Assembly: GCA_001784175.1 (NCBI GenBank)
Contig: MFPR01000026.1
Span: 62,001-126,000 of the forward strand
Source of the DNA: Candidatus Lindowbacteria bacterium RIFCSPLOWO2_12_FULL_62_27
GTDB lineage: Bacteria > Lindowbacteria > 2-12-FULL-62-27
DNA length: 64,000 nt
Direction of reading: 5' to 3'
Each line of letters opens with the position of its first letter. Positions within the stretch are counted from its first letter, which is position 1. The notes beneath the pieces were generated by a model that ran no database searches, was not told where the DNA came from, and worked only from the letters and a program-made list of their open reading frames with translations. Shown in pieces: positions 1-64,000 of this stretch. A program made the translations under genes and the position numbers.

Positions 1-788
1 TGAAAGGCGGCTTCGGGAAGAAAGCGGTTGTAATCCGGCGTCCGAAATCCGCTGAGGACCCGGATGCCCTTGCACTGAAAATGCGGCGACCGGTCGATCA
101 GATCGACCAGCCGTTCGACCTTGTTGATGAGGGAATGGCGAATGACGGCGTACTTGGGAAAGTGGCGCACCTGCGCATCGGACCGGGAACTGGACACGAA
201 ATCCCCTACGCGAAAATTCCGGGAGATGTGCAGGTCCATCATGTCCGGCGTGATTTCGACAAACCGGTCGGGCGCCCGCCGGTCGTCGTCCCGTTCCGGG
301 TACGTGCCCATGACGTATCCGTTGATCCGCCCCCGCACGATCCGGAGTTTCTGGGGAATGATGATCACGAGCGGCAGCGTTTCCGCCGAGCCTCCGCCGT
401 TTCGGCCAAGCCGGCAGCCGACCGAGAGCGGGAAGACGCCACCGGTGTCGGGAAGATCGATGACGTATCCATTCGGCCGGGAGGTCCGCCCGGCCAGCCG
501 GCCGCCCCATTGGGCGAATTCGGCCGAATGGCCGAGCGCCGCCGTCTGGATGTCCGGCGAATCCGTTCCGCCTTCGCGGACGGGCGCCACGATCAAGCGG
601 GATCTGGGCGCGGCGATAATCGCCATGCCCGGCTCTTTTTTCGCCTGGTAGGCGGCCGAGTCATAGGGATCGACCCACTGGCAGAGAACGGCCCACCGGC
701 CGGCATCACGCGCATGGGCCGGGCCGGGCAGGACGCCGGAAGCGAGCAGGACAAACCCCAGCAACAGAAACATGCCCCATTTTTCCAT
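1..788 (-). CDS. Exported peptidase M15 family (D-Ala-D-Ala carboxypeptidase/YcbK-like) protein, 3' end outside the window
   Basis: Not in the ORF track because its stop lies outside the window. Translated by hand from ATG at 788: MEKWGMFLLLGFVLLASGVLPGPAHA (signal peptide) ... ISRNFRVGDF ... IRVLSGFRTPDYN. The SG[FY]R..YN motif is typical of M15 peptidases. Confidence 0.7.
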   Translation of the reverse strand, partial: MEKWGMFLLLGFVLLASGVLPGPAHARDAGRWAVLCQWVDPYDSAAYQAKKEPGMAIIAAPRSRLIVAPVREGGTDSPDIQTAALGHSAEFAQWGGRLAGRTSRPNGYVIDLPDTGGVFPLSVGCRLGRNGGGSAETLPLVIIIPQKLRIVRGRINGYVMGTYPERDDDRRAPDRFVEITPDMMDLHISRNFRVGDFVSSSRSDAQVRHFPKYAVIRHSLINKVERLVDLIDRSPHFQCKGIRVLSGFRTPDYNRFLPEAAF

Positions 789-858
789 ATTCTCGCCGCC
801 GACGGAATGCCGGCCGGCGTTTTTCTTGGCCGCGGCCCTATGATATAACCGACTGCCA

Positions 859-3459
859 ATGAAAGGGTCGGAGATTCGTGAGGCGTTTCTGAAATTTTTC
901 GAAGGCCACGGGCACCGGCGGGTCCCGAGCGCGTCACTCCTGCCGAAGGACAAGACGCTTCTCTTCAACATCGCGGGGATGGTGCCGTTCAAGCCGTATT
1001 TTCTCGGGGAAGTAGCGCCGCCGTACGCGCGCGCCGTCTCGTCCCAGAAATGCATCCGGACGAACGACATCGATCGCGTGGGGACGACGGCGCGGCACCT
1101 GACGTTTTTCGAGATGCTGGGGAATTTTTCGTTCGGCGATTACTTCAAGCGCGAGGCGATCGGCTGGGGCTGGGAATTTTTGACGGCCGTCCTCGGTCTG
1201 CCGAATGACCGGCTGTACGTTTCTGTGTATGAGAAGGACGACGAGGCGCACCGCCTCTGGCGCGAAATCGCCGGCCTTTCGGCCGACCGGATCGTTCGGC
1301 TCGGCAAGGAGCACAACTTCTGGGAAGTCGGTCCCACGGGTCCCTGCGGTCCCTGCTCGGAGATTCTGTACGACCAGGGGCCGTCCTTCAGTTGCGGCCG
1401 GCCGGCCTGCGCGCCGGGCTGCGACTGCGACCGGTACATGGAAGTGTGGAACCTGGTGTTCATGGAATTCAACCAGGCCGGCGGCGAGATGCATCCGCTG
1501 CCGAAGAAGAACATCGACACCGGCATGGGCCTGGAGCGGCTGGCCGCCGTTTTGCAGAACAAGCGGTCGAATTTCGAGACGGACCTGTTGTATCCGATCA
1601 TCGAATCAGCGCGGTCGCTCAGCGCGGCCGGCGTCTCCGGCGCTGACCGCAAATCGGCCGTGGCCCTCAACGTCGTCGCCGATCACATGCGCGCGGCCAC
1701 GTTCCTCCTGTCGGACGGCCTGCGCCCGTCGAACGAAGACCGGGGCTATGTGCTTCGGCGTCTCATCCGGCGCGCCTCCGCGTCGATGCGGAAGTTGGGC
1801 GTGACGGGTCCCGCGCTGAGCCGGCTCGTGCCGGTGGTGGTGGACCTGTTCGGCCAGGCGTATCCGGAACTGGCCCGTGAGCAGGAGTCCGTGACGCGGG
1901 AGCTTCAGGCCGAGGAGGAGCGGTTCGCCAAAACGCTGGACATCGGGATGGAGCGGCTGACGCAGGCGACGGCGGAGTTGCGCCGCGCGAAGCGCGAGAT
2001 TTTGCCCGGCGAAGAGGCGTTTGTCCTGTACGACACCTACGGCTTCCCGCTCGAACTCACCGAGGAGGTTCTGCGGGAGGATGGGATGCGCGTGGATCGT
2101 GCGGGGTTTGACCGCGAGATGGAGGCGCAGAAGGCGCGTGCGCGCGCAGCGTTTCAGGCGGCCCACTCCGGCGCGGAGGCGATCTACATGTCGGTGAAGG
2201 AACCGACGCGATTTGTCGGCTACGAGTCGCTGGAATCCGACGCCGAGGTTTTGCGTCTGGTGCGGGAGGGACAATTTGTCGACGACGCGCGCGAGGGGGA
2301 TGCGGTGGAGATTCTTTTTGACCGGACTCCCTTCTATGCCGAGCGCGGCGGCCAGGTGGGCGACGAGGGTCTGTGCCGGGGCGGCGCGACAGAGGTCCGG
2401 GTGGAGAGTTGCTTCCCCGTTGGACAGGTCAGCGTTCACCGCGCGACCGTCGTGCGCGGCCATATCCGCCCGGGCGACCGGCTCCATCTGGACGTGGACG
2501 CTGCGCGGCGCCAGGCGATCATGAAAAATCACACCGGCACGCATCTTCTGCACGCGGCGCTCCGGCAGATCCTGGGCGACCACGTGCACCAAGCCGGATC
2601 GCTGGTCGCCCCGGACCGGCTGAGGTTCGACTACACGCACGGCGCGGCGCTGGGCGAGCAGTGGCCGGACATCGAGACGCGGGTGAACCGCTGGATTCTG
2701 GGGAACCTCGAGGTCCGAATTCAAGAGATGAGCATGGCCGAAGCCCAGCGGACCGGCGCGATGATGCTGTTTGACGAGAAGTACGGCGACCGCGTGCGCG
2801 TGGTGCAGGTGGGTGGCGGCGAATCCGTGGAACTCTGCGGCGGGACGCACTGCCGGGCGACCGGGGAGATCGGCCTTTTGAAAATCGTGTCTGACGCCGC
2901 GCTGTCCGCCGGCGTTCGCCGGATCGAGGCCGTGACCGGCGAAGGCGCCGTCGCCTACGTGCAGAAACTCGCGCAGGAGGTCCGCGCGGTGGAGCGTGCC
3001 GTCAAGTCGCCGCTGTCGGAGGTGCCGGCGATGATCGAAAAGATGCAGAAGGAGAAGAAGGACCTGGAAAAGAAGCTGAAGGAGGCGCGGCGCGGCGGCG
3101 TGTCGGCGGACGATTTTATTTCCAAACAGGAGCGCGCCGGCGACCAGGCGTTCATCGTCACGGAGGTCCCGGACGCCGACATCGAGACGCTGAGGGCGCT
3201 GGCCGAAACGCTGCGGGACAGGATCAGCGGCCCGGTGTTTCTGGCGTCAGGATCCGACGGCAGCGCGCGGCTGGTCATGGCCGTGCCCAAGCCTCTGGCG
3301 GGCCGGTATCACGCGGGCCAGATCATCAGCCGCGCGGCGTCGTTGGTCGGCGGCAAGGGCGGCGGCCGGCCGGATTTCGCGCAGGCCGGCGGGAAAGACG
3401 TGGAGCGGATCCCGGAGGCGCTCAGCGCCGTGCGGGAGATACTTTTTTCCGTCGCTTGA
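859..3459 (+). CDS. alaS: Alanine--tRNA ligase
   Basis: 866 aa with HLTFFEMLGNFSFGDYFK, IDTGMGLER, editing motifs HTGTHLLH and ELCGGTH, and C-terminal GGKGGGRPDFAQAGG. Confidence 0.99.
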   Translation: MKGSEIREAFLKFFEGHGHRRVPSASLLPKDKTLLFNIAGMVPFKPYFLGEVAPPYARAVSSQKCIRTNDIDRVGTTARHLTFFEMLGNFSFGDYFKREAIGWGWEFLTAVLGLPNDRLYVSVYEKDDEAHRLWREIAGLSADRIVRLGKEHNFWEVGPTGPCGPCSEILYDQGPSFSCGRPACAPGCDCDRYMEVWNLVFMEFNQAGGEMHPLPKKNIDTGMGLERLAAVLQNKRSNFETDLLYPIIESARSLSAAGVSGADRKSAVALNVVADHMRAATFLLSDGLRPSNEDRGYVLRRLIRRASASMRKLGVTGPALSRLVPVVVDLFGQAYPELAREQESVTRELQAEEERFAKTLDIGMERLTQATAELRRAKREILPGEEAFVLYDTYGFPLELTEEVLREDGMRVDRAGFDREMEAQKARARAAFQAAHSGAEAIYMSVKEPTRFVGYESLESDAEVLRLVREGQFVDDAREGDAVEILFDRTPFYAERGGQVGDEGLCRGGATEVRVESCFPVGQVSVHRATVVRGHIRPGDRLHLDVDAARRQAIMKNHTGTHLLHAALRQILGDHVHQAGSLVAPDRLRFDYTHGAALGEQWPDIETRVNRWILGNLEVRIQEMSMAEAQRTGAMMLFDEKYGDRVRVVQVGGGESVELCGGTHCRATGEIGLLKIVSDAALSAGVRRIEAVTGEGAVAYVQKLAQEVRAVERAVKSPLSEVPAMIEKMQKEKKDLEKKLKEARRGGVSADDFISKQERAGDQAFIVTEVPDADIETLRALAETLRDRISGPVFLASGSDGSARLVMAVPKPLAGRYHAGQIISRAASLVGGKGGGRPDFAQAGGKDVERIPEALSAVREILFSVA

Positions 3460-3488
3460 TTGACTAGCGGCCGGCCGCCGGGTAATAT
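3460..3488 (+). promoter_or_regulatory. Sigma70-type promoter of the desaturase-like gene (probably leaderless)
   Basis: TTGACT(3460-3465)-N17-TAATAT(3483-3488). ATG follows 7 nt later with no Shine-Dalgarno (SD) sequence. Confidence 0.6.
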
Positions 3489-3495
3489 TCAACAA

Positions 3496-4350
3496 ATGTC
3501 CATACCGACCGAGCAGATCATTTCGCTGATCCATCGATACCTGAAAACCTCGGACACGAAGGCTTGGAGCCGGTTTGATGATGCATTCGACTGGCCCAAC
3601 CTGTCGAAATCCGAGGAAATTCAGCGCCTGACGGATGTCCAGCTTGCGGCGGTCCGGACCTCGCTCATGATCGAGGACCACATTCCGGGCTACGCCACGG
3701 AGTATTTCCGTCTGTTTCCGGTGGACGACACGGTTCCGAAGGATGCCGCGTGGCGGAACCGGAACATGCTCCATTTTGTTTTTCAATGGTGCGCGGAGGA
3801 GGACCGCCACGCGCACGTGTTCGAGACGTACCTGCGCGCCACTGGCCGGGTGGACCAGGAGGACCTGACGCGGGAGATGATTCACGAAGGCGCGAAGAAA
3901 TACCACGCGCCCTCCGACCATTTCAGTCTCCTCTTCACGTACACGATGCTTCAGGAAAAGGCGACGCAGCTTTATTACCAGATGCTGTACCGCTCGGTGG
4001 AGGAGGCGCCGGTATTGCGGGAGGTTCTGAAGCGCCTGTTTCAGGATGAGGCGCGGCACTGCAGTTATTTTTCGGATCTTGTGCTGCTGGATCTTCGGAG
4101 CCAGGGGGACGAACTGGTCGCGAAGATCAAAACCGCGCTGGACTCCTTCGCGATGCCGATGGCGGACCTCCTGGACAACTACAAGCGCCAGGCGATCACG
4201 ATGATCCGCGCCGCGCGCGGGTACGACCATCGCAGCGCCTTCAGCCAGCTCGACGAGATCATCCGCCGCTACACGGAGTCTTCCGCAAGGTCGGCCGCCT
4301 ACCCGCTCGAGGACTTTTTCACCGCCGTTCCGAATTTCAATCCAAGCTGA
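3496..4350 (+). CDS. Ferritin-like di-iron protein, acyl-ACP desaturase family
   Basis: Paired ExxH motifs WCAEEDRH and DEARH, plus IEDHIPGY and YTMLQEKAT, as in soluble acyl-ACP desaturases. Start moved to the ATG at 3496. Confidence 0.8.
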   Translation: MSIPTEQIISLIHRYLKTSDTKAWSRFDDAFDWPNLSKSEEIQRLTDVQLAAVRTSLMIEDHIPGYATEYFRLFPVDDTVPKDAAWRNRNMLHFVFQWCAEEDRHAHVFETYLRATGRVDQEDLTREMIHEGAKKYHAPSDHFSLLFTYTMLQEKATQLYYQMLYRSVEEAPVLREVLKRLFQDEARHCSYFSDLVLLDLRSQGDELVAKIKTALDSFAMPMADLLDNYKRQAITMIRAARGYDHRSAFSQLDEIIRRYTESSARSAAYPLEDFFTAVPNFNPS

Positions 4351-4353
4351 CCG

Positions 4354-4953
4354 TCACGCCTCGGGCTTGTTGAGCCGGATCAGCCCCAGGGCGACCCGCT
4401 GAGCTTTGCTCATCGCCGTGTCGGCGCTTTCTTCGGCCCTCGACTTTTTGATGACGCTCTTCCATGCGTTGGCCAGTCCCAGCCGGCCTTCGATCCCCTG
4501 TGGCGCCGCGCGCGCCGTTTCTCCCAGTTGCTTGTCCAGCGCCGGGATGGCCAGCCGGCCGCGGCCGTCGTATTCGAGCCTGCGGGTGAGCCGGACGAGA
4601 CTTTTCGTGAACCCGAGGAGCTGTTCCGGCGACGCAGGATTGCCGGAGGAATCGGCGCTGAGGGAATAGTATTTGATGAGCCGTTTCAGAAGTTCCGTTT
4701 CCGCCTCTCCCTCGACGCGCCCGAGCACAAAGATTCGCATGAGATACGCCCGCTTTTTCTCCTCCTTGCGCCTGGCCCGGACCGACTGCCGGTATCGGAT
4801 GAAGAGGCTGTTGAACCAGCCGAAGTAGACGATGAGGACCACGGCGATAAAAATGAGGATGTACGTGAACTCGGAGTGCCACGTCAGCGTCTTCTCGCCA
4901 TAGAAGGCTTCCTTGAAACCGTGGCCCAGGTCGCTTACGGAATTATCAGCCAT
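4354..4953 (-). CDS. Hypothetical single-pass membrane protein
   Basis: ATG at 4953 preceded by GAGGTG. One hydrophobic segment (FTYILIFIAVVLIVYFGWF) followed by a basic cytoplasmic stretch. Confidence 0.65.
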   Translation of the reverse strand: MADNSVSDLGHGFKEAFYGEKTLTWHSEFTYILIFIAVVLIVYFGWFNSLFIRYRQSVRARRKEEKKRAYLMRIFVLGRVEGEAETELLKRLIKYYSLSADSSGNPASPEQLLGFTKSLVRLTRRLEYDGRGRLAIPALDKQLGETARAAPQGIEGRLGLANAWKSVIKKSRAEESADTAMSKAQRVALGLIRLNKPEA

Positions 4954-5040
4954 CGCGATCACCTCGCTATGGGAAATTATATGGGAAGCGGGATGGCGAG
5001 TCAAATGGCGAGGCGTGATTTGAAGCCGGTGAAAACCGGT

Positions 5041-5078
5041 AACCCCCCTCTGTCCCCCCTTTGCAAGGGGGGATGAAA
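5041..5078. repeat. REP-like palindromic element, copy 1
   Basis: AACCCCCCTCTGTCCCCCCTTTGCAAGGGGGGATGAAA with a C6TT/AAG6 hairpin. Matches the reverse complement of 53272-53309 at 36 of 38 positions. Confidence 0.8.
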
Positions 5079-5081
5079 TGC

Positions 5082-5110
5082 TTGACAAGCGGGGTTTGGC
5101 CCGATAGGAT
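5082..5110 (+). promoter_or_regulatory. Sigma70-type promoter (probably leaderless transcript)
   Basis: TTGACA(5082-5087)-N17-TAGGAT(5105-5110). ATG at 5119, no SD. Confidence 0.6.
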
Positions 5111-5118
5111 CAACCGAT

Positions 5119-6621
5119 ATGCAAGCCCGTGTGATCGGCGGAATCGCAAAGTTTGCCGTGTTCGCGGTGGGAGGGATGCTGCTCATGGCCTTCCCCCAAA
5201 CGTCCCATGCGGACACCGTCGGTCTTATTCAGCCGGCGCACCGGCATGATACACGAACCGCCACGGTCGTTTTCACTTGGGGATGCAGCGGCGTACTCTC
5301 CACCACCTGCACCGCCGACACGTTCTTGCTTCGGATATGCCGCGACAGCACCTCTCTGAACGGGTGCACGAATGTCCTGTACGATTCGAAAACTACCGTC
5401 ACCAGCGGCACAGTGCCGTTGCCGTTCGAGGACACGTTTTACTGGACCGTCATTCCGATTGATACCAAGACGAACACCCCACACGACACGCCGGCCTATC
5501 GCGCGATATTTCTGGACACCCACACCGAAACGCCCAGCCTGACGTCGCCGACCAGCGGGTCGACGACGAGTGACTCAACGCCCACCTTGGCATGGTCGGC
5601 GCCGTCGGACAGTTCGGGGATCGATACGTTTGCTTGGGAGTTGACCACCTCGGCGTTCACGTCCCTGGCTGCGTGGGACACGCTGGACGGGTCCGTCACC
5701 GAGTCGATCGTGTATGCGGGAACCGGTCTTGTGAACGCGACGTATTACTGGCGGGTCCGGGCGATCGACTACCGCGGGAACGGGGGGCCGTTTTCGGATT
5801 CGAAGAGTTTCACGGTGAATTATTCCGCGGTCAGCACGGAGACGAAATCCTACGCCAGTGACTCCACGCCGGATGTCACTCTGCCGAACAGCTCGAACAG
5901 CGGAACCGACAAGAAACCGGTTCTGATCCGGGCCGACACCAGCGTGACGAGCCTCTCGGCCACCAGTTACAGCACGGCATGCACCTTCACGATTTCCGGC
6001 CGGACCGACACGTTTGGACTTTATGTATTGACCAACCAGGGCACAACGGTGATTTTGATCCGCGCGCCGGCCGACTCGGAGGTTACGCTGAACGAGACCA
6101 CGGCCTCGGTGGGATTCTCGGTGAACGATACGGGCTTGAAGGCCTTCAAAGCGACACTGATCGATCTATCCTTCGGAAACAAGGACGCGCCGGCGACGGC
6201 CCTGACGGACCTGTCTTCCGGGACCCAGACCTACAGCTATTTTGTGGAATGGCGGTTGTCGAAGGATTCGTGGAATCTGGTTGTGGCGGCCGCGGGCGGC
6301 GACACGAATGCGCTGGCGGTCTGGTCGGCGACGTCGGTGAACAGCACGTCCTATTCAAGCGTGGCGAGTCTCGCCGTGGACACAGTGACCTCGAACAACG
6401 TTGTGGTTCGATCGACGAGCGCGCTGACGACGGCGTCGATCAAGGTGATCGGCGCCGCCGGCAGCGGCAGTTCGAGCGGGGTCAAGCTCCCGTCGGCGTG
6501 CGTGATCGGCCGGTGGATGCCGGTCCGGGCGCAGGATTGGGCGAGGGCGTTTCGAGACGCGGCGTTGAGATCATCTGCCGGCCGCGTCGTGTTCGAGCGG
6601 TACTACCGTTTCGTCGACTGA
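5119..6621 (+). CDS. Exported Ser/Thr-rich surface protein with fibronectin type III-like modules and a CFI-box-CTERM-like tail
   Basis: Signal peptide ending in SHA. FN3-like segments (TPTLAWSAPSDSSGI ... TYYWRVRAIDYRGN). C-terminus SACVIGR...RAFRDAALRSSAGRVVFERYYRF. Confidence 0.7.
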   Translation: MQARVIGGIAKFAVFAVGGMLLMAFPQTSHADTVGLIQPAHRHDTRTATVVFTWGCSGVLSTTCTADTFLLRICRDSTSLNGCTNVLYDSKTTVTSGTVPLPFEDTFYWTVIPIDTKTNTPHDTPAYRAIFLDTHTETPSLTSPTSGSTTSDSTPTLAWSAPSDSSGIDTFAWELTTSAFTSLAAWDTLDGSVTESIVYAGTGLVNATYYWRVRAIDYRGNGGPFSDSKSFTVNYSAVSTETKSYASDSTPDVTLPNSSNSGTDKKPVLIRADTSVTSLSATSYSTACTFTISGRTDTFGLYVLTNQGTTVILIRAPADSEVTLNETTASVGFSVNDTGLKAFKATLIDLSFGNKDAPATALTDLSSGTQTYSYFVEWRLSKDSWNLVVAAAGGDTNALAVWSATSVNSTSYSSVASLAVDTVTSNNVVVRSTSALTTASIKVIGAAGSGSSSGVKLPSACVIGRWMPVRAQDWARAFRDAALRSSAGRVVFERYYRFVD

Positions 6622-6628
6622 TCTGCCA

Positions 6629-6668
6629 CCCTCACCCCAACCCTCTCCCGCCAGGGCGGGAGAGGGGG
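6629..6668. repeat. BoxC/REP-like GC hairpin between convergent genes, possibly acting as a terminator
   Basis: CCCTCACCCCAACCCTCTCCCGCC-AG-GGCGGGAGAGGG. Perfect inverted arms at 6641-6652 and 6655-6666. Confidence 0.7.
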
Positions 6669-6677
6669 TGACTCTGA

Positions 6678-7088
6678 TTACTTGACCTCCAAATAAGGCT
6701 TCAGCTTCTCAAACTTTTTCTCGCCAATCCCCTTGATCTTGCGGATGCCCTCGATGTCCTTGAAGGGCCCGTTGGCTTCGCGGTAGTCGATGATTTCCTG
6801 AGCTTTTTTCTCGCCGATGCCCGGGAGTTGGGTCAGCTCCTCGACCGACGCCGTATTGATGTTGATCTTGCCCTCCGGCGCCTCCTTCTTCGACGAGTGG
6901 CGGCCCTTCTTGCCGCCTTTTTCCGATTCCTCGCCGGTGGGTTCGGCCGTTTCCTCCGGGGTGCTTTCCGGCGCGGCGGAGACTTCGGCCGATTCCGTCA
7001 TCGGCGCCATCTCCTCCGTTTTCTTGCCGCATCCCCACAGAAGCAGTACCCCAACGAGGCCAAAGGACAGAAATGAAAATCGATGCAT
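6678..7088 (-). CDS. comEA: ComEA-family DNA-binding lipoprotein with one HhH module
   Basis: ATG at 7088 after GAAAGGAG. Lipobox LLWGC. Canonical module [36 protein letters not shown]...[13 protein letters not shown]. Confidence 0.9.
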
Positions 7089-7113
7089 GATCCGGCTCCT
7101 TTCTGTTGTCCGT

Positions 7114-8157
7114 TTACAATCTCGACGGCTCCACACGATAGCTTTTTCCGTCCGAAAACACAAAGATGGTTCCCTGTTCGTCCGTGCGGTATATCTTGGC
7201 GCCGATTTTCTCGAGCCTCTCGAGCGGCGCGGCGTGGGGGTGGCCGAAGGTATTGTAGGAACCGACCGAGATGACGGCGGCCTCAGGCCGGACCTGGTTC
7301 AGAAAGACCGGCGTGGACGACGTCTTGCTGCCGTGATGCCCGACTTTCAGGATGTCCGACTTGAGGGTTTGCCCCCAGCGGAGCGCGCAGGTTTTCTCCG
7401 CGTCTTTTTCGGCGTCGCCGGTAAATAGAAAGGAAACGCGGCCGTAGATGAGCTTGAGCACGATCGACGAGTTGTTGGCGTCCTCGGCGTTCGGATCGCC
7501 GCAGAGGACGTAGGCGGAAATTTCTGGCCCGAGATCGAGTTTGTGCGGGAGCTGGCCGGGTTGCGGCGCGAAGACGGGGATTTTGCGGCGTTCGGCGGTT
7601 TTGAGGAGTTTTTTGTTGGACACGGTGGAGTAGATGAACCCGGAAATCCAGAGCTGGCCGACGGTGATGTGGCGGTCACCGATGACTTCGTACATGGAAC
7701 CCATGTGGTCGCTGTGGGGATGCGAGGCCATCACAATGTCGAGGTGGCGGACGCCGATCTGCTGGAGAAAGGGGAGGATGATCCGGGACCCGGCGTCGAT
7801 CATTTTGAGGTACCGGCTGTCCGGCGTTTTGCCTTCGCCGCTGTCGATCAGGACGTTTTTGCCGTTGGGCGTCTGAATGAAAATGCCGTCCCCCTGGCCG
7901 ACATCGAAGTAGACAACGGCGAGTTCCCCGGGGCGTTTCCATGTGCCGACGCGCGTCGCGGACGGCATGCCGGCGGTGTGGCCGGCCGGCGCCGGTCCGG
8001 CCACGGACGGGAAATAGACGGGGATCGCGTGCATCCAAGCCGCCACCGCCAGGACCAGGAGCACACCCGCCGCCGCCCAGCCGGGCCATGTGACCGGCCG
8101 GTCTTCGGAGGTCGCCCGCCGGTATTTCGAGAACTTGTCTTCGGCCGGCCCACTCAT
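7114..8157 (-). CDS. Stand-alone ComEC/Rec2-type metallo-beta-lactamase-fold hydrolase (putative nuclease) with an N-terminal membrane anchor
   Basis: [36 protein letters not shown] and IYRTDEQG: a complete ComEC-MBL motif set. Confidence 0.9.
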
Positions 8158-8888
8158 TCGTCGACGGTGATGAGGTCTTTGATCTTGTCGAATGTGCCCT
8201 GCCGGATTCCCTTGACCTGCATGATCTCCTCGATCGTTGCGAAGTCGCCGTGTTCAGTGCGGTATTCCACGATCCGTTCCGCCGTGGTCTTGCCGATGCT
8301 TGGCAGCGCATCCAGTTCCTTGACCGACGCCCTGTTGATGTTGATCGGCCCGTCGGTGGAGGAGGCGCCCGGGCCGCGCGGCTTGGACGATTTCTTCGCC
8401 GGCGCCGGATCGTCGCCCGACTCGCCCGGCTCGCGGAACGTGCAGTTGGTGATGTCGATGCGTACAAGGTCCTTGACGGCGTCGAATTTCGATGCGCCGC
8501 CGAATCCCTTCACGCTCTGGATGTCCTCGATCGTGCGGAAACACCCGAGCGCGTCGCGGGTCTTGATGATGTTCTTCGCCGTGCCTTCGCCGACGCCGGG
8601 CAGATGGGCGTCGATGAGTTCCTGGGCCGTGGCGTGATTGATGTCGAGTTTGAGGACCTCCTTGAGCGTCTGCTGTTCGTCCCCGCTGAGTACCTGGGGC
8701 GTCCAGTCGGACGACTGGATCGGCACGGCGTCTCCGCGAGCCTCGACCGGCCGGCCGGGATCGCCGGCGGAGGGAGACGCGGGGGCGGATCCGGCGCCGC
8801 CCATGAAAAAAGAGGGCACGGCGGCCAGCAGCGCGACGCCCAGCGCCCCGAGGACCCATTTTTGTTCCGAGGTGACCGTTACTTTCAT
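8154..8888 (-). CDS. comEA: ComEA-family protein with an N-terminal membrane anchor and two HhH modules
   Basis: LDINHATAQEL...LPGVGEGTAKNII and PININRASVKELDALPSIGKTTAERIVEYR...VKGI. Confidence 0.85.
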   Translation of the reverse strand: MKVTVTSEQKWVLGALGVALLAAVPSFFMGGAGSAPASPSAGDPGRPVEARGDAVPIQSSDWTPQVLSGDEQQTLKEVLKLDINHATAQELIDAHLPGVGEGTAKNIIKTRDALGCFRTIEDIQSVKGFGGASKFDAVKDLVRIDITNCTFREPGESGDDPAPAKKSSKPRGPGASSTDGPININRASVKELDALPSIGKTTAERIVEYRTEHGDFATIEEIMQVKGIRQGTFDKIKDLITVDE

Positions 8889-11840
8889 TTACAGTGTTCT
8901 GCCCTTTAGGGTTTTGACCCCAAATTTTTTTCCGTCACTTTCAATGACGACGGCCCAGTCCCGGGACGTGTCGTACACGCGGTCGGCGCTGAACAGGTCC
9001 CGGTAATATGTCAGGGTTGCATCATATTCCGTTTTGGCCTCGTCGACAAGCGTTTTGGCCTCGCGGCTCATGCCGTAGAGCAGCTTGAAATTTCCCCCCT
9101 GGCACACGACCATCCCCGGCCGGATCGTCCGGCCGACAGCGGGCGCGCGCGCCGCGGGGGATCCGCCGTGATCCGGGATGAGGAGCGCGTCGGGATCGGC
9201 GCGTGACGCGCCGATCATCCGCGCGGCGAGCGATTCCAGCCCGTGCTCGGTGAGATCGCCGGTGAAGACGGCGTCGAATTCCCCGTACGAGACGACGATT
9301 GCGGCGCTTTGATCCTTGATATTTCCCCCCGAACGCTCCGGTCCCAGGAAGCTGATCCGAAACGGAAACGGCAGGGACCCATCCTCGATGTCCGCAACCC
9401 GAACGCCGGGCGCCGCTTGGATTCTCGGGACGCCGTGCCGGGCCATCGTGACGGAGAGTTGCGCGTACGCGTCGTAGAGCCGGCGGACGTGGGGTTTGTG
9501 TTTGGACGCGAGGAGCGCGGGATCGTTCAGATGTTCGAGAAAAATCCGGAATCCTTGCGCGGAATCGGTTGCGGCCGTTGACGAAAATGCCGCCCAATCA
9601 GGGATGGGCGCCGGATCGTAGAACCGCAGCACCTTGAACCCGTCGGCGATGGTCGCGAGTCCCTCCGAATGTTCAGGCCCGAGCGCCGAGAGGACGATAC
9701 CCCCCACGGTGGTGATGCCCTGCTTCAGCAGAAACGGCGCCAGAATTTTCTCACCGACGTTCGAACGCTTGTCCATCGAGTCCAAGCCTCCGTCCACAAG
9801 GTAAGTCCGCCCGGCCGGGTCCTGGATGGCGGCGGCGCTGCCGAAGGAGGTCGAGAAGAAGGTGATACGCAGAATTTTTGGCGGGATCGCGGGTGGCCGG
9901 CGGAGGCCCCCTGCCGTCAACCCTGCGGCCACTGCGAGGGCGAGAATGCCGAGCAGGATCGCGTTTCGCCGGATCACCGGGCTGGGAGGGTTCACTATAT
10001 ACTTATAGAATATATCCCTACCATATATATATAGCGCCTCATGCCAGACCATGAGTGCGACTGCGGCGTAATAGACGGCGAGCCGGCCAAGGGTCAGATT
10101 TTCTATGAAAGGGTATGGAAACCAGAGTGTTGAGAGATGCGCCACATAAAAAAAGACTTTGATGAGGCAGTCGTTCGCCGCGTTGATAATGAGCGCGATG
10201 AAAAGGCCGGGACCCGGAATCATCCCTACCAGCCCCGCCACGAGCCCAAGGGGAACAATCAATCCTGCCAGCGGAAGCGCCACCAGGTTGGCGACGGGGC
10301 TGGCAAGCGAGAGGCGGCCGAAATAATACGATGAGAGCGGAAAAATCATGCCGATCAGGACAGCGGCCTGCGCCGACACGCACAGCCGGACCAGAAGCGG
10401 CAGCCGCTCGTAGGAGCAGGTCGCCGCGAGGGCCGTGTCCGAGGCTTTGCGGCAGCACCACACAAATCCTCCGGCGAGGAACGCGAGCAGCGCGGCGAGT
10501 GCGCCCGGATTTGGAATCCGGTCATACAGCGGGTAGGAACCAAGCGCCAGAAGAAAGATCACGGACGCGGCCGCGTACAGGAAGGGCCATCCCCGGAGTC
10601 TGGCCAGCGCGCGGTTGATCGGCCAGGAAATGATCCCAATCGACAAAATGGCGGCGAAGGAAAGAGTGAAGGAGGGCTGGACGAGAAAGCGGGGATTCAC
10701 CATCAGAATGATCATGGCGGCCGAGGAGGCGGAGAAGATCAGCGAGGACTGGAAGGCGCCGGGGGCCAGGGCCATCAAGAAGATCGTGACCGAGCACATG
10801 ATGGTCGCCCGCATCCCGGACGGCGGCATGCCGGTGATGATCAGGAAAATGAACAGGACGAGAATGATGAGCGGCGCCTGGACGCGCAGCGGGAGGCGGA
10901 AGATGCTGAAGACGACCAGAAAGAGGCCGCTGATCAGCGTCACGTGCTGGCCCGACACGGCCAGAACGTGCGTGAGGCCTGCCACCCGGCACTCGTCGAG
11001 CACCCAGCGGTCGTGGCCCTGGAAGACGCACATGACGCCGTCCAGGGGCGCCCGCACGCCGAGCGTGACGCCGGCGAGAAAGGTCGACTGCGGATAGGGA
11101 ATGGTGCGGATGTAAACGGACAGAATTTTTTCCTTGATCGCGAGCGCCCACTCTTTCAGAAAAAAGCCTTCGCCCTGATCCAAAATTTCGACGGGCGGCG
11201 GCGATCCCCAGGAGACCGTGACGGTCTGCACGCCGAAGATGCCCTGGTCCGCGAGAAATTCGCGATAGGAAAATCCGTGCGGGTTGACCTCGCCCGGCGG
11301 GTTGAGCAGAGGCGCGTTGACGCGGATCCGCCATCCGTAGACAACGCTTCGGCTGTATTCCTCGTACAGTTCCCGGGCCGTGCGGCGGATGGCGACTTCG
11401 ACCAGCCCGCCGCTGACGTCCCGGAAATCGGTTCCCGGACCCTCCGGCTGGATGCGAATGGGGCTCAGCGTGAACGTCACGCGGTCGGCGGAGACTTCGG
11501 GGTCGCTGATCACCACGCCTTCGACGCTGGCCCGCCGGTCCCAGGAGTCGGAAACGAAATTGGAGACGTGACCCGGATCGTCCAACGTGACGCTCCGCGA
11601 GTACCGCGCCCATCCGAGAAAAAAAGTGGCGGCGCAGAGGATCAGGGTGGCCGCCACCACGGGCAGGCGGCCCCGCCGGGACCGGACATAGCCCCACATG
11701 GAGAGGAGAAAGAGGACAGCGAAACAGGCAAATGCCGCGCGGCTCTGGCCGGCGCCGAGCGGATGGAGTTCCCCGGCCGCGACGCCGGTCACGAATGCGA
11801 TCGCCTGGGCTGTCAGGCGCCGCATCCAGGATTCAGGCAT
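8889..11840 (-). CDS. comEC: DNA internalization competence protein ComEC/Rec2 (N-terminal OB-like region, competence TM domain, degenerate MBL domain)
   Basis: NPHGFSYREFL, GLTHVLAVSGQHV, PSGMRATIM, PSFTLSFAA and VANLVALP. The C-terminal MBL-like region has SALGPEH in place of SHxHxDH. Confidence 0.92.
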   Translation of the reverse strand: MPESWMRRLTAQAIAFVTGVAAGELHPLGAGQSRAAFACFAVLFLLSMWGYVRSRRGRLPVVAATLILCAATFFLGWARYSRSVTLDDPGHVSNFVSDSWDRRASVEGVVISDPEVSADRVTFTLSPIRIQPEGPGTDFRDVSGGLVEVAIRRTARELYEEYSRSVVYGWRIRVNAPLLNPPGEVNPHGFSYREFLADQGIFGVQTVTVSWGSPPPVEILDQGEGFFLKEWALAIKEKILSVYIRTIPYPQSTFLAGVTLGVRAPLDGVMCVFQGHDRWVLDECRVAGLTHVLAVSGQHVTLISGLFLVVFSIFRLPLRVQAPLIILVLFIFLIITGMPPSGMRATIMCSVTIFLMALAPGAFQSSLIFSASSAAMIILMVNPRFLVQPSFTLSFAAILSIGIISWPINRALARLRGWPFLYAAASVIFLLALGSYPLYDRIPNPGALAALLAFLAGGFVWCCRKASDTALAATCSYERLPLLVRLCVSAQAAVLIGMIFPLSSYYFGRLSLASPVANLVALPLAGLIVPLGLVAGLVGMIPGPGLFIALIINAANDCLIKVFFYVAHLSTLWFPYPFIENLTLGRLAVYYAAVALMVWHEALYIYGRDIFYKYIVNPPSPVIRRNAILLGILALAVAAGLTAGGLRRPPAIPPKILRITFFSTSFGSAAAIQDPAGRTYLVDGGLDSMDKRSNVGEKILAPFLLKQGITTVGGIVLSALGPEHSEGLATIADGFKVLRFYDPAPIPDWAAFSSTAATDSAQGFRIFLEHLNDPALLASKHKPHVRRLYDAYAQLSVTMARHGVPRIQAAPGVRVADIEDGSLPFPFRISFLGPERSGGNIKDQSAAIVVSYGEFDAVFTGDLTEHGLESLAARMIGASRADPDALLIPDHGGSPAARAPAVGRTIRPGMVVCQGGNFKLLYGMSREAKTLVDEAKTEYDATLTYYRDLFSADRVYDTSRDWAVVIESDGKKFGVKTLKGRTL

Positions 11841-12016
11841 TACTCTCCGGTCATGTCATCGGACGATTCGACCGGGATGTTGGAGAAAACTCCTCGGTTG
11901 GATTCCAGTATTTGTTTCGGCCGGTACGCGGGATCCAGGAGGACGACGGCCATTCCCGCGCAGAGCGCGAGGACGATGGTCCAGCCGAGGATCCGGGCGT
12001 TGGCGTCCGATTTCAT
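11840..12016 (-). CDS. Small 58-aa membrane protein, translationally coupled to ndk and comEC
   Basis: MKSDANARILGWTIVLALCAGMAVVLLDPAYRPKQILESNRGVFSNIPVESSDDMTGE*. Its start overlaps the ndk stop (ATGA) and its stop overlaps the comEC start (TAATG). Shorter than any ORF listed in the track. Confidence 0.7.
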   Translation of the reverse strand: MKSDANARILGWTIVLALCAGMAVVLLDPAYRPKQILESNRGVFSNIPVESSDDMTGE

Positions 12017-12423
12017 GTCCCGCCGAAAAAGAATTCGATTTCCCGCGCGGCCGATTCCGGGCTGTCCGAGCCGTGGACGATGTTGCGGGTGATCTCGCGC
12101 GCGAACTCGGCGCGGATGGTTCCCGGAATCGCCTGCTTGTAATTCGTCGCGCCCATGATGTCCCGCACGCGCCGGATCGCGTCTTCGCCCTCCACCACCA
12201 TCCCGACGACCGGGCCGGACGAGACGAAGGCGACCAGCTCGTCGAAAAAGGGCTTGCCGCGGTGCATCCCGTAAAACTCCTGCGTCCGGCCCGGAACCAG
12301 CCGCGTCATCCGCAGGGCTGAAATTTTCAAGCCGTTCGATTCGTACCGCCTGAGAACCTCGCCGATCAGGCCGCGGTCCACGCCGTCCGGCTTCACCATC
12401 GAAAACGTTCGCTCTATCGCCAT
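12013..12423 (-). CDS. ndk: Nucleoside-diphosphate kinase
   Basis: The true gene is the last 136 aa of the 681-aa ORF: MAIERTFSMVKPDGV ... GKPFFDELVAFVSSGPVV ... GTIRAEF ... NIVHGSDS. GGAG lies before the ATG at 12423. Confidence 0.97.
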   Translation of the reverse strand: MAIERTFSMVKPDGVDRGLIGEVLRRYESNGLKISALRMTRLVPGRTQEFYGMHRGKPFFDELVAFVSSGPVVGMVVEGEDAIRRVRDIMGATNYKQAIPGTIRAEFAREITRNIVHGSDSPESAAREIEFFFGGT

Positions 12424-14129
12424 GTCCAACTCCTCCGGATGAGATGATACAGGATCAGCGCGCCAAGCGCGACCGCGCAATATAACTTGAAATCCCCCGA
12501 CTCGGCCACGTGGTGGGCGCCGACCGTCGCCCTGGGGTTCAGCCCCAGCCAGAGATAAATGTGGTTGAGGAGCAGGCCGAACGCGAGCGAGCAGAAAGCG
12601 ATCGACGCGAGATAGATCGCGACGGACCGCTTGCCCATGAATCGCGCCAGCATGACGATCCCCGCCGTGTTGCTCGCGGGCCCGGCCAGAAGGAAGACGA
12701 GGGCGGCGCCGGGACTGGCGCCCTTGAGGAGCAGCGCCGCGGCCAGCGGCGTGGTGGCGGAGGCGCAAATGTAGAGGGGAATCGACACGAGCAGCATGAT
12801 CAGCATGCCGGGCAGGCCGCCTCCGAGCGCGCGTTCGAGGGCCTCGGGCGGAACCGCCGCCATGATCACGCCGGCCGCGAGAAATCCGATGAGGAGCCAG
12901 AGCGACATGTCCTCCAGAAAATCGCCGAGGCCGTAGGTGACGGCGCGTTGGAGTCCCGCAAGGATCGTCGGGCGCGCCGGCGCCGGCGGCCGCGGTTCGG
13001 CGGGGTGACATTTGTCGCATGTCCCTTGGTCGCTCGACGGCGCCGCCGATGTTTCCTTTTCGCCGAACAGGACTTCCAGCACGCCGGCCGTGACGCCTGT
13101 GCAGAAGGCGGCGACGGGGCGGAAGACGGTGTAGATCGGGTCGAGGAGCGCGTAGGTGACGGCGATGGAGTCGACTCCGGTTTCGGGCGTGGTGATGAGA
13201 AACGCCGAGGTGGCGCCGCGCGACGCGCCCATCCGCCGCAGCGACAGGGCGGCCGGGATGACCCCGCAGGAACAGAGCGGGAGCGGAATGCCGAACAGCG
13301 CGGCCTTCACGACCGGCTTGAAGCGCCCCCGTCCGAGGTGCCCGGCAACGCGTTCGGGAGACAGGAACGCATAGACGAGGCCGCCCATGAGACAGCCGAA
13401 GAGGATGTAAGGCGCCGCGTCCTGATAAATGTTCCAGCCGCCCCGCAGCGCGGCGAGTCCAAACCGGCCCATGGCGTCGGCGACCGCGCGCATGTCCATC
13501 TCGCCGTGGGTGGCCACCCAGAGGCCCAGCGCGGCGAGGAGAACGCCGGTGATCAGGCCGCCGTTTTCTTCGATGAACTTCCATCGCATGTTCGACAGCC
13601 GGTCCCCGAAGGCCATCACGATGGCCGTCATGCCCAGCGTGGTCGTGACCACGACCACGGCCGACAGAAGCAGCACGAGGCGCCAACTGTCGGCGGCGGC
13701 CAGGAGATACAGCGGCAAAATCTCGGCGCAGGGAGACAGGGACAGCATGCCGATCAGGGCCGTGATCATGAGGGCTTCCGTGGCCGCCGAATATTTCGAC
13801 GGCTCGAAATGCCGGTGCAGATGCCGGCCGAACATCCGGCCGAGAATCAATAGGACACCCAGACCGATGAGGATCGCCGCCGAGAGGGATTCCAGCAAAT
13901 CCTGGTGCGTCTTGAGATACGTCTGTCCCGCGTAAGCGATCGCAAGCCCCAGCGCGAGGGTGACAGAGGAATGGAGGAATCCGGCGGCGCAGGTGACGGC
14001 GGCGAGTTTTGTGCGGGACCAGCGCCTCAGGCTTCCGACGAGGACGAACGGGCCCCAATGGTTGGGGATGGCGGAGTGGACGAGCGACAGGAGGAACGCG
14101 CCGAACAGGACACTGGATTCCGCGGCCAC
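12414..14129 (-). CDS. Metal permease: NiCoT/UreH-like N-terminal domain fused to an ArsP/SO_0444 (DUF318) permease
   Basis: N-terminal HSAIPNHW, RHLHRH and LSPC. C-terminal PLPLCSCGVIP, TPETGVDS and PLYICASATTP. Confidence 0.8.
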   Translation of the reverse strand: MAAESSVLFGAFLLSLVHSAIPNHWGPFVLVGSLRRWSRTKLAAVTCAAGFLHSSVTLALGLAIAYAGQTYLKTHQDLLESLSAAILIGLGVLLILGRMFGRHLHRHFEPSKYSAATEALMITALIGMLSLSPCAEILPLYLLAAADSWRLVLLLSAVVVVTTTLGMTAIVMAFGDRLSNMRWKFIEENGGLITGVLLAALGLWVATHGEMDMRAVADAMGRFGLAALRGGWNIYQDAAPYILFGCLMGGLVYAFLSPERVAGHLGRGRFKPVVKAALFGIPLPLCSCGVIPAALSLRRMGASRGATSAFLITTPETGVDSIAVTYALLDPIYTVFRPVAAFCTGVTAGVLEVLFGEKETSAAPSSDQGTCDKCHPAEPRPPAPARPTILAGLQRAVTYGLGDFLEDMSLWLLIGFLAAGVIMAAVPPEALERALGGGLPGMLIMLLVSIPLYICASATTPLAAALLLKGASPGAALVFLLAGPASNTAGIVMLARFMGKRSVAIYLASIAFCSLAFGLLLNHIYLWLGLNPRATVGAHHVAESGDFKLYCAVALGALILYHLIRRSWTWR

Positions 14130-14136
14130 GGCGAAT

Positions 14137-15339
14137 TTACTTCATGTGCCAGGCGAGAAGGTTCGGGAGAAATCCGGCGAAGATGCGGGCGGCCAGAAGG
14201 TCCTTGGAATCGAAGGCGCCGACCTTGTTGTGCAGGACCAGTGCGCCGAGCGGGCGCTCGGCCGAAACCGCGATCAGCAGCGCCTGCGAGGCGCCGGACG
14301 GGTAGCCCTCCAGAAGCTCCGTCGCGCCGACGTTCAGGGCCTCCTTGAGCCGGGGATGCGTGGACGGATCGAGCGATTCCTGCGTTTCGTTGACGTAGGT
14401 CCGGCCGTCGTACCGGCCCGACAACTGCCATGGCGCGCCGTTGGAAGCGTCATGGACATAGAAGGACACCATGCGGCACCGGAAGAGCCGGACGCTCGAC
14501 AGGACCGAGCGGCGGACGAAGGCCGCGAGGTCGGCGGCGCCGGAAATTTCCCGGACCGCCTCCATGATGTTGAAGAAACTGCCGCCATCGACGTCCTTGC
14601 TGTCGCGCTCGCGCTTCTGCTCGGCCAGCTTCTTCGAGAACTCGATTTCGGCTTTCTTCATCTCGTGCTGAACAAATTCGGCCAGCGCGCCCGACGTTTT
14701 CGATTCCCAGCGCTTGGTCACCCCTGCCGCGATGAGCGCGAGCAAGAGAACGCAGGCGATGGCGACGGCGCCGGGCGTGCGGAGCTGCCGGAGCGTCCGG
14801 GCGATGACTTCGGATTTGAAGAATCCCATCTCGACCTCTCCGAGTTTGACGGTGCCCTTCTTGGCGGTGAGCGGTGTGTAGGCGCGGTAGATTTTCTTGC
14901 CGGACGGCAGTTTCATGGGCACAAGGTCGGATCCCGAAGTGGCCATGAGGAGTTTGGCCTTGTTCTGAATGGTCGCCAGATGCGCAAGGTCCGAGTTGGC
15001 GGGCCCGGTCGCGCCGAGGGCCGTTGAGGTGGCCCACACGAGAACGCGGCCCTGGGGATCGAAGACGGCGAGGTGCGACACAAGGGGCGACCGGATGAGG
15101 TTCCCGGCGGCGCGCTTGAGGGCGACGTCATCGCGGTTTTCGAAATTCTCGGTGTTGGACAGGACAAAGAGCCTCATCTGCGCGGCGGCGGCCGCAAGCT
15201 CCGAGTCCAGCGCCTCCATGAAAAAAGCGCCCAGGAGCAGCCCGAACAACATCGCGCTGACCCCGATCGTCCCATAGAGCAGCCGGCTGGACAGCGCGAT
15301 CCGTTTCTTGAGTTTCTCCTCGAGGTCCTCCGCTCCCAT
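14137..15339 (-). CDS. Membrane sensor-like protein: two TM helices, an extracytoplasmic domain, a coiled coil and a GAF-like C-terminus
   Basis: TM segments flanking a Cache-like region (HLAVFDPQGRVLV). GAF-like end RPLGALVLHNKVGAFDSKDLLAARIFA. Start uncertain; the ORF extends to 15459. Confidence 0.65.
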   Translation of the reverse strand: MGAEDLEEKLKKRIALSSRLLYGTIGVSAMLFGLLLGAFFMEALDSELAAAAAQMRLFVLSNTENFENRDDVALKRAAGNLIRSPLVSHLAVFDPQGRVLVWATSTALGATGPANSDLAHLATIQNKAKLLMATSGSDLVPMKLPSGKKIYRAYTPLTAKKGTVKLGEVEMGFFKSEVIARTLRQLRTPGAVAIACVLLLALIAAGVTKRWESKTSGALAEFVQHEMKKAEIEFSKKLAEQKRERDSKDVDGGSFFNIMEAVREISGAADLAAFVRRSVLSSVRLFRCRMVSFYVHDASNGAPWQLSGRYDGRTYVNETQESLDPSTHPRLKEALNVGATELLEGYPSGASQALLIAVSAERPLGALVLHNKVGAFDSKDLLAARIFAGFLPNLLAWHMK

Positions 15340-15600
15340 GGGGGTCACCCTACCAGCGCCGGGAGGCCGGACACAAGGGCGGCGTCTGTCGAAGCGCGTC
15401 CCCCGGGCCAGGAAATTTTCTTGACACCGATCCTTCCTCGACGAACTCTGGTCCGGCAAACTTGTATAAAAACCCGGGTGCTTGACCTATTCGTCGGCTG
15501 ATACTACCGTTCGGTGGTTTTTACAGGACGGGTGTGTGAGCGCTTCGCATTTGCATGCCGAATATTGCGAAATCCTCTGGTTCGGACGGGAATCATCGGG

Positions 15601-17916
15601 ATGGGTAGAAACTGCACACGGTTGCGGCGTGCGCCGCATTGCCTCATGGGCTATGTTCTCGCTATTGCCTGTTGCCTGTCGCCTCTTGCCTCCCAACCAT
15701 CCCACGCCGCGCAAATCCTGAACGGCACGCTGGCCGACGTCCAAGGCGACGTCAAAATCCGGCGCGCGGGGTCGGACCTCAAGCGGCCGGCATCCTCGGG
15801 GGCGCGCGTTGAACCGGGCGATGCCGTCATCACCGGGACATCCGGGCGTGCCTCCATCCAATTCGAACACGGAAAACTCGGGCTCGCCAACTCGACACAG
15901 ATGACCCTCCTTCGCTGCATGACCAGCCGCGACGAAGTCTTCGCCGAACTGGCGCTCACGGCCGGGTCCGCCGAGGCCTATATTAATATGGAGAGGCGCA
16001 AGGAACTCTGGTTTGACATTCTCACTCCGACCCAGCTTGCGCGCGGCGAGGGCAACAAAAAGAGTGCGACCCGCTTGAACGTGTCGCATAACGCCGGCGG
16101 CACAACCGTCACAGACAGCGAGGTCGGGCGGTGGAGGTATCAGCCGATCATGCTGCCGGATCTTCCGCCCGCCGTTCAGGCCGTGCTGACGGACAATGCC
16201 AAGGCGTCCGCACGTGTGAAAACATACATATCCGCGGAATTAAGCGACAGCGCGCTGACCGCTTACGAGGTCGTGTCCAACGCGGGCGCGCCGGATATCG
16301 CAGCGGTTCAGACGCAGACTGTGCCGCAGACAACGCCGCCGATCGTTGCTCCCGCCGAGAAACAGTCAGCACCGACTCCGCCAGCCGTTCTCTCGGCCGA
16401 GACATCGCCGATGCCCGTTGTCCCGGTTGCGCCATCCCCCGTTCCGGCTCCGGAGCCGCTTGTCATTTCGCCGGCGAAATCGAGGGTCTTCTCCGGAGCG
16501 CAGATCACATTCAAAGTCCAAGGCGGCACGGGCAAGCGAATGTTCAATTTGATGCCGGGAGGTATGGAAGCCGGTTCCACGCTCGACGCGGACGGGAAGT
16601 ACACAGCCGGCGTCATCGGCTCCGGCACGCAGACGGATGTGGTGCAAGTCAGGGACGAAGCCAACGCCGTGGCCGAAGCGACCGTCACGGTGGCGGCTGT
16701 TCTTCAGCTCACAGCGGGAATCAACAAAGTTCCGTCCGACATGGCCAACCCGATGCGGCTCCAAGTTATGGGAGGATTCGCTCCGTACGTTTATTCGATC
16801 TCGGACAATAAATCAGGCGGCAGCGTCAATGAAGCGGGCCGCTACAAACCGGGCAAGACAGGCGGCGTGACCGACATGATCACCGTGACCGACGACGCCG
16901 GAAACAAGGCGACGGTTTCGATCGAAGTGACCGCGCCGGCTCCTCTGGTTCCGCCCAAGTCTACGAACACCGTCAAGCCCAAATTGGAATCCGTCACCGC
17001 CCAGACTGTTTTCGTCATCGGTGACAAATGGACGGGCAACCCGACCATCACCTACCAATGGTTGCGCGATGGAACCTCCATCTCGGGCGCGACGGCCAAA
17101 ACGTATACGCCGACCACCGACGACGCCGGGCGCAAGGTTACGTGTCAAGTTACCGCGACGAACGAGGGCGGAACGAGCACGGAGGCCACAGAGGCCATCG
17201 GCATCTTGAAGATCGCCGATCCTGTCTTGAGCGGCGAACCGTTGGTCGGCTCGACGCTGATGGTTGACGGCCCCGGCAAATGGACGGGCAGCTCTCCAAT
17301 CACGTTCACCTACAAGTGGATCCGTGACGCTCATGAAATATCGGGCGCGACGCAGGCGTCGTACAAACTGACGGACGCTGATCAGGGGGCGAAGATATCG
17401 TGCTCTGTGTCAGCAGTGAACGAGGCCGGTACGAGATATGCGGGCACCGAACAGGTAACGGTCAATGCGGCGCCCATCAAACCGGCGCTGACGGGGCCGC
17501 TGACCATTTCTCCGGCGAGCTTGCGGCTCTTTTACGGAACCTCGCAGACATTCACCGTTACGGGTGGCAGCGGCAATCTAAAATTTTCGATGGCGGCAAA
17601 CAATTCGGGTGGTTCGGTCGACCAGAGCGGAAAATATACGGCAGGGAAGGACATCGCATCCGTCCCGGAAGTGGATATGATTCGGGTAGTAGACGAAGCC
17701 AACGGAGCGGTCTTCGCGACTGTGACGGTCGCGGCGGAACTGCAACTGACGGCGCCGAACAACACCATCCCGGCCGATTCGGCCAACCCGATGAGACTCG
17801 CCACGGTAGGCGGATTCCCTCCATTTAAATGCAGATATATCTCGCGCGGCCGAACCGGCACATCGAGAACATCTCGTTCGAACGTCTGGTGGGCGGCGTC
17901 AGACTGGCGGATATGA
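15601..17916 (+). CDS. Exported FecR-like/Ig-repeat surface protein, apparently truncated at about 17827
   Basis: Signal peptide ending in SHA. FecR-like start (LADVQGDVKIRR...VEPGDAVITGTSGRASIQF), Pro-rich linker, Ig-like repeats, and two ITY[QK]W.RD...ISGAT...Y units. The last repeat breaks off after GGFPPF. Start uncertain (15514, 15601 or 15646). Confidence 0.65.
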   Translation: MGRNCTRLRRAPHCLMGYVLAIACCLSPLASQPSHAAQILNGTLADVQGDVKIRRAGSDLKRPASSGARVEPGDAVITGTSGRASIQFEHGKLGLANSTQMTLLRCMTSRDEVFAELALTAGSAEAYINMERRKELWFDILTPTQLARGEGNKKSATRLNVSHNAGGTTVTDSEVGRWRYQPIMLPDLPPAVQAVLTDNAKASARVKTYISAELSDSALTAYEVVSNAGAPDIAAVQTQTVPQTTPPIVAPAEKQSAPTPPAVLSAETSPMPVVPVAPSPVPAPEPLVISPAKSRVFSGAQITFKVQGGTGKRMFNLMPGGMEAGSTLDADGKYTAGVIGSGTQTDVVQVRDEANAVAEATVTVAAVLQLTAGINKVPSDMANPMRLQVMGGFAPYVYSISDNKSGGSVNEAGRYKPGKTGGVTDMITVTDDAGNKATVSIEVTAPAPLVPPKSTNTVKPKLESVTAQTVFVIGDKWTGNPTITYQWLRDGTSISGATAKTYTPTTDDAGRKVTCQVTATNEGGTSTEATEAIGILKIADPVLSGEPLVGSTLMVDGPGKWTGSSPITFTYKWIRDAHEISGATQASYKLTDADQGAKISCSVSAVNEAGTRYAGTEQVTVNAAPIKPALTGPLTISPASLRLFYGTSQTFTVTGGSGNLKFSMAANNSGGSVDQSGKYTAGKDIASVPEVDMIRVVDEANGAVFATVTVAAELQLTAPNNTIPADSANPMRLATVGGFPPFKCRYISRGRTGTSRTSRSNVWWAASDWRI

Positions 17917-19466
17917 AGGTGGATGGCTGGGACGAACTGCAGAAGTTGGGATTAAGCTACGTGAAGACGAAAGACATCGTGGACAGCATCAAGGACACAA
18001 GCGCCCGGACGGCGAACGCGGTGGAAAACCAGGTGGTATCGGCGGACGCGAGTTTCAAATTCGGAGACGACGCCCAGGTAACGGCCGAGTGGGCCTACTC
18101 GAAAACCGACCCGAACACGCAGGCGAGTCTGGCGGATGTGATCCGCGGGACGGCGTACAAGTTGAACGGATCGTACCGCGCGAAGGCTCGGTTGGGGTTT
18201 GACGCGACGAGCATGACGTCGTCATTCGAGGAAGTCAACCCGGACTATCGGTCGACGAGCGGCGGCGGATCGCCGGACGGCCGGCGATTTACGCTGGGAT
18301 TAAACAGCGGGATGAAGATGATCGGGAACCTCCCGGACGTGACGATGTCCTACAGCGGCAACTCCAGCCGGAACAACCTGGAGAACCAGCTCGCGCGCCG
18401 CACGACGTCGACGGTGCACAACTTCAATTTCGGGGCAAAACCGTTTCAGAAAGCAAAAATGGCGGGCGATGAACTCTGGCAGAACGTCAGAAAAAACATG
18501 AACGTGACAACCGCGTTCGGGCAGAACATCACGAAGGCGAGCGACAACACGACCAAGAGCGCGATCAACAACCAGAACTATCAGCTCTCGACGTCGGCCG
18601 GGCGCCACACGTTCTCGACGTTCTACAAATACCAGATCACGCAGGAGAAGACGGCGGCGACGGGCGACCGGCGTAACGCGAGCAACGGGTTCACGTATGG
18701 CCTCAAAGAAATCGCGTGGAAGACGCCGATGTATCCGCAGAAGCCGTTCTCGACCGACCTCACGCTGAACGCGACCCGCACGCGCGACAAATCGATCGAC
18801 GTCGCGGGCCGGTCGCACCAGCGGCAGTACGGGGTGAGCACGCAGACGAAGGTGAACGAGACGGAGCGGCTGGACGTCGACTACAATCTGAACCTGACCG
18901 ACAACTACAACGTGAACAGCGACATCCGGACGATGAACTGGAAGTGCGCGTACGTCGTCCAGAAGTTCATCCAGGATGACGGAAACTTTACGCTGTCGTA
19001 CACGTCGAATAAGACTGAGGAAGAGGTAACGACGCAGAACTACCGCGAGGCGGTCTGGCGCGTCGACGCGGCCTTGAAGTGGGGTGGCCCGGCGCCGGAG
19101 GTTGTGGCGAAACGCGGCGAAGCGGAGTCGGCGGTGAAGGACATTCTGGCCGTTTACGCGGAAGAAGACATATTGAAATTCATGCAGCGCGTCAGCCCGA
19201 ACTTCAAAGGCGACCGCATCGCGTTCGAAAACAACGCGCGCGCGACGTTCGACCGCGTGGACGCGATCAAATACGAGGGCGTGTGGGCGTCGGCGTTTGT
19301 GCCGGACGACAACGTGATCGAGATCACCTTCCGATGGCAGCGCCGCTGGCGCGTGTACGCGACGGGTGCCGAGGAGACCGCCACCGGCATCGCGCTCTTC
19401 AGGCTCGAATAATCAGGCGATAAGTGGCTCATTCAGGAGATCCGCGAGACCAATCCGTTGTTTTAA
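17829..19466 (+). pseudogene. 5'-truncated, prematurely stopped paralog of the beta-barrel/NTF2 gene at 30956-33223
   Basis: Aligns with the paralog from LQFYFARP onward and lacks its N-terminal ~210 aa, including the signal peptide. An in-frame TAA at 19410-19412 replaces a Lys codon, and the frame then continues SGDKWLIQEIRETNPLF* (paralog: AGNQWLLQEIRETSPLF*). Confidence 0.8.
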
Positions 19467-19510
19467 TAAACCCCGGCTTGTTGGCCATTTATTGATCCTG
19501 CGAATTATAC

Positions 19511-19538
19511 TTGACATATTAAATATGCAGGGTAATAT
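19511..19538 (+). promoter_or_regulatory. Sigma70-type promoter (probably leaderless transcript)
   Basis: TTGACA(19511-19516)-N16-TAATAT(19533-19538). ATG at 19545, no SD. Confidence 0.55.
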
Positions 19539-19544
19539 TCCAAC

Positions 19545-20777
19545 ATGAGCCTCCTGAAGCGACGATGCCTGGCGGGAACCGTTGTCCGGGCGATGAAGAC
19601 GTTTCCGGCCGTGGTGGTCACCGGCCCGCGGCAGTCGGGGAAGACCACGCTCCTGAAAACGGGATTCGCCCGGACCCACGCCTATGTCTCCCTCGAAAAC
19701 CTCGATGTCCGGATGCGCGCCCGGGACGATCCCAACGGATTCCTCGACCAGTATCCGCCCCCAATCATCCTCGACGAAATCCAGTATGTCCCGGACATCC
19801 TGTCCTACATCAAGACCCGGATCGATGAAGACCGAAAGAGCGGACAGTGGCTTCTCACCGGATCGCAGAATTTCGCATTGATGCATGGTGTCAGCCAGTC
19901 TCTGGCCGGCCGCGCCGCCGTGCTGACTCTGATGCCATTGTCCCTGCCGGAGATGGCTGACCGCGCGGCCGCCGCGCTCGATCCTGCGGCATGGCTCAAA
20001 AAGCCGGCAGGCAACCTTCCGGCATCCCGCCCTCTCGCCGTGGAGACCGCCATTTTGCGCGGGATGTACCCGGAAATCGCTCTCAACAAAAAAGTTGACC
20101 GGCAACTCTGGTGCGCGTCGTACATCGCGACGTATCTCGAACGGGATGTCCGCAACCTGGCGGCGGTCGGCGATTTGAACCAATTCGAACGGTTCCTCCG
20201 GCTCAGCGCGACCCGGACGGGACAAATCCTGAACCTGTCGGACATGGCGCGCGATATCGGCGTCAGCGTCCCGACCGCCAAACGCTGGATTTCGATTCTG
20301 GAAGCGGGCCACCAAGTTTATCTTCTGTATCCCTTTTACAGGAACATCGGCAAACGGCTGATCAAGAGCCCAAAGCTCTATTTCACCGATACGGCCCTGG
20401 CCACCTATCTTCTCGGCATTCACGATCGCGAAACGCTTCTGAACAGCCCGAGTTTCGGCGCCCTCTTCGAAACGGCCGTCGTCACCGAATTTCTCAAGCG
20501 TTTCCTGAATTTCGGCCATATCCCGTCCCTGTTCTATCTTCGAACGCGCGATGGATTGGAGATCGATCTCGTGGTCGAGTCCGGCCAGAAATTGCATCTC
20601 TTTGAAATCAAAACATCCATGACCGTCACGGCTCACCATGTGCCTTCACTCATCAAAATGAGCCGGGATCGAAAAGCGCCGATCGCCTCGGCCGCGGTTA
20701 TTTCAAGAACCGCCGGTAATTTCCGCCTCACCGACCGAATTGCCGCCCTGAACTGGGCCGCCTCCCTGTCGCGCTGA
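19545..20777 (+). CDS. AAA_14 ATPase with a C-terminal DUF4143 (PD-(D/E)xK-like) domain
   Basis: Walker A GPRQSGKT, Walker B IILDEIQ, LTGSQ, SLAGR, KSPKLYFTDT and EIDLVV...LFEIK. Confidence 0.9.
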   Translation: MSLLKRRCLAGTVVRAMKTFPAVVVTGPRQSGKTTLLKTGFARTHAYVSLENLDVRMRARDDPNGFLDQYPPPIILDEIQYVPDILSYIKTRIDEDRKSGQWLLTGSQNFALMHGVSQSLAGRAAVLTLMPLSLPEMADRAAAALDPAAWLKKPAGNLPASRPLAVETAILRGMYPEIALNKKVDRQLWCASYIATYLERDVRNLAAVGDLNQFERFLRLSATRTGQILNLSDMARDIGVSVPTAKRWISILEAGHQVYLLYPFYRNIGKRLIKSPKLYFTDTALATYLLGIHDRETLLNSPSFGALFETAVVTEFLKRFLNFGHIPSLFYLRTRDGLEIDLVVESGQKLHLFEIKTSMTVTAHHVPSLIKMSRDRKAPIASAAVISRTAGNFRLTDRIAALNWAASLSR

Positions 20778-20815
20778 CCCGAGCTTTTCATTTCCGCGAT
20801 GAGAAGATTTCGTCC

Positions 20816-20844
20816 TTGACGCTTTCCCCTGCCTGATTTAGATT
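20816..20844 (+). promoter_or_regulatory. Putative sigma70-type promoter of the giant lectin-protein operon
   Basis: TTGACG(20816-20821)-N17-TAGATT(20839-20844). Confidence 0.45.
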
Positions 20845-20870
20845 CCCCCATGGTTGTCTGACCCCGGCGT

Positions 20871-23800
20871 ATGCCTCCCTCGGATGTGTTGCGGTCAATT
20901 CTTCTGCTTGACGAACGGACGGGTCTCATGGAAATGGACGGGGCAACGAACGGCGGCGGTTTACCAGCCGCCTCCGGGTTTCGAATATCCACACATCGCA
21001 CACGCTCTCTCCGTGCGCCCGTTTCCCTGTCTCTGATTTTTACGCTCGCTGTTGCCGCCGTGGCAATTGCCACGTGCCTGTTGCCTGTTGCCTCTCCATC
21101 CGCCCACGCCGCCAACATCTCCGACCGCCAACTCGTCACGCTCGATGACGGCGGCCGGGCCTATGTGTTCAAACTGACCGACTACGACCAGGCGCGCGAC
21201 GGGGATATTTTCGTCGTGATCACCAGCGCGGCCGGGCGCACGGTCTATCGGCCCGAACTTAATATTATAGAGGGAGCCCAGTGGCAGGGGTTCTGGGGCG
21301 TGCGGTTTGGCGCCGATGTGACGGCGGGGCAGATCGACGTCGTCGTGCTGAAAAATCCGCCGCCGCCCCCACCGCCGCCTGCGCCGGAGCCTCCACCTGC
21401 CGCGCCGCCCCCGCCCGCGCCCGAGCCGCCGCCCGCCGCGCCCCCGCAAAAAGGCCGGTGGACGCTCGTGGATCAGGATTTCAAATTGATCGCGATGAAA
21501 ATCGACGCCGATGGATCGCCATCGGACGGCTATGCTCTCTACGGGGATTTCAAGGTCATCCTGGTCGGAAAATTCTCGATGACGGGAAACTGGAATCAGT
21601 CGAATCCCGACGCCAAACTCGTCTTCACGCATCCCAACATCTACAAACCCTATATCGACCAGACGCTCGGCCAGGTCGTTCCGAAGGAATGGTTCCAGCT
21701 CAAGGACGTGATGAACGTGAAGATCGGTCTTCATCCGCAGTGGATCGAGAATCTCAAGAAGGGCCGAAGCGGCGATGCCGGGAGCACGGTGCAAGCCCTC
21801 GGTACGTCTGCCGCCCTGATCGCGACGGGCGGCGGGCTCGAGTTCCGGATATCCTTCCCGATGAAACTGAAGATCGATTTTACAAAGGACGCGTTCGACA
21901 TGATCGCGAACTTCAAACCGCTCGATCAGCAGGCGTCGCTCGAACTCGACGAAGGCCAGGTCTGGGACAAACCGTATGGCATCTTCCCCGTCCAGTTCGA
22001 CAAGCTCGAAGTCGGAACCGATCCGACCTTCACGTGCATCACGATCGTGGGCGAAGGCAATGCGGAATTCCTCGGCGACATGGATTTCGAGGTGGACATC
22101 GAGCTGGCGAAAGGCCAGAATCCAAAACTCAAAATCGACGCGCAGTCGCACGGCGACATCGTCGCGGCGGTGCTGGCGCGATACAAGGTGCCGGCATCGG
22201 TCAGCAAACTCGTCGGGGAGTGCCATCTCGATGAGTTCTCCGTCAACGCGAACGTGGATGATTTGATGCAGAGCGGCAAACTTCCGAGCGCCAAACTGAA
22301 AGTCCTCGTGAAGAACTGGACCGGCCCGTACCGGTTCGATATTAACGTTCCGGCGGTCAACTTCACCGAGCCGGGCCCCTTCATCGAGACCGTCGGCGGG
22401 GAGATCGTCAAGAACCTCTCGAGCGTGGTCGCGCAGATGGCCTCCAATGTCGGCAAGCTGGTCACAGAGGAACTCGCGAACGCCGTCAAGGATCCGATCG
22501 GGACCGTGACGAAGGCGGCGAACGCGGCGATCGACATCGCGAAGGACATCGGCAACGCCGCCGTGGAATTCTTCAAGGATCCGCTCGGCGGCATAAAGGA
22601 TCTGGCGACGGGCGCATTCAATACCGCCAAAGAGCTTGGCGCCACGCTGTACAACAAGGCGAAAGAAACCGTCACGGCGATCTTCACCGATCCGATCGGC
22701 ACCATCAAGAAGGCGGCCGAACAGGCCTTGAAGTTGGCCGAGTCCGCCTTGAACCTGGTCACGGGACTTTTCTCGGCCGTCGGCGAGTTCCTCGAGGACA
22801 TCGGCAAAACGGTTGCGGGATGGTTCGGAATCGACACCGGCCCCAGCCAGAAGGAAATCGAGGCGAGGGAGAAACTGGAGAAAGCCAAAGCCGAAAAGGC
22901 CGCGGCCGAGGCGGCGTTGGCGGAGGCGGAATTTTTGCAGAAAACCTGTGCCCCCGAATTGGAGCGTCGGACGACCGCGGAAGGTTTGGCCGGTTTAAAA
23001 TCGTGGATCCTCAACGAGGATTACACCTCCATCAAACAGGGCGGCGTCCGCGTCCCGCGTTCCAAAGTCACTATCGATTTCATCAAGAGGATCGACGACA
23101 AAATGAAGACGATCGCCTTCGATGAATATCGCAAATGCATCTGGGCCCCGCATCCGACGCTCGCCCCGGACGCCAAGGCCGGCGAGTATTATGAATATGG
23201 AGGGACAGTCGACGGGCTGAATCGCCTGAAAACCCTCGTCAACAATTCCGGCCTGCTCACAGGCGACGAGAAGACGACGCTGGCCAAAGAGATCGACGCG
23301 AAGATCAATGGCGCTCCGATGACCGCCGCCGACGCGATGGCGAAGATTCGGCGAAACCTTCCCGTGTACGGGGATGAGAACCTCAACGCGCTGAAAGATC
23401 ACCTGGACGGCAAGAAGGTCGCGCAGTCCCTGCTCTTCCCGAACATTTCCAATCTCTCAGCGGCCGACAAAACCGCGCTCAAGACCGAGATCGACGCCGC
23501 GATGGAGAGATTTTTGAAAGAATCGGGTGAGCGTATGTTCGCGGACATTGCGGCTGGCATCTCGAAAAATACGAACATGGAACAACTCAAATACATGCAG
23601 ACCATGATTGCGGACAAAACCCCCGGCAAGGCGTGGGGCGGCGGAAAATACCTGACCGACGACCATCTGACCCGGTTGAAGTCGATCATCGCCGACCGGC
23701 TCAAGGAACTGCGCACGATCGAAGCCGCGAAATTCATGGCGGATGCGAGAGGGTACATCCGTGCCGTGGTGAAGGAAGGCGTTGACAAGCCCAGGAGGGA

Positions 23801-26800
23801 TAAATTGATCGAAATGAAAAGAACCATCACGGACCCATCCAATGGCCATTTCAGAACGCACACCGAGCTTTACAGGGTTCCGGACGGTTTCCCCGCCGCC
23901 CAGATGACCACGCTGACGAACGAGATCGACGCGATGATCAGTGATATGGATGTGATCATCAAGATGGGAGGTCGAGACGGGGACGCGGACCGGGCCGCCG
24001 CCACCCTCGCATCGGGTGCTGAGCTTACGGCCGGTCAGTCGCGCGTCTCCGTGGACGGGCGGTTCAAGTTGATCTATCAGAGTGACGGGAATCTGGTGCT
24101 GTATCAAGGCGGGAGCGCGCTCTGGTCAAGTTCCACCGCCGGCCACCCGGGCGGGAAGACCATCATGCAGACCGACGGAAACCTCGTTGTCTACAACGCG
24201 AGCGGAGGGGCCGTATTTGCATCGGGCACACGCGGTAGTTACCTCATGGTGCAGAATGACGGCAACGCCGTGATCTTTGACGCCTCCGGATCGGCGCTCT
24301 GGTCAACCGGAACCGGCGGCCATCCGACCCCCCTCGAGGATGGCCTCCTCAAACGCGCCGATGCCGCGTATTCGGCGTCCGTGCTGGAGACCTATCGTTC
24401 CCGGTTCGAAAAATGCGAGGACAAAATCAGCATTGAAGAAGTAATCACAGCGGTTCATCGCGACGAGATTCTCTGCGATCGAACATATTCCTTGGATCCG
24501 CAGAATTCCAACCCCCGCACCGATGCGGTCAAGGATTTCCTCGCTGAAATGGACAAGATGAAGTGGAAGCCGGAGCAGTTGCCGGCGGCGATAACCAGAC
24601 GGGCGAAGGCGGAGGCGTTCGCGCTCGCGAAGTATCGTCCGTTTTTGGATCAAAGCGACACATTGAAGGATATTCAAAATCTGAAGGCGGTCGTGCTCGC
24701 GGATAAAGATATCACCGGCGGCATGACGGGCCCCGATGCCAAGCCTTCCGACACGGTCGCGGAATTCTTGGGCGAAATCAACAAGTTGATCGCATTCCCG
24801 GAGTTGATCCCGGCGGTGGCCAAAAAGGAGGCGGAGGTTCTCGCGAAGTATCGTCCCCTGTTGGATCAATACGACAAGCTGGAGGACGTCAAAAAAATGA
24901 GGGCGGACGTTCTGGCCGTCAACGACAACGCCGTCGGCATGACGGGCGGGATTGTCAGCCGGTCGAAAACGGTCAAGGATTTCCTCAAGCAGATCGACAA
25001 GCTGACGCCGGAAGTGCTTCGGGAGAGACGGCTGATCAAGAAACTCGCTGAGATCCGAGATATCTTCCCCCGTTCCGGCTATCAGCACTTGGAACAATTG
25101 AAAGACCACCTGGCCGGCAAGCCGGTCGGCGCGCAATGGCCAAATGTCGATGACCTTTACGAGGCCGACAAGAAAACGCTCATGAAGGAGATCGACCACT
25201 GGATTGTGAAATACAAGACGGAAGGGAGGAAGGCGCAATATGAGTTGATGAAGGGATTCCTTTCATCCAATGCGGTGTCCTTCAAGAAATTGGAGGACGT
25301 CATTGAAAATAGAACTTCTTCATTTGAAGGTCCGTATAAAAATGAGTTCGGCGAGGTGGTGAACGCGATGTTGTCTTTCGATCTTCTCACCGCCGAACAA
25401 AAAAACGAGTTGCGGTCGATGCTCAATACGAAAAAGAGTAAGAGTCAATATGAGAACATGAAGGTATTCCTTTCGTCCAATGAGCCCAACAGGAATACGC
25501 CGGCGGCCCTCAAAATCTTTCAGGACATTATCGAAAAAAGAGCCAATACATACGATGCGGCTTTATATCCGGGCGAGGAAAACATGATGTTATCCTTCGA
25601 TCTTCTCACCACCGAGCAAAGAAATGACCTGCGGCTGATGCTCGACAAGAAGTTGGAGAAACAGAGAGCGGAACAAACCACGGAGATTGACGATTGGCTC
25701 GGCTCTCTGGATGACCAGCAATTTGAAACCTTAAGGAACGCCGTCCTGAATGCGGGCGACGCCGCGACGATAAATCAAGTGAGCAAGCGATTGGGTAAGG
25801 CCGCGGGAGTGGAACTGCCCATGGATATACTGACCCCCAAGTATATAGAGGAATTGGGTCAGAAACTCAATAAAAAGTTGGAAATGTCGCCGAAGATGAA
25901 GGAGAAATTGGAGAAGATCGAATTGGAAAGATATGGTCAGATAGAAAAGGTAATCAACGACAACAGATGCGATCGGATGCACCTTCAGTACATCAAGCAT
26001 GCTCTCGATAATACAGCCTTCGACCATCACTTACAGTCAGTGTATGATCGATTGGGATTGGATTTGACCAACCTTACCCTCTCCTCCGATAAAAGAAATG
26101 CCCTGCGTCAGAAGATCGATGAGCGAATCGACAAGATGGATGCGCCCTTGGTGGAGAAGTATCGTCCCTTATTTGATCAGTGCGACAATTTGGAGCGCTT
26201 TGAGGAGCTGAAGTCGTTTCTGGAACGGGATCGCTATTTAAATGACTACGGCGTGTTTCCCGAGCCCGGCAACGCTCTACAGGCCTTCCTGAACGACGTG
26301 GATAAGCTGGGCGCCTCACCGGCAGTGCTGGAGGAGAGACGCCACACCAATACTCTTGCGGCGCTCCGAACGCTCATAGCCAGTTCGGACGAATCTACCC
26401 TTAAGGACTTGGCGGGTCACCTGGACGGCAAGAAGGTGGATTGGCCTGAGAGATTTCCGGACATCAAGATTATTTCCAAGTCGGAGATCGACGCGCTCAA
26501 GAAGGAGATCGAAGTAGCGATTCCGAAATATTTGAAGGACAAGGATAAGGAACAGTATGAAAAAATGAAGTGGTGGCTTGAGGTCAATAAGGATGCGACT
26601 GTGTATATGCTCAAAAATGTGAAGAGCAACATAGCGAATGGACTGGCGGTATTCGGCGGCCTCCCCACCGCTTACCTCACAGCCGAGCACAGAAAGGAAC
26701 TTATTCAGACGATCGATGAGTTGACATCTTGCCCACCGGCGGAATTTGAGGAATACCGCAAGTTCATTGCCGGTCTTTCGGAAAAGGCGGCAGGACAAGA

Positions 26801-27350
26801 GCGGGAAGCCGTTCGGATTGCCTTGTACGATTTAACACTGTCTGAACGCCAGATCAACACCGGCGGTACCGGCGATGGCCATAAACAACGCGTGCTTCCG
26901 GCGAATTTCAATCATGAAAAGCTCTCAGACGCCCAGAGAAAGACCTTGTTGACAGATGTTGAAAACTCTACCAAGAGCCTGAACAAACTTCTCGCAAAGA
27001 TGGAAGGGGCCCAGTTAACCTCCACCCTCGCATCGGGGGCGACGCTGACGCCCGGTCAATCGCGCGTCTCCGCGGACGGGCGGTTCAAGTTGATCTATCA
27101 GACGGACGGGAGTCTGGTGCTCTATCAAGGCGGAACCGCGCTGTGGTCAAAAGCCGTCGGAACCAAGCCGGGCAAGACCGTCATGCAGGGCGACGGAAAC
27201 CTCGTCGTCTACGACGCGGATGGAAAAGCGGTCTGGAACTCGGGCACGTCGGGCAGTGGCGCCTACCTCGTCCTGCAGAACGATGGGAACATGGTGATCT
27301 ACAGCTCCTCCAAAACGGCGCTCTGGTCGACCCAGACGGGCGGAAAATAA
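20871..27350 (+). CDS. Giant exported protein with two bulb-type (B) lectin domains and several families of helical repeats
   Basis: Signal-like LIFTLAVAAVAIATCLLPVASPSAHA. QxDxNxVxY lectin motifs at about 24003-24320 and 27024-27347. Repeated KYRP.[LF]DQ and HL[DA]GK.V units. Start codon uncertain. Confidence 0.8.
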   Translation: MPPSDVLRSILLLDERTGLMEMDGATNGGGLPAASGFRISTHRTRSLRAPVSLSLIFTLAVAAVAIATCLLPVASPSAHAANISDRQLVTLDDGGRAYVFKLTDYDQARDGDIFVVITSAAGRTVYRPELNIIEGAQWQGFWGVRFGADVTAGQIDVVVLKNPPPPPPPPAPEPPPAAPPPPAPEPPPAAPPQKGRWTLVDQDFKLIAMKIDADGSPSDGYALYGDFKVILVGKFSMTGNWNQSNPDAKLVFTHPNIYKPYIDQTLGQVVPKEWFQLKDVMNVKIGLHPQWIENLKKGRSGDAGSTVQALGTSAALIATGGGLEFRISFPMKLKIDFTKDAFDMIANFKPLDQQASLELDEGQVWDKPYGIFPVQFDKLEVGTDPTFTCITIVGEGNAEFLGDMDFEVDIELAKGQNPKLKIDAQSHGDIVAAVLARYKVPASVSKLVGECHLDEFSVNANVDDLMQSGKLPSAKLKVLVKNWTGPYRFDINVPAVNFTEPGPFIETVGGEIVKNLSSVVAQMASNVGKLVTEELANAVKDPIGTVTKAANAAIDIAKDIGNAAVEFFKDPLGGIKDLATGAFNTAKELGATLYNKAKETVTAIFTDPIGTIKKAAEQALKLAESALNLVTGLFSAVGEFLEDIGKTVAGWFGIDTGPSQKEIEAREKLEKAKAEKAAAEAALAEAEFLQKTCAPELERRTTAEGLAGLKSWILNEDYTSIKQGGVRVPRSKVTIDFIKRIDDKMKTIAFDEYRKCIWAPHPTLAPDAKAGEYYEYGGTVDGLNRLKTLVNNSGLLTGDEKTTLAKEIDAKINGAPMTAADAMAKIRRNLPVYGDENLNALKDHLDGKKVAQSLLFPNISNLSAADKTALKTEIDAAMERFLKESGERMFADIAAGISKNTNMEQLKYMQTMIADKTPGKAWGGGKYLTDDHLTRLKSIIADRLKELRTIEAAKFMADARGYIRAVVKEGVDKPRRDKLIEMKRTITDPSNGHFRTHTELYRVPDGFPAAQMTTLTNEIDAMISDMDVIIKMGGRDGDADRAAATLASGAELTAGQSRVSVDGRFKLIYQSDGNLVLYQGGSALWSSSTAGHPGGKTIMQTDGNLVVYNASGGAVFASGTRGSYLMVQNDGNAVIFDASGSALWSTGTGGHPTPLEDGLLKRADAAYSASVLETYRSRFEKCEDKISIEEVITAVHRDEILCDRTYSLDPQNSNPRTDAVKDFLAEMDKMKWKPEQLPAAITRRAKAEAFALAKYRPFLDQSDTLKDIQNLKAVVLADKDITGGMTGPDAKPSDTVAEFLGEINKLIAFPELIPAVAKKEAEVLAKYRPLLDQYDKLEDVKKMRADVLAVNDNAVGMTGGIVSRSKTVKDFLKQIDKLTPEVLRERRLIKKLAEIRDIFPRSGYQHLEQLKDHLAGKPVGAQWPNVDDLYEADKKTLMKEIDHWIVKYKTEGRKAQYELMKGFLSSNAVSFKKLEDVIENRTSSFEGPYKNEFGEVVNAMLSFDLLTAEQKNELRSMLNTKKSKSQYENMKVFLSSNEPNRNTPAALKIFQDIIEKRANTYDAALYPGEENMMLSFDLLTTEQRNDLRLMLDKKLEKQRAEQTTEIDDWLGSLDDQQFETLRNAVLNAGDAATINQVSKRLGKAAGVELPMDILTPKYIEELGQKLNKKLEMSPKMKEKLEKIELERYGQIEKVINDNRCDRMHLQYIKHALDNTAFDHHLQSVYDRLGLDLTNLTLSSDKRNALRQKIDERIDKMDAPLVEKYRPLFDQCDNLERFEELKSFLERDRYLNDYGVFPEPGNALQAFLNDVDKLGASPAVLEERRHTNTLAALRTLIASSDESTLKDLAGHLDGKKVDWPERFPDIKIISKSEIDALKKEIEVAIPKYLKDKDKEQYEKMKWWLEVNKDATVYMLKNVKSNIANGLAVFGGLPTAYLTAEHRKELIQTIDELTSCPPAEFEEYRKFIAGLSEKAAGQEREAVRIALYDLTLSERQINTGGTGDGHKQRVLPANFNHEKLSDAQRKTLLTDVENSTKSLNKLLAKMEGAQLTSTLASGATLTPGQSRVSADGRFKLIYQTDGSLVLYQGGTALWSKAVGTKPGKTVMQGDGNLVVYDADGKAVWNSGTSGSGAYLVLQNDGNMVIYSSSKTALWSTQTGGK

Positions 27351-27363
27351 TGAGGGGATTGAA

Positions 27364-28422
27364 ATGATTCAATACAGGAACAATATCACGTTCGGATGGC
27401 TGGCGGCTTGCGGTCTCTATTGTCTTTTTGTCCAACCCGCATGCGCAGCCGACAAAGCGGCCGGGCCGCCGAAGGAGACGATGGAGCAAGTCAAATCCTT
27501 GTCGGATCAGGTGCGGTCGTCCGTCTCGGGGTTCGTCGACGAACTCGCGCGCGGGTACATCGGCACGATCCTTCGCGCAGATCAGGAGCTGGACGCGCTC
27601 AATATCACCAAGCCGGACCACCGGTTCTATCTGCTCGAAAAACCCTCGTACGATTTCATCGACACGACATTGGCGCAGTACGACGCGTTCGCCGCCGAGA
27701 TGAAAAGAGACTGGTTGACCACGCCGCCGGCGTTCAGGGTCGCCATCCGCAAACTCCTTGAAAACGAACGCGCGCGGCTCGAAACATTCCTGCGCGCGGA
27801 TCCCGTGATCATCCGGAGCGTCATCAATCCCATGTACGCCGACGGCACGCTCGCGTTCATGTCGGCCGAAACCATCCTGCGGGATGTCCGGGAAGCCGGG
27901 GAAAAAGCCGACGCGGGACCCGGATTCACGAGCCGCCTCCGCCGCGCCGCGCGCGTCAGCGACGCGGAAGTCCGCCGCGTGGTGACGGAAAAGGCCCGCA
28001 AGACCGCGTCCGACCTCGCCGACACGATGGCCGACAATTACGTCAAGTTCCTCATCACGGCTAACAAGGTGCTCGACAAGCACAATGTCAAAGACACCGT
28101 CGCCCGCGCCTATTCCATGGCCGAACAAAACCACGTCATCATCACCGCATTTCTGGAGGAGTACGACCGATTCTCCAAAGCCATGACCGAATCCTTCAAG
28201 GGATCGGGCGCCGTCATCGAGAAAGCCGTCGCCGAAGCGGTTGCGGCCGAACGAACCCGCATCGATTCCTTCCTCAACACCGACCCGGTGGACCTGCGCA
28301 CGGCATACACCCTGCCGAAAGGAAAAACGCTCGGCGGCGCGGACCTGCGCCGGCAATTGGAACTGGCGAAGGAGATCGCGGCGGAGGAAAAGGCCGGGTT
28401 TAGAAGGTTTAAGAATAAATGA
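27364..28422 (+). CDS. Exported helical hypothetical protein with an internal duplication
   Basis: GAGGGG before the ATG and a signal peptide. The two halves share ...NERARLETFLRADPV and ...AERTRIDSFLNTDPV. Confidence 0.7.
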   Translation: MIQYRNNITFGWLAACGLYCLFVQPACAADKAAGPPKETMEQVKSLSDQVRSSVSGFVDELARGYIGTILRADQELDALNITKPDHRFYLLEKPSYDFIDTTLAQYDAFAAEMKRDWLTTPPAFRVAIRKLLENERARLETFLRADPVIIRSVINPMYADGTLAFMSAETILRDVREAGEKADAGPGFTSRLRRAARVSDAEVRRVVTEKARKTASDLADTMADNYVKFLITANKVLDKHNVKDTVARAYSMAEQNHVIITAFLEEYDRFSKAMTESFKGSGAVIEKAVAEAVAAERTRIDSFLNTDPVDLRTAYTLPKGKTLGGADLRRQLELAKEIAAEEKAGFRRFKNK

Positions 28423-30884
28423 AGACAACTATTCGCCTCGTCTGCCTTTTTCTCGCTCTATCCGTCTCCGAAGCGCGTGCCGGCCGGGTTTCGGCGCCCG
28501 CGCAGGATACCGCGGCTGCGGGAGTGAAAAACGCCGGCGCGATGAAGCACGGGATGGCGGTCGGCGCCGATAAGAGAACGCTGAACGTCCTGGCCACCGA
28601 GAAAATCGAGTCGATGAAGGCTGTTCCTCAAACCGCGAAGGCGCCTGCGGCCGCGTCGCCCTACGGCGCGACCTACAAGGCGTCCAACGTCAATCTCGCC
28701 CCCGGCGCCGACGCCGCTGTCGAGGTGACGCTCACCAACACCGGCAGTCTCGCCTGGGATGCCAACGGTCAATTCAGGCTCGCCTACCATTTGTACCAAG
28801 GGAGCAAACAACTGAGTTTTGGCGAGGTGCGAACGGCGATACCGGCGGCGGTCGCATCCGGAGGCAATATCACGGTGCAGGCCAGGGTCAAGGCGCCGAA
28901 AGATCCGGGCGTCTACACGATGAAGTGGGACCTCGTTCATGAGAATGTCACTTGGTTCTCCTGGAAGAAAGTGCCGACGGGAGACGTGACGTTGACGGTG
29001 GCCGCGGCGGCGGCGCCGGACGACGCGGTCGAGCAAGCCAAAAAAATTCTGTCGCGCATGGTCGGCGCGTTGAACGGGCGAAACGTCGACGACCTGATGT
29101 CGCCTGTGGGCCCGACCGCCAGCGTGTCTCTGAATGGCCGCGCAACCGACGCGGGCGATTACAGCCGCTCGATTTCCTCGGCTCTCCCGTTTCTGACAGA
29201 CCTTGTCTGGGACGCGCAGGTCACCGAGGCGGTGCGGGATCCGAAAACGGGCGCGGTGCGGATCCGGGCGCGGTCGACCTATTCGGCCAAATTGGCCGAG
29301 CCGGTCGGCGTCACCAGCGCGTCGCTGGCAAAACCGGCCGAACTGGTTTCAGCGCAAAAGCGTGTCACGGAGGCGTTCAACAGCGCGGCGGATGAAATCT
29401 ACGAATTCAAGCCGGATGCGTCCGGCAAACTGCAAGTCACCGAAATTGTCTCGGCCCTGCCGCTCGACGCCAAACTCCTCGATCGCACCGCCGCCATGGG
29501 CGCCGAGTGGGACGTCAAGGTCGTGGTGTTCGGGTTGTTCTATTACATCGAGAAGAACGACCTCGGCAATTTCGCGGGACTGATCGGTTCCGATTTCATC
29601 AACAACGACGACAACGGATTCAAACACAGCAAGACCGATTTTCTGGAGTCGGCGAAGGCCGACCTCGATCACCTGACCTCGATCGACCACAGCGTCCGCG
29701 TCGAGGACATCCAGATGAGCGTCGACCGCACCCGCGCGCGGGTTCCCGTCTCATGGGACCGCCGGGCGCGCATCGCGAACAAGAATACGGAGTGGACGAA
29801 CAAGGACCAGAAGACAACCCTGACTTTGCTCCGGGCGCCGGGGTCTGGATTCGGCCTTGTGCTGATCGAAGGCAATCCCCTCCTCGGCAATTCCAGCCGC
29901 ATGACGCGCAAGACGCTGATCAATGCGGGCGAGCTGGACGGCACATCTGTGGCGAACCCGTTGGCTGTCAGCGATGCGCGAGAGATAGCTGTCGCGACAT
30001 CTGCGGACTTCCCCGAGAATCTGCCGAGCAACAGCCGCGCGGGCGTCATCACCGCTTCCCAAACATTTACTTTCACAGGAGCCGTGCAGAGTTTCACGGT
30101 GCCGGTATCGACTGCGTTGACCATCAAATCATGGGGAGCCGGCGGAGGCGGCGGAGGATGGGCCGCCGACAATGGAGCGGATGGCGGAGGCGGCGCCTAT
30201 GCCACGACGACGGTGCTTTTGACCAAGGGAGACGTTATCCAGATATATGTAGGCGGCGGCGGCGACTCGGGAGCCAACTCGTCCACCAATACGGGTGGCG
30301 GCCCTGGCGGATTCGGATACGGGTCGGGCGCAGCGGGCGGAAACAGCGGAGACCAAGGCAATTCGGGTGGCGGCGGTGGCGGGGGAGGTTCGACCGCAGT
30401 CACGAATCAAAGCGGAACAACATTCTATGTGGTTGCGGCCGGCGGCGGCGGGGGAGGCGGCGCTGCAACTGTGGCGAAACCTGGTGCGGCGGGCGGCGCC
30501 GGCGGTCAGAATGGATCGACAGCGACAAACGGAGGTGGTGCAGGAGGAACAACAGGCGCCTCCGGATCAAAAGACGGAACCGCCGGCACATCCCCGGCCG
30601 CGGGATTGGACGGAGGCGGCGGAGGCGGAGGCGGAGGCGGATATACCGCCGGCGGCACGGGCGGCAGCACGCCTGCCGGTGACTTCGCCGGCGGCGGCGG
30701 GGCCGGAGGAAACAGCACCGGCACAGTCACAGCCGGGAGCAACAAAACGCCCGGCAATTCGACCGACGCGGATTTGACCGCCGGCCTCGCGACGGGCGGC
30801 ACGGCATCAACAACCGGCACCGGCGCGCCCGGCACCGGCAACGCCACCCGCGGCGGCCACGGAATGGTGAAAATATCATGGTGA
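28419..30884 (+). CDS. Exported multidomain protein: NBR1-FW/Ig-like domain, two NTF2-like domains and a C-terminal glycine-rich domain
   Basis: Ig-like VTLTNTGSLAW...FRLAYH...APKDPGVYTMKWDLV. Two helix-then-beta NTF2-like units. Gly-rich domain FTFTGAVQSFTVP...WGAGGGGG...GGHGMVKISW. ATGA overlap with the upstream gene. Confidence 0.7.
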   Translation: MKTTIRLVCLFLALSVSEARAGRVSAPAQDTAAAGVKNAGAMKHGMAVGADKRTLNVLATEKIESMKAVPQTAKAPAAASPYGATYKASNVNLAPGADAAVEVTLTNTGSLAWDANGQFRLAYHLYQGSKQLSFGEVRTAIPAAVASGGNITVQARVKAPKDPGVYTMKWDLVHENVTWFSWKKVPTGDVTLTVAAAAAPDDAVEQAKKILSRMVGALNGRNVDDLMSPVGPTASVSLNGRATDAGDYSRSISSALPFLTDLVWDAQVTEAVRDPKTGAVRIRARSTYSAKLAEPVGVTSASLAKPAELVSAQKRVTEAFNSAADEIYEFKPDASGKLQVTEIVSALPLDAKLLDRTAAMGAEWDVKVVVFGLFYYIEKNDLGNFAGLIGSDFINNDDNGFKHSKTDFLESAKADLDHLTSIDHSVRVEDIQMSVDRTRARVPVSWDRRARIANKNTEWTNKDQKTTLTLLRAPGSGFGLVLIEGNPLLGNSSRMTRKTLINAGELDGTSVANPLAVSDAREIAVATSADFPENLPSNSRAGVITASQTFTFTGAVQSFTVPVSTALTIKSWGAGGGGGGWAADNGADGGGGAYATTTVLLTKGDVIQIYVGGGGDSGANSSTNTGGGPGGFGYGSGAAGGNSGDQGNSGGGGGGGGSTAVTNQSGTTFYVVAAGGGGGGGAATVAKPGAAGGAGGQNGSTATNGGGAGGTTGASGSKDGTAGTSPAAGLDGGGGGGGGGGYTAGGTGGSTPAGDFAGGGGAGGNSTGTVTAGSNKTPGNSTDADLTAGLATGGTASTTGTGAPGTGNATRGGHGMVKISW

Positions 30885-30909
30885 TCTCGTCCTTTTCATC
30901 AAAGCTCGA

Positions 30910-31020
30910 CACGGAGATCGCAGAGGTAGAGCACGGAGATCACGGAGAAGTCCGTATGGTTTGTGTTCCCCAAAATCGGAAACCTTCCATCTCCTCCGTG
31001 CTCTCCGTGTGCTCCGTGGT
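30910..31020. repeat. REP-like CACGGAG/CTCCGTG inverted-repeat element
   Basis: CACGGAG at 30910, 30932 and 30941; inverted CTCCGTG at 30994, 31003 and 31012. Confidence 0.7.
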
Positions 31021-33223
31021 CACGCTTCTTATGTTTCTCTTGCCTCATAGCGCTCTTGCTCTGTCGATCATGTATCCGGGAGAAGGAATCAAGACCGTCG
31101 TGTCGAAGACCGGCGAAGAGATCAAGAAAGTGCTTGACGCCGACAACGACGCGAGCCGCGCGGCGAAGGGCGTGGTCGCGCTGGTCGACCCCAACACCTG
31201 GGCCGGGTACTTCGACCAGTTCGACATGGACCTGACGGTCTCGGGTTATCACAACACCATCGACGGCAACCGCACGCGGTCGTTCCTGAAACCGGGCACG
31301 CAGACCCAGGAGCAGGCGAACATCGGCGGCAAAAAACGTTACGCGAATTTCGGCGGCGGGGACTTCGAGTTCAAATCCGCCATCCGTTCAACGGACGATC
31401 GGCAGGTCGACGCGGTGAAACGGACGCGATTGCAGAGTTTGTACGGCACGTTTTCGCGGCCCGACGATTACTCGCTCCGCCTCGGCAACGTGAGCGGGTC
31501 GTTCACGTCGTATTCGCTGTCTTCGAGCGCGAATGTCGGGGCGCATCTGACGAAGGAGCTGGGCGGGAAAAACATGTTCAAGGAGTTGCAGTTTTATTTT
31601 GCGCGGCCGACCCGGCATCTGGAGGGCACGTCGTTTCAGCGATTGGTGGTCGGGGCGCGGCTGGCGGATATGAAGATCGAGGGCTGGGACGAGTTGCAGA
31701 AGCTGGGCTTAAGTTACGTGAAAACAAAAGACATCGTGGACAGCATTAAGGACACGAGCGCGCGGCCGGCGAACGCGGTGGAGAATCAAGTGGTGTCGGC
31801 CGACGCGAGTTTCAAATTCGGCGGTGACGCGACGGTGCAGGCCGAGTGGGCGTATTCGAAGACGGACCCGAACACGCAGGCGAGTTTGGCGGATGTCATT
31901 CATGGGGCGGCCTACAAGCTGAACGGGTCGTACCGCGCGAAGCCGCGCTTGGGATTCGACGCGACGAGCGTGACGACGTCGTTCGAGGAGGTGGACCCGG
32001 ACTATCGCTCGACCAGCGGCGGCGGATCGCCGGACGCGCGGCGCGTGACGCTGGGACTCAACAGCGGGATGAAGCTGTACGGCAACGCGCCGGACGTGAC
32101 GATGTCGTACAGCGGCAATTCGAGCCGAAACAATCTGGAAAACCAGATCGCGCGGCGCACGACCTCGACGGTGCACAATTTCAATTTCAGCTTTAAACCG
32201 TATCAAAAGACGAAGCCGGTTACCGACGAACTCTGGAACAACATGAGAAAGAACACGAGCGTCTCGACGGCGTTTGGCCAGAACATCACAAAGGCGAGCG
32301 ACAACTCGACGAAGAGCGCGATCAATAATCAGAACTATCAGCTCTCCACATCGAGCGGCCGGCACACGCTGTCGACGTTCTACCGGTACCAGATCACGCA
32401 GGAGAAAACGGCGGCAACGGGCGACCGGCGAAACGCGAGCAACGGGTTCACGTATGGGTTGAAAGAGATCAAGTGGAAGACATTCCTCTACCCGCAGAAG
32501 CCGTTCGGCACGGACATGACGCTGAATGCGACGCGCACGCGCGACAAGAGCATCGACGTGGCGGGCCGGTCGCACCAGCGGCAGTACGGGGTGAGCACGC
32601 AGACGAAGGTGAACGACGAGGAGCGCCTCGACGTCGACTACAACCTGAACCTGACGGACAACTACAACGAGAACAGCGACCTTCGGACGATGAACTGGAA
32701 ATGCGCGTACGTGGTGCAGAAGTTCATCCAGGAGGATGGGAGTTTTACCTTGTCCTATTCGTCCAATAAGACCGAGGAGGAGCTGATGACCCAGAACTAC
32801 CGCGAGGCGGTCTGGCGCGCGGACGCGAACCTCAAATGGGGAGGCCCGGCGCCGGAAATCGTGGCGGCGAGGGACGCGGCGGAAGCGGCGGTGAAGGAGA
32901 TCCTGAACGTCTACGCCGAGGAAGACATACTCAAATTCATGCAATTGGTGAGCAAGAACTTCAAAGGCGATCGCATCGCCTTCGAGAACCAGGTCCGCGC
33001 GTTGTACGACCGCGTGGACACGATCAAATACGAGGGCGTGTGGGCCTCAACGTTTGTGCCGGGCGACAACGTCCTCGAAATCACCTTCCGCTGGCAGCGC
33101 CGCTGGCGTGTCTACGCGACCGGCGCCGAAGAAACCGCCGCCGGCATCGCGCTCTTCCGCCTCGAAAAGGCCGGCAACCAATGGCTCCTGCAGGAGATTC
33201 GCGAAACCTCACCGCTCTTCTGA
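30956..33223 (+). CDS. Putative outer-membrane beta-barrel protein with a C-terminal NTF2-like domain
   Basis: Signal peptide ending in ALA. A long run of alternating-polarity beta strands rich in S/T/N/Y/F. C-terminal AVKEILNVYAEEDILKFMQLVSKNF...WLLQEI. Start may be 30878, 30956 or 31031. Confidence 0.6.
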   Translation: MVCVPQNRKPSISSVLSVCSVVTLLMFLLPHSALALSIMYPGEGIKTVVSKTGEEIKKVLDADNDASRAAKGVVALVDPNTWAGYFDQFDMDLTVSGYHNTIDGNRTRSFLKPGTQTQEQANIGGKKRYANFGGGDFEFKSAIRSTDDRQVDAVKRTRLQSLYGTFSRPDDYSLRLGNVSGSFTSYSLSSSANVGAHLTKELGGKNMFKELQFYFARPTRHLEGTSFQRLVVGARLADMKIEGWDELQKLGLSYVKTKDIVDSIKDTSARPANAVENQVVSADASFKFGGDATVQAEWAYSKTDPNTQASLADVIHGAAYKLNGSYRAKPRLGFDATSVTTSFEEVDPDYRSTSGGGSPDARRVTLGLNSGMKLYGNAPDVTMSYSGNSSRNNLENQIARRTTSTVHNFNFSFKPYQKTKPVTDELWNNMRKNTSVSTAFGQNITKASDNSTKSAINNQNYQLSTSSGRHTLSTFYRYQITQEKTAATGDRRNASNGFTYGLKEIKWKTFLYPQKPFGTDMTLNATRTRDKSIDVAGRSHQRQYGVSTQTKVNDEERLDVDYNLNLTDNYNENSDLRTMNWKCAYVVQKFIQEDGSFTLSYSSNKTEEELMTQNYREAVWRADANLKWGGPAPEIVAARDAAEAAVKEILNVYAEEDILKFMQLVSKNFKGDRIAFENQVRALYDRVDTIKYEGVWASTFVPGDNVLEITFRWQRRWRVYATGAEETAAGIALFRLEKAGNQWLLQEIRETSPLF

Positions 33224-33227
33224 CCGC

Positions 33228-36200
33228 TCAGCGCGAAACGTAAATCTTGTCTTTGACCTGCTCGAAAATTTCGTCGGTGATGTCGGGGACCTGTTTGAGG
33301 TCGGAGATGGTTTTGAATTTGCCGTAGGTGTAGCGGTAGGCGTCGATCATTTTGGCGCGGTACTCGTCGATGCCCGGCAGTTTCTGGAGGTCCTCCAGCG
33401 ACGCCGTGTTGATGTCCATCTTGCCCTGCTGTTCCGGCGACGCTTGCTGAGGCGGAGTGGACGATTTTATTTCCGGCGGCGGAAGAGACGCGTCGTAGGG
33501 TTCCTCCTTGGGCGTGGGCGCAGGCTCGGGCTCAGGCTCAGCCGCCGCAGGCGGCGGTGGCGGTGGCGGCGGCGGTGGCGCCGTGGGCTGCTTTTGTTGC
33601 GGCGCAGGCGCCGCCAGAGGCGCCGGTTTTGGCTGGGGGGCCGGCGCCACCGGTTTGGGCTGCGGCGCGGGCGCCGCGGTCATGGGCGCGGTGGTCGCGG
33701 GCGCGGGCGCCGGCGCAGTCGCCGGCCTCTGCTCCGGCTGCGGCGGCGGCGCCAGTGATCTCGGCCGCGTCGGCGCGACCTTCGGCACGACCACCGGCGG
33801 CGCGGGGGTTGGCGCCGGAGCGGGCGCCGGCGCAGGCGCTGTCCTCGCCGGCTCACTCGGAACGTAGGGCAGGGGCGGCAGTTTCTGTTCCTGCGGCGGC
33901 GCGAGGGTCAGATCGCCAAGTCCCGTGCCGCGGATGATGATGACGGGTTTGATGAATCGCTGGTATAATCCCTTGTTCATGCCGAGTCCGAGCATGAGCG
34001 CCTCAAACTCCTCCTCGCTGCGGAAAATCCCACGGGCCTTGCGCTCCTCCACGATCTTTTGCGCCATCCCGAGGTTAATACCCTTGATCCGCACCAGCTC
34101 CTGGAGACTGACCACGTTCGGGTCAACTTTGTATTCGATCCGGTAGACGACGTCGTCGAAAATCACCCGCGTGAGGCCCGGCACCGTCATCAGGTGCTCC
34201 AGCGCCTGGTAGGGGCCGAACTGCTCGCGTCGCGCCACGATCCGCTGGGCCAGCCGGAAAGGCTGGTCGGGATCGACATCGCTGCGGAGTCCGGGGAGTT
34301 CCGAGATTTCGGCGATGGAGGAGGTGTTGATGTTGACGGGGAATGGCGTGATCTGCTGGAGGGACTTGGCAACCTCCTTCGTGACCTGCGTAGCCTCCGG
34401 CAGGTTGGTGATGACGTGGGGTGAAATGAAGATCATCAGCTCAGTTTTGAGTTTCTTCTCAGTCTTCGACTTGAACAGGTTGCCCACGACGGGTATTTCC
34501 TTCAGAAATGGAACGCCCGAGTTCGAGAGTGTTTTCTTGTCGCGGATGACGCCGCCGAGCACTAGGGTCTGCGCGTCGCCCAGGAGGATCTTCGAGCTGG
34601 CCTCGCGCCGGTCGATCGTCAAAACGGTGCCGGCGACCGGGGTGGCCGAGAATTCGTTGATGGTCACCACGATGTCCAGCTCAACGGTCCGCTCGCTGGA
34701 AATGGTCGGCGTGATTTCAAGGCTCAGGGTCGCGTCCACCGGTTCGGTCGCGGACGACACGACACCGGTGACGGACGTTTGATCGAGCCGGACCCGCACG
34801 GTCTGCCCCAGCAGGATCTTGGCCTTCTGGTTGTTCAAGGTCGTCACCTTGGGCGTGGCCAGAATCTCGGTGCGGTTCGTCGACGTGAGGAACTCAAACA
34901 GGACCCGCGCCTGCGCCGTGTTCAGGATGGCGCGGTAGGTCCCGGCGCCGAGCAGGCTCGGCGAAAATTCCATGCCGAGCTTGCCTTCCTTGCCCGTCAG
35001 TTGACTCGGGTCGAAAACGGATTTCTGCGCGCCGCCGGAGGCGCGGAGGGCGTCCGGGTTGGTGATGAAATTGATACCGCGCTGATCGTTGTCATCCAGC
35101 GTGTATTCGAGGATCGTGGCGTCGATGAGGACCTGGGGCGCGGGCCGGTCGTGGGCGTCGATGATCTTGTGTATTTCGTTCATCTGCGCCGGCGGCGCCA
35201 GCACAGTCAGGATGTTGAGCCGGTCGTCGGCGGTGATGCTGGCGAAAAGCTGGGACTGGGTCGAGGCGGGTTTCGACGTGGTGACGAGGGGATCGAAGTT
35301 TCCCTCCTGAGCGCTGGTGGTGATCTCTCCAGCGGCCCCGGCGGCGCCTTTCCCCGTGCTGCTCTTGACCGTCACCTCGGTGACCTTGCTCTTGCCCTTC
35401 AGAATATTGGCCATTTCGGAGGGTTTGATGTAGCGGAGGACGAAGGACCGGCTGATGAAGTCCGGGGGCGCCGGGGTGGCGATGTCGATGTTCGCGACCA
35501 TGCCGTTCACCATCGGGATGTTGGATTCGAGCGTCGCCACAATGACCAGATTCGGGCCGGCCAGAGATCGGACGACGCCCACGATCCCGCTGCTGATGCC
35601 GCCGGCGCTGACCATCGACCCGGTGAACAGACTGCTCAACAAGACCGCCGCGTCCGCGGCCGTCACATTCTTCATCTGATACACCTTGGTCGTGAATCCA
35701 GGGGTTGTGCCGACGCCGGGCTGATCCATCTCCTGAATGAGCCGTTCGATCTGCTCGATCGATTCCTTCGGCGCTTGAACGATCACGGTGTTGGTGGACT
35801 GGATGAGGTTGATGATGCCGTAAATTTTGCCCGGCGTCAGGCCCGCCTGGTCTGAAGACGTGACAAACCCGGCGAGCGCATTGGCGATGGCGACGGCGCT
35901 CGTGTTCTGGATTTTGTACAGCTTGAATTCCAGATCCCGGTAGGACTTCATCTTCCCGACGAAATCCTTGAAGGCCTCAATGTTTGGCGGCATGTCGCGG
36001 ATGATGAGATACAGCCGGTCCTGGGCCAGCGTGATGAAAATCATGCCGGACGGGGAAAGCATGGTCTTGACGAGTTCGGCGATCTCCGTGCGGAATACGA
36101 GCTGTTCGGACCCGGGCGTGCTGAAGGTCCAGACGGCGTCGCCTGACTGGTTGGTCTTGGCGGTCACGGTCTGCGGCGGGATCACAAGGTAGCTCCGGAG

Positions 36201-39200
36201 CGGAGTGATGTCGAGGATCTGGATTTCCAGTCCCGGCGTCATCTGGATGTCGATCTGCGGGAGCACGGCGGCGACGGCGGACTGGACATCCTCGCGGGCC
36301 AGAACCAGCAGGCTGTTGGCGCGGTCCAGCGGCAGGATCGCCGGCTGGTCGAGGGCGTCGGTGAGGCTGCGGAAGAAACTGATGGCTTGGGACGTCGTGG
36401 CGGTGGATCGCGTTCCCTCGAAGATTTGCGTCGTGAAGAACCGCTGGGCGCCGGTGCGCGCGTCGCGGAGCCCGAGGAACTGCCGGAGGACCTCGGCGGC
36501 GTCCGCGACCCGCATGTTTTTGACCTCGTAGGCCCGGATGAACGTCTTGGTGTTGTCGGCCTGTTCCAGAAGCCGCAGGACGTTTTCGACGATGGCCGGC
36601 GCATCGTAGACGATCACCAGCTTGTTGTCCTTGTCGACGAGCCACCACCCGCGCGAGATTTCCTTGGTGGCGGCGGCCGTCACGGATTCCTCCCACACCC
36701 ATTCGCCCGTGCCGGTGTTGGTGGCCGTGACTCTCTTCCGTTCCTCCTGCGCCGCGGCGGGCGGGGAAGGGATGATGTTTCCGAGGAAAGAGGTGAGATT
36801 TGTCGGATCGAGGAATTTGAGCCGGTAGATGGCGAGTTTCTTGGCGCCCTTGTCGAGCGCGTTGACGGCATTTTCGAGTTCCAGGACGACGTCGCGCCGG
36901 TCGTTTACGAGGTACGAGTTGAATTCGGGATAATGCCGGTACGTGCCGCCCACCGACAGATGTTTATGGATGAGGGCGTCGGCCGTTTCGGTGTCGAGAT
37001 AGAAAAACCGGAACTCGCGGGTCACGGTGTCGGAGTAGGCGGTCTTGACGTCAAGGGATTCGATGACCTGCCCCATCAGGAACAGGACCTCGCGGGTGGA
37101 TAGGATCGTCACCGTGTTTTTAGCGGGGTTCACGGTCATGATGTTGAGGAGCAGCGACTGCTTGACGAACTGCTCGTCCGTGATGCCCTCGCCGGACTTG
37201 CCGCGGACGCGGCGCGTGAGGCGGAGCTGGTCGTAGCTGATGACGCCGAGCTTGGTGATGGACAGGTCGCTGTTGATGACGGTGAACTCGAACTTGCCCG
37301 ACTGCTTGAGGATGTCGGACAGCCTCGAGGCCATCTCGGACGCCGACGCGTTTTTGAGCTGGTACGTGCGGACCTCCAGGTACGACTCCTGGGTCTTGGC
37401 GGTGGAGACATCGAGGACGGCAAGGATGTTGGCGACCTTCTTGACGTTGTCGGCCGTCTGGATGACCAGGAGCCGGTTGGAGAGGGGGTCGGCCACGATC
37501 TGGCCGCCGTCCTTTTCGACGAACTCGGTCAGGAGCTTCACGATGTTTTCGGCGGTCGTGTACTTGAGCTCGAACACGTGCGTGACGAACTTCCCGCCGG
37601 TCTGGGGCGTGTCAGAGACGACCGGGAGCGGCCGGCCGACCGCGCGGGTCTTGGCGATGATGCGGACGGTGTTGCCCTCGGTGACGCGCGTGAGCCCGGA
37701 GCTTTCGAGGACCATGTCGAGGGCTTCGAGGACGGTGACGTCGACGACGTGGATGGTGAGGGGCGGGATCTCGACCTTTTTCTCGGCGCCCTTGTGATCG
37801 AGGAAGGGCACGACGAATTTTTTCTTGGCGTCGTCATATTCGAGGTCGAAGATGACGTTCATGTTGCCGAGTTGCGCGAGGGTGCGGATGACGTCGACGA
37901 CGACGGCGTCCTTGAAATCAAGCGACACGATCCGCTGGCCGGACTTGGCCGTAAAGAGCACGCGCTCGCTCGTGCCCGCGCCGCCGATCAGACTCGCCTC
38001 CACCAGCTGCTCGCCCGCCTCCACGCCGAGGACCCAGACCTCGCAGCGGGCCAGGCCGGCGGTGTCGGAGACGGCCTCGTTGTCGCGGGGGTCGTTGAAT
38101 TTGATGGTGTCGAGCCGGCCGTTGCCTTTGAGGATCGTGTACTGGACTTTCGCGCCGATCACCGGATTGCCGTATTCGTCGGTGACGCGCGTCACGAGGT
38201 GATCCTTCAGTTCGTCGCCCGCAATGGCCTCCTGACCGTCCCCGGAAACTTTTTCGAGGTGGACTGGCGGCCCCGCGGTGACGATCACGGGGATGACCAT
38301 TTCGACGAGGTTGAATTTGGCGGGATCGCCGGCCGAAACCTTGATCGAAATCGGCTCGATCTTTCTGCCCACGGCCAGCGGCGCCTCGGCCACGCCGGAT
38401 TTGTTGGTGTTCACTTTGATTTTCTGAACGCCGTCGGCTGCGGACCCGGAGAGGCTGCCTTCGCCGGACATGAGCTCAAACGTGACCGGCAGGTCGATCA
38501 CCGGCTGGGCGCTGGCCGCGTCGACCACCTTGACGCCCACCGGCGCGGCCTTGCGGGACACGGCGACGCTCTGGCCGGCGCCGATGAGATTGGTGAACGC
38601 GTAGAGCGGGCCGATTTCTACTGTGGGCGTGGGCGCTGCGGCGGGTTCCGTGACGGCCGGCGCTGCCGGCGGCGCGCCCGCCAGCGCCTCGGGCGGCGAC
38701 GCGCCGCCGAACCGCACCCAGATCCCGCCACGGCCGGCCTCCACCGCCGGCTGATCTGAGCCGCGGAGCAGGTCGAGTACGACGCGCGCGGTCATGATCG
38801 GAAACGTGCTGAACTGGCTGTGTCGGATGCGCAGGATCGGGCCGCGTTTGATGTCGTATGATTTCCTTGGCAAACGATCGACCGCGCCGGGCAGGTCGAT
38901 CGACATCATGGGCGGAGAGGCGACAGGGTTGGGCAGAAAATCAACGCCATCGGTCGTTCGGATGAAAACGACCGGCGCGCCCGGTTCGCCGTATACTTCG
39001 AGTCCGTAGACGCTCGGCTCGTCGCCGGCCGGCGGTTTCTCCGAGCCGAACCGCAGGACGGGCGTGCCGGATGTTTCTTTCGGCGCTGCGGGCGCGGCAG
39101 GCGCGGCTGCGGTTGTGGGCGTGGCAGGCGCAGCTTCCGTCGGCGGCGCAACGGCCACGGGTTTCTCCTCTTTCGGCGGTTCCGGCGCTTTCGCTGTTTC

Positions 39201-39833
39201 GGCCGGCGCCACAACCGGCGCGGGTGTGGGCGCTGCGGCCGGAGATTCTCCGGCGGTTACGGCCTTGACTTCTTCCTTCGGCGCCGCTTGCGCGGGCGCT
39301 GGGGCCGGTTTTGGCTCCTCCTTCTTGGCCGCCGCCTTTACGGGTTTTTTCGCGGGTGCAGGTTTGGGTTTCTCCTTGGCCGCAGGTTTCGGCTTCGGTT
39401 TTTCCTCGGGCACCGCGATGATGATGTCCTCCATGATGACTTCCACCGGCGCCGGCGCGGGCTTGGCAACCGGCGTGACCACGGGCTCTGCGGCTGGGGT
39501 GGCTGCGGGTGCAGGAGCGGGTGCAGCAGCGGGAGCGGCCACGGGCGCCGCGGTCGGCGCCGACTCGACGAGCTTGCCCTGGCGCCGCAGTTCGGTCGTG
39601 ACTTCCTCCATGAGCTTCTTCGCCCGCTCGTGCTTCGGATTCTGCTTCAGGGTCTGCTCAAGATACAGGTAGGATTCCTCATATTTTTCCGCGACGTAGG
39701 CCTTGAGCGCCGAACTGAACAACTCGTCGGAACTTGCGGCCAGCGCCGGCATCGCGGCCGACGCGGGGATCGCTGTCGCCGATCCGAGAAGCAGCGCGGC
39801 GATGAACGCCCAACCCCACGCCCCGCGCATCAT
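33228..39833 (-). CDS. pilQ: Giant PilQ/GspD-family secretin (2201 aa) with TPR-like, AMIN, Ig-like and about nine secretin-N domains plus three C-terminal ComEA-like HhH modules
   Basis: N0 domain VSLDFKDAVVVDVIRTLA. Secretin core PQVLIDATILE...ILATPKVTTLNNQKAKI...LEITPTI...GVPFLKEIPVVGNLFKS...TELMIFISPHVI. HhH modules PVNINTSS, KVDPNVVS and KMDINTAS. Last gene of a pilM-N-O-P-type operon. Confidence 0.88.
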   Translation of the reverse strand: MMRGAWGWAFIAALLLGSATAIPASAAMPALAASSDELFSSALKAYVAEKYEESYLYLEQTLKQNPKHERAKKLMEEVTTELRRQGKLVESAPTAAPVAAPAAAPAPAPAATPAAEPVVTPVAKPAPAPVEVIMEDIIIAVPEEKPKPKPAAKEKPKPAPAKKPVKAAAKKEEPKPAPAPAQAAPKEEVKAVTAGESPAAAPTPAPVVAPAETAKAPEPPKEEKPVAVAPPTEAAPATPTTAAAPAAPAAPKETSGTPVLRFGSEKPPAGDEPSVYGLEVYGEPGAPVVFIRTTDGVDFLPNPVASPPMMSIDLPGAVDRLPRKSYDIKRGPILRIRHSQFSTFPIMTARVVLDLLRGSDQPAVEAGRGGIWVRFGGASPPEALAGAPPAAPAVTEPAAAPTPTVEIGPLYAFTNLIGAGQSVAVSRKAAPVGVKVVDAASAQPVIDLPVTFELMSGEGSLSGSAADGVQKIKVNTNKSGVAEAPLAVGRKIEPISIKVSAGDPAKFNLVEMVIPVIVTAGPPVHLEKVSGDGQEAIAGDELKDHLVTRVTDEYGNPVIGAKVQYTILKGNGRLDTIKFNDPRDNEAVSDTAGLARCEVWVLGVEAGEQLVEASLIGGAGTSERVLFTAKSGQRIVSLDFKDAVVVDVIRTLAQLGNMNVIFDLEYDDAKKKFVVPFLDHKGAEKKVEIPPLTIHVVDVTVLEALDMVLESSGLTRVTEGNTVRIIAKTRAVGRPLPVVSDTPQTGGKFVTHVFELKYTTAENIVKLLTEFVEKDGGQIVADPLSNRLLVIQTADNVKKVANILAVLDVSTAKTQESYLEVRTYQLKNASASEMASRLSDILKQSGKFEFTVINSDLSITKLGVISYDQLRLTRRVRGKSGEGITDEQFVKQSLLLNIMTVNPAKNTVTILSTREVLFLMGQVIESLDVKTAYSDTVTREFRFFYLDTETADALIHKHLSVGGTYRHYPEFNSYLVNDRRDVVLELENAVNALDKGAKKLAIYRLKFLDPTNLTSFLGNIIPSPPAAAQEERKRVTATNTGTGEWVWEESVTAAATKEISRGWWLVDKDNKLVIVYDAPAIVENVLRLLEQADNTKTFIRAYEVKNMRVADAAEVLRQFLGLRDARTGAQRFFTTQIFEGTRSTATTSQAISFFRSLTDALDQPAILPLDRANSLLVLAREDVQSAVAAVLPQIDIQMTPGLEIQILDITPLRSYLVIPPQTVTAKTNQSGDAVWTFSTPGSEQLVFRTEIAELVKTMLSPSGMIFITLAQDRLYLIIRDMPPNIEAFKDFVGKMKSYRDLEFKLYKIQNTSAVAIANALAGFVTSSDQAGLTPGKIYGIINLIQSTNTVIVQAPKESIEQIERLIQEMDQPGVGTTPGFTTKVYQMKNVTAADAAVLLSSLFTGSMVSAGGISSGIVGVVRSLAGPNLVIVATLESNIPMVNGMVANIDIATPAPPDFISRSFVLRYIKPSEMANILKGKSKVTEVTVKSSTGKGAAGAAGEITTSAQEGNFDPLVTTSKPASTQSQLFASITADDRLNILTVLAPPAQMNEIHKIIDAHDRPAPQVLIDATILEYTLDDNDQRGINFITNPDALRASGGAQKSVFDPSQLTGKEGKLGMEFSPSLLGAGTYRAILNTAQARVLFEFLTSTNRTEILATPKVTTLNNQKAKILLGQTVRVRLDQTSVTGVVSSATEPVDATLSLEITPTISSERTVELDIVVTINEFSATPVAGTVLTIDRREASSKILLGDAQTLVLGGVIRDKKTLSNSGVPFLKEIPVVGNLFKSKTEKKLKTELMIFISPHVITNLPEATQVTKEVAKSLQQITPFPVNINTSSIAEISELPGLRSDVDPDQPFRLAQRIVARREQFGPYQALEHLMTVPGLTRVIFDDVVYRIEYKVDPNVVSLQELVRIKGINLGMAQKIVEERKARGIFRSEEEFEALMLGLGMNKGLYQRFIKPVIIIRGTGLGDLTLAPPQEQKLPPLPYVPSEPARTAPAPAPAPAPTPAPPVVVPKVAPTRPRSLAPPPQPEQRPATAPAPAPATTAPMTAAPAPQPKPVAPAPQPKPAPLAAPAPQQKQPTAPPPPPPPPPPAAAEPEPEPAPTPKEEPYDASLPPPEIKSSTPPQQASPEQQGKMDINTASLEDLQKLPGIDEYRAKMIDAYRYTYGKFKTISDLKQVPDITDEIFEQVKDKIYVSR

Positions 39834-42800
39834 TCGCCGAGAACCCTCAACACTTTTTCTAGCCGCGCCCGGAGCGACGTCGCCTCCGGATGGCCCGGAT
39901 GCTCGGCGATGAACTGCTCAATCGCCGTTTTCGCCGCGCGGTACTCGCCCTTGTCGACCAGTGCCTGAACGTCCGCCATGCTCGGCGCCGCGGCCGCCGC
40001 AGGTCTTTGCCTCTCGACCGGCGTCGGCTGCGTGAGGGTCGGCGTCGGCGCTCCGGCGCCGGGCCGGAGCGTGATGTGAAGGAGATTCGCGCGGGAGAGG
40101 ATGGAATAAGCGTACGCGGCGTCGATCTTGAGCACCAGCCGCGTCGCTTCGCCGCCGTCCCCCGCAAGTTTCGCGGCCCGGAGGCCGGGCAGGTCGAGCG
40201 CGTCGTAGTCGTAGACGCGGAGCAGGCCCGTCTGCGGCAGCGAAATCACGAGCGCGCTCAAGCCGGACCCGAATTGCGTCGGCTGCGACGCGCGATAGTC
40301 GATGGGCCCCGACGCCACGACGTACACGTCGGTGCGGTCGGGCGCCGCCTTGAAAAACAGGCCCTCCGCGCGCGGACGCCAGTCGCTCACGGGCGGCTCC
40401 CGAAGCGCCGGCGCCGGCGCGCCTTTCACCTGGATGGTGATGCGGCCAGCCTCGGGATACACGAGATATCCTTCCGACACGCCCCGCGTGAACATCTGCG
40501 GCGTAAAAGAAGACGGCGTCAGGGCGGTCGGCCGGGCGCCGGCCCCGCCGATGTCGATCTGGACCGGCTGGCCGATGCTGCGCGCGTCCTCGACGGGATT
40601 GCCGTAGGCGTCCAGCGCGGTGACGCGAACCCGGAACGGCTCGCCCGCGATCACCTGGTCGAGCACGTCGACCCGGAAGGTCGCCGCGCTGCCGGGCAGG
40701 ACCTCCACGGTGTTGGACCGGCCGCTTCCGCGGCGGTCCTCGGTCGAGGCTGTGATTTCAGTCTTGCCGGACGATGCGAGCGTGACGGAGACGATGGCGA
40801 TTCCCTCGGAGAAATTTCCGGCGTGGATCACGTCGGGCGATATTCTATTCTGCCCGGTGGACGCCAGCAGAATTTTCCCGGGCTCGTCGAATTCACGGAT
40901 CAGATTGTAGTACATGTCCTGCGCCTCGATCCGCACCGGAAACGGCTCGCCCGCTCGGACCTTGGGCGCGACCGACACGAGGAACTGCGACAGCGGGCCG
41001 GCGTTCACTTTCAGGTGCCCCGACTGGCCGGCGGCCGTGCCGAACCGCTCGCTCGCGGTGAGCAGGATGCGCTCGGCGACGAAGGACCGAAGTTCCACCT
41101 GGGCGACGCCGTCTTTGAACGCGGCCGGTGCCACCTGCGCCGGCTGGACCTCGCCGATTCCGGAGGACTGGATGAGAATGCCGCTGCCGGACCGGTGATA
41201 GTCGGTGACGGTGTTGCCGTAGGCGTCCCTGGCCGTGACGGCGATCCGGTAGGGCGCGCCGGCTCTTGCGGCGGCCGGCGTGGTCACATCAAAATGATGC
41301 AGCGCGGCCGGCATGACTTCGATCGGTCCTGACAGCGCGCGCTTGCCGCGGCCGCTCGGAAGTTCCGCGATCACGCGGACCGTGCCCGTGCGGTAATAGG
41401 GGAGGGTGGCGGAGGATTTGCCGTAAGCAAATGATGCGGCCGGAATTTCCGTCGCGGCCGGCGCCTGCGGGCCGTCGACCTGCACGAGCACGCTCCCCTG
41501 GCCGAACTCGGCGACGGGGTTTCGGTAGGCGTCGATCACCGTCAGCGCGACGGGAATGCCGGAACCGGCCGTCGCCACGGACGCGGTTGTGATCTCAACG
41601 TCGGCCGGCATGCCCGGCCGGACCCGCACTTGGATCGGCTCGGACCGGAGAAGCCCCCCGGCGTCCTGGGCGGTGATCCGGATGTCTTCGGCCACGTTGT
41701 AGGACACTTTGCGTTCGATGATGGCTTTCACAAATGAGTGCGGCGCGATTTCGATCGGCGTTGTCCGTACGGTCCCCTGGACCGTCAGGAGAATCGTGCC
41801 TTCCGGAGACTTGGACGGGTTGCCCTTGGAATCGACGGCGCGGATTTTGACCGCAAAAGGCGCTCCGGCGTCGGCCTCTCCGGGCGCCGAAAGTTCCAGC
41901 CGGCGTGGCCGCCCGGGCTGGATGTCGACCGTGCCCGAAACGCCGGACCGCCGGGTGCCGGGTTCGGATGCGGCGAGAAGGATCTGTTCGGTTTTCGGAT
42001 AGGTGAGCCGCACAAAGGCGACGCCCTTCACGAACAACTTGGCGGGCAATTCCGACGGCGACGGCGAGGCGGTGCCGTCGGCGGAGAGGTAGACGACGGT
42101 GCCGATGGCGTCGTAATCCATGACGACATTGCCGAATTCATCGAGCGCGGTGATCGCGACATCGAAAGGCTCATCGACGGGCACGGCGGGAGGCGCCGTG
42201 ATCTGAAAGCGGTGCGGTGCGCCGGAGGCGACGGACAGTTTCGACGGGGCCTTGCCGACCACGCCGGTTTTCGGGTCGCGCGCGCGGACTTCGACCTCGC
42301 CGGTGCCGGTGTAGGTGACGGCGGCATCGGCCACGCCGTCGCCGAACTGCGCCGGCATCACGCGCGTCGGCGTCAGCCGGCCGAACCCGTCGCTCGACAG
42401 GATCACGCCCTCGGTCTGCTTGTTGAATTCCTTGATGATGTTTCCGAACGCGTCCAGCGCCATGATCGTCAGCCGGAAGGGCACGCCGGCCCGCGCGGTC
42501 GCGGGCTGCGTCACGCGGATTTCGCTGAGCTTGCCGGGCGCCACCACGAACGGGGCGCTCCGGGCCTCGATCCGGCCGACTGCGCCGCTCGTGGACCGCG
42601 CGACAAGCTCGATTCGCTCGGCGACCTTGTAGATCATCTGAAGTTCCGCGACGCCGCGCACAAAGGATCTCGGCAGAACCGACTTCGGCCAGATCTCACC
42701 CCGGCCGGACACCGAAATATCCATTTCGATCGACCGGCGGTCCATGTCGGTCACCACGTTGCCGAACCGGTCCCGCACTTCCAGTTTCACCCCGAAGGGT

Positions 42801-42946
42801 TCGCCGCATACGGGATTGGCGGGCACGGTCCACACCACGGCCGCAGGCTCGCCGGCCTGTACCTCAAGATCGGCCGCCTTCGCCGGCAAGGAGAAGCACA
42901 GCAGGATTGCCGCCAGCGCGCCCATGTGTCCGCGTAGGAGGATCAT
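39830..42946 (-). CDS. Exported protein with eight tandem ~100-aa Ig-like repeats, an AMIN-like domain and a C-terminal TPR-like helix pair
   Basis: Repeat consensus P....AG.PF.V.I.A.D..GN seen 8 times. Signal peptide present. ATGA overlaps with both neighbours. Confidence 0.75.
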   Translation of the reverse strand: MILLRGHMGALAAILLCFSLPAKAADLEVQAGEPAAVVWTVPANPVCGEPFGVKLEVRDRFGNVVTDMDRRSIEMDISVSGRGEIWPKSVLPRSFVRGVAELQMIYKVAERIELVARSTSGAVGRIEARSAPFVVAPGKLSEIRVTQPATARAGVPFRLTIMALDAFGNIIKEFNKQTEGVILSSDGFGRLTPTRVMPAQFGDGVADAAVTYTGTGEVEVRARDPKTGVVGKAPSKLSVASGAPHRFQITAPPAVPVDEPFDVAITALDEFGNVVMDYDAIGTVVYLSADGTASPSPSELPAKLFVKGVAFVRLTYPKTEQILLAASEPGTRRSGVSGTVDIQPGRPRRLELSAPGEADAGAPFAVKIRAVDSKGNPSKSPEGTILLTVQGTVRTTPIEIAPHSFVKAIIERKVSYNVAEDIRITAQDAGGLLRSEPIQVRVRPGMPADVEITTASVATAGSGIPVALTVIDAYRNPVAEFGQGSVLVQVDGPQAPAATEIPAASFAYGKSSATLPYYRTGTVRVIAELPSGRGKRALSGPIEVMPAALHHFDVTTPAAARAGAPYRIAVTARDAYGNTVTDYHRSGSGILIQSSGIGEVQPAQVAPAAFKDGVAQVELRSFVAERILLTASERFGTAAGQSGHLKVNAGPLSQFLVSVAPKVRAGEPFPVRIEAQDMYYNLIREFDEPGKILLASTGQNRISPDVIHAGNFSEGIAIVSVTLASSGKTEITASTEDRRGSGRSNTVEVLPGSAATFRVDVLDQVIAGEPFRVRVTALDAYGNPVEDARSIGQPVQIDIGGAGARPTALTPSSFTPQMFTRGVSEGYLVYPEAGRITIQVKGAPAPALREPPVSDWRPRAEGLFFKAAPDRTDVYVVASGPIDYRASQPTQFGSGLSALVISLPQTGLLRVYDYDALDLPGLRAAKLAGDGGEATRLVLKIDAAYAYSILSRANLLHITLRPGAGAPTPTLTQPTPVERQRPAAAAAPSMADVQALVDKGEYRAAKTAIEQFIAEHPGHPEATSLRARLEKVLRVLGE

Positions 42947-43839
42947 TCGCCCCCCAAGTCCAGGCCGCCGCCACCGCCCGCGCCGCCACCGCCGCCACCC
43001 GCGCCCCCGCCGTCCGATTTCGTCTCTTCCTCCTCCGCTTCCTCGTCCGTCACTTCCTCGTCCGCCGCGGCCCCCTCGTCGGCTGCCGCTTTTTTCTTCT
43101 TGGATTTTTTCGTCTCCTCGGCGTCGCCGCCCTCTTCACCCTTGGCCTTGCCCTCGCCTCCCCCGCCCTCCTCGCCCTCCTCGAGCTTCACCGTCGCTTT
43201 CTTGCCGTACCGCGCGTCGTACTCCCAGTTGGACCGCGTCTTGTAGGCGTTGGAGGCCAGCGCTTCCCTGAGATCGTCCAGACCGTACTCCTGCGGGAGA
43301 TACACGGGCGCGGGCAGAAGGCCCTCCTCTTGGACCGTGATGCGGCTGCGGCCGATCTCCACGACTTTCTTTTGCGTCCCCCGGATGTTCTTCCCCTCCA
43401 GCACCACGATCGCGACCCCGTTGACTTCAATGAGCGCGCTCCGCCGCTGCGCCGCATAGGAGTAGACGGTGCCGATGAGATCGATGCCGGTCACGTCGGT
43501 CACCTTGTCCTCCTTGTCCAGCCCCGTCTGCTCGAACACGCCGAAGGGCAGGAAGGGATTGTGCTGCCGGAGAAGCCGGACATCGTAGGACATCTGGGCG
43601 GCCGCGGCGGGGGGAGGCGGCGGTTTCGGCTTGTACCGCCGCATCTGCTCCTCGACTCGGGCCCGCACGGTCCGGGCGTCCTCGAGACCGTACAGCACAA
43701 GGAAATTGGGCTCGAACGCGAAGAGATCGACCAGGCCCTGTGTGACGTAGACGTTTCCCAGGAGCGTCACCCAGAACAGGATCTTCAGGACCGGCACTTT
43801 CGCGTTGATCTTGAAAAATACGTCCTTCAATTTGCCCAT
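42943..43839 (-). CDS. PilP/GspC-like protein with an N-terminal TM segment and an acidic low-complexity tail
   Basis: Position after pilO. HNPF motif followed by IDLIGTV...SALIEVNG...VLEGKNI...VVEIGRSRITVQE (HR/PilP-type beta domain). No lipobox. Confidence 0.65.
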   Translation of the reverse strand: MGKLKDVFFKINAKVPVLKILFWVTLLGNVYVTQGLVDLFAFEPNFLVLYGLEDARTVRARVEEQMRRYKPKPPPPPAAAAQMSYDVRLLRQHNPFLPFGVFEQTGLDKEDKVTDVTGIDLIGTVYSYAAQRRSALIEVNGVAIVVLEGKNIRGTQKKVVEIGRSRITVQEEGLLPAPVYLPQEYGLDDLREALASNAYKTRSNWEYDARYGKKATVKLEEGEEGGGGEGKAKGEEGGDAEETKKSKKKKAAADEGAAADEEVTDEEAEEEETKSDGGGAGGGGGGAGGGGGLDLGGE

Positions 43840-43840
43840 G

Positions 43841-44398
43841 TCAGACCTCCGTCAACGTCGACGAATAGACGTTGGCGATAATACTAATGGTAAAACTTTG
43901 AAGTTTCGTGCCGGGAGCCAGCGGGTCGGGGCTGATGTTGATCGAAGAAATGTCGATCAGCCGCTCGTAGTTTTCAATGCGCCACAGAAATTCAACGAGC
44001 TGGAACCAGTAACAGGTGAACTGTATCCTGAGAATTTCCGCCTTCCAACCCTCGCCGCGATCCCTGCTTTCCTCCGGCTGTATGCCCTTGATCCGGACGC
44101 CGGCCCGCGCCGCCAGTTCCTGCATTTTGGCGATCAGCTCGAACGACCCGGCCTCCGTCGGCAACACCTTTTTCAGCTCCGCCAGGCGGTACTTCAACAG
44201 GTCGACCTCGCCGGCGAGCTCACTCATATTTTCGGCTTTTTTGTGCGCTGTCCTGAGTTCCTTCACCAGAGTGCTGATCTGCTCCTCGCGCTTCTTGTGC
44301 TCGTCGTACATCGGCACCACGAACATCCAGATCAGGCCGCCGACCGCGGCGACCCCCAGAAACCCGAGGGCCTTCTTGTCGCTCTCCTTGAGTTCCAT
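43841..44398 (-). CDS. pilO: Type IV pilus assembly protein PilO
   Basis: N-terminal TM and coiled coil, LKKVLPTE, QELAARAGVRI, and FLWRIENYERLIDISSINI. Confidence 0.85.
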   Translation of the reverse strand: MELKESDKKALGFLGVAAVGGLIWMFVVPMYDEHKKREEQISTLVKELRTAHKKAENMSELAGEVDLLKYRLAELKKVLPTEAGSFELIAKMQELAARAGVRIKGIQPEESRDRGEGWKAEILRIQFTCYWFQLVEFLWRIENYERLIDISSINISPDPLAPGTKLQSFTISIIANVYSSTLTEV

Positions 44399-44401
44399 CG
44401 G

Positions 44402-46882
44402 TTATGCGCCTCCCGCGCCCGGCACGGGCGCGGATTTGGCGGCGGCTGCGTGGTTGACTTGGAGGGTGAAATCGACCTCGAAGGTCTTGCCGGTCGGACC
44501 CTCGACCTCCCGCGGGCTGGGGCGGTTGACCAGCGTGAAGAGGTCCTTGGTCAGCTCCGGCGTCTGAAACCGTTTGCCGATGCCCGGGATTTCCGCAAGG
44601 CTGTTCGTCACGATCCTCAGGTCAATCCGCTCTTTCGTCGGCATCGTCAACGACCGGACCGCCGCGTTTTCCGGAATGGTCCGGTCCAGCGCCGAGAGGA
44701 CGGCCATCCACATGGCGCGGGACCCGAGGAGGTTCGCGATGGATTTCTCCAGATCGTTGACGGTCTTCTGGTCCTTTTCGAGCTGCCGGGTCCGCGTGAC
44801 CACGGGATCGAGTTCCTGGATGTCGGACTGGATCTTGGCGTGAAGCGTCTTGGTGTTGTGGACGGTCATGTAGGCGGACAGGCCGCCGAGCACGAGCAGG
44901 AGGCCGGCGGCGATCCCGAACCATTTCACGTCTTTCCCCATGGACCGCATGCGCCGGATGGCCAGGATGTTTTCGGGCAGCATGTCGATGTCGAGGGGCG
45001 TTCCGTCCAGGATTCGCATGCCCATGCCAAGGGCCGCCGCAAATGCCTGTGGATTGTCCTGCGACTGGCCTGACGGCACGGTCACTTTGCCTACCGGGTC
45101 AAAGACCGTCACCGGGACGTTCAGTTGCGTCGACAAATATTCGGCCAGGCCTTTCAGCGCGGCGCCGCCGCCCGAGAGATGGACCCGCTTGATTTCTCCG
45201 CCGCCGAGCTGGCCGACAAAATAATCGAAGGACCGCCGAAGCTCAGTGGCCAGACGGTCCGCAATCGGCTTGACGGCGGCTGTGAGCTTGTCCTTGTCGA
45301 CTTTGATGTCTTCCTTTTCGCTCTCGAATAAACTGAATACCTCGCCATCCTCAGCCTTCGCCGCGCCGAGCGATTTCCCTCCCGGTCCGCCCGGCGGCGC
45401 CGGCGCCGGCGGTTTGGGGCCGGGCAATCCCAGTCCGGGTGGGGGCGGCGCTTTCAATCCGGGCGGGGGTGGAGCCCCGGGCGGAGCCGGGGCCGCTGTC
45501 GGCGGTTTGGGCAACGAAAGCGCCGGGGGCTTGAGTGTCGGCGCCGCCGGAGGTTTCGGCGCAGCAGGCGCAACAGGCGCGGTCTGCGTGGGTGCCGGGG
45601 GTTTCATCATCGGTGGCTGCGGCAGCGCGACTTCAGTTACTTTCTTCGGTATCTCTTGAGCCGGCGCGGCCGCCGGCTTTTCAGCGGTGGGTGGCGCGGG
45701 AGGTTTCAATCCACCCGCGGCCGTCGCCCCAGGCAGGGGTGCCGCAAGTCCCGGCGCTTTGGGCGGCGTCAAGCCCCCGGCCGATGGCGGTGTGAGCCCG
45801 CCCGCGGCCGGCGCCGGCGCCGCAAGTCCCGGCGCTTTCGGCGGAATCAGCCCGCCGGCGGCCGGCGGGGCCATGGATGGCCCCGTCCCTGCCGTCCGCG
45901 ACGCCAAGGATGGCGTCGCCCCAGGCAGGGGGGGCGTCAGCCCCGGCGCTTTGGGCGGCGTGAGTCCGCCCGCGGCGGCGGGCCCCGCCAATCCAGGCGC
46001 CTTGGGCGCCGCCAGTCCGGGAGACTTGGCCGTTGGCATCGACGCTCCGGGCGCTTTGGGCGAGGCGAGTCCGCCGGGCGTCCGCCCCTCGCCTTCGAGA
46101 GAGGCGAGATCCGCCTGGATGGCTTTGACCTCGGCATGTTTGATCTTGAGTACCTCGGCCTTGTCCTCCGGGATGCCCAGGCGCTTCGAGATGATCTCGG
46201 TGAAACTTCGGCCGGCGATGGGCACGCTTCTGGTGAAAAACACTCTCTGATTCTTGATGAACGCGATGTCGGTTGTCCCCGCGCCGATGTCGACGAAGAC
46301 CTCCGAGATGTCTTCCTCTTTTTCGTCCTTCAGCTCCCCATGATAATACAGGGAAAAAAGGGCCAGGGTCGTGACATCGACGATCAGGACCTCCAGTCCC
46401 GCGTCTTCGATGATCGTTACCATGCTGTCCAGCTTGTCCCGCTTGATCGCAACGAGAAGCACCTCGAAGCCGTTGTCCTTCTTTCGCGCCTCGCACCAGT
46501 CCAGCGACACCTCGTCCAGCGGAAACGGTATGTGCCCCTCCGCCTCGTGCCGGACCACCCCTTCCAGCCGGTCCTTGGGGATGCCTTGGAAGGTCAGATA
46601 GCGGATGATGACGGACTGGGCCGGCAGGGCGAAAATCGCGTTTTGTTTTCGGAATTTGTGTTTGTCCACGAGGGCCTTCAGAAGCTCCGCGGCCTTGGCC
46701 TCAAAGTCCTTCCCGGCAAGACCCGCCGGCATGGGCAGACTGTCCCACACGTCGACCTTGTACTTCCCGCCGCCCCCGGTCAGACGGCAGACCTTCACCG
46801 CTGACGCGCCGATGTCCACGGCGAGACACGACTTCTTGCCGAACTTGGGCAGACCGGTCAATGCCGGCAGCTTGAATGCCAT
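44402..46882 (-). CDS. pilM: PilM-PilN fusion protein with a Pro/Ala/Gly-rich insertion inside PilM
   Basis: PilM motifs LAVDIGASAVK, EAEGHIPFPLDEV, FVDIGAGTTDI, ELRRSFDYF and LSGGGA. These are followed in frame by a PilN-type IDMLP motif (INLLP), a TM helix, a coiled coil and LDRTIPENAAVRSL. Confidence 0.88.
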   Translation of the reverse strand: MAFKLPALTGLPKFGKKSCLAVDIGASAVKVCRLTGGGGKYKVDVWDSLPMPAGLAGKDFEAKAAELLKALVDKHKFRKQNAIFALPAQSVIIRYLTFQGIPKDRLEGVVRHEAEGHIPFPLDEVSLDWCEARKKDNGFEVLLVAIKRDKLDSMVTIIEDAGLEVLIVDVTTLALFSLYYHGELKDEKEEDISEVFVDIGAGTTDIAFIKNQRVFFTRSVPIAGRSFTEIISKRLGIPEDKAEVLKIKHAEVKAIQADLASLEGEGRTPGGLASPKAPGASMPTAKSPGLAAPKAPGLAGPAAAGGLTPPKAPGLTPPLPGATPSLASRTAGTGPSMAPPAAGGLIPPKAPGLAAPAPAAGGLTPPSAGGLTPPKAPGLAAPLPGATAAGGLKPPAPPTAEKPAAAPAQEIPKKVTEVALPQPPMMKPPAPTQTAPVAPAAPKPPAAPTLKPPALSLPKPPTAAPAPPGAPPPPGLKAPPPPGLGLPGPKPPAPAPPGGPGGKSLGAAKAEDGEVFSLFESEKEDIKVDKDKLTAAVKPIADRLATELRRSFDYFVGQLGGGEIKRVHLSGGGAALKGLAEYLSTQLNVPVTVFDPVGKVTVPSGQSQDNPQAFAAALGMGMRILDGTPLDIDMLPENILAIRRMRSMGKDVKWFGIAAGLLLVLGGLSAYMTVHNTKTLHAKIQSDIQELDPVVTRTRQLEKDQKTVNDLEKSIANLLGSRAMWMAVLSALDRTIPENAAVRSLTMPTKERIDLRIVTNSLAEIPGIGKRFQTPELTKDLFTLVNRPSPREVEGPTGKTFEVDFTLQVNHAAAAKSAPVPGAGGA

Positions 46883-46982
46883 GCGTCCCTCACGCTTTTG
46901 TCCAGCGTTTTCGGGCCCCCCTTGGGCCCGGTCAAGCGTTCGTACTGATCGTGCAGCTACACCCGTTCCAACTCATGTAACA

Positions 46983-46998
46983 TGTGATGCAGATCACA
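46983..46998. promoter_or_regulatory. CRP/FNR-family binding site upstream of the pilM operon
   Basis: Exact TGTGA-N6-TCACA (TGTGA TGCAGA TCACA), 100 bp upstream of the pilM ATG in an AT-richer intergenic region. Confidence 0.65.
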
Positions 46999-47087
46999 CT
47001 TAACTTATCGGCACGCACCCCTCGTAACTCATGCATGCAGAATACATGAGAATGTCAGACCGTATGGACTTGTCGGTATTCCGGAGT

Positions 47088-47115
47088 ACTGTACTATTCC
47101 CAACGCGAATGTCAA
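47088..47115 (-). promoter_or_regulatory. Possible sigma70-type promoter of the pilM operon
   Basis: Minus-strand TTGACA(47115-47110)-N16-TACAGT(47093-47088). Confidence 0.4.
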
Positions 47116-47174
47116 TCAAAAAGTGCGAGAAAATTGGCGCACCCTGCGCTCCCGTGCGCACCCGGGAAAGCGGA

Positions 47175-47203
47175 TTGACAAAGCTCTTTTCTCAAACCAC
47201 AAT
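47175..47203 (+). promoter_or_regulatory. Sigma70-type promoter of the NCS1-HIT genes
   Basis: TTGACA(47175-47180)-N17-CACAAT(47198-47203). AAGGAGG SD before the TTG at 47242. Confidence 0.6.
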
Positions 47204-47241
47204 CTCCGGCCGAACTTAAATGCTATTGAAGGAGGCACGGG

Positions 47242-49017
47242 TTGGCCCACACTCGGGAAGAACACGGGCTGGTTGAACTGACCGAACCACTGCCGCTAAA
47301 TTCGCTGACCAATGCGGACATCGCGCCGACCCCGATCGCCGCGCGCACCTGGAACTGGTGGCACATCGCGTCCCTCTGGGTCGGGCTGGCTGTCTGCATC
47401 CCCACGTACATGCTGGCGGCCGGACTGATCACGGCCGGGATGAGCTGGGGACAGGCGGTCGGCACGATCCTTCTCGGAAACGCCATCGTCCTCGTGCCCA
47501 TGATGCTCAACGCCCACGCCGGCACACGCTACGGCGTTCCTTTTCCCGTCCTCATCCGCGCGTCCTTTGGACTGTCCGGCGCGCACATCCCGTCCTTGTC
47601 CCGCGCGGTCGTCGCCTGCGGGTGGTTTGGCATCCAGACGTGGGTGGGCGGCAAGGCGATTTACGAGCTGGTCAAGCTCGTGTATCCCGACATCGCGGGC
47701 TGGGGCGAGGGGCTGCGAGCGACCTTCGGCATCAACGGCGGGGAACTTGCGTGTTTTCTCGCGTTCTGGGCCGTCCACATGTGGTTCGTCTATGCGGGGA
47801 CCGAATCGATCAAGTGGTTGGAGACGGCATCGGCGCCGATTTTGATTCTCGTCGGCGTCTGCCTCCTGGTATGGGCAGTGCAGGAAGGCGGCGGACTCGG
47901 AACGGTCCTCGACAAAAGCCACCTGTTTACGAAACCGTCGCTTGTCGCGTCCGCCCAGAACGGCGGGGTGGTCGCGGAACTCAGCGTCCTCGCGAACCCC
48001 GACGGAAGTCCCCGCGCCAGAGAAATGCGGTATGCCGGTTCTGCCGCGGATCTTGCGGAGCAGCCATGGACGCCGGTTGAATCACGGTTTTCCGCCGCCC
48101 TGCCGGTGGACGCCACGCAGATCGTCGTCGAGATTCGGGACGGCGCCGGCCACAGCGCCGTGCTCACTGCGCCGGTCCGGGCCGCCGGTCAGACCGGCGG
48201 ATCGTGGCTTCTCACCGTCTTCTTCCCGCTCCTCACCGCCATGGTCGGATACTGGGCGACGCTCAGCCTCAATATTCCCGATCTCATGCGGTACGCGCGG
48301 TCGCAGAAGGACCAGGCGGTGGGGCAGATTCTGGGACTGCCCACGACGATGACGTTTTACGCCTTTGTCGGGATCGTCGCGACCTGCGCGTCGATCATCG
48401 TGTTTCCAGAGGTCCTGGTCCCGTCGCAGGCGCCGTGGGACCCGGTCGCGCTCCTCTCGCATTTCCAGCAGCCCGTTCTGCTGGCTGTCTCGCTCTTGTC
48501 GCTCGTCATCGCCACCATCACCACCAACATCGCCGCCAACGTCGTCGCGCCGGCCAACGGCATCTCCAATCTCGCGCCGGACAAGATTTCCTACAAGGTC
48601 GGCGGATACATCACCGGCGTCATCGGCATCCTGATGATGCCGTGGAAACTTCTTGAAAATGTCGGCGCCTACATCTTCACGTGGCTCATCGGATATTCGG
48701 CCCTCATGGGCGGCATCGCCGGCGTCATGATCTGCGATTACTGGTTCCTGCGCGGCGCACGCCTCGAGGTGCGGGACCTCTACCGCCCGGACGGCGTCTA
48801 TCCCAGATGGCGCTGGCAGGGCATCGTGGCGTTTGTGCTGGGGGTGCTGCCGAACGTTCCGGGATTTCTGCATGCGGCGTCGACGCCGGGCGGCCGCGTG
48901 GCGGACCCGGGGTTTTTTGATTCGGTGTACGCCTACGCGTGGTTCGTCAGTTTCGGCCTCTCATTTATTATATACGCGGTCCTCACAACCGGAGAGCGCC
49001 GGCGCCGGACGGCCTGA
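47242..49017 (+). CDS. NCS1-family nucleobase:cation symporter with an inserted soluble domain
   Basis: LTNADIAP...RTWNWW, YGVPFPVLIRASFG, ACGWFGIQTW, WATLSLNIPD and TTNIAANVVAPAN. Confidence 0.93.
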   Translation: MAHTREEHGLVELTEPLPLNSLTNADIAPTPIAARTWNWWHIASLWVGLAVCIPTYMLAAGLITAGMSWGQAVGTILLGNAIVLVPMMLNAHAGTRYGVPFPVLIRASFGLSGAHIPSLSRAVVACGWFGIQTWVGGKAIYELVKLVYPDIAGWGEGLRATFGINGGELACFLAFWAVHMWFVYAGTESIKWLETASAPILILVGVCLLVWAVQEGGGLGTVLDKSHLFTKPSLVASAQNGGVVAELSVLANPDGSPRAREMRYAGSAADLAEQPWTPVESRFSAALPVDATQIVVEIRDGAGHSAVLTAPVRAAGQTGGSWLLTVFFPLLTAMVGYWATLSLNIPDLMRYARSQKDQAVGQILGLPTTMTFYAFVGIVATCASIIVFPEVLVPSQAPWDPVALLSHFQQPVLLAVSLLSLVIATITTNIAANVVAPANGISNLAPDKISYKVGGYITGVIGILMMPWKLLENVGAYIFTWLIGYSALMGGIAGVMICDYWFLRGARLEVRDLYRPDGVYPRWRWQGIVAFVLGVLPNVPGFLHAASTPGGRVADPGFFDSVYAYAWFVSFGLSFIIYAVLTTGERRRRTA

Positions 49018-49026
49018 AGAGATACC

Positions 49027-49380
49027 GTGAGTTCCAAGCCCGACTGCCTGTTTTGCAGGATGGTCCGCGGTGAGATCGCGCCGAAGAAACTGTACGAGGA
49101 CGATCGCGTCCTCGCCTTTCATGACATCAGCCCGCAGGCGCCCGTCCATTTTCTCGTCATTCCCAAGTCTCACATCCCCACCACCAACGACGTGACGAAG
49201 GAAAATGCCGACGTTCTCTCGCATCTCTTTGCCGTCATTCCCAAACTCGCGAAAGAACAGGGCATCGACCAGGACGGGTACCGGCTTGTCATCAACTGCA
49301 ACCGCAACGCGCTCCAGACCGTCTTTCACATCCACGTCCACGTCCTCGGCGGCCGCGCCTTCTTGTGGCCCCCGGGCTGA
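49027..49380 (+). CDS. hinT: Histidine triad nucleotide-binding protein
   Basis: DCLFCRM, AFHDISPQAPVHFLVIPK and QTVFHIHVHVLGGR. Confidence 0.93.
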   Translation: MSSKPDCLFCRMVRGEIAPKKLYEDDRVLAFHDISPQAPVHFLVIPKSHIPTTNDVTKENADVLSHLFAVIPKLAKEQGIDQDGYRLVINCNRNALQTVFHIHVHVLGGRAFLWPPG

Positions 49381-50516
49381 CGGGCCGTTCGCAGACCTTC
49401 CATGAATCGGCCCGCCTTCAGGAGAGATTCCTCGTACTCTTTTCGCGGATCTGAATAGACCGTGATTCCGCCGCCGGCGGTGTAGCGCAGGCGCCGGCCG
49501 CGCAAGAGCGCCGTCCGGATCGTCACCGCAAACTCCATCCGGTCCCGGCCCACCCAGCCGGCCGCGCCGAACGATTCCGCGCGGTCGAAGGGCTCGATCC
49601 GGTCGATGATCTCGCAGGCCGCGATCTTCGGCGCGCCCGTCACCGATCCGGACGGAAACAGCGCCGCGATGATCTCGGGCAGGCCCGCGCGCCCCTTCAG
49701 CCGCCCGCGCACCCGGGAAAACAGATGCCGCAGGTACGGCAGGCGCATCTCCTTCGGCCCATCGGCGTGGATGCTTCCCGGCGCGCAGATTTTTCCGAGA
49801 TCGTTTCGAAACAGGTCCGTGATCATCAACAGCTCCGCGCGATCCTTGGCGCTCCGCAATAGGCCGCGATCCGCCGGCCCCGCCGTGCCTTTGATCGGCT
49901 CCGTCACGATCGATCCGGCGCGCACGGAAAAAAACAGTTCGGGCGAAAACGACAGGATCGTTCCGCCGGGCGTTCGCTCGAAAAATCCGTAGGCCGGACG
50001 CATGGCCCGGCACAGCCGCGCAAAAAGCGCCACCTCGTCCGGCGCGCGCTCAAACGCCCAGACCCATCGCTGGGACAGGTTGACCTCGAAGACGTTGCCG
50101 CGTCTCAGTTCCTCCTGGGCGGCCAGAATTTTCCGGGCATACGAAGCACGCGTGTCCGTCCGCGACGCCGGCTGGCTTGCCGGAATCCGGCCGGGCCCGT
50201 CGCCCGCGCGTAGAGGGCGCTCCACCCGGATGGCGCCGGCGCGGCGGAACATCAGATACGGAACGCCCCGGCCGTTCGACCGTGGCCTTCCCGTCAGGAT
50301 CGCCGGCCCCAGATCGTAACTGAGATGCCCGAACCATCCCGGCCCCCAGCTTCCGCGCGCGGGCGCCAGGGTCCGCCGGTCGGCCTCGATTTTCTCGAGA
50401 CAGACCATCGCGTCCTCTGTCGTCCACGCCACCATCTCGCGGTCGATGTCGACAGGCACGATCCGTACGCGCCGCCGTCCCGACCAGCGCTCAAACAAAA
50501 CGCTCTGTTCGATCAT
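49326..50516 (-). CDS. pabB: Chorismate-binding protein (aminodeoxychorismate synthase component I / anthranilate synthase family)
   Basis: GNVFEVNLS, SFSPELFF, EPIKGT, KDRAELLMITDLFRNDLG, FPSGSVTGAPKI, VTIRT and AGGGIT. The PIKGT motif favours PabB. Confidence 0.8.
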   Translation of the reverse strand: MIEQSVLFERWSGRRRVRIVPVDIDREMVAWTTEDAMVCLEKIEADRRTLAPARGSWGPGWFGHLSYDLGPAILTGRPRSNGRGVPYLMFRRAGAIRVERPLRAGDGPGRIPASQPASRTDTRASYARKILAAQEELRRGNVFEVNLSQRWVWAFERAPDEVALFARLCRAMRPAYGFFERTPGGTILSFSPELFFSVRAGSIVTEPIKGTAGPADRGLLRSAKDRAELLMITDLFRNDLGKICAPGSIHADGPKEMRLPYLRHLFSRVRGRLKGRAGLPEIIAALFPSGSVTGAPKIAACEIIDRIEPFDRAESFGAAGWVGRDRMEFAVTIRTALLRGRRLRYTAGGGITVYSDPRKEYEESLLKAGRFMEGLRTARQPGGHKKARPPRTWTWM

Positions 50517-50575
50517 GCTGCTCCCCCGCAGGCTTCCTTGACCTCGCCCGGCGGATGATACTACACTGGGCGATT

Positions 50576-51676
50576 ATGTCGACAACCTATCACGTCAACG
50601 ATTTTTTGAAGATGATGGTCGACAACGGCGCGTCCGACCTCATCCTCAAGACGGGCTCCGCGCCCGCGATGCGCATCAACCGGGCGCTGGTGAAAATTGA
50701 AATGGAGCCGCTGTCGCCCGACGCCATGGAGAAACTCTGCCTGAACATTACCGACTGGGACAAGGTCTCCAAGGTGAAGGCCGGCGAGGAACAGGACATG
50801 GCCTACAGCCTCGCCGGGGCCGGCCGGTTTCGCGTCAATATGTTCCGCCAGCGCGGGTCGCTCGGCATGGTGTTCCGGCACATCAAGGGCTATATCCCGA
50901 ACTTCGAGGAACTGATGCTGCCGCAGGTCATGTTCAACCTCTGCAATTTCCAGTACGGCATTTTCCTCGTGACCGGCACGACCGGCAGCGGCAAATCGAC
51001 GACGCTGGCCGCCATGGTCGATTACATCAACACCAGCATGGCCAAACACATCGTCACGATCGAGGACCCGATCGAGTACCTGCACAAGGACAAAATGAGC
51101 GTCGTCACCCAGCGCGAGATCGGGCTGGACACGATCAACTACGGGGCGGCCCTCAAATTCGTGCTCCGGCAGAACCCCGACATCATCCTCGTCGGGGAAA
51201 TGCGCGACAAGGAAACTGTCGACACGGCCTTCGCCGCCGCCGAAACCGGACACCTCGTCTTCTCCACCCTCCACACCGCCAACGCGCCGCAGACGATCGA
51301 ACGCATCCTTGAGTTTTATCAGGAGGTGGAGAAGGAGCGGATGCGAACGCTGATGTCCGAGTTTCTGGTCGCGGTCGTGTCCCAGAGGCTCGTGCCGAAG
51401 GCCGACGGCAAGGGCATGGTGCCGAACGTCGAGATCATGATTCAGACGCCGATCATCAAGAAACTCATCATCGACAACCGCGTCCCCAAACTCAAATCCG
51501 CCATCCACCAGGGTCGCCAGGAGGGACTGCAGACCTTCGACCAGTCCCTCGTCGATCTCTTCAACGCCGGCCTTATCTCCAACGACGAGGCCCGCATCCG
51601 CGCATCCAAACCCGCCGCATGGGAGCTGTACCTCAAAGGACACTTTCCGGACATCGACACGGGTATTCTGGGTTAG
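50576..51676 (+). CDS. PilT/PilU-family type IV pilus retraction ATPase
   Basis: ASDLILK, GRFRVNMFRQRG, Walker A GTTGSGKST, TIEDPIE, LRQNPDIILVGEMRD and AAETGHLVFSTLH. The AIRNLIRE position reads IIKKLIID, which is more PilU-like. Upstream TTGACC-N18-TACACT. Confidence 0.92.
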   Translation: MSTTYHVNDFLKMMVDNGASDLILKTGSAPAMRINRALVKIEMEPLSPDAMEKLCLNITDWDKVSKVKAGEEQDMAYSLAGAGRFRVNMFRQRGSLGMVFRHIKGYIPNFEELMLPQVMFNLCNFQYGIFLVTGTTGSGKSTTLAAMVDYINTSMAKHIVTIEDPIEYLHKDKMSVVTQREIGLDTINYGAALKFVLRQNPDIILVGEMRDKETVDTAFAAAETGHLVFSTLHTANAPQTIERILEFYQEVEKERMRTLMSEFLVAVVSQRLVPKADGKGMVPNVEIMIQTPIIKKLIIDNRVPKLKSAIHQGRQEGLQTFDQSLVDLFNAGLISNDEARIRASKPAAWELYLKGHFPDIDTGILG

Positions 51677-51687
51677 TCGGGAATTTG

Positions 51688-53301
51688 ATGAAACCGTGGT
51701 CCTCGGATTTCGCCGATTCTCCCGCCACGCTCAAGAACGTTCGGCCGCGCGAAAAACGCCCCCGCCTCCTCTCGGACGAAATTTATCTGCCTCCGGCGCC
51801 GTACGACCCGCATCACGGCTCGGCGCGGATTCTCCTCGTTTATCCGAACACCTATCATGTCGGCATGTCGAATCTGGGGTTTCTGTATCTCTACCGCCTC
51901 ATGAACGAAAATCCGGGCCTTGCGGTCGAACGGGCTTTTTTTGAAGACGGCCTTTCGCGCCGCAGTTTCGAAACGGCGTCGGATGTCGGCAAGTTCGACG
52001 CGATCCTCTTCACGCTGCCCTTTGAAATGGACGCGCTGAACATCGTGCGGTTCCTGCTGGAAAACGGCATTCCGCCGGCGATGGCGGATCGCGCCGGCGG
52101 GCGCTGGCCGCTGATCGGCGTGGGCGGCGCGGCGCCGACGTTGAACCCGAGGTTCCTCTTGCCATTCTGCGATTTCGTGTTCGCCGGCGACGTGGAGCCG
52201 GCCTTCGACCGGCTGGTGTCCGCCCTCGCCGGAATCCGCGCCGGATCGCCGGAGACGTTCATGCAGGAAATCGAAACCCTCCCGGGCGTGGTCACGTCGA
52301 GGATCGCCGAATCCGGGCGGCGGGTCCGCAAGCCGGAGATCACAGCGCCTCGCGGATGCTTCAACACGGTCGCGACGCCGAACACCGAATTTGCGCGCAG
52401 CCTCCTCGTCGAAATCGAGCGTGGATGCCCCTTCAAATGCCGGTTCTGTACCGTCGGCTACGAGCGCAAAAAAATCGTGGAACTTCCGCCCGACCGCATC
52501 GGCGAACTCGTCCGGCAGGCCGAAACGCATGGCCTGCGGTTCGGGATGGTCGGATCGGCCCTTCTGTCCGCGCGCATCTGGAAGACTGACCGGCAGGTGT
52601 GGGACGAGTCGGCGGTTGATTTTTCATTCGCGTCTTTGCGGGCCGACAAACTCAATGCGCAAAATCTCAAGTCCCTCGCAAAATTCCAGCGCTCCATCAC
52701 GCTGGCGCCGGAGGTCGGCACGATGCGCATGATGAAACTTATCAATAAACGCATGAACCTGGACGCGGCCCGCGAACGGCTTTCGATGGCGCGCGCCGAG
52801 GGCGTCCGCCAGGTCAAATTGTATTTCATCTACGGATTTCCATTTGAACTCGACGCCGACGTCGAAGGCATCGTCGATTTTTGCGCATCGGCCGTCCGGA
52901 CGGGCCTCCGGGTCCGGGCGAGCCTCAATCCCTTCATCCCCAAACCCCAAACGCCCCTCCAGTGGTTCCCCATGCAGCCCCTCCGGTCGCTCAAGGCGAA
53001 GTTCCGGTTTCTCCAGTCGCGCCTCCGCGCCGCCGGCGTGAGGGACGTGTCGGGATACAGCCCGCGCGAAGCGGTCCTCCAGGCATTCCTCATGTTCGCT
53101 GGCGAATCCGCCGCGCCCGACATCCTCGCGATGGCGCAAGGCGCCGGCCCGGCGGTCGATCGGCTCGATCGTGCGTGCGCTCTCAAATCGGCGGACGAGA
53201 ATTTCCCATGGGACATTCTAGAAACCACCATCCCGCGCTCAGAACTCTGGCGGGAGGCGTGTGAGATCGGTTTTCATCCCCCCTTGAAAAGGGGGGACTG
53301 A
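51688..53301 (+). CDS. Radical SAM protein with a B12-binding-like N-terminal region
   Basis: YPNTYHVGMSNLG, EIERGCPFKCRFC (CxxxCxxC), SITLAPE and FIPKPQTPLQW. Confidence 0.88.
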   Translation: MKPWSSDFADSPATLKNVRPREKRPRLLSDEIYLPPAPYDPHHGSARILLVYPNTYHVGMSNLGFLYLYRLMNENPGLAVERAFFEDGLSRRSFETASDVGKFDAILFTLPFEMDALNIVRFLLENGIPPAMADRAGGRWPLIGVGGAAPTLNPRFLLPFCDFVFAGDVEPAFDRLVSALAGIRAGSPETFMQEIETLPGVVTSRIAESGRRVRKPEITAPRGCFNTVATPNTEFARSLLVEIERGCPFKCRFCTVGYERKKIVELPPDRIGELVRQAETHGLRFGMVGSALLSARIWKTDRQVWDESAVDFSFASLRADKLNAQNLKSLAKFQRSITLAPEVGTMRMMKLINKRMNLDAARERLSMARAEGVRQVKLYFIYGFPFELDADVEGIVDFCASAVRTGLRVRASLNPFIPKPQTPLQWFPMQPLRSLKAKFRFLQSRLRAAGVRDVSGYSPREAVLQAFLMFAGESAAPDILAMAQGAGPAVDRLDRACALKSADENFPWDILETTIPRSELWREACEIGFHPPLKRGD

Positions 53302-53309
53302 GGGGGGTT
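53272..53309. repeat. REP-like palindromic element, copy 2 (inverted relative to 5041-5078)
   Basis: Matches copy 1 at 36 of 38 nt. It supplies the last codons and the stop of the radical SAM gene. Confidence 0.8.
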
Positions 53310-53449
53310 TCCGTATTTCACCGAACTTCTTTCACCCGGCTTGAGGATAGAAGTGTCATGAGGCGTATTGTTGCGCATGAACGCCGTCCTGAGCGGACGT
53401 GACCGAGTTTCTGGGTGCCGAAACCGCGCTTGCTCCGATAGGTCGAGAA

Positions 53450-53758
53450 TTATAGGATTGACAGGATATCTCTAGACCCGTGAAGAATTCGCCGTATTCT
53501 AACAGTGTGTTTCTGGACAACGTAAAAAACCAAATATTTTCCTATAACCAGGACTCGATATCCTTTTCTTTTGAGATAGGTATCTTTGGGTAGATGGCCA
53601 ATCAGAGGATGGACGGAGAGATTCTTTATTTTTAGATGTATTTTATCCATGTATTTCATTGCTCGTTCTTTACTATCGAGTGCGATATAGGCCGCGATTT
53701 CAAAGATGTCGCGCCTGGCGGCAGGTAGAAGAGCGATTCGGTACGGTTTAGAGACCAA
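53450..53758 (-). CDS. Type II toxin, RelE/ParE family
   Basis: YRIALLPAARRDIFEIAAYIA...GYRVLVIGKYLVFY...VRIRRILHGSRD. Overlaps the antitoxin stop. AT-rich. Confidence 0.9.
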   Translation of the reverse strand: MVSKPYRIALLPAARRDIFEIAAYIALDSKERAMKYMDKIHLKIKNLSVHPLIGHLPKDTYLKRKGYRVLVIGKYLVFYVVQKHTVRIRRILHGSRDILSIL

Positions 53759-54014
53759 GGTGCTTTTTTACATCCTTTATAACGTCGTCGAGTTCGTAGG
53801 TCGGTGCGCCGGCCGCATCCTCCGCCTCAGCGACCGCGAGTTTTTCGTATAGTTCCATTTTTGTGGTGATTTTTCTATAGTGGTCATAGCTCATTACCAC
53901 CATATTGCTTTCGCCGTTTTTGGTGATGATCACGGGTTCGTCTTTTTTGTGGACAAGCGTTGAGATATCTTTAAATCTGTTTCTTAGATCGGATATTGGT
54001 TTGACCGTGGCCAT
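53748..54014 (-). CDS. Type II antitoxin, Phd/YefM family
   Basis: VKPISDLRNRF...EPVIITKNG...VVMSYDHY, with an AGGAGG SD. Confidence 0.92.
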   Translation of the reverse strand: MATVKPISDLRNRFKDISTLVHKKDEPVIITKNGESNMVVMSYDHYRKITTKMELYEKLAVAEAEDAAGAPTYELDDVIKDVKKHLGL

Positions 54015-54044
54015 GTCCGCCTCCTATTTTTGTTGTTATTAGAT

Positions 54045-54068
54045 ATTATATCACAATTATGATAAAAT
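54045..54068 (-). promoter_or_regulatory. Toxin-antitoxin promoter/operator palindrome
   Basis: Imperfect palindrome ATTATATCACAATTATGATAAAAT (core TATCA-N6-TGATA) overlapping a minus-strand extended -10 box, TGATATAAT. Confidence 0.6.
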
Positions 54069-54155
54069 CAAATTCGTATCATGGTCTGCGGTCTGCGTCT
54101 GCGGCGTCATTCCGCAACATTGTAACGCGGGGACAGATCAAGGTATAGAGGGGGC

Positions 54156-55598
54156 ATGGCACTAGGCCCTCCGGCGGGAGGCTCGCGAGGTCGGGGCATG
54201 ATTCCATTCTGTCTGATCATACTTCTGGCCTCCGACCTCCCCGCACCGGCGGAGTGGCCGGCCGGGGACGAGCTGGCCGCGCTGGAACGCAAACTCCCGG
54301 TCCTCTACTGGGAGGGTGGGTGGGATTTGCGGGACGAGTTTGAGATGTTCATCCGCGACCATCCGGGCGAAACGGATATGGCCGCCCGGGCCCGGGCGCA
54401 CATGGGGGAATATTATTACAGCGTGAATGACAGCCCCCGCGCGTTGGAGATATTCCAATCGGTCGCGTTGCAATTCCCCGGAACATCCGGCGCGCGTCTG
54501 GCGCTCCTGCGCATTGCGGATCTGTACCGTTATCAGATGGAGGGGGATCATGTGGCCGCCTACGAGCGGGTGGCCCGTGATTTTCCGGGAACACGGGAGG
54601 CGGGAGAGGCCATCTGGAAACTGGCGCGCCACTTTCTTGCGGCAGGGCAATCCGATACGGCCGCGCGACTGTTCACGGAAGTGATCGACACGTATCCCTT
54701 GAACCATTTCGAAGTCGCCTGGTCTCACATGGAACTGGGGAATCTTGCCGGGTCCGGGGATGCGTTGCCGCATTACAGCCGCGGATTGGGCGTTTCGACG
54801 ACGGAAGACTACATCTTCAGGGAAATCATCGCCAGGGTGGTTGATGTTTCTTACGATGACGAAGCCTTTCTGTCGCACCAGTTGTACGGCCCGGCCGGGC
54901 CGGACGGGATCAGGGGTACGGACGACGACATGGACACCCCGGAAATAGCGTCGCCGCGCCCGATGGATTGGATGGAGTCCCAAATGCGTGCCGCGCCGGA
55001 CGACGCCTTACGGCGTGACATCGAGGCGCGTCTTCTTCGCCTGAAATTTTTCCTCGCCTTCAACCTAGGCGACGAAGAGCGCATCCGGCTCTACGAAACG
55101 CGCCTCGGGTCGATCTATTACGACCGCATGGCCTCTTCCGAGCTTTCGAAAGGGGAACGGGTCACAGCGCTGAAGGATTTCATGGCGTTGAAATTACGCC
55201 AATTCCGCACCGGATTGTTGCAGGACAAGGTTGCCCTTCCGGAGTCCGATCCGGCGGCGGTCGAGGACGTGCGGATGTGGATTCGGCGGCTGATGGACGT
55301 TTATGATGGCGACCCGGTGTACGACCTCTTGCTCGGCATGGAGTCGTCGCTCGATCCGCGCTCCGAATATCCGGCGTCCCAAGCACGCCCCGTCCAGGAC
55401 GGGAAAATCGACATCAACAGCGCCTCTCTGGACGACCTCACGCGGCTCCCCGGCATCGACGAGTACCGCGCGAAAATGATCGACGCCTACCGGTATACCT
55501 ATGGCCCCTTCGAAACGATCGACGATTTAAAACGGGTTCCTGACATCACCCCTGAGATTTACGGGAGAATCAAGGACCATGTTCGGATCGAGCCCTGA
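54156..55598 (+). CDS. TPR (BamD/YfiO-like) protein with a C-terminal ComEA-like HhH module
   Basis: TPR units (F..FIRDHP, FQSVALQFPGT, YERVARDFPGT). C-terminal GKIDINSASLDDLTRLPGIDEYRAKMIDAYRYTYGPF. A start at 54198 would give a short signal-like N-terminus. Confidence 0.75.
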   Translation: MALGPPAGGSRGRGMIPFCLIILLASDLPAPAEWPAGDELAALERKLPVLYWEGGWDLRDEFEMFIRDHPGETDMAARARAHMGEYYYSVNDSPRALEIFQSVALQFPGTSGARLALLRIADLYRYQMEGDHVAAYERVARDFPGTREAGEAIWKLARHFLAAGQSDTAARLFTEVIDTYPLNHFEVAWSHMELGNLAGSGDALPHYSRGLGVSTTEDYIFREIIARVVDVSYDDEAFLSHQLYGPAGPDGIRGTDDDMDTPEIASPRPMDWMESQMRAAPDDALRRDIEARLLRLKFFLAFNLGDEERIRLYETRLGSIYYDRMASSELSKGERVTALKDFMALKLRQFRTGLLQDKVALPESDPAAVEDVRMWIRRLMDVYDGDPVYDLLLGMESSLDPRSEYPASQARPVQDGKIDINSASLDDLTRLPGIDEYRAKMIDAYRYTYGPFETIDDLKRVPDITPEIYGRIKDHVRIEP

Positions 55599-55633
55599 CG
55601 ATTGTTTTGGGGCATGTTCAGTCCGACACGAAG

Positions 55634-57304
55634 CTACTCCACAATCCCCTTCCACTCCGTCGGCAGCGTAACGCGGTACCCCAGCCGCAGCGCCAGGCGT
55701 TTGCCCGGGGGAACCTCGCGGTCCCAGGTTAAAATCCCTTCCGGGTTCATCTCGTACCCGCTTGTCGTCTCCATGATGTCTACCTGAATTTCCTCATGCT
55801 TGGACACGGGAACCCGTTCGATCACCCGGAGGCGCGCCGGGCGGTTCCTGAGATTTCGAATCCCGATCTCCCAGCCGCGCCGCACGGTCGTCTTTTTCCC
55901 CGTCCAGCTCTCGCCGGTCATGTCCTTGAGCCGTTTCCGTTCGACCGAAATCCGTTCGTCTATTCCGGCGGAGAGTTCCAGCGTGTCCCCGGATGGGACG
56001 TTGGGGATGTCCGACTGTCCCACGTAGGCGCCTTCGACGAAGACGTGGACCCGCCCCGCAAGCATCGGGTGGTCGGTGTCGTTCGTCGCCTCCGCCCAGA
56101 GGTACGCCTTTTCCGACAACATCGCAACGGCACGATACATCAGCGTCACCGGCAGACTCCGGTCCGACATCAACACCCGGTGTTCCTTTCCGTCGCTCGG
56201 CAGGCTCGTCACCTGCGGAATCTCAAACGTCGTCACAGCCCCCGCAAACGCGACGTGGCCCACTTCGAGTTTCCTTTCCGCGCGGACAGCTTTGGATTTC
56301 ATGGCGGGCGCCGCCGCCGGCTCCGGCTTCTCTGCGGGCGCTGCCTCCATGAACTCCGCGGACCCGGAGTATCGCATCTCCCCCTGCGCCCGTGGCGGCT
56401 CAAGATACCACGGCGGAGCGTTCGGCATCTGCGCGCCGCGGGCGGGATCGCCCGTTGAAAGGAACAGCCGCACCCCTTCCCAATCCTCTCCGCTGTTCTG
56501 GTGAATCACTCCGTACATGTCCATCTGCAACGCGCCCCGTTCCGGCTCGATGCGGGCGTCGTAGGCGGGCTGCCAGCGGGCGCCGCCGACGAGATAGGTC
56601 AGCTCCAGCCGCGCCGCGCCGGGGGCTCCTCGAGTGACCGCAAGGACGACGAACTTTTCCTGCTTGCTCCGCCGAGACCGCATTTCTTTCAATTCCGCGC
56701 GCGCCTTTTCGAGCCGCGCGTCGATTTTCCGTTTGTTTTCCTTCGCCTCGCGAATCAGTTGGTGGCCTTTCAGAATTTCTTCCGATACGGCGTCTGCAAG
56801 TTTCCGGTGCGCTTCGGCCGCCGGGGTAAGCGCCAACGATTCTTTCGCGAGTTTCTCGTTATAGGCGATCCGCATCTGCCGGGCAAACTGGATCCGTTCG
56901 TTCGCCGCGTCGATCCGGTGATCCTCCGCCTCGCGTTCCATCTCCAGCGCCCGCGCCTCCTCTTCAAGGCGCCGCACCGTCTCGTCGGTGACCTCCTCCC
57001 GCGCCTCCCGCTCCACCCGCAGTTCCCCGATCTGTGTCCCCTCGTCCGACCGCGCCTGCACAAACGCATCTTTAGCCGAAGGCGGAAGCGGTACCCGGAT
57101 CTCGCTCGCCCCCGCCGGAAGAGACGGCTCCACCACCTTCGTCACCTCCGCCTCCTGCCGGTACACCACAACCTTGATCACATTCCCGCGCGCCTCCACG
57201 CGTTCCACCGCGGCGGCCGGATAAAACGGCGGTGAAAAACAGAGGCCAAGAAGCGCGGCGAAACAGAAGAACGGAACAAGTCGACTGATTTTTTCAGGAT
57301 TCAT
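55634..57304 (-). CDS. DUF4140/DUF4139 (MuiA-like) exported protein
   Basis: VVVYRQEAEVT, coiled coil, LTYLVGGARWQPAYDAR, QNSGEDWEGVRLFLSTG and SLPSDG. ATG at 57304 after GGGAGG. Confidence 0.88.
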   Translation of the reverse strand: MNPEKISRLVPFFCFAALLGLCFSPPFYPAAAVERVEARGNVIKVVVYRQEAEVTKVVEPSLPAGASEIRVPLPPSAKDAFVQARSDEGTQIGELRVEREAREEVTDETVRRLEEEARALEMEREAEDHRIDAANERIQFARQMRIAYNEKLAKESLALTPAAEAHRKLADAVSEEILKGHQLIREAKENKRKIDARLEKARAELKEMRSRRSKQEKFVVLAVTRGAPGAARLELTYLVGGARWQPAYDARIEPERGALQMDMYGVIHQNSGEDWEGVRLFLSTGDPARGAQMPNAPPWYLEPPRAQGEMRYSGSAEFMEAAPAEKPEPAAAPAMKSKAVRAERKLEVGHVAFAGAVTTFEIPQVTSLPSDGKEHRVLMSDRSLPVTLMYRAVAMLSEKAYLWAEATNDTDHPMLAGRVHVFVEGAYVGQSDIPNVPSGDTLELSAGIDERISVERKRLKDMTGESWTGKKTTVRRGWEIGIRNLRNRPARLRVIERVPVSKHEEIQVDIMETTSGYEMNPEGILTWDREVPPGKRLALRLGYRVTLPTEWKGIVE

Positions 57305-57411
57305 CCTGGGAACCTCCCCGTGACGTGGCGGCAAGCACAGGTTCGCCTGCCGAATTTAATATTCATATGTATACAAACAAGGGGAGGATCGCGCAAGCAA
57401 ACAGATTCGAC

Positions 57412-58233
57412 TCACACCCCCACGCCCGTCCAAAATAAAATCGCGAGGCCCAGGATCACACAGTAATACGCGAAGTAATGGAACTTCGCCGATTGCAGCA
57501 TCCGGATCAGCGGCCGGATGGAAAGATACCCGATGATGCCCGCCACCGCGCCCGATACTCCATATATAAGTAGCGATTCGGCGGAGTGAATCTGCCCGGC
57601 GATGTACCGGGCCTCGAGGAGGCATGCGCCCAGAATCGCCGGAATCGAAAGCAGAAACGAAAACCGGCCGGCCAGGTCCGGCCTTAAACCGAGCAGGAGC
57701 GCCCCCGAAATCGTCGCGCCGGATCGCGAGATCGCCGGGAAGACCGCGATGCCCTGCAGGACGCCGATCACAATCGCGTCCACGACGCGCATGCCCGCAA
57801 GGTCCCGCGCCGGATGTTTGCGCAAGAGCGTCAGAAACATGATGACGCCCCCGATGATGAACTCGTACCCGATGCTCCGCAGGTCCGAAAACGCCGCCTC
57901 GACGCGCGACTCTACGGCAAACCCGATGAGCGCGGTCGGGATCGACGCCACGACAATAAGCGACATCATCTTCCCGGCGGTGGCTTCGGGGGCGTTCGGC
58001 CGCAGCCACCGCGCCGGCCGCGCCGCGTCGCGCAGCATGTCGGTCAGGTCCGCGCGGTAGTACACGATCACCGCCACCAGCGTCCCGATGTGCAGCACAA
58101 GGTCAAACGCGATCGGCGGCTCCTGGAAGTTCAGCATCACCTGCAGAAGCGCGAGATGCCCGGAAGAACTGATCGGAATAAACTCGGTGAGGCCCTGCAC
58201 CACCGCCAGAACCAGCGCCGTCAGATACTGCAT
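57412..58233 (-). CDS. uppP: Undecaprenyl-diphosphate phosphatase
   Basis: VQGLTEFIPISSSGHL, LHIGTL, PAISRSGATI and FSFLLSIPAILGA. ATG at 58233 lies 7 nt after TGCTATAAC. Confidence 0.96.
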   Translation of the reverse strand: MQYLTALVLAVVQGLTEFIPISSSGHLALLQVMLNFQEPPIAFDLVLHIGTLVAVIVYYRADLTDMLRDAARPARWLRPNAPEATAGKMMSLIVVASIPTALIGFAVESRVEAAFSDLRSIGYEFIIGGVIMFLTLLRKHPARDLAGMRVVDAIVIGVLQGIAVFPAISRSGATISGALLLGLRPDLAGRFSFLLSIPAILGACLLEARYIAGQIHSAESLLIYGVSGAVAGIIGYLSIRPLIRMLQSAKFHYFAYYCVILGLAILFWTGVGV

Positions 58234-58342
58234 GGCCGCCGTTATAGCACGCCGCAGGTCAAATTCAACCGCTCGGCATCGATCCCAAGCGTCGATCACG
58301 CGCCTGTTTCCATTCGTTGCGCCATAAAGTATGTAGTCTCAC

Positions 58343-61300
58343 ATGGCCGATGTGTATGAAGTGCGGATGCGTATGAAATCGTCAGTGGATGCAGTCAGGA
58401 AAACTCTGGCGGCCGTGGCGCTGGCGGGGTTCGTGTGCGCGGCCGCCGGGCCCGCCTGCGGGGCGGGGTCCATCAGCGCCCGGGAATTCAACTCGGGCGT
58501 GTCCCTCTTCAAGCGCGGGGAGTACGAGCTGGCCTCGGACGTGTTCCGGCGGATTCTTGAAAAAAGTCCGGAGGCCGGCCGCATCGACGAGGTTCAATAC
58601 TGGTATGCCGAGTCCCGGGACCGGCTGAAAGATTTTGCCGGAGCGTTCGAGTACTACGCGAAGGTGGCCCGTGAGCATCCCGAATCGAAGTTTCTCGCCC
58701 GGTCGCAGTTCGGCGCCGGATACGCAGCCTACCGGCTGAACCGGTTCCAGGAGGCGTCGGATTTTTTTGTGGAGGCCGCGAAAAAGGCCGACCCGCAGAT
58801 CCTCGAAGAAAGCCTCATCATGGCCGCCTACTGTTTCACCCGGCTCGACCAGCCGGCGCGCGCGGAAGATATCCTCAAAGAACTTCTGGCGCGGCCGAAC
58901 GTCGATGAAAAATTCGCGCTCGACGCGCGGTATGAACTCGGACGGATTTTCATCCGCTCCAACCGCGACAGCGACGCGCTCGCGATGCTCCGGCCGGTCA
59001 CCGAACATTCGAATCATCCGCGGCAGGCCGACGCCATGATGGCCATCGGCGACCGGCTGTACGAAAAGGGCAGTTTCGGCGAAAGCGCCGAGTGGTACGA
59101 GAAGGTCCTGAAAAACAGCCGGACGACGCCGGACATGAAGGCCCGCGCACAGTGGAATGCCGCGTGGTCCTACCTGTCGGTCGGCAACGACACCGCGGCG
59201 GCCGGCCGGTTCAAAGCGGTGACGGAGGCGCCGGACCTTCCGGCCGACATCAAAGGCGACGCGTGGTTGCGCCTCGCCGTGATCTCGCGGCGCGCCGGCC
59301 AGGCCACGACGTCGGACTGGAGGGCAAGCCAGGCCCTCGAGATCGCGGAGACCGCGCAGCTCAAACGTCTCGCGGACGACGTCCGCCTGTTTCTGGCCGA
59401 GAGCGCCTATCTGAAAAACGACTATGCGGCGGCGCTGGAGAGGGTCGAGAGGGTCCGCGAGCAGGGGTACGCGGCCTTTCAGCTTCTGGGCCAGGTGTAC
59501 TTCGACAGCCGGCGGTTTCCCGAAGCTCGGACGTTTTTCGAAAAGGCGGTGGCGGCGGCGGACGATGCGGACAAGCGCAATCTCTCGGCGTTTGATCTTG
59601 CACAGACACTTTACAATCTCCGGTCCTACGCCGAAGCGCTCACGGCCGCGGCGAAAATACAGTCTCCCAAACAACCGCTCGAGTCGAACCTCGCGGATTT
59701 CCACGCCAAGACGCTTCTGGCGGCGGGCAAGTACCGCGAGGCGGCGGAAAAATATGATGCGGTGGCCAAACAAAAAAAGGGGGTGGCTGCGAAAACCGAG
59801 GCCCTCTATTTTTCGGCCCTCGCCTACCACCGCGGCGATATGAACCCGGAGGCCAAGGCGCAGCTCGACAAACTCTTCGCCATGAACCCCCCCGCCGGCC
59901 CCTTCCGCGCGGGCGCGGCCGTCCTTCTGGGCGACATCCACATGAACCTTGGCGAGCGTGCGTCGGCGGTGAAACGATATCGCAAGGCGGCCGAGGAGGC
60001 GGAGGACTCGGACGTTGTCTACCTCGCGTTCACGCACCTCATCGACGCCCTGCTCAAAATCGACACGGCCCAGACGGTGGCCGCCTGCACGCAGTTCGCC
60101 CAGCGCCTGCCGCAGGACCGCACGTATGTGTTCGTCATGGAGTCCCTCCATGGCGCCGGCCAGCACGCGGCGGTCGTCGGGTATACGTCCGACGCCGTTG
60201 CGCGACTCGCCGGCGACGACACGGCCAGGACCCGGGCGGTTTATTACGACATGGTGTCGAATTTTCACTTGAAAGAATTTGAGCGGGCCGCGGCGTCCCT
60301 CAAACAGCTCTTGCGGCTGATCCGGTCCCGCGCGCCATCCGATCCGCTGGTGGAGGAGGCGGTCTTCTGGAAATGCCGGATCGACCACTCGGAAGGCGAC
60401 ACGGCCGGCGCGCGACGCGCGTATCAGGCATATCTGGATTCTTATCCTGCGGGAAAATATTCGCCGGACGCGCAATTTAATCTCGGCCTCCTGGCGTTCG
60501 ATGCCGGCGAGATGGACGCCGCCGAGAAAAAATTTCTCGAGGTCCTCGGCGGAACATCGCCCGGGGCCGCGGTGGCCGGCGGAAAAAGCATCCTGATCAA
60601 CGCCGTCTATAACCTCGCCTCCGTGCGGATCGCACGGCAGGATTACGCGGGCGCGCATGCGTGCCTGGCGGCGCTTCAATCCGCGCCGGGCTTTGCGGCC
60701 GATCCGGGCTATCGCGCCAAGCGCGGATTTGTGGAGATGAAACTGGGCCGGCTGTCCGACGCGGAGGGGATATACCGGGAGATTCTCGACAACGCGTCGG
60801 CCGGCCGGGACGTTCGTGACAAGTCGCTTCTGACACTGGTAGAAATGTTTTACCAGTCCGAACGCCTCGATGACCTGATCCGCCTCCAGGAAAAAGAGCT
60901 GGCCGGAGTGTCGGACCCGGAAGTTCGGGCGCGCGTGCATTACCTGGCTGGCACGATCTATTTCAACCGCGAACAATACGATACGGCGGCCAGAATGTTC
61001 GGCCGCGTCAAATCCACGCCCGACACCGCCCTCCAGGCCGACGCGCATCTCAAACTCGCCGACTGCCGGTACAACCTGAAAAACTACCGCGCCGCGCTCG
61101 AAGCGTACGAGGCCATCAGCCGCCTGTATCCCGGAACGCGCTGGGGACAGGGCGCCGACTACGCGCAGGGGCTGTGCAAGATCAAGCTGGGCAAAAAGAG
61201 CGAAGCGATCGACGACTTTGAACGGTTCCTCAAAGACCATCCCGCCTCGCCGCTCGCGCCGGGCGTGGCGCTCGAATCGGCGCGCCTCTTTTTTGAGACG

Positions 61301-63145
61301 GGCCGGATGGAGGAAGCCCTCGACAAAATCAGCCTCATCGAATCCCGCAACGAAAGCCCCTTCCGGCAGGAGGCGTCGCGGCTCAGGGTGAAAATCGCCG
61401 AACGGAAAAACAGTCCGGCCGATATTTACAAGGAAACGATCCGGCACACGCAGGCCTACGGCGCCGAAGGCGACATCGTTCTGGTGGCGGTGCAAACGTC
61501 CGTCGCCGCGGGAAAATACGATGAAACGCTGAAAACGCTCGACGGCGTGAACATGGACAAATTTAAACCCGAGGAGGCGGCGCGGATCGAGTTTTACCGC
61601 GCGGAAAGCCTGCGGCGCCTCGGGAAGCCCGGCGCGGAAGAAATTTATCAAAAGCTGGCCGGCGCGGCCGACTCCGAGGTGCGTCTGTCGGCGGCGTACC
61701 GCCACGCGGGACTTCTCATGGACCGCCGGCAGGGCGCCGTGGCCATGAGCGCGCTCGATCCCGTGCTCAAGGAGGGCATGGGATTCAAATTTTATCAGGA
61801 ATCCATTCTGTTCGGCCTGACGGCGTCAAAAAGGGAGGGGTTGTATGATCACACGGTCCGCGTGTACGAAACATACGCGCCGCGCCTGACGGATGCGTCG
61901 GCCCGCGTCACGGCGGCGGAATCGTACTTTTCCGCGTGTCTGGCGCTGGGCGCCGGGGACAAGGCCCTGAAAGCGGCGGATATTCTGATCCGCCTTGACA
62001 TCCCGGCCCGGCGCCTCACAGAGCTTCGAATCTCCGCCGCGAGTCTGAACGAGGATATGAACCGGCCGGAACTGGCCGAACGCGCCTATGAGGAAATCGC
62101 CGCATCCGCCGCTGAGCCGGACCTCCGGGAACAGGCGCTCGACCGGCGCGTTCAACTCGCGATCAACAGGGGTGCCGGCGGCCGGAAATTTCTCGAAGGC
62201 TTTCTGGCGGACGGACCGCCGGACGCCAAACGGGGACCGATCGTCGCCGAAAAATTGCTGGCCATGGCGATGAACGAAAAACGCCATGCCGACGCCGTTC
62301 GAATCGTCGACCTCATGGCCAAAAAACTCGCCGCCGTCCCGGCGTCCGCACGGTACCGCGCCGCGCTCGCCCGGCTGGAGATGTCGGACACCGCGGGCGC
62401 GATGAGGGAATTTGAGATCCTGGCCGATCCGGCCCTCGCCGATACGTTTTATGTCGCATGGTCGTCTTTGAAGCTTGCGGAGCGCGCCTATCGCGCATCC
62501 TCCAGGAAATCGGCCGAGCCGCATCTGAAGCGCGCATGGGCGAGGCGGGCCAATCTCACGGCGGAGGCGAAATCCGCCGCATACAAAATGCTCGCCGACA
62601 TTTATCTGGAGGACGAAAACCGCGAAGGGCTGGCCTTCCTCGCGCCCGAACCGCCGCTTCCCGGTGCGGACGACGAGCACAATCTTGTGCGGGGACTCTG
62701 GGCGTTTTACTCCGGCGATTACGTGTCCGCCGCGAGGCACCTGAAATCCGTGATGTCGAAGGAGTCGCGCGCCAAACGCCTGTACGCCGAGTCCCTCGTC
62801 TCGACCGCCGACACGCCCGCCGCCATGGGGGTCCTCGACGAACTCGCCGCCACGCGCGGAACCGTGGCGGCCGCGGCCCAGATGCGCATCGCCGACCTCT
62901 TTTTCGCCGCCGGCTCGACGAAGGACGCCCTGATCAATTATTACAAGGTCATTGACCAATACGAGCCCGACGAGAACAAGACCCTCGCGCCCGCGGCCCT
63001 GCTCGGCATTGTCCGGATCCACGCGAAAAACAGGGAACTTGCAAAGGCGCGGGAAATATTGGAAGAATTGAAAGAGAAGCATGGATCAAGCCGGGAGGCG
63101 GGGGAGGCGGAAAAAATTGTGAAAAGCCTGGGAAAGAAACGATGA
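58343..63145 (+). CDS. Very large exported tetratricopeptide-repeat protein (1600 aa)
   Basis: Signal-like N-terminus and continuous TPR/YfiO-like repeats (for example AYQAYLDSYPAGKYSPDAQFNLG and FERFLKDHPASPLA). Start may be 58367 or 58373. Confidence 0.85.
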   Translation: MADVYEVRMRMKSSVDAVRKTLAAVALAGFVCAAAGPACGAGSISAREFNSGVSLFKRGEYELASDVFRRILEKSPEAGRIDEVQYWYAESRDRLKDFAGAFEYYAKVAREHPESKFLARSQFGAGYAAYRLNRFQEASDFFVEAAKKADPQILEESLIMAAYCFTRLDQPARAEDILKELLARPNVDEKFALDARYELGRIFIRSNRDSDALAMLRPVTEHSNHPRQADAMMAIGDRLYEKGSFGESAEWYEKVLKNSRTTPDMKARAQWNAAWSYLSVGNDTAAAGRFKAVTEAPDLPADIKGDAWLRLAVISRRAGQATTSDWRASQALEIAETAQLKRLADDVRLFLAESAYLKNDYAAALERVERVREQGYAAFQLLGQVYFDSRRFPEARTFFEKAVAAADDADKRNLSAFDLAQTLYNLRSYAEALTAAAKIQSPKQPLESNLADFHAKTLLAAGKYREAAEKYDAVAKQKKGVAAKTEALYFSALAYHRGDMNPEAKAQLDKLFAMNPPAGPFRAGAAVLLGDIHMNLGERASAVKRYRKAAEEAEDSDVVYLAFTHLIDALLKIDTAQTVAACTQFAQRLPQDRTYVFVMESLHGAGQHAAVVGYTSDAVARLAGDDTARTRAVYYDMVSNFHLKEFERAAASLKQLLRLIRSRAPSDPLVEEAVFWKCRIDHSEGDTAGARRAYQAYLDSYPAGKYSPDAQFNLGLLAFDAGEMDAAEKKFLEVLGGTSPGAAVAGGKSILINAVYNLASVRIARQDYAGAHACLAALQSAPGFAADPGYRAKRGFVEMKLGRLSDAEGIYREILDNASAGRDVRDKSLLTLVEMFYQSERLDDLIRLQEKELAGVSDPEVRARVHYLAGTIYFNREQYDTAARMFGRVKSTPDTALQADAHLKLADCRYNLKNYRAALEAYEAISRLYPGTRWGQGADYAQGLCKIKLGKKSEAIDDFERFLKDHPASPLAPGVALESARLFFETGRMEEALDKISLIESRNESPFRQEASRLRVKIAERKNSPADIYKETIRHTQAYGAEGDIVLVAVQTSVAAGKYDETLKTLDGVNMDKFKPEEAARIEFYRAESLRRLGKPGAEEIYQKLAGAADSEVRLSAAYRHAGLLMDRRQGAVAMSALDPVLKEGMGFKFYQESILFGLTASKREGLYDHTVRVYETYAPRLTDASARVTAAESYFSACLALGAGDKALKAADILIRLDIPARRLTELRISAASLNEDMNRPELAERAYEEIAASAAEPDLREQALDRRVQLAINRGAGGRKFLEGFLADGPPDAKRGPIVAEKLLAMAMNEKRHADAVRIVDLMAKKLAAVPASARYRAALARLEMSDTAGAMREFEILADPALADTFYVAWSSLKLAERAYRASSRKSAEPHLKRAWARRANLTAEAKSAAYKMLADIYLEDENREGLAFLAPEPPLPGADDEHNLVRGLWAFYSGDYVSAARHLKSVMSKESRAKRLYAESLVSTADTPAAMGVLDELAATRGTVAAAAQMRIADLFFAAGSTKDALINYYKVIDQYEPDENKTLAPAALLGIVRIHAKNRELAKAREILEELKEKHGSSREAGEAEKIVKSLGKKR

Positions 63146-63501
63146 AGCTCACGGCATGGGCCGCCTGGACGATGGTCGCGTTTGCGCCGGCGACCGGCAC
63201 GGCATGGGCCGAGGAAGGTGTGGACGAGGTCACGGTCTTCGGGCAGGACCGCTCGCAGATCTCCGGGTCCGCGCTCATGGACACGGTGTCGGCCCGGACG
63301 TCGTCCAAACTCGATACGACGGAACTCCAGGCGGGTCTTGAAACCAAGGAGTCCGACATCAACCGGGAGGCAAGCAAGGCGGACAAACCGAAGATCGAGG
63401 AGGCCAAACGCGACAAGCCTGACGTCACGCCGCAGATCTCCTACCAGATGGAATGGAAATTGATCCTTCTCATCGGTCTTCTCGAATCGTCCAAGAAGTA
63501 A
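63142..63501 (+). CDS. Small exported hypothetical protein
   Basis: Signal peptide ending in AWA. ATGA overlap with the TPR gene and TAATG overlap with the next ORF. Confidence 0.7.
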   Translation: MKLTAWAAWTMVAFAPATGTAWAEEGVDEVTVFGQDRSQISGSALMDTVSARTSSKLDTTELQAGLETKESDINREASKADKPKIEEAKRDKPDVTPQISYQMEWKLILLIGLLESSKK

Positions 63502-64000
63502 TGTCTGATCCCTGCGCGCGCCTCGATGCCGAACGCCGCCGCCGCGATCTCACCTCGGCCATCGCCGCATGCACGACGTTCTATTTCTTTCCGTTCTTTT
63601 TGAGTTTCATGATCGATGTGTCAAGGACCGCCGAGCCTGCTGTGCCGCCGGAGGTCCGGATCAAGATCATTTCCGAGTCCGAACTTCAGATCATGTTTCC
63701 GGAACCGGCCAAATCCACGATCATGGCCGGCGCGCAAAGACCGATTCCTAAAGTCGGGGCGCAAATGGAAACACTGGAACGTAGAGAAACGCTGGTCGGC
63801 AGGTCCGCGCCTGACCCGCTCACATCCGAGCTGCCCGCGCCGGCGGAACTTGAACGCCGCAGGTCGGACCCGGCAAGCTGGGAGGCGGATCGGACGGAGA
63901 TGGCCGAAAAAACGGCGTCGGCGCATGGTGCGGTGGACCTGCCAAAGCCTGTCCAGGAAGAAGTAAAATCCGTCGCGGATCGGAAACCCGAGCCCATCCA
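63501..64000 (+). CDS. Partial membrane-anchored Pro/Glu-rich protein, possibly TonB-like
   Basis: Frame is open from the ATG at 63501 to the window end: MSDPCARLDAERRRRDLTSAIAACTTFYFFPFFLSFMIDV followed by a P/E-rich linker. The diagnostic C-terminus lies outside the window. Confidence 0.5.
   Translation, partial: MSDPCARLDAERRRRDLTSAIAACTTFYFFPFFLSFMIDVSRTAEPAVPPEVRIKIISESELQIMFPEPAKSTIMAGAQRPIPKVGAQMETLERRETLVGRSAPDPLTSELPAPAELERRRSDPASWEADRTEMAEKTASAHGAVDLPKPVQEEVKSVADRKPEPI

Follow-up and report, generated by a model that had tools for sequence, protein, structure and literature searches.

A single gene in the DNA analysed here (a 64,000-nucleotide stretch, called the window) encodes a secretin that continues, in one reading frame, into three ComEA-like helix-hairpin-helix (HhH) modules. 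We give a probability of about 0.55 to the reading that this protein is a PilQ-type secretin of a DNA-uptake machine resembling a type IVa pilus (T4aP), with a periplasmic tail of three ComEA-related modules that acts in uptake. In the accepted model of Gram-negative transformation, the channel PilQ and the DNA receptor or ratchet ComEA are separate proteins; to our knowledge, the passage of DNA from PilQ to ComEA is still unsettled.

Architecture and integrity of the secretin gene

The fusion had been proposed in a sequence-only reading of this DNA, and the domain models bear it out, as PF00263, Secretin_N and HHH_3 all matched in the one frame. The end of the core at ...ISPHVI, placed at ~34410, proved exact (residue 1808 ends at base 34410), and the Pro/Ala linker, put at ~170 aa, measured 166 aa. 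The features of the gene, from the N-terminus of the protein to its C-terminus, are as follows.

33228..39833, minus strand: whole secretin-HhH gene, a single unbroken open reading frame (ORF) of 2201 aa (ORF list and translation)
39756..39833, minus strand: probable signal peptide, residues 1-26, read from the translation as a hydrophobic stretch with an Ala-rich end (...ASAA)
39060..39563, minus strand: N-terminal Pro/Ala/Lys-rich linker, residues 91-258, seen in the translation; 23% identical among orthologues
38700..39059, minus strand: AMIN-like domain, residues 259-378, assigned by homology; 74% identical among orthologues
37968..38240, minus strand: Ig-like (Big_1-type) domain, residues 532-622, a weak match (Pfam 18.8 bits, below the cut-off of 34.9)
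37650..37757, minus strand: STN/N0-type domain, Pfam stretch 693-728 (20.4 bits, below the cut-off of 28.4)
35142..37577, minus strand: stack of six to seven Secretin_N ring-forming domains, residues 753-1564 (Pfam and our own HMM)
34410..34889, minus strand: secretin core PF00263, residues 1649-1808 (147.6 bits, cut-off 27.5)
34341..34403, minus strand: helix after the core, at the position of the S-domain helix, residues 1811-1831 (helix H14-27 of the AF2 model)
34131..34340, minus strand: HhH module M1, residues 1832-1901 (HHH_3; own HMM 1832-1903)
33930..34130, minus strand: HhH module M2, residues 1902-1968 (HHH_3; own HMM 1902-1966)
33432..33929, minus strand: Pro/Ala-rich linker of 166 aa, residues 1969-2134; 38% identical among orthologues
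33231..33431, minus strand: HhH module M3, residues 2135-2201 (HHH_3; own HMM 2138-2200)

No Pfam match to AMIN was obtained in the 2201-aa protein at E <= 0.1. AMIN (PF11741) is present in an orthologue (P0008) and in four of the six distant relatives scanned (P0111, P0112, P0114 and P0115), in the relatives at a roughly equivalent position of the chain (residues about 186-316). The wider region around N0 (residues 626-740) is 86% identical across orthologues. Secretin_N scored 187.7 bits over six stretches with Pfam, and iteration of our own HMM placed copies 1-4 at 753-810, 823-929, 1002-1094 (weak) and 1101-1196, and copies 5-7 at 1305-1372, 1384-1452 and 1464-1564. The AMIN-like, Ig, N0 and six to seven ring domains, together with the unusual length, suggest that the secretin spans a wide periplasm. 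The helix after the core is 92% identical across orthologues. In the tail, HHH_3 (PF12836) scored 130.4 bits in three stretches (cut-off 27) and the NCBIfam model of the ComEA HhH region, TIGR00426, 86.7 bits (cut-off 53.1); the full-length ComEA model, TIGR01259, stayed below its cut-off (88.9 against 152.35).

An assembly artefact or chimera is ruled out by three observations. The architecture is the same in six full-length homologues drawn from NCBI, ENA and Logan assemblies, whose C-terminal parts are 56-76% identical; the junction between secretin and HhH is present in all four species genomes of the phylum (75-100% identity); and independent contigs run across it. Logan contigs from four runs in four studies cover 33587-35600 without any difference, and so cross the interval 34000-34500, where the sequence-only reading had called for a read check. 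Run X5 is the only independent one, because the other three may be the source of the assembly, and a single X5 contig (33760-34938) spans the junction. All covering contigs break at a Pro-codon repeat within the 166-aa linker (33506-33586), so that the link from M1/M2 to M3 rests on the assembly and on the six orthologues, which carry M3 in frame.

Conservation, recurrence and hairpins of the HhH modules

Among seven orthologues, identity was 86% for M1, 81% for M2 and 87% for M3; the secretin core reached 58% and the N-domain region 25-57%. Judged by sequence identity, the HhH modules are under stronger constraint than the channel itself.

The secretin-HhH architecture is recurrent and not unique to this genome. 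HhH modules follow the secretin core in 22 of the best 150 representative clusters, in about three clades, and at five of the 80 genome loci examined; all 11 fusion representatives tested with both Pfam models passed. On the secretin-core tree the fusions required three state changes, against a mean of 23.8 after shuffling. The sequence-only reading had known of no described secretin of this kind. In the literature searched we likewise found no publication describing a secretin-HhH fusion, and nothing on secretins in that on Candidatus Lindowbacteria, but the recurrence in the data shows that the architecture is not singular, and some of the fusion proteins already carry automatic annotation names. 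The L010-L013 secretins have two-module tails. Short fusion forms of 655-903 aa (P0120, P0122, P0135 and P0224), some of them partial records, came from an exhaustive search of representatives. A word-indexed search with residues 1740-2000 against proteins below 1210 aa gave 93 matches, none with both PF00263 and PF12836; this negative reflects the limit of the word index, because the exhaustive search found such forms. One candidate, a Verrucomicrobiota MAG (L030), was discarded: its tblastn match seemed to extend to residue 2199, yet no HhH follows the secretin.

M1 has the hairpins GLR, with an eight-residue insert, and GLT; M2 has GIN and GMN; and M3 has GID and DIT, with Asp at the position of the second Gly. 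The second Gly of the GhG motif occurs in none of the six hairpins of M1-M3. For hairpin 1 it was found in 0 of 21 modules of the protein's own family and in 1 of 52 in the other fusion clades, and for hairpin 2 in 0 of 21 and 0 of 52 (two unaligned), that is, in 1 of the 146 fused hairpins compared. The free HhH modules near ComEC (in L010, L011 and L013), in contrast, keep it in all aligned hairpins (13/13 and 9/9; 22/22 in total). On the evidence of these alignments, the fused modules are a separate HhH subclass that lacks the second glycine in both hairpins. In Vibrio cholerae ComEA, the changes G60V and G60E are non-functional and abolish uptake, and K62/K63 are required for DNA binding (PMC3879209). 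Our own mapping through the ComEA alignment assigns Arg to the K63-equivalent position of M1 and M3, and Met to that of M2. Net charge (-2, +2 and -2 for M1, M2 and M3; +9 for the classical ComEA module of the genome) was tried as a marker of DNA-binding against non-binding modules and rejected, as it did not separate the classes.

The predicted (HhH)2 fold is ComEA-like. The AF2 model of M1-M2 had a pLDDT of 73.8. In VIA searches the nearest fold to M2 was ComEA (8dss_B; Z 9.6, rmsd 1.7 A over 65 residues), with 2duy at Z 8.0, and the nearest to M1 was the HhH domain of TEFM (Z 6.2); M3 matched the ComEA structure 8dfk by sequence (E 1.5e-8). Foldseek gave no match to the two-domain M1-M2 model at E <= 0.001. 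A complex prediction with two copies of M3 reached 0.01 (mark 0.42), which is evidence neither way on self-association.

Gene neighbourhood

The secretin gene is the last of a pilM-pilO-pilP-like operon on the same strand, the preceding genes being the following.

44402..46882, minus strand: PilM with a long C-terminal extension, 826 aa (PilM_2, 170.9 bits)
43841..44398, minus strand: PilO (46.2 bits, cut-off 22)
42943..43839, minus strand: PilP/GspC-like protein, 298 aa, a weak match (T2SSC 22.1 bits, below the cut-off of 27)
39830..42946, minus strand: Ig-repeat protein, 1038 aa (Pfam matches all below cut-off)

The PilM_2 match is the sole strong one in the genome. The Ig-repeat gene, which sits between the pilP-like gene and the secretin, has counterparts of similar size and place in L009, L010 and L013. 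The PilB/PilT-like ATPase cluster with PilC is on another contig, without a secretin, and the two other secretins of the genome adjoin T2SSE ATPases of their own.

The window also holds a ComEC cluster, at 6.7-15.5 kb, which is 18 kb from the secretin and not adjacent to it.

14137..15459, minus strand: membrane protein of no known family, 440 aa (orthologue in L009, 54% identity)
12414..14129, minus strand: ArsP_1-type permease (orthologue in L009, 60% identity)
8889..11840, minus strand: ComEC-family channel, 983 aa, with DUF4131 and Competence and without a Lactamase_B domain
8154..8888, minus strand: membrane-anchored protein with two canonical HHH_3 modules (hairpins GVG/GFG and SIG/GIR)
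7114..8157, minus strand: membrane-anchored metallo-beta-lactamase (MBL) protein, 34% identical to the gene at the same position in L010; probably the split-off nuclease domain of ComEC
6678..7088, minus strand: probable lipoprotein with one canonical HHH_3 module (hairpins GIG/GIG; lipobox read by eye)

In L009, which belongs to the same phylum, the two genes directly 3' of the secretin are orthologues of the first two genes of this list, which in the window lead into ComEC, the protein with two HHH_3 modules, the MBL protein and the HHH_3 lipoprotein. In L010 (overall identity about 26%), the genes run pilM, pilO, pilP, Ig protein and secretin (M1, M2), followed by a 397-aa protein, an ndk-like gene, ComEC, a protein with three HHH_3 modules, an MBL-like protein and a lipoprotein with two; L011 and L013 repeat this order, judged by ORF size and our own HhH HMM. 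That the secretin is followed in relatives by ComEC, canonical ComEA-like proteins and MBL supports a DNA-uptake role of the system. The genome has 32 matches to HHH_3, spread over about 19 ORFs, and four ComEC-like genes, a heavy investment of this groundwater lineage in envelope HhH proteins.

A module with 67% identity to M3 sits in a TPR protein encoded elsewhere in the window (54156-55598), and HhH modules of the GhD type occur in other TPR proteins of this genome. The TPR protein of the window was rejected as a conserved partner or pilotin: only its module, not its TPR part, was matched in three related genomes (81-91% complete), and no full-length orthologue was found in them. No pilotin family was detected.

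Role and placement of the tail, and comparison with known systems

In the reading that we prefer, the secretin would be the PilQ-type outer-membrane channel of a type IVa-pilus-like DNA-uptake machine. M1-M2 stand directly behind the conserved post-core helix, and M3, on its tether of ~166 Pro/Ala-rich residues, would be able to sweep deep into the periplasm. Secretin channels usually have 12-15 subunits, which would bring some 36-45 HhH modules to each machine. These modules may surround the barrel externally, on its periplasmic side, and may act in uptake together with ComEC and the canonical ComEA-like proteins, tethered to the outer or inner membrane, of the same ancestral gene string. They would most likely be low-affinity holders or guides of DNA, or a hand-off station in a relay. 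Since the fused hairpins lack the second Gly, DNA binding by the tail is plausible only. Of the DNA capture device first envisaged for this protein, the connection of the system to uptake has held, through the pil operon and the ComEC/ComEA-like synteny, whereas binding of DNA by the modules is called into question by the 0/6 hairpins with the second Gly.

It is possible, though on the unlikely side, that the fused modules are a diverged HhH subclass that does not bind DNA and serves protein contacts or assembly. This could take the form of a collar on the barrel in place of the S domain, or of a dock at the channel for the canonical ComEA-like lipoprotein, for the ComEA-like membrane proteins or for other HhH proteins. 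The systematic loss of the hairpin glycine in fused modules and its retention in free ones would fit such a role, as would the position of the fused modules as the lowest-scoring HHH_3 matches in G004-G007, yet strongly conserved, the sharing of an M3-like module with a TPR protein in a genome whose other TPR proteins have GhD-type modules, and the presence among the fold matches (Z 5-6) of GspK and PsbU, whose HhH-like folds do not bind DNA. (HhH)2 domains are also known to mediate ERCC1-XPF heterodimerisation. The cluster also retains free HhH proteins of the canonical type, and the fused modules therefore need not be DNA receptors. However, Ser, Thr, Asn and Asp at the Gly position are ordinary helix N-caps, by which reasoning phosphate binding may persist, Arg is retained at the K63-equivalent position in M1 and M3, and the TPR protein lacks a full-length orthologue in the related genomes.

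The tail is probably outside the barrel, on the periplasmic side, because the homologous C-terminal S domain of T2SS and T3SS secretins meets pilotins in the periplasm, as stated in PMC4453517. The ring of HhH modules 'at the pore' that had been suggested earlier is, on this homology, probably wrong. A tail exposed at the surface, where M1-M2 in 12-15 copies would make an integral DNA-catching crown round the pore mouth and M3 a tethered fishing line, is distinctly unlikely. Lieberman et al. (2015; PMC4453517) report that C-terminal tags of the T4P secretins BfpB and Pseudomonas aeruginosa PilQ were accessible on intact cells, and those of T2S and T3S secretins inaccessible, and DNA uptake in Thermus requires a crown of unknown composition on the extracellular face of the PilQ complex (PMC5745081); the T4P tags and the crown would both suit a surface position. 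Against this, an S-domain-like periplasmic position is favoured by the C-terminal helix and by an alignment that runs to the last position of the GspD model (residues 1338-1818 on positions 123-600 of 600), and a surface tail would require the passage of about 390 residues, three folded domains among them, through the outer membrane. If true, a surface tail would be the covalent counterpart of the transformation-specific Thermus PilQ crown, and the glycine-less HhH subclass of secretin tails a new surface DNA receptor.

That the protein is a GspD-type secretin for protein export, with an HhH tail unrelated to uptake (for example, an anchor to extracellular or periplasmic polyanions), is highly improbable: although it passes the NCBIfam GspD equivalog TIGR02517 (403.3 bits, cut-off 351.35) and falls below the cut-off of the PilQ model TIGR02515 (223 against 284.35), the GspD score comes from four stretches and is inflated by the repeated N domains of which the protein is full, PilO and the adjacent PilM_2 upstream pass their cut-offs while T2SSM (26.2 against 27.8) and T2SSC do not, relatives have AMIN domains, the two other secretins of the genome adjoin their own T2SSE ATPases, and the ComEC synteny is conserved.

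ComEA-type domains have become joined to the channel in several uncultured lineages, which also retain canonical ComEA-like proteins and ComEC beside it in the gene string. The modules are short (65-70 residues), and by studying them in isolation, with the glycine restored or as grafted tails, one could test in a simple system whether the proximity of HhH and secretin matters in uptake, and what the glycine-less subclass binds: DNA, protein or some other partner. For candidate phyla, the architecture also supplies a rule by which competence machinery can be annotated.

The protein resembles PilQ in its secretin core, N0 and Secretin_N rings, in the AMIN-type N terminus of its relatives and in its place after pilM/N/O/P-type genes, and its six to seven stacked ring domains are reminiscent of the six rings that PMC8578077 and PMC5745081 describe for Thermus PilQ. 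It differs in being three- to four-fold longer (2201 aa, against 757 in Thermus (PMC5745081) and about 570 in V. cholerae (PMC7545093)) and in having Ig-type domains and a C-terminal tail of ~390 residues with three HhH modules; AMIN, N0, N3 and secretin domains are the only ones named for 197 proteobacterial T4aP secretins in the excerpt of a survey (PMC7545093). The likeness of the tail to ComEA (8dfk, 8dss and 2duy) lies in the HHH_3/TIGR00426 family, the (HhH)2 fold and the genomic link to ComEC, but the tail is covalently part of the secretin, lacks the second Gly in both hairpins of every module and has no SLBB or oligomerisation domain. As with the S domain of T2SS and T3SS secretins, a C-terminal extension starting with a conserved helix follows the last conserved strand (ELMIFISPHVI), and an outer-membrane-type lipoprotein is encoded in the same gene string; here, however, the extension consists of HhH domains and not of a helix-turn-helix S domain. 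A further parallel is the Thermus PilQ crown (PMC5745081), which is also an add-on of a competence secretin, with one unit per subunit and tied to DNA uptake; that crown is a separate component outside the membrane, whereas the HhH tail is part of the chain and probably periplasmic.

Integrity of the secretin–HhH reading frame

The secretin gene is a single unbroken minus-strand ORF, 33228..39833, encoding 2201 aa by ORF listing and translation of the window. Pfam gave Secretin_N in six stretches (187.7 bits), the secretin core PF00263 at residues 1649–1808 (147.6 bits) and HHH_3 (PF12836) in three stretches (130.4 bits), with weak matches to STN and Big_1. The NCBIfam model TIGR00426 (ComEA HhH region) scored 86.7 bits (cut-off 53.1). 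The fusion of a secretin to three HhH modules, proposed in the sequence-only reading, was thus borne out within one ORF, and its landmarks were exact, with the ISPHVI end of the core at base 34410.

Tail of the secretin (minus strand; translation and module HMM)
Residues 1832–1901: M1
Residues 1902–1968: M2
Between M2 and M3: Pro/Ala linker, 166 aa
Residues 2135–2201: M3

An assembly artefact as the source of the fusion was rejected. The same architecture occurs in six full-length homologues of 1936–2126 aa (NCBI, ENA and Logan assemblies), 56–76% identical to the secretin across its C-terminal 562 residues, and the secretin/HhH junction is encoded at 75–100% identity in all four species genomes (one family, four genera) that make up the phylum in the reference set. 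Contigs from four Logan runs, each of a different study, matched 33587–35600 without differences. Since the assembly may derive from three of them, only X5 was counted as independent; mapping over the junction was continuous in this run, where a single contig (33760–34938) crosses it. All contigs of the four runs stop at a Pro-codon repeat in the linker (33506–33586), so the connection to M3 in the assembly rests on orthologues rather than bridging contigs, and of the whole gene the linker length is least certain.

Comparison of seven orthologues shows conservation of the secretin to be highest in the tail, with identities of 92% for helix 1811–1831, 86% for M1, 81% for M2 and 87% for M3; the secretin core has 58%, the N-domain region 25–57% and the linkers 23–38%. 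An AF2 model of residues 1798–1977 had a mean pLDDT of 73.8. Foldseek with the two-domain M1–M2 model returned no match at E ≤ 0.001. In VIA, the fold closest to modelled M2 was G. stearothermophilus ComEA (8dss_B; Z 9.6, rmsd 1.7 Å, 65 residues), with the Tex HhH domain next (Z 8.5) and then 2duy, a ComEA-related protein of Thermus (Z 8.0). For M1 the closest fold was that of the HhH domain of TEFM (Z 6.2); further down the list came GspK and PsbU (Z 5–6). By sequence, M3 matched the ComEA structures 8dfk (E 1.5e-8) and 8dss (E 1.2e-6). Net charges (M1 −2, M2 +2, M3 −2) are uninformative.

Rarity and spread of the fusion

A HMMER search with residues 1640–2000, exhaustive over 1.84 billion cluster representatives (E ≤ 0.001), gave 34,050 matches, and the module HMM placed HhH modules behind the secretin core in 22 of the best 150. 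Both PF00263 and PF12836 were passed by all 11 fusions scanned with Pfam. The fusion proteins have 655–3242 aa and one to four modules each; one representative carries the label of a Candidatus Hydrogenedentota MAG. Among the best 80 genome loci from 185,579 species representatives, fusions were found in five (L009–L013); the other 75, all of named phyla, had none.

A FastTree tree of the secretin core was built from 117 rows, 26 fusions and 91 non-fusion secretins, leaving out four rows with a partial core and, because of possible truncation, 35 non-fusion rows with <13 residues after the core. Three changes of the fusion label suffice on this tree, where shuffling the labels gave a mean of 23.8 and none of 500 shuffles went that low; the sample is skewed towards fusions because the query itself had HhH modules, and a single origin is possible.

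No description of such a fusion was found in the literature on such secretins, including parts of the TFF-superfamily survey PMC6668835, which make no mention of one, and of the V. cholerae PilQ paper PMC7545093, where 197 proteobacterial T4aP secretins are AMIN-N0-N3-secretin. The original view that no secretin of this architecture had been described therefore holds for the literature searched, yet the architecture is not unique to this secretin: it recurs in databases that already annotate it automatically, one fusion being named 'GspD/PulD (secretin)/DNA uptake protein ComE-like' in IMG.

A pilus operon and a ComEC cluster

Genes upstream of the secretin (minus strand)
PilM, 826 aa (PilM_2, 170.9 bits)
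PilO (46.2 bits)
PilP/GspC-like protein (weak match)
39830–42946: protein with Ig repeats, 1038 aa

In every relative examined (L009, L010 and L013), the gene of an Ig-repeat protein of 1000–1140 aa separates the pilP-like gene from that of the secretin. The window's genome has four secretins: this one, two that each adjoin a T2SSE ATPase of their own, and one of CpaC-like type. Because its sole strong PilM_2 match is the gene in the secretin operon, and because contig C1 holds a PilB/PilT-type ATPase cluster with PilC and without a secretin, we read the secretin as the probable PilQ of a T4aP-like system. NCBIfam disagrees, the GspD model being passed (403.3 > 351.35, four stretches) and the PilQ model failed (223 < 284.35). 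About 3.7 kb from pilM, on the opposite strand (50555–51676, plus), lies a 373-aa T2SSE-family ATPase, possibly PilT-like, that matches the core of the model (156.8 bits).

ComEC cluster of the window (minus strand)
8889–11840: ComEC (DUF4131 + Competence, no Lactamase_B)
8154–8888: 2xHHH_3 protein
7114–8157: membrane-anchored metallo-beta-lactamase (MBL) protein, two genes downstream of ComEC
6678–7088: HHH_3 lipoprotein

Gene string of locus L010 (one strand throughout; secretin ~26% identical overall to the window's)
1: response regulator
2: pilM
3: pilO
4: pilP-like gene
5: Ig protein
6: secretin with M1 and M2
7: 397-aa membrane protein
8: small ndk-like gene, named from its N terminus only
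9: ComEC (DUF4131 + Competence)
10: three HHH_3 modules
11: 341 aa, 34% identical to the window's MBL protein
12: lipoprotein with two HHH_3 modules

L011 and L013 share this order by ORF sizes and the HhH HMM, the Pfam scan being that of L010. The split into a ComEC without Lactamase_B and a separate MBL gene is common to the window and L010. In L009, from the same phylum, the secretin is immediately followed by two genes orthologous (54% and 60%) to window genes 14137–15459 and 12414–14129, and in the window this pair runs straight into the ComEC cluster. Ancestrally, then, a single string ran from pilM to the ComEA-like lipoprotein. The secretin and ComEC halves are now parted in the window by ~17.8 kb of plus-strand genes (15514–33223), most of them without a known function. 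Among the large genes of this block, possibly a surface-protein island, are those for a protein of 2159 aa with a B_lectin-type end, for one of 821 aa whose C-terminal third is Gly-rich, and for one of 781 aa that matched no family. ComEC-like genes number four in the whole genome.

HHH_3 is much expanded in the window's genome, with 32 matches in ~19 ORFs (contigs C33, C20, C6, C30, C19, C37 and others). At least seven HhH proteins start with a Ser/Thr-kinase-like part (HRD...DFG by eye), followed by a membrane segment and then, at the C terminus, by one or more modules that are probably extracytoplasmic; several of these proteins are clustered on C33, and they could be envelope DNA sensors. 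The TPR protein at 54156–55598 (plus) of the window has at its C terminus an HhH module that shares 67% identity with M3 and matches it exactly over a run of 19 residues; no full-length orthologue of its TPR part was found in three related genomes. GhD-type modules occur in two further TPR proteins (C30 and C19). A secreted protein (C33:103875-105389) resembles, by its duplicated HxK motifs as judged by eye, a nuclease of phospholipase-D type. Its two halves are separated by an inserted canonical HhH module, and it would fit envelope DNA degradation. The genomes behind L010–L013 are small MAGs (1.4–2.9 Mb) with 12–18 HHH_3 matches each, and many of their proteins have 2–4 tandem modules.

Hairpin subclass and possible role of the tail

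The second Gly of G-h-G is absent from all hairpins of M1 (GLR, then an 8-residue insert, and GLT), M2 (GIN and GMN) and M3 (GID and DIT). Among modules located by the HMM built from M1–M3 themselves, it was present at hairpin 1 in 0 of 21 own-family modules and in one of the 52 modules of 21 other fusion proteins, and at hairpin 2 in none of either set (two of the 52 not aligned), being replaced by Ser, Thr, Asp or Asn. Module HMM and Pfam HHH_3 counts were equal in every checked protein where Pfam counts at least three. The free HhH proteins by ComEC in L010, L011 and L013 have the second Gly in 13/13 modules at hairpin 1 and 9/9 aligned at hairpin 2 (four not aligned), and the three free modules of the window's ComEC cluster in 3/3 and 2/3. 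The fused modules are a special hairpin subclass across all fusion clades, and in the four MAGs they are the genome's weakest HHH_3 matches.

The gene string is a conserved one for DNA uptake, and its PilQ-type secretin bears strongly constrained modules of the ComEA fold. The DNA-uptake interpretation, originally a ring of modules at the pore serving DNA capture or ratcheting, survives in part: the link of the system to DNA uptake is well supported by the string with ComEC and ComEA-like proteins. That the tail directly holds or guides DNA is given a probability of 0.55. Secretin channels usually have 12–15 subunits. The tail comes after the last conserved strand, like the helix-turn-helix S domain of T2SS/T3SS secretins, and T2SS/T3SS C termini contact pilotins in the periplasm (PMC4453517, section 9); it would thus lie outside the barrel on the periplasmic side, not at the pore itself. 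M1–M2 would sit immediately beneath the outer membrane, with M3 on its Pro/Ala tether reaching far into the periplasm. Together with the OM-type lipoprotein ComEA, the IM-anchored multi-HhH protein, ComEC and the split-off MBL nuclease, this suggests that tethered HhH domains may form a relay from outer to inner membrane.

The main rival, that the glycine-less subclass has turned into a protein-contact or assembly module, we consider unlikely. (HhH)2 domains mediate ERCC1-XPF heterodimerisation; Ser, Thr, Asn and Asp are ordinary helix N-caps and need not stop phosphate binding. ComEA of V. cholerae tolerates G60A but loses uptake with G60V or G60E, and DNA binding in vitro needs K62/K63 (PMC3879209). 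At the equivalent of position 63, mapped via the ComEA alignment, M1 and M3 have Arg, M2 has Met. Exposure of the tail at the cell surface is improbable. In its favour, extracellular C termini are reported for BfpB and P. aeruginosa PilQ (PMC4453517), as is an extracellular crown of Thermus PilQ specific to DNA uptake (PMC5745081).

Direct holding or guiding of DNA by a periplasmic tail is the reading we prefer. The standard pilMNOPQ operon is without an Ig-repeat protein, whereas the operon of this secretin has one.
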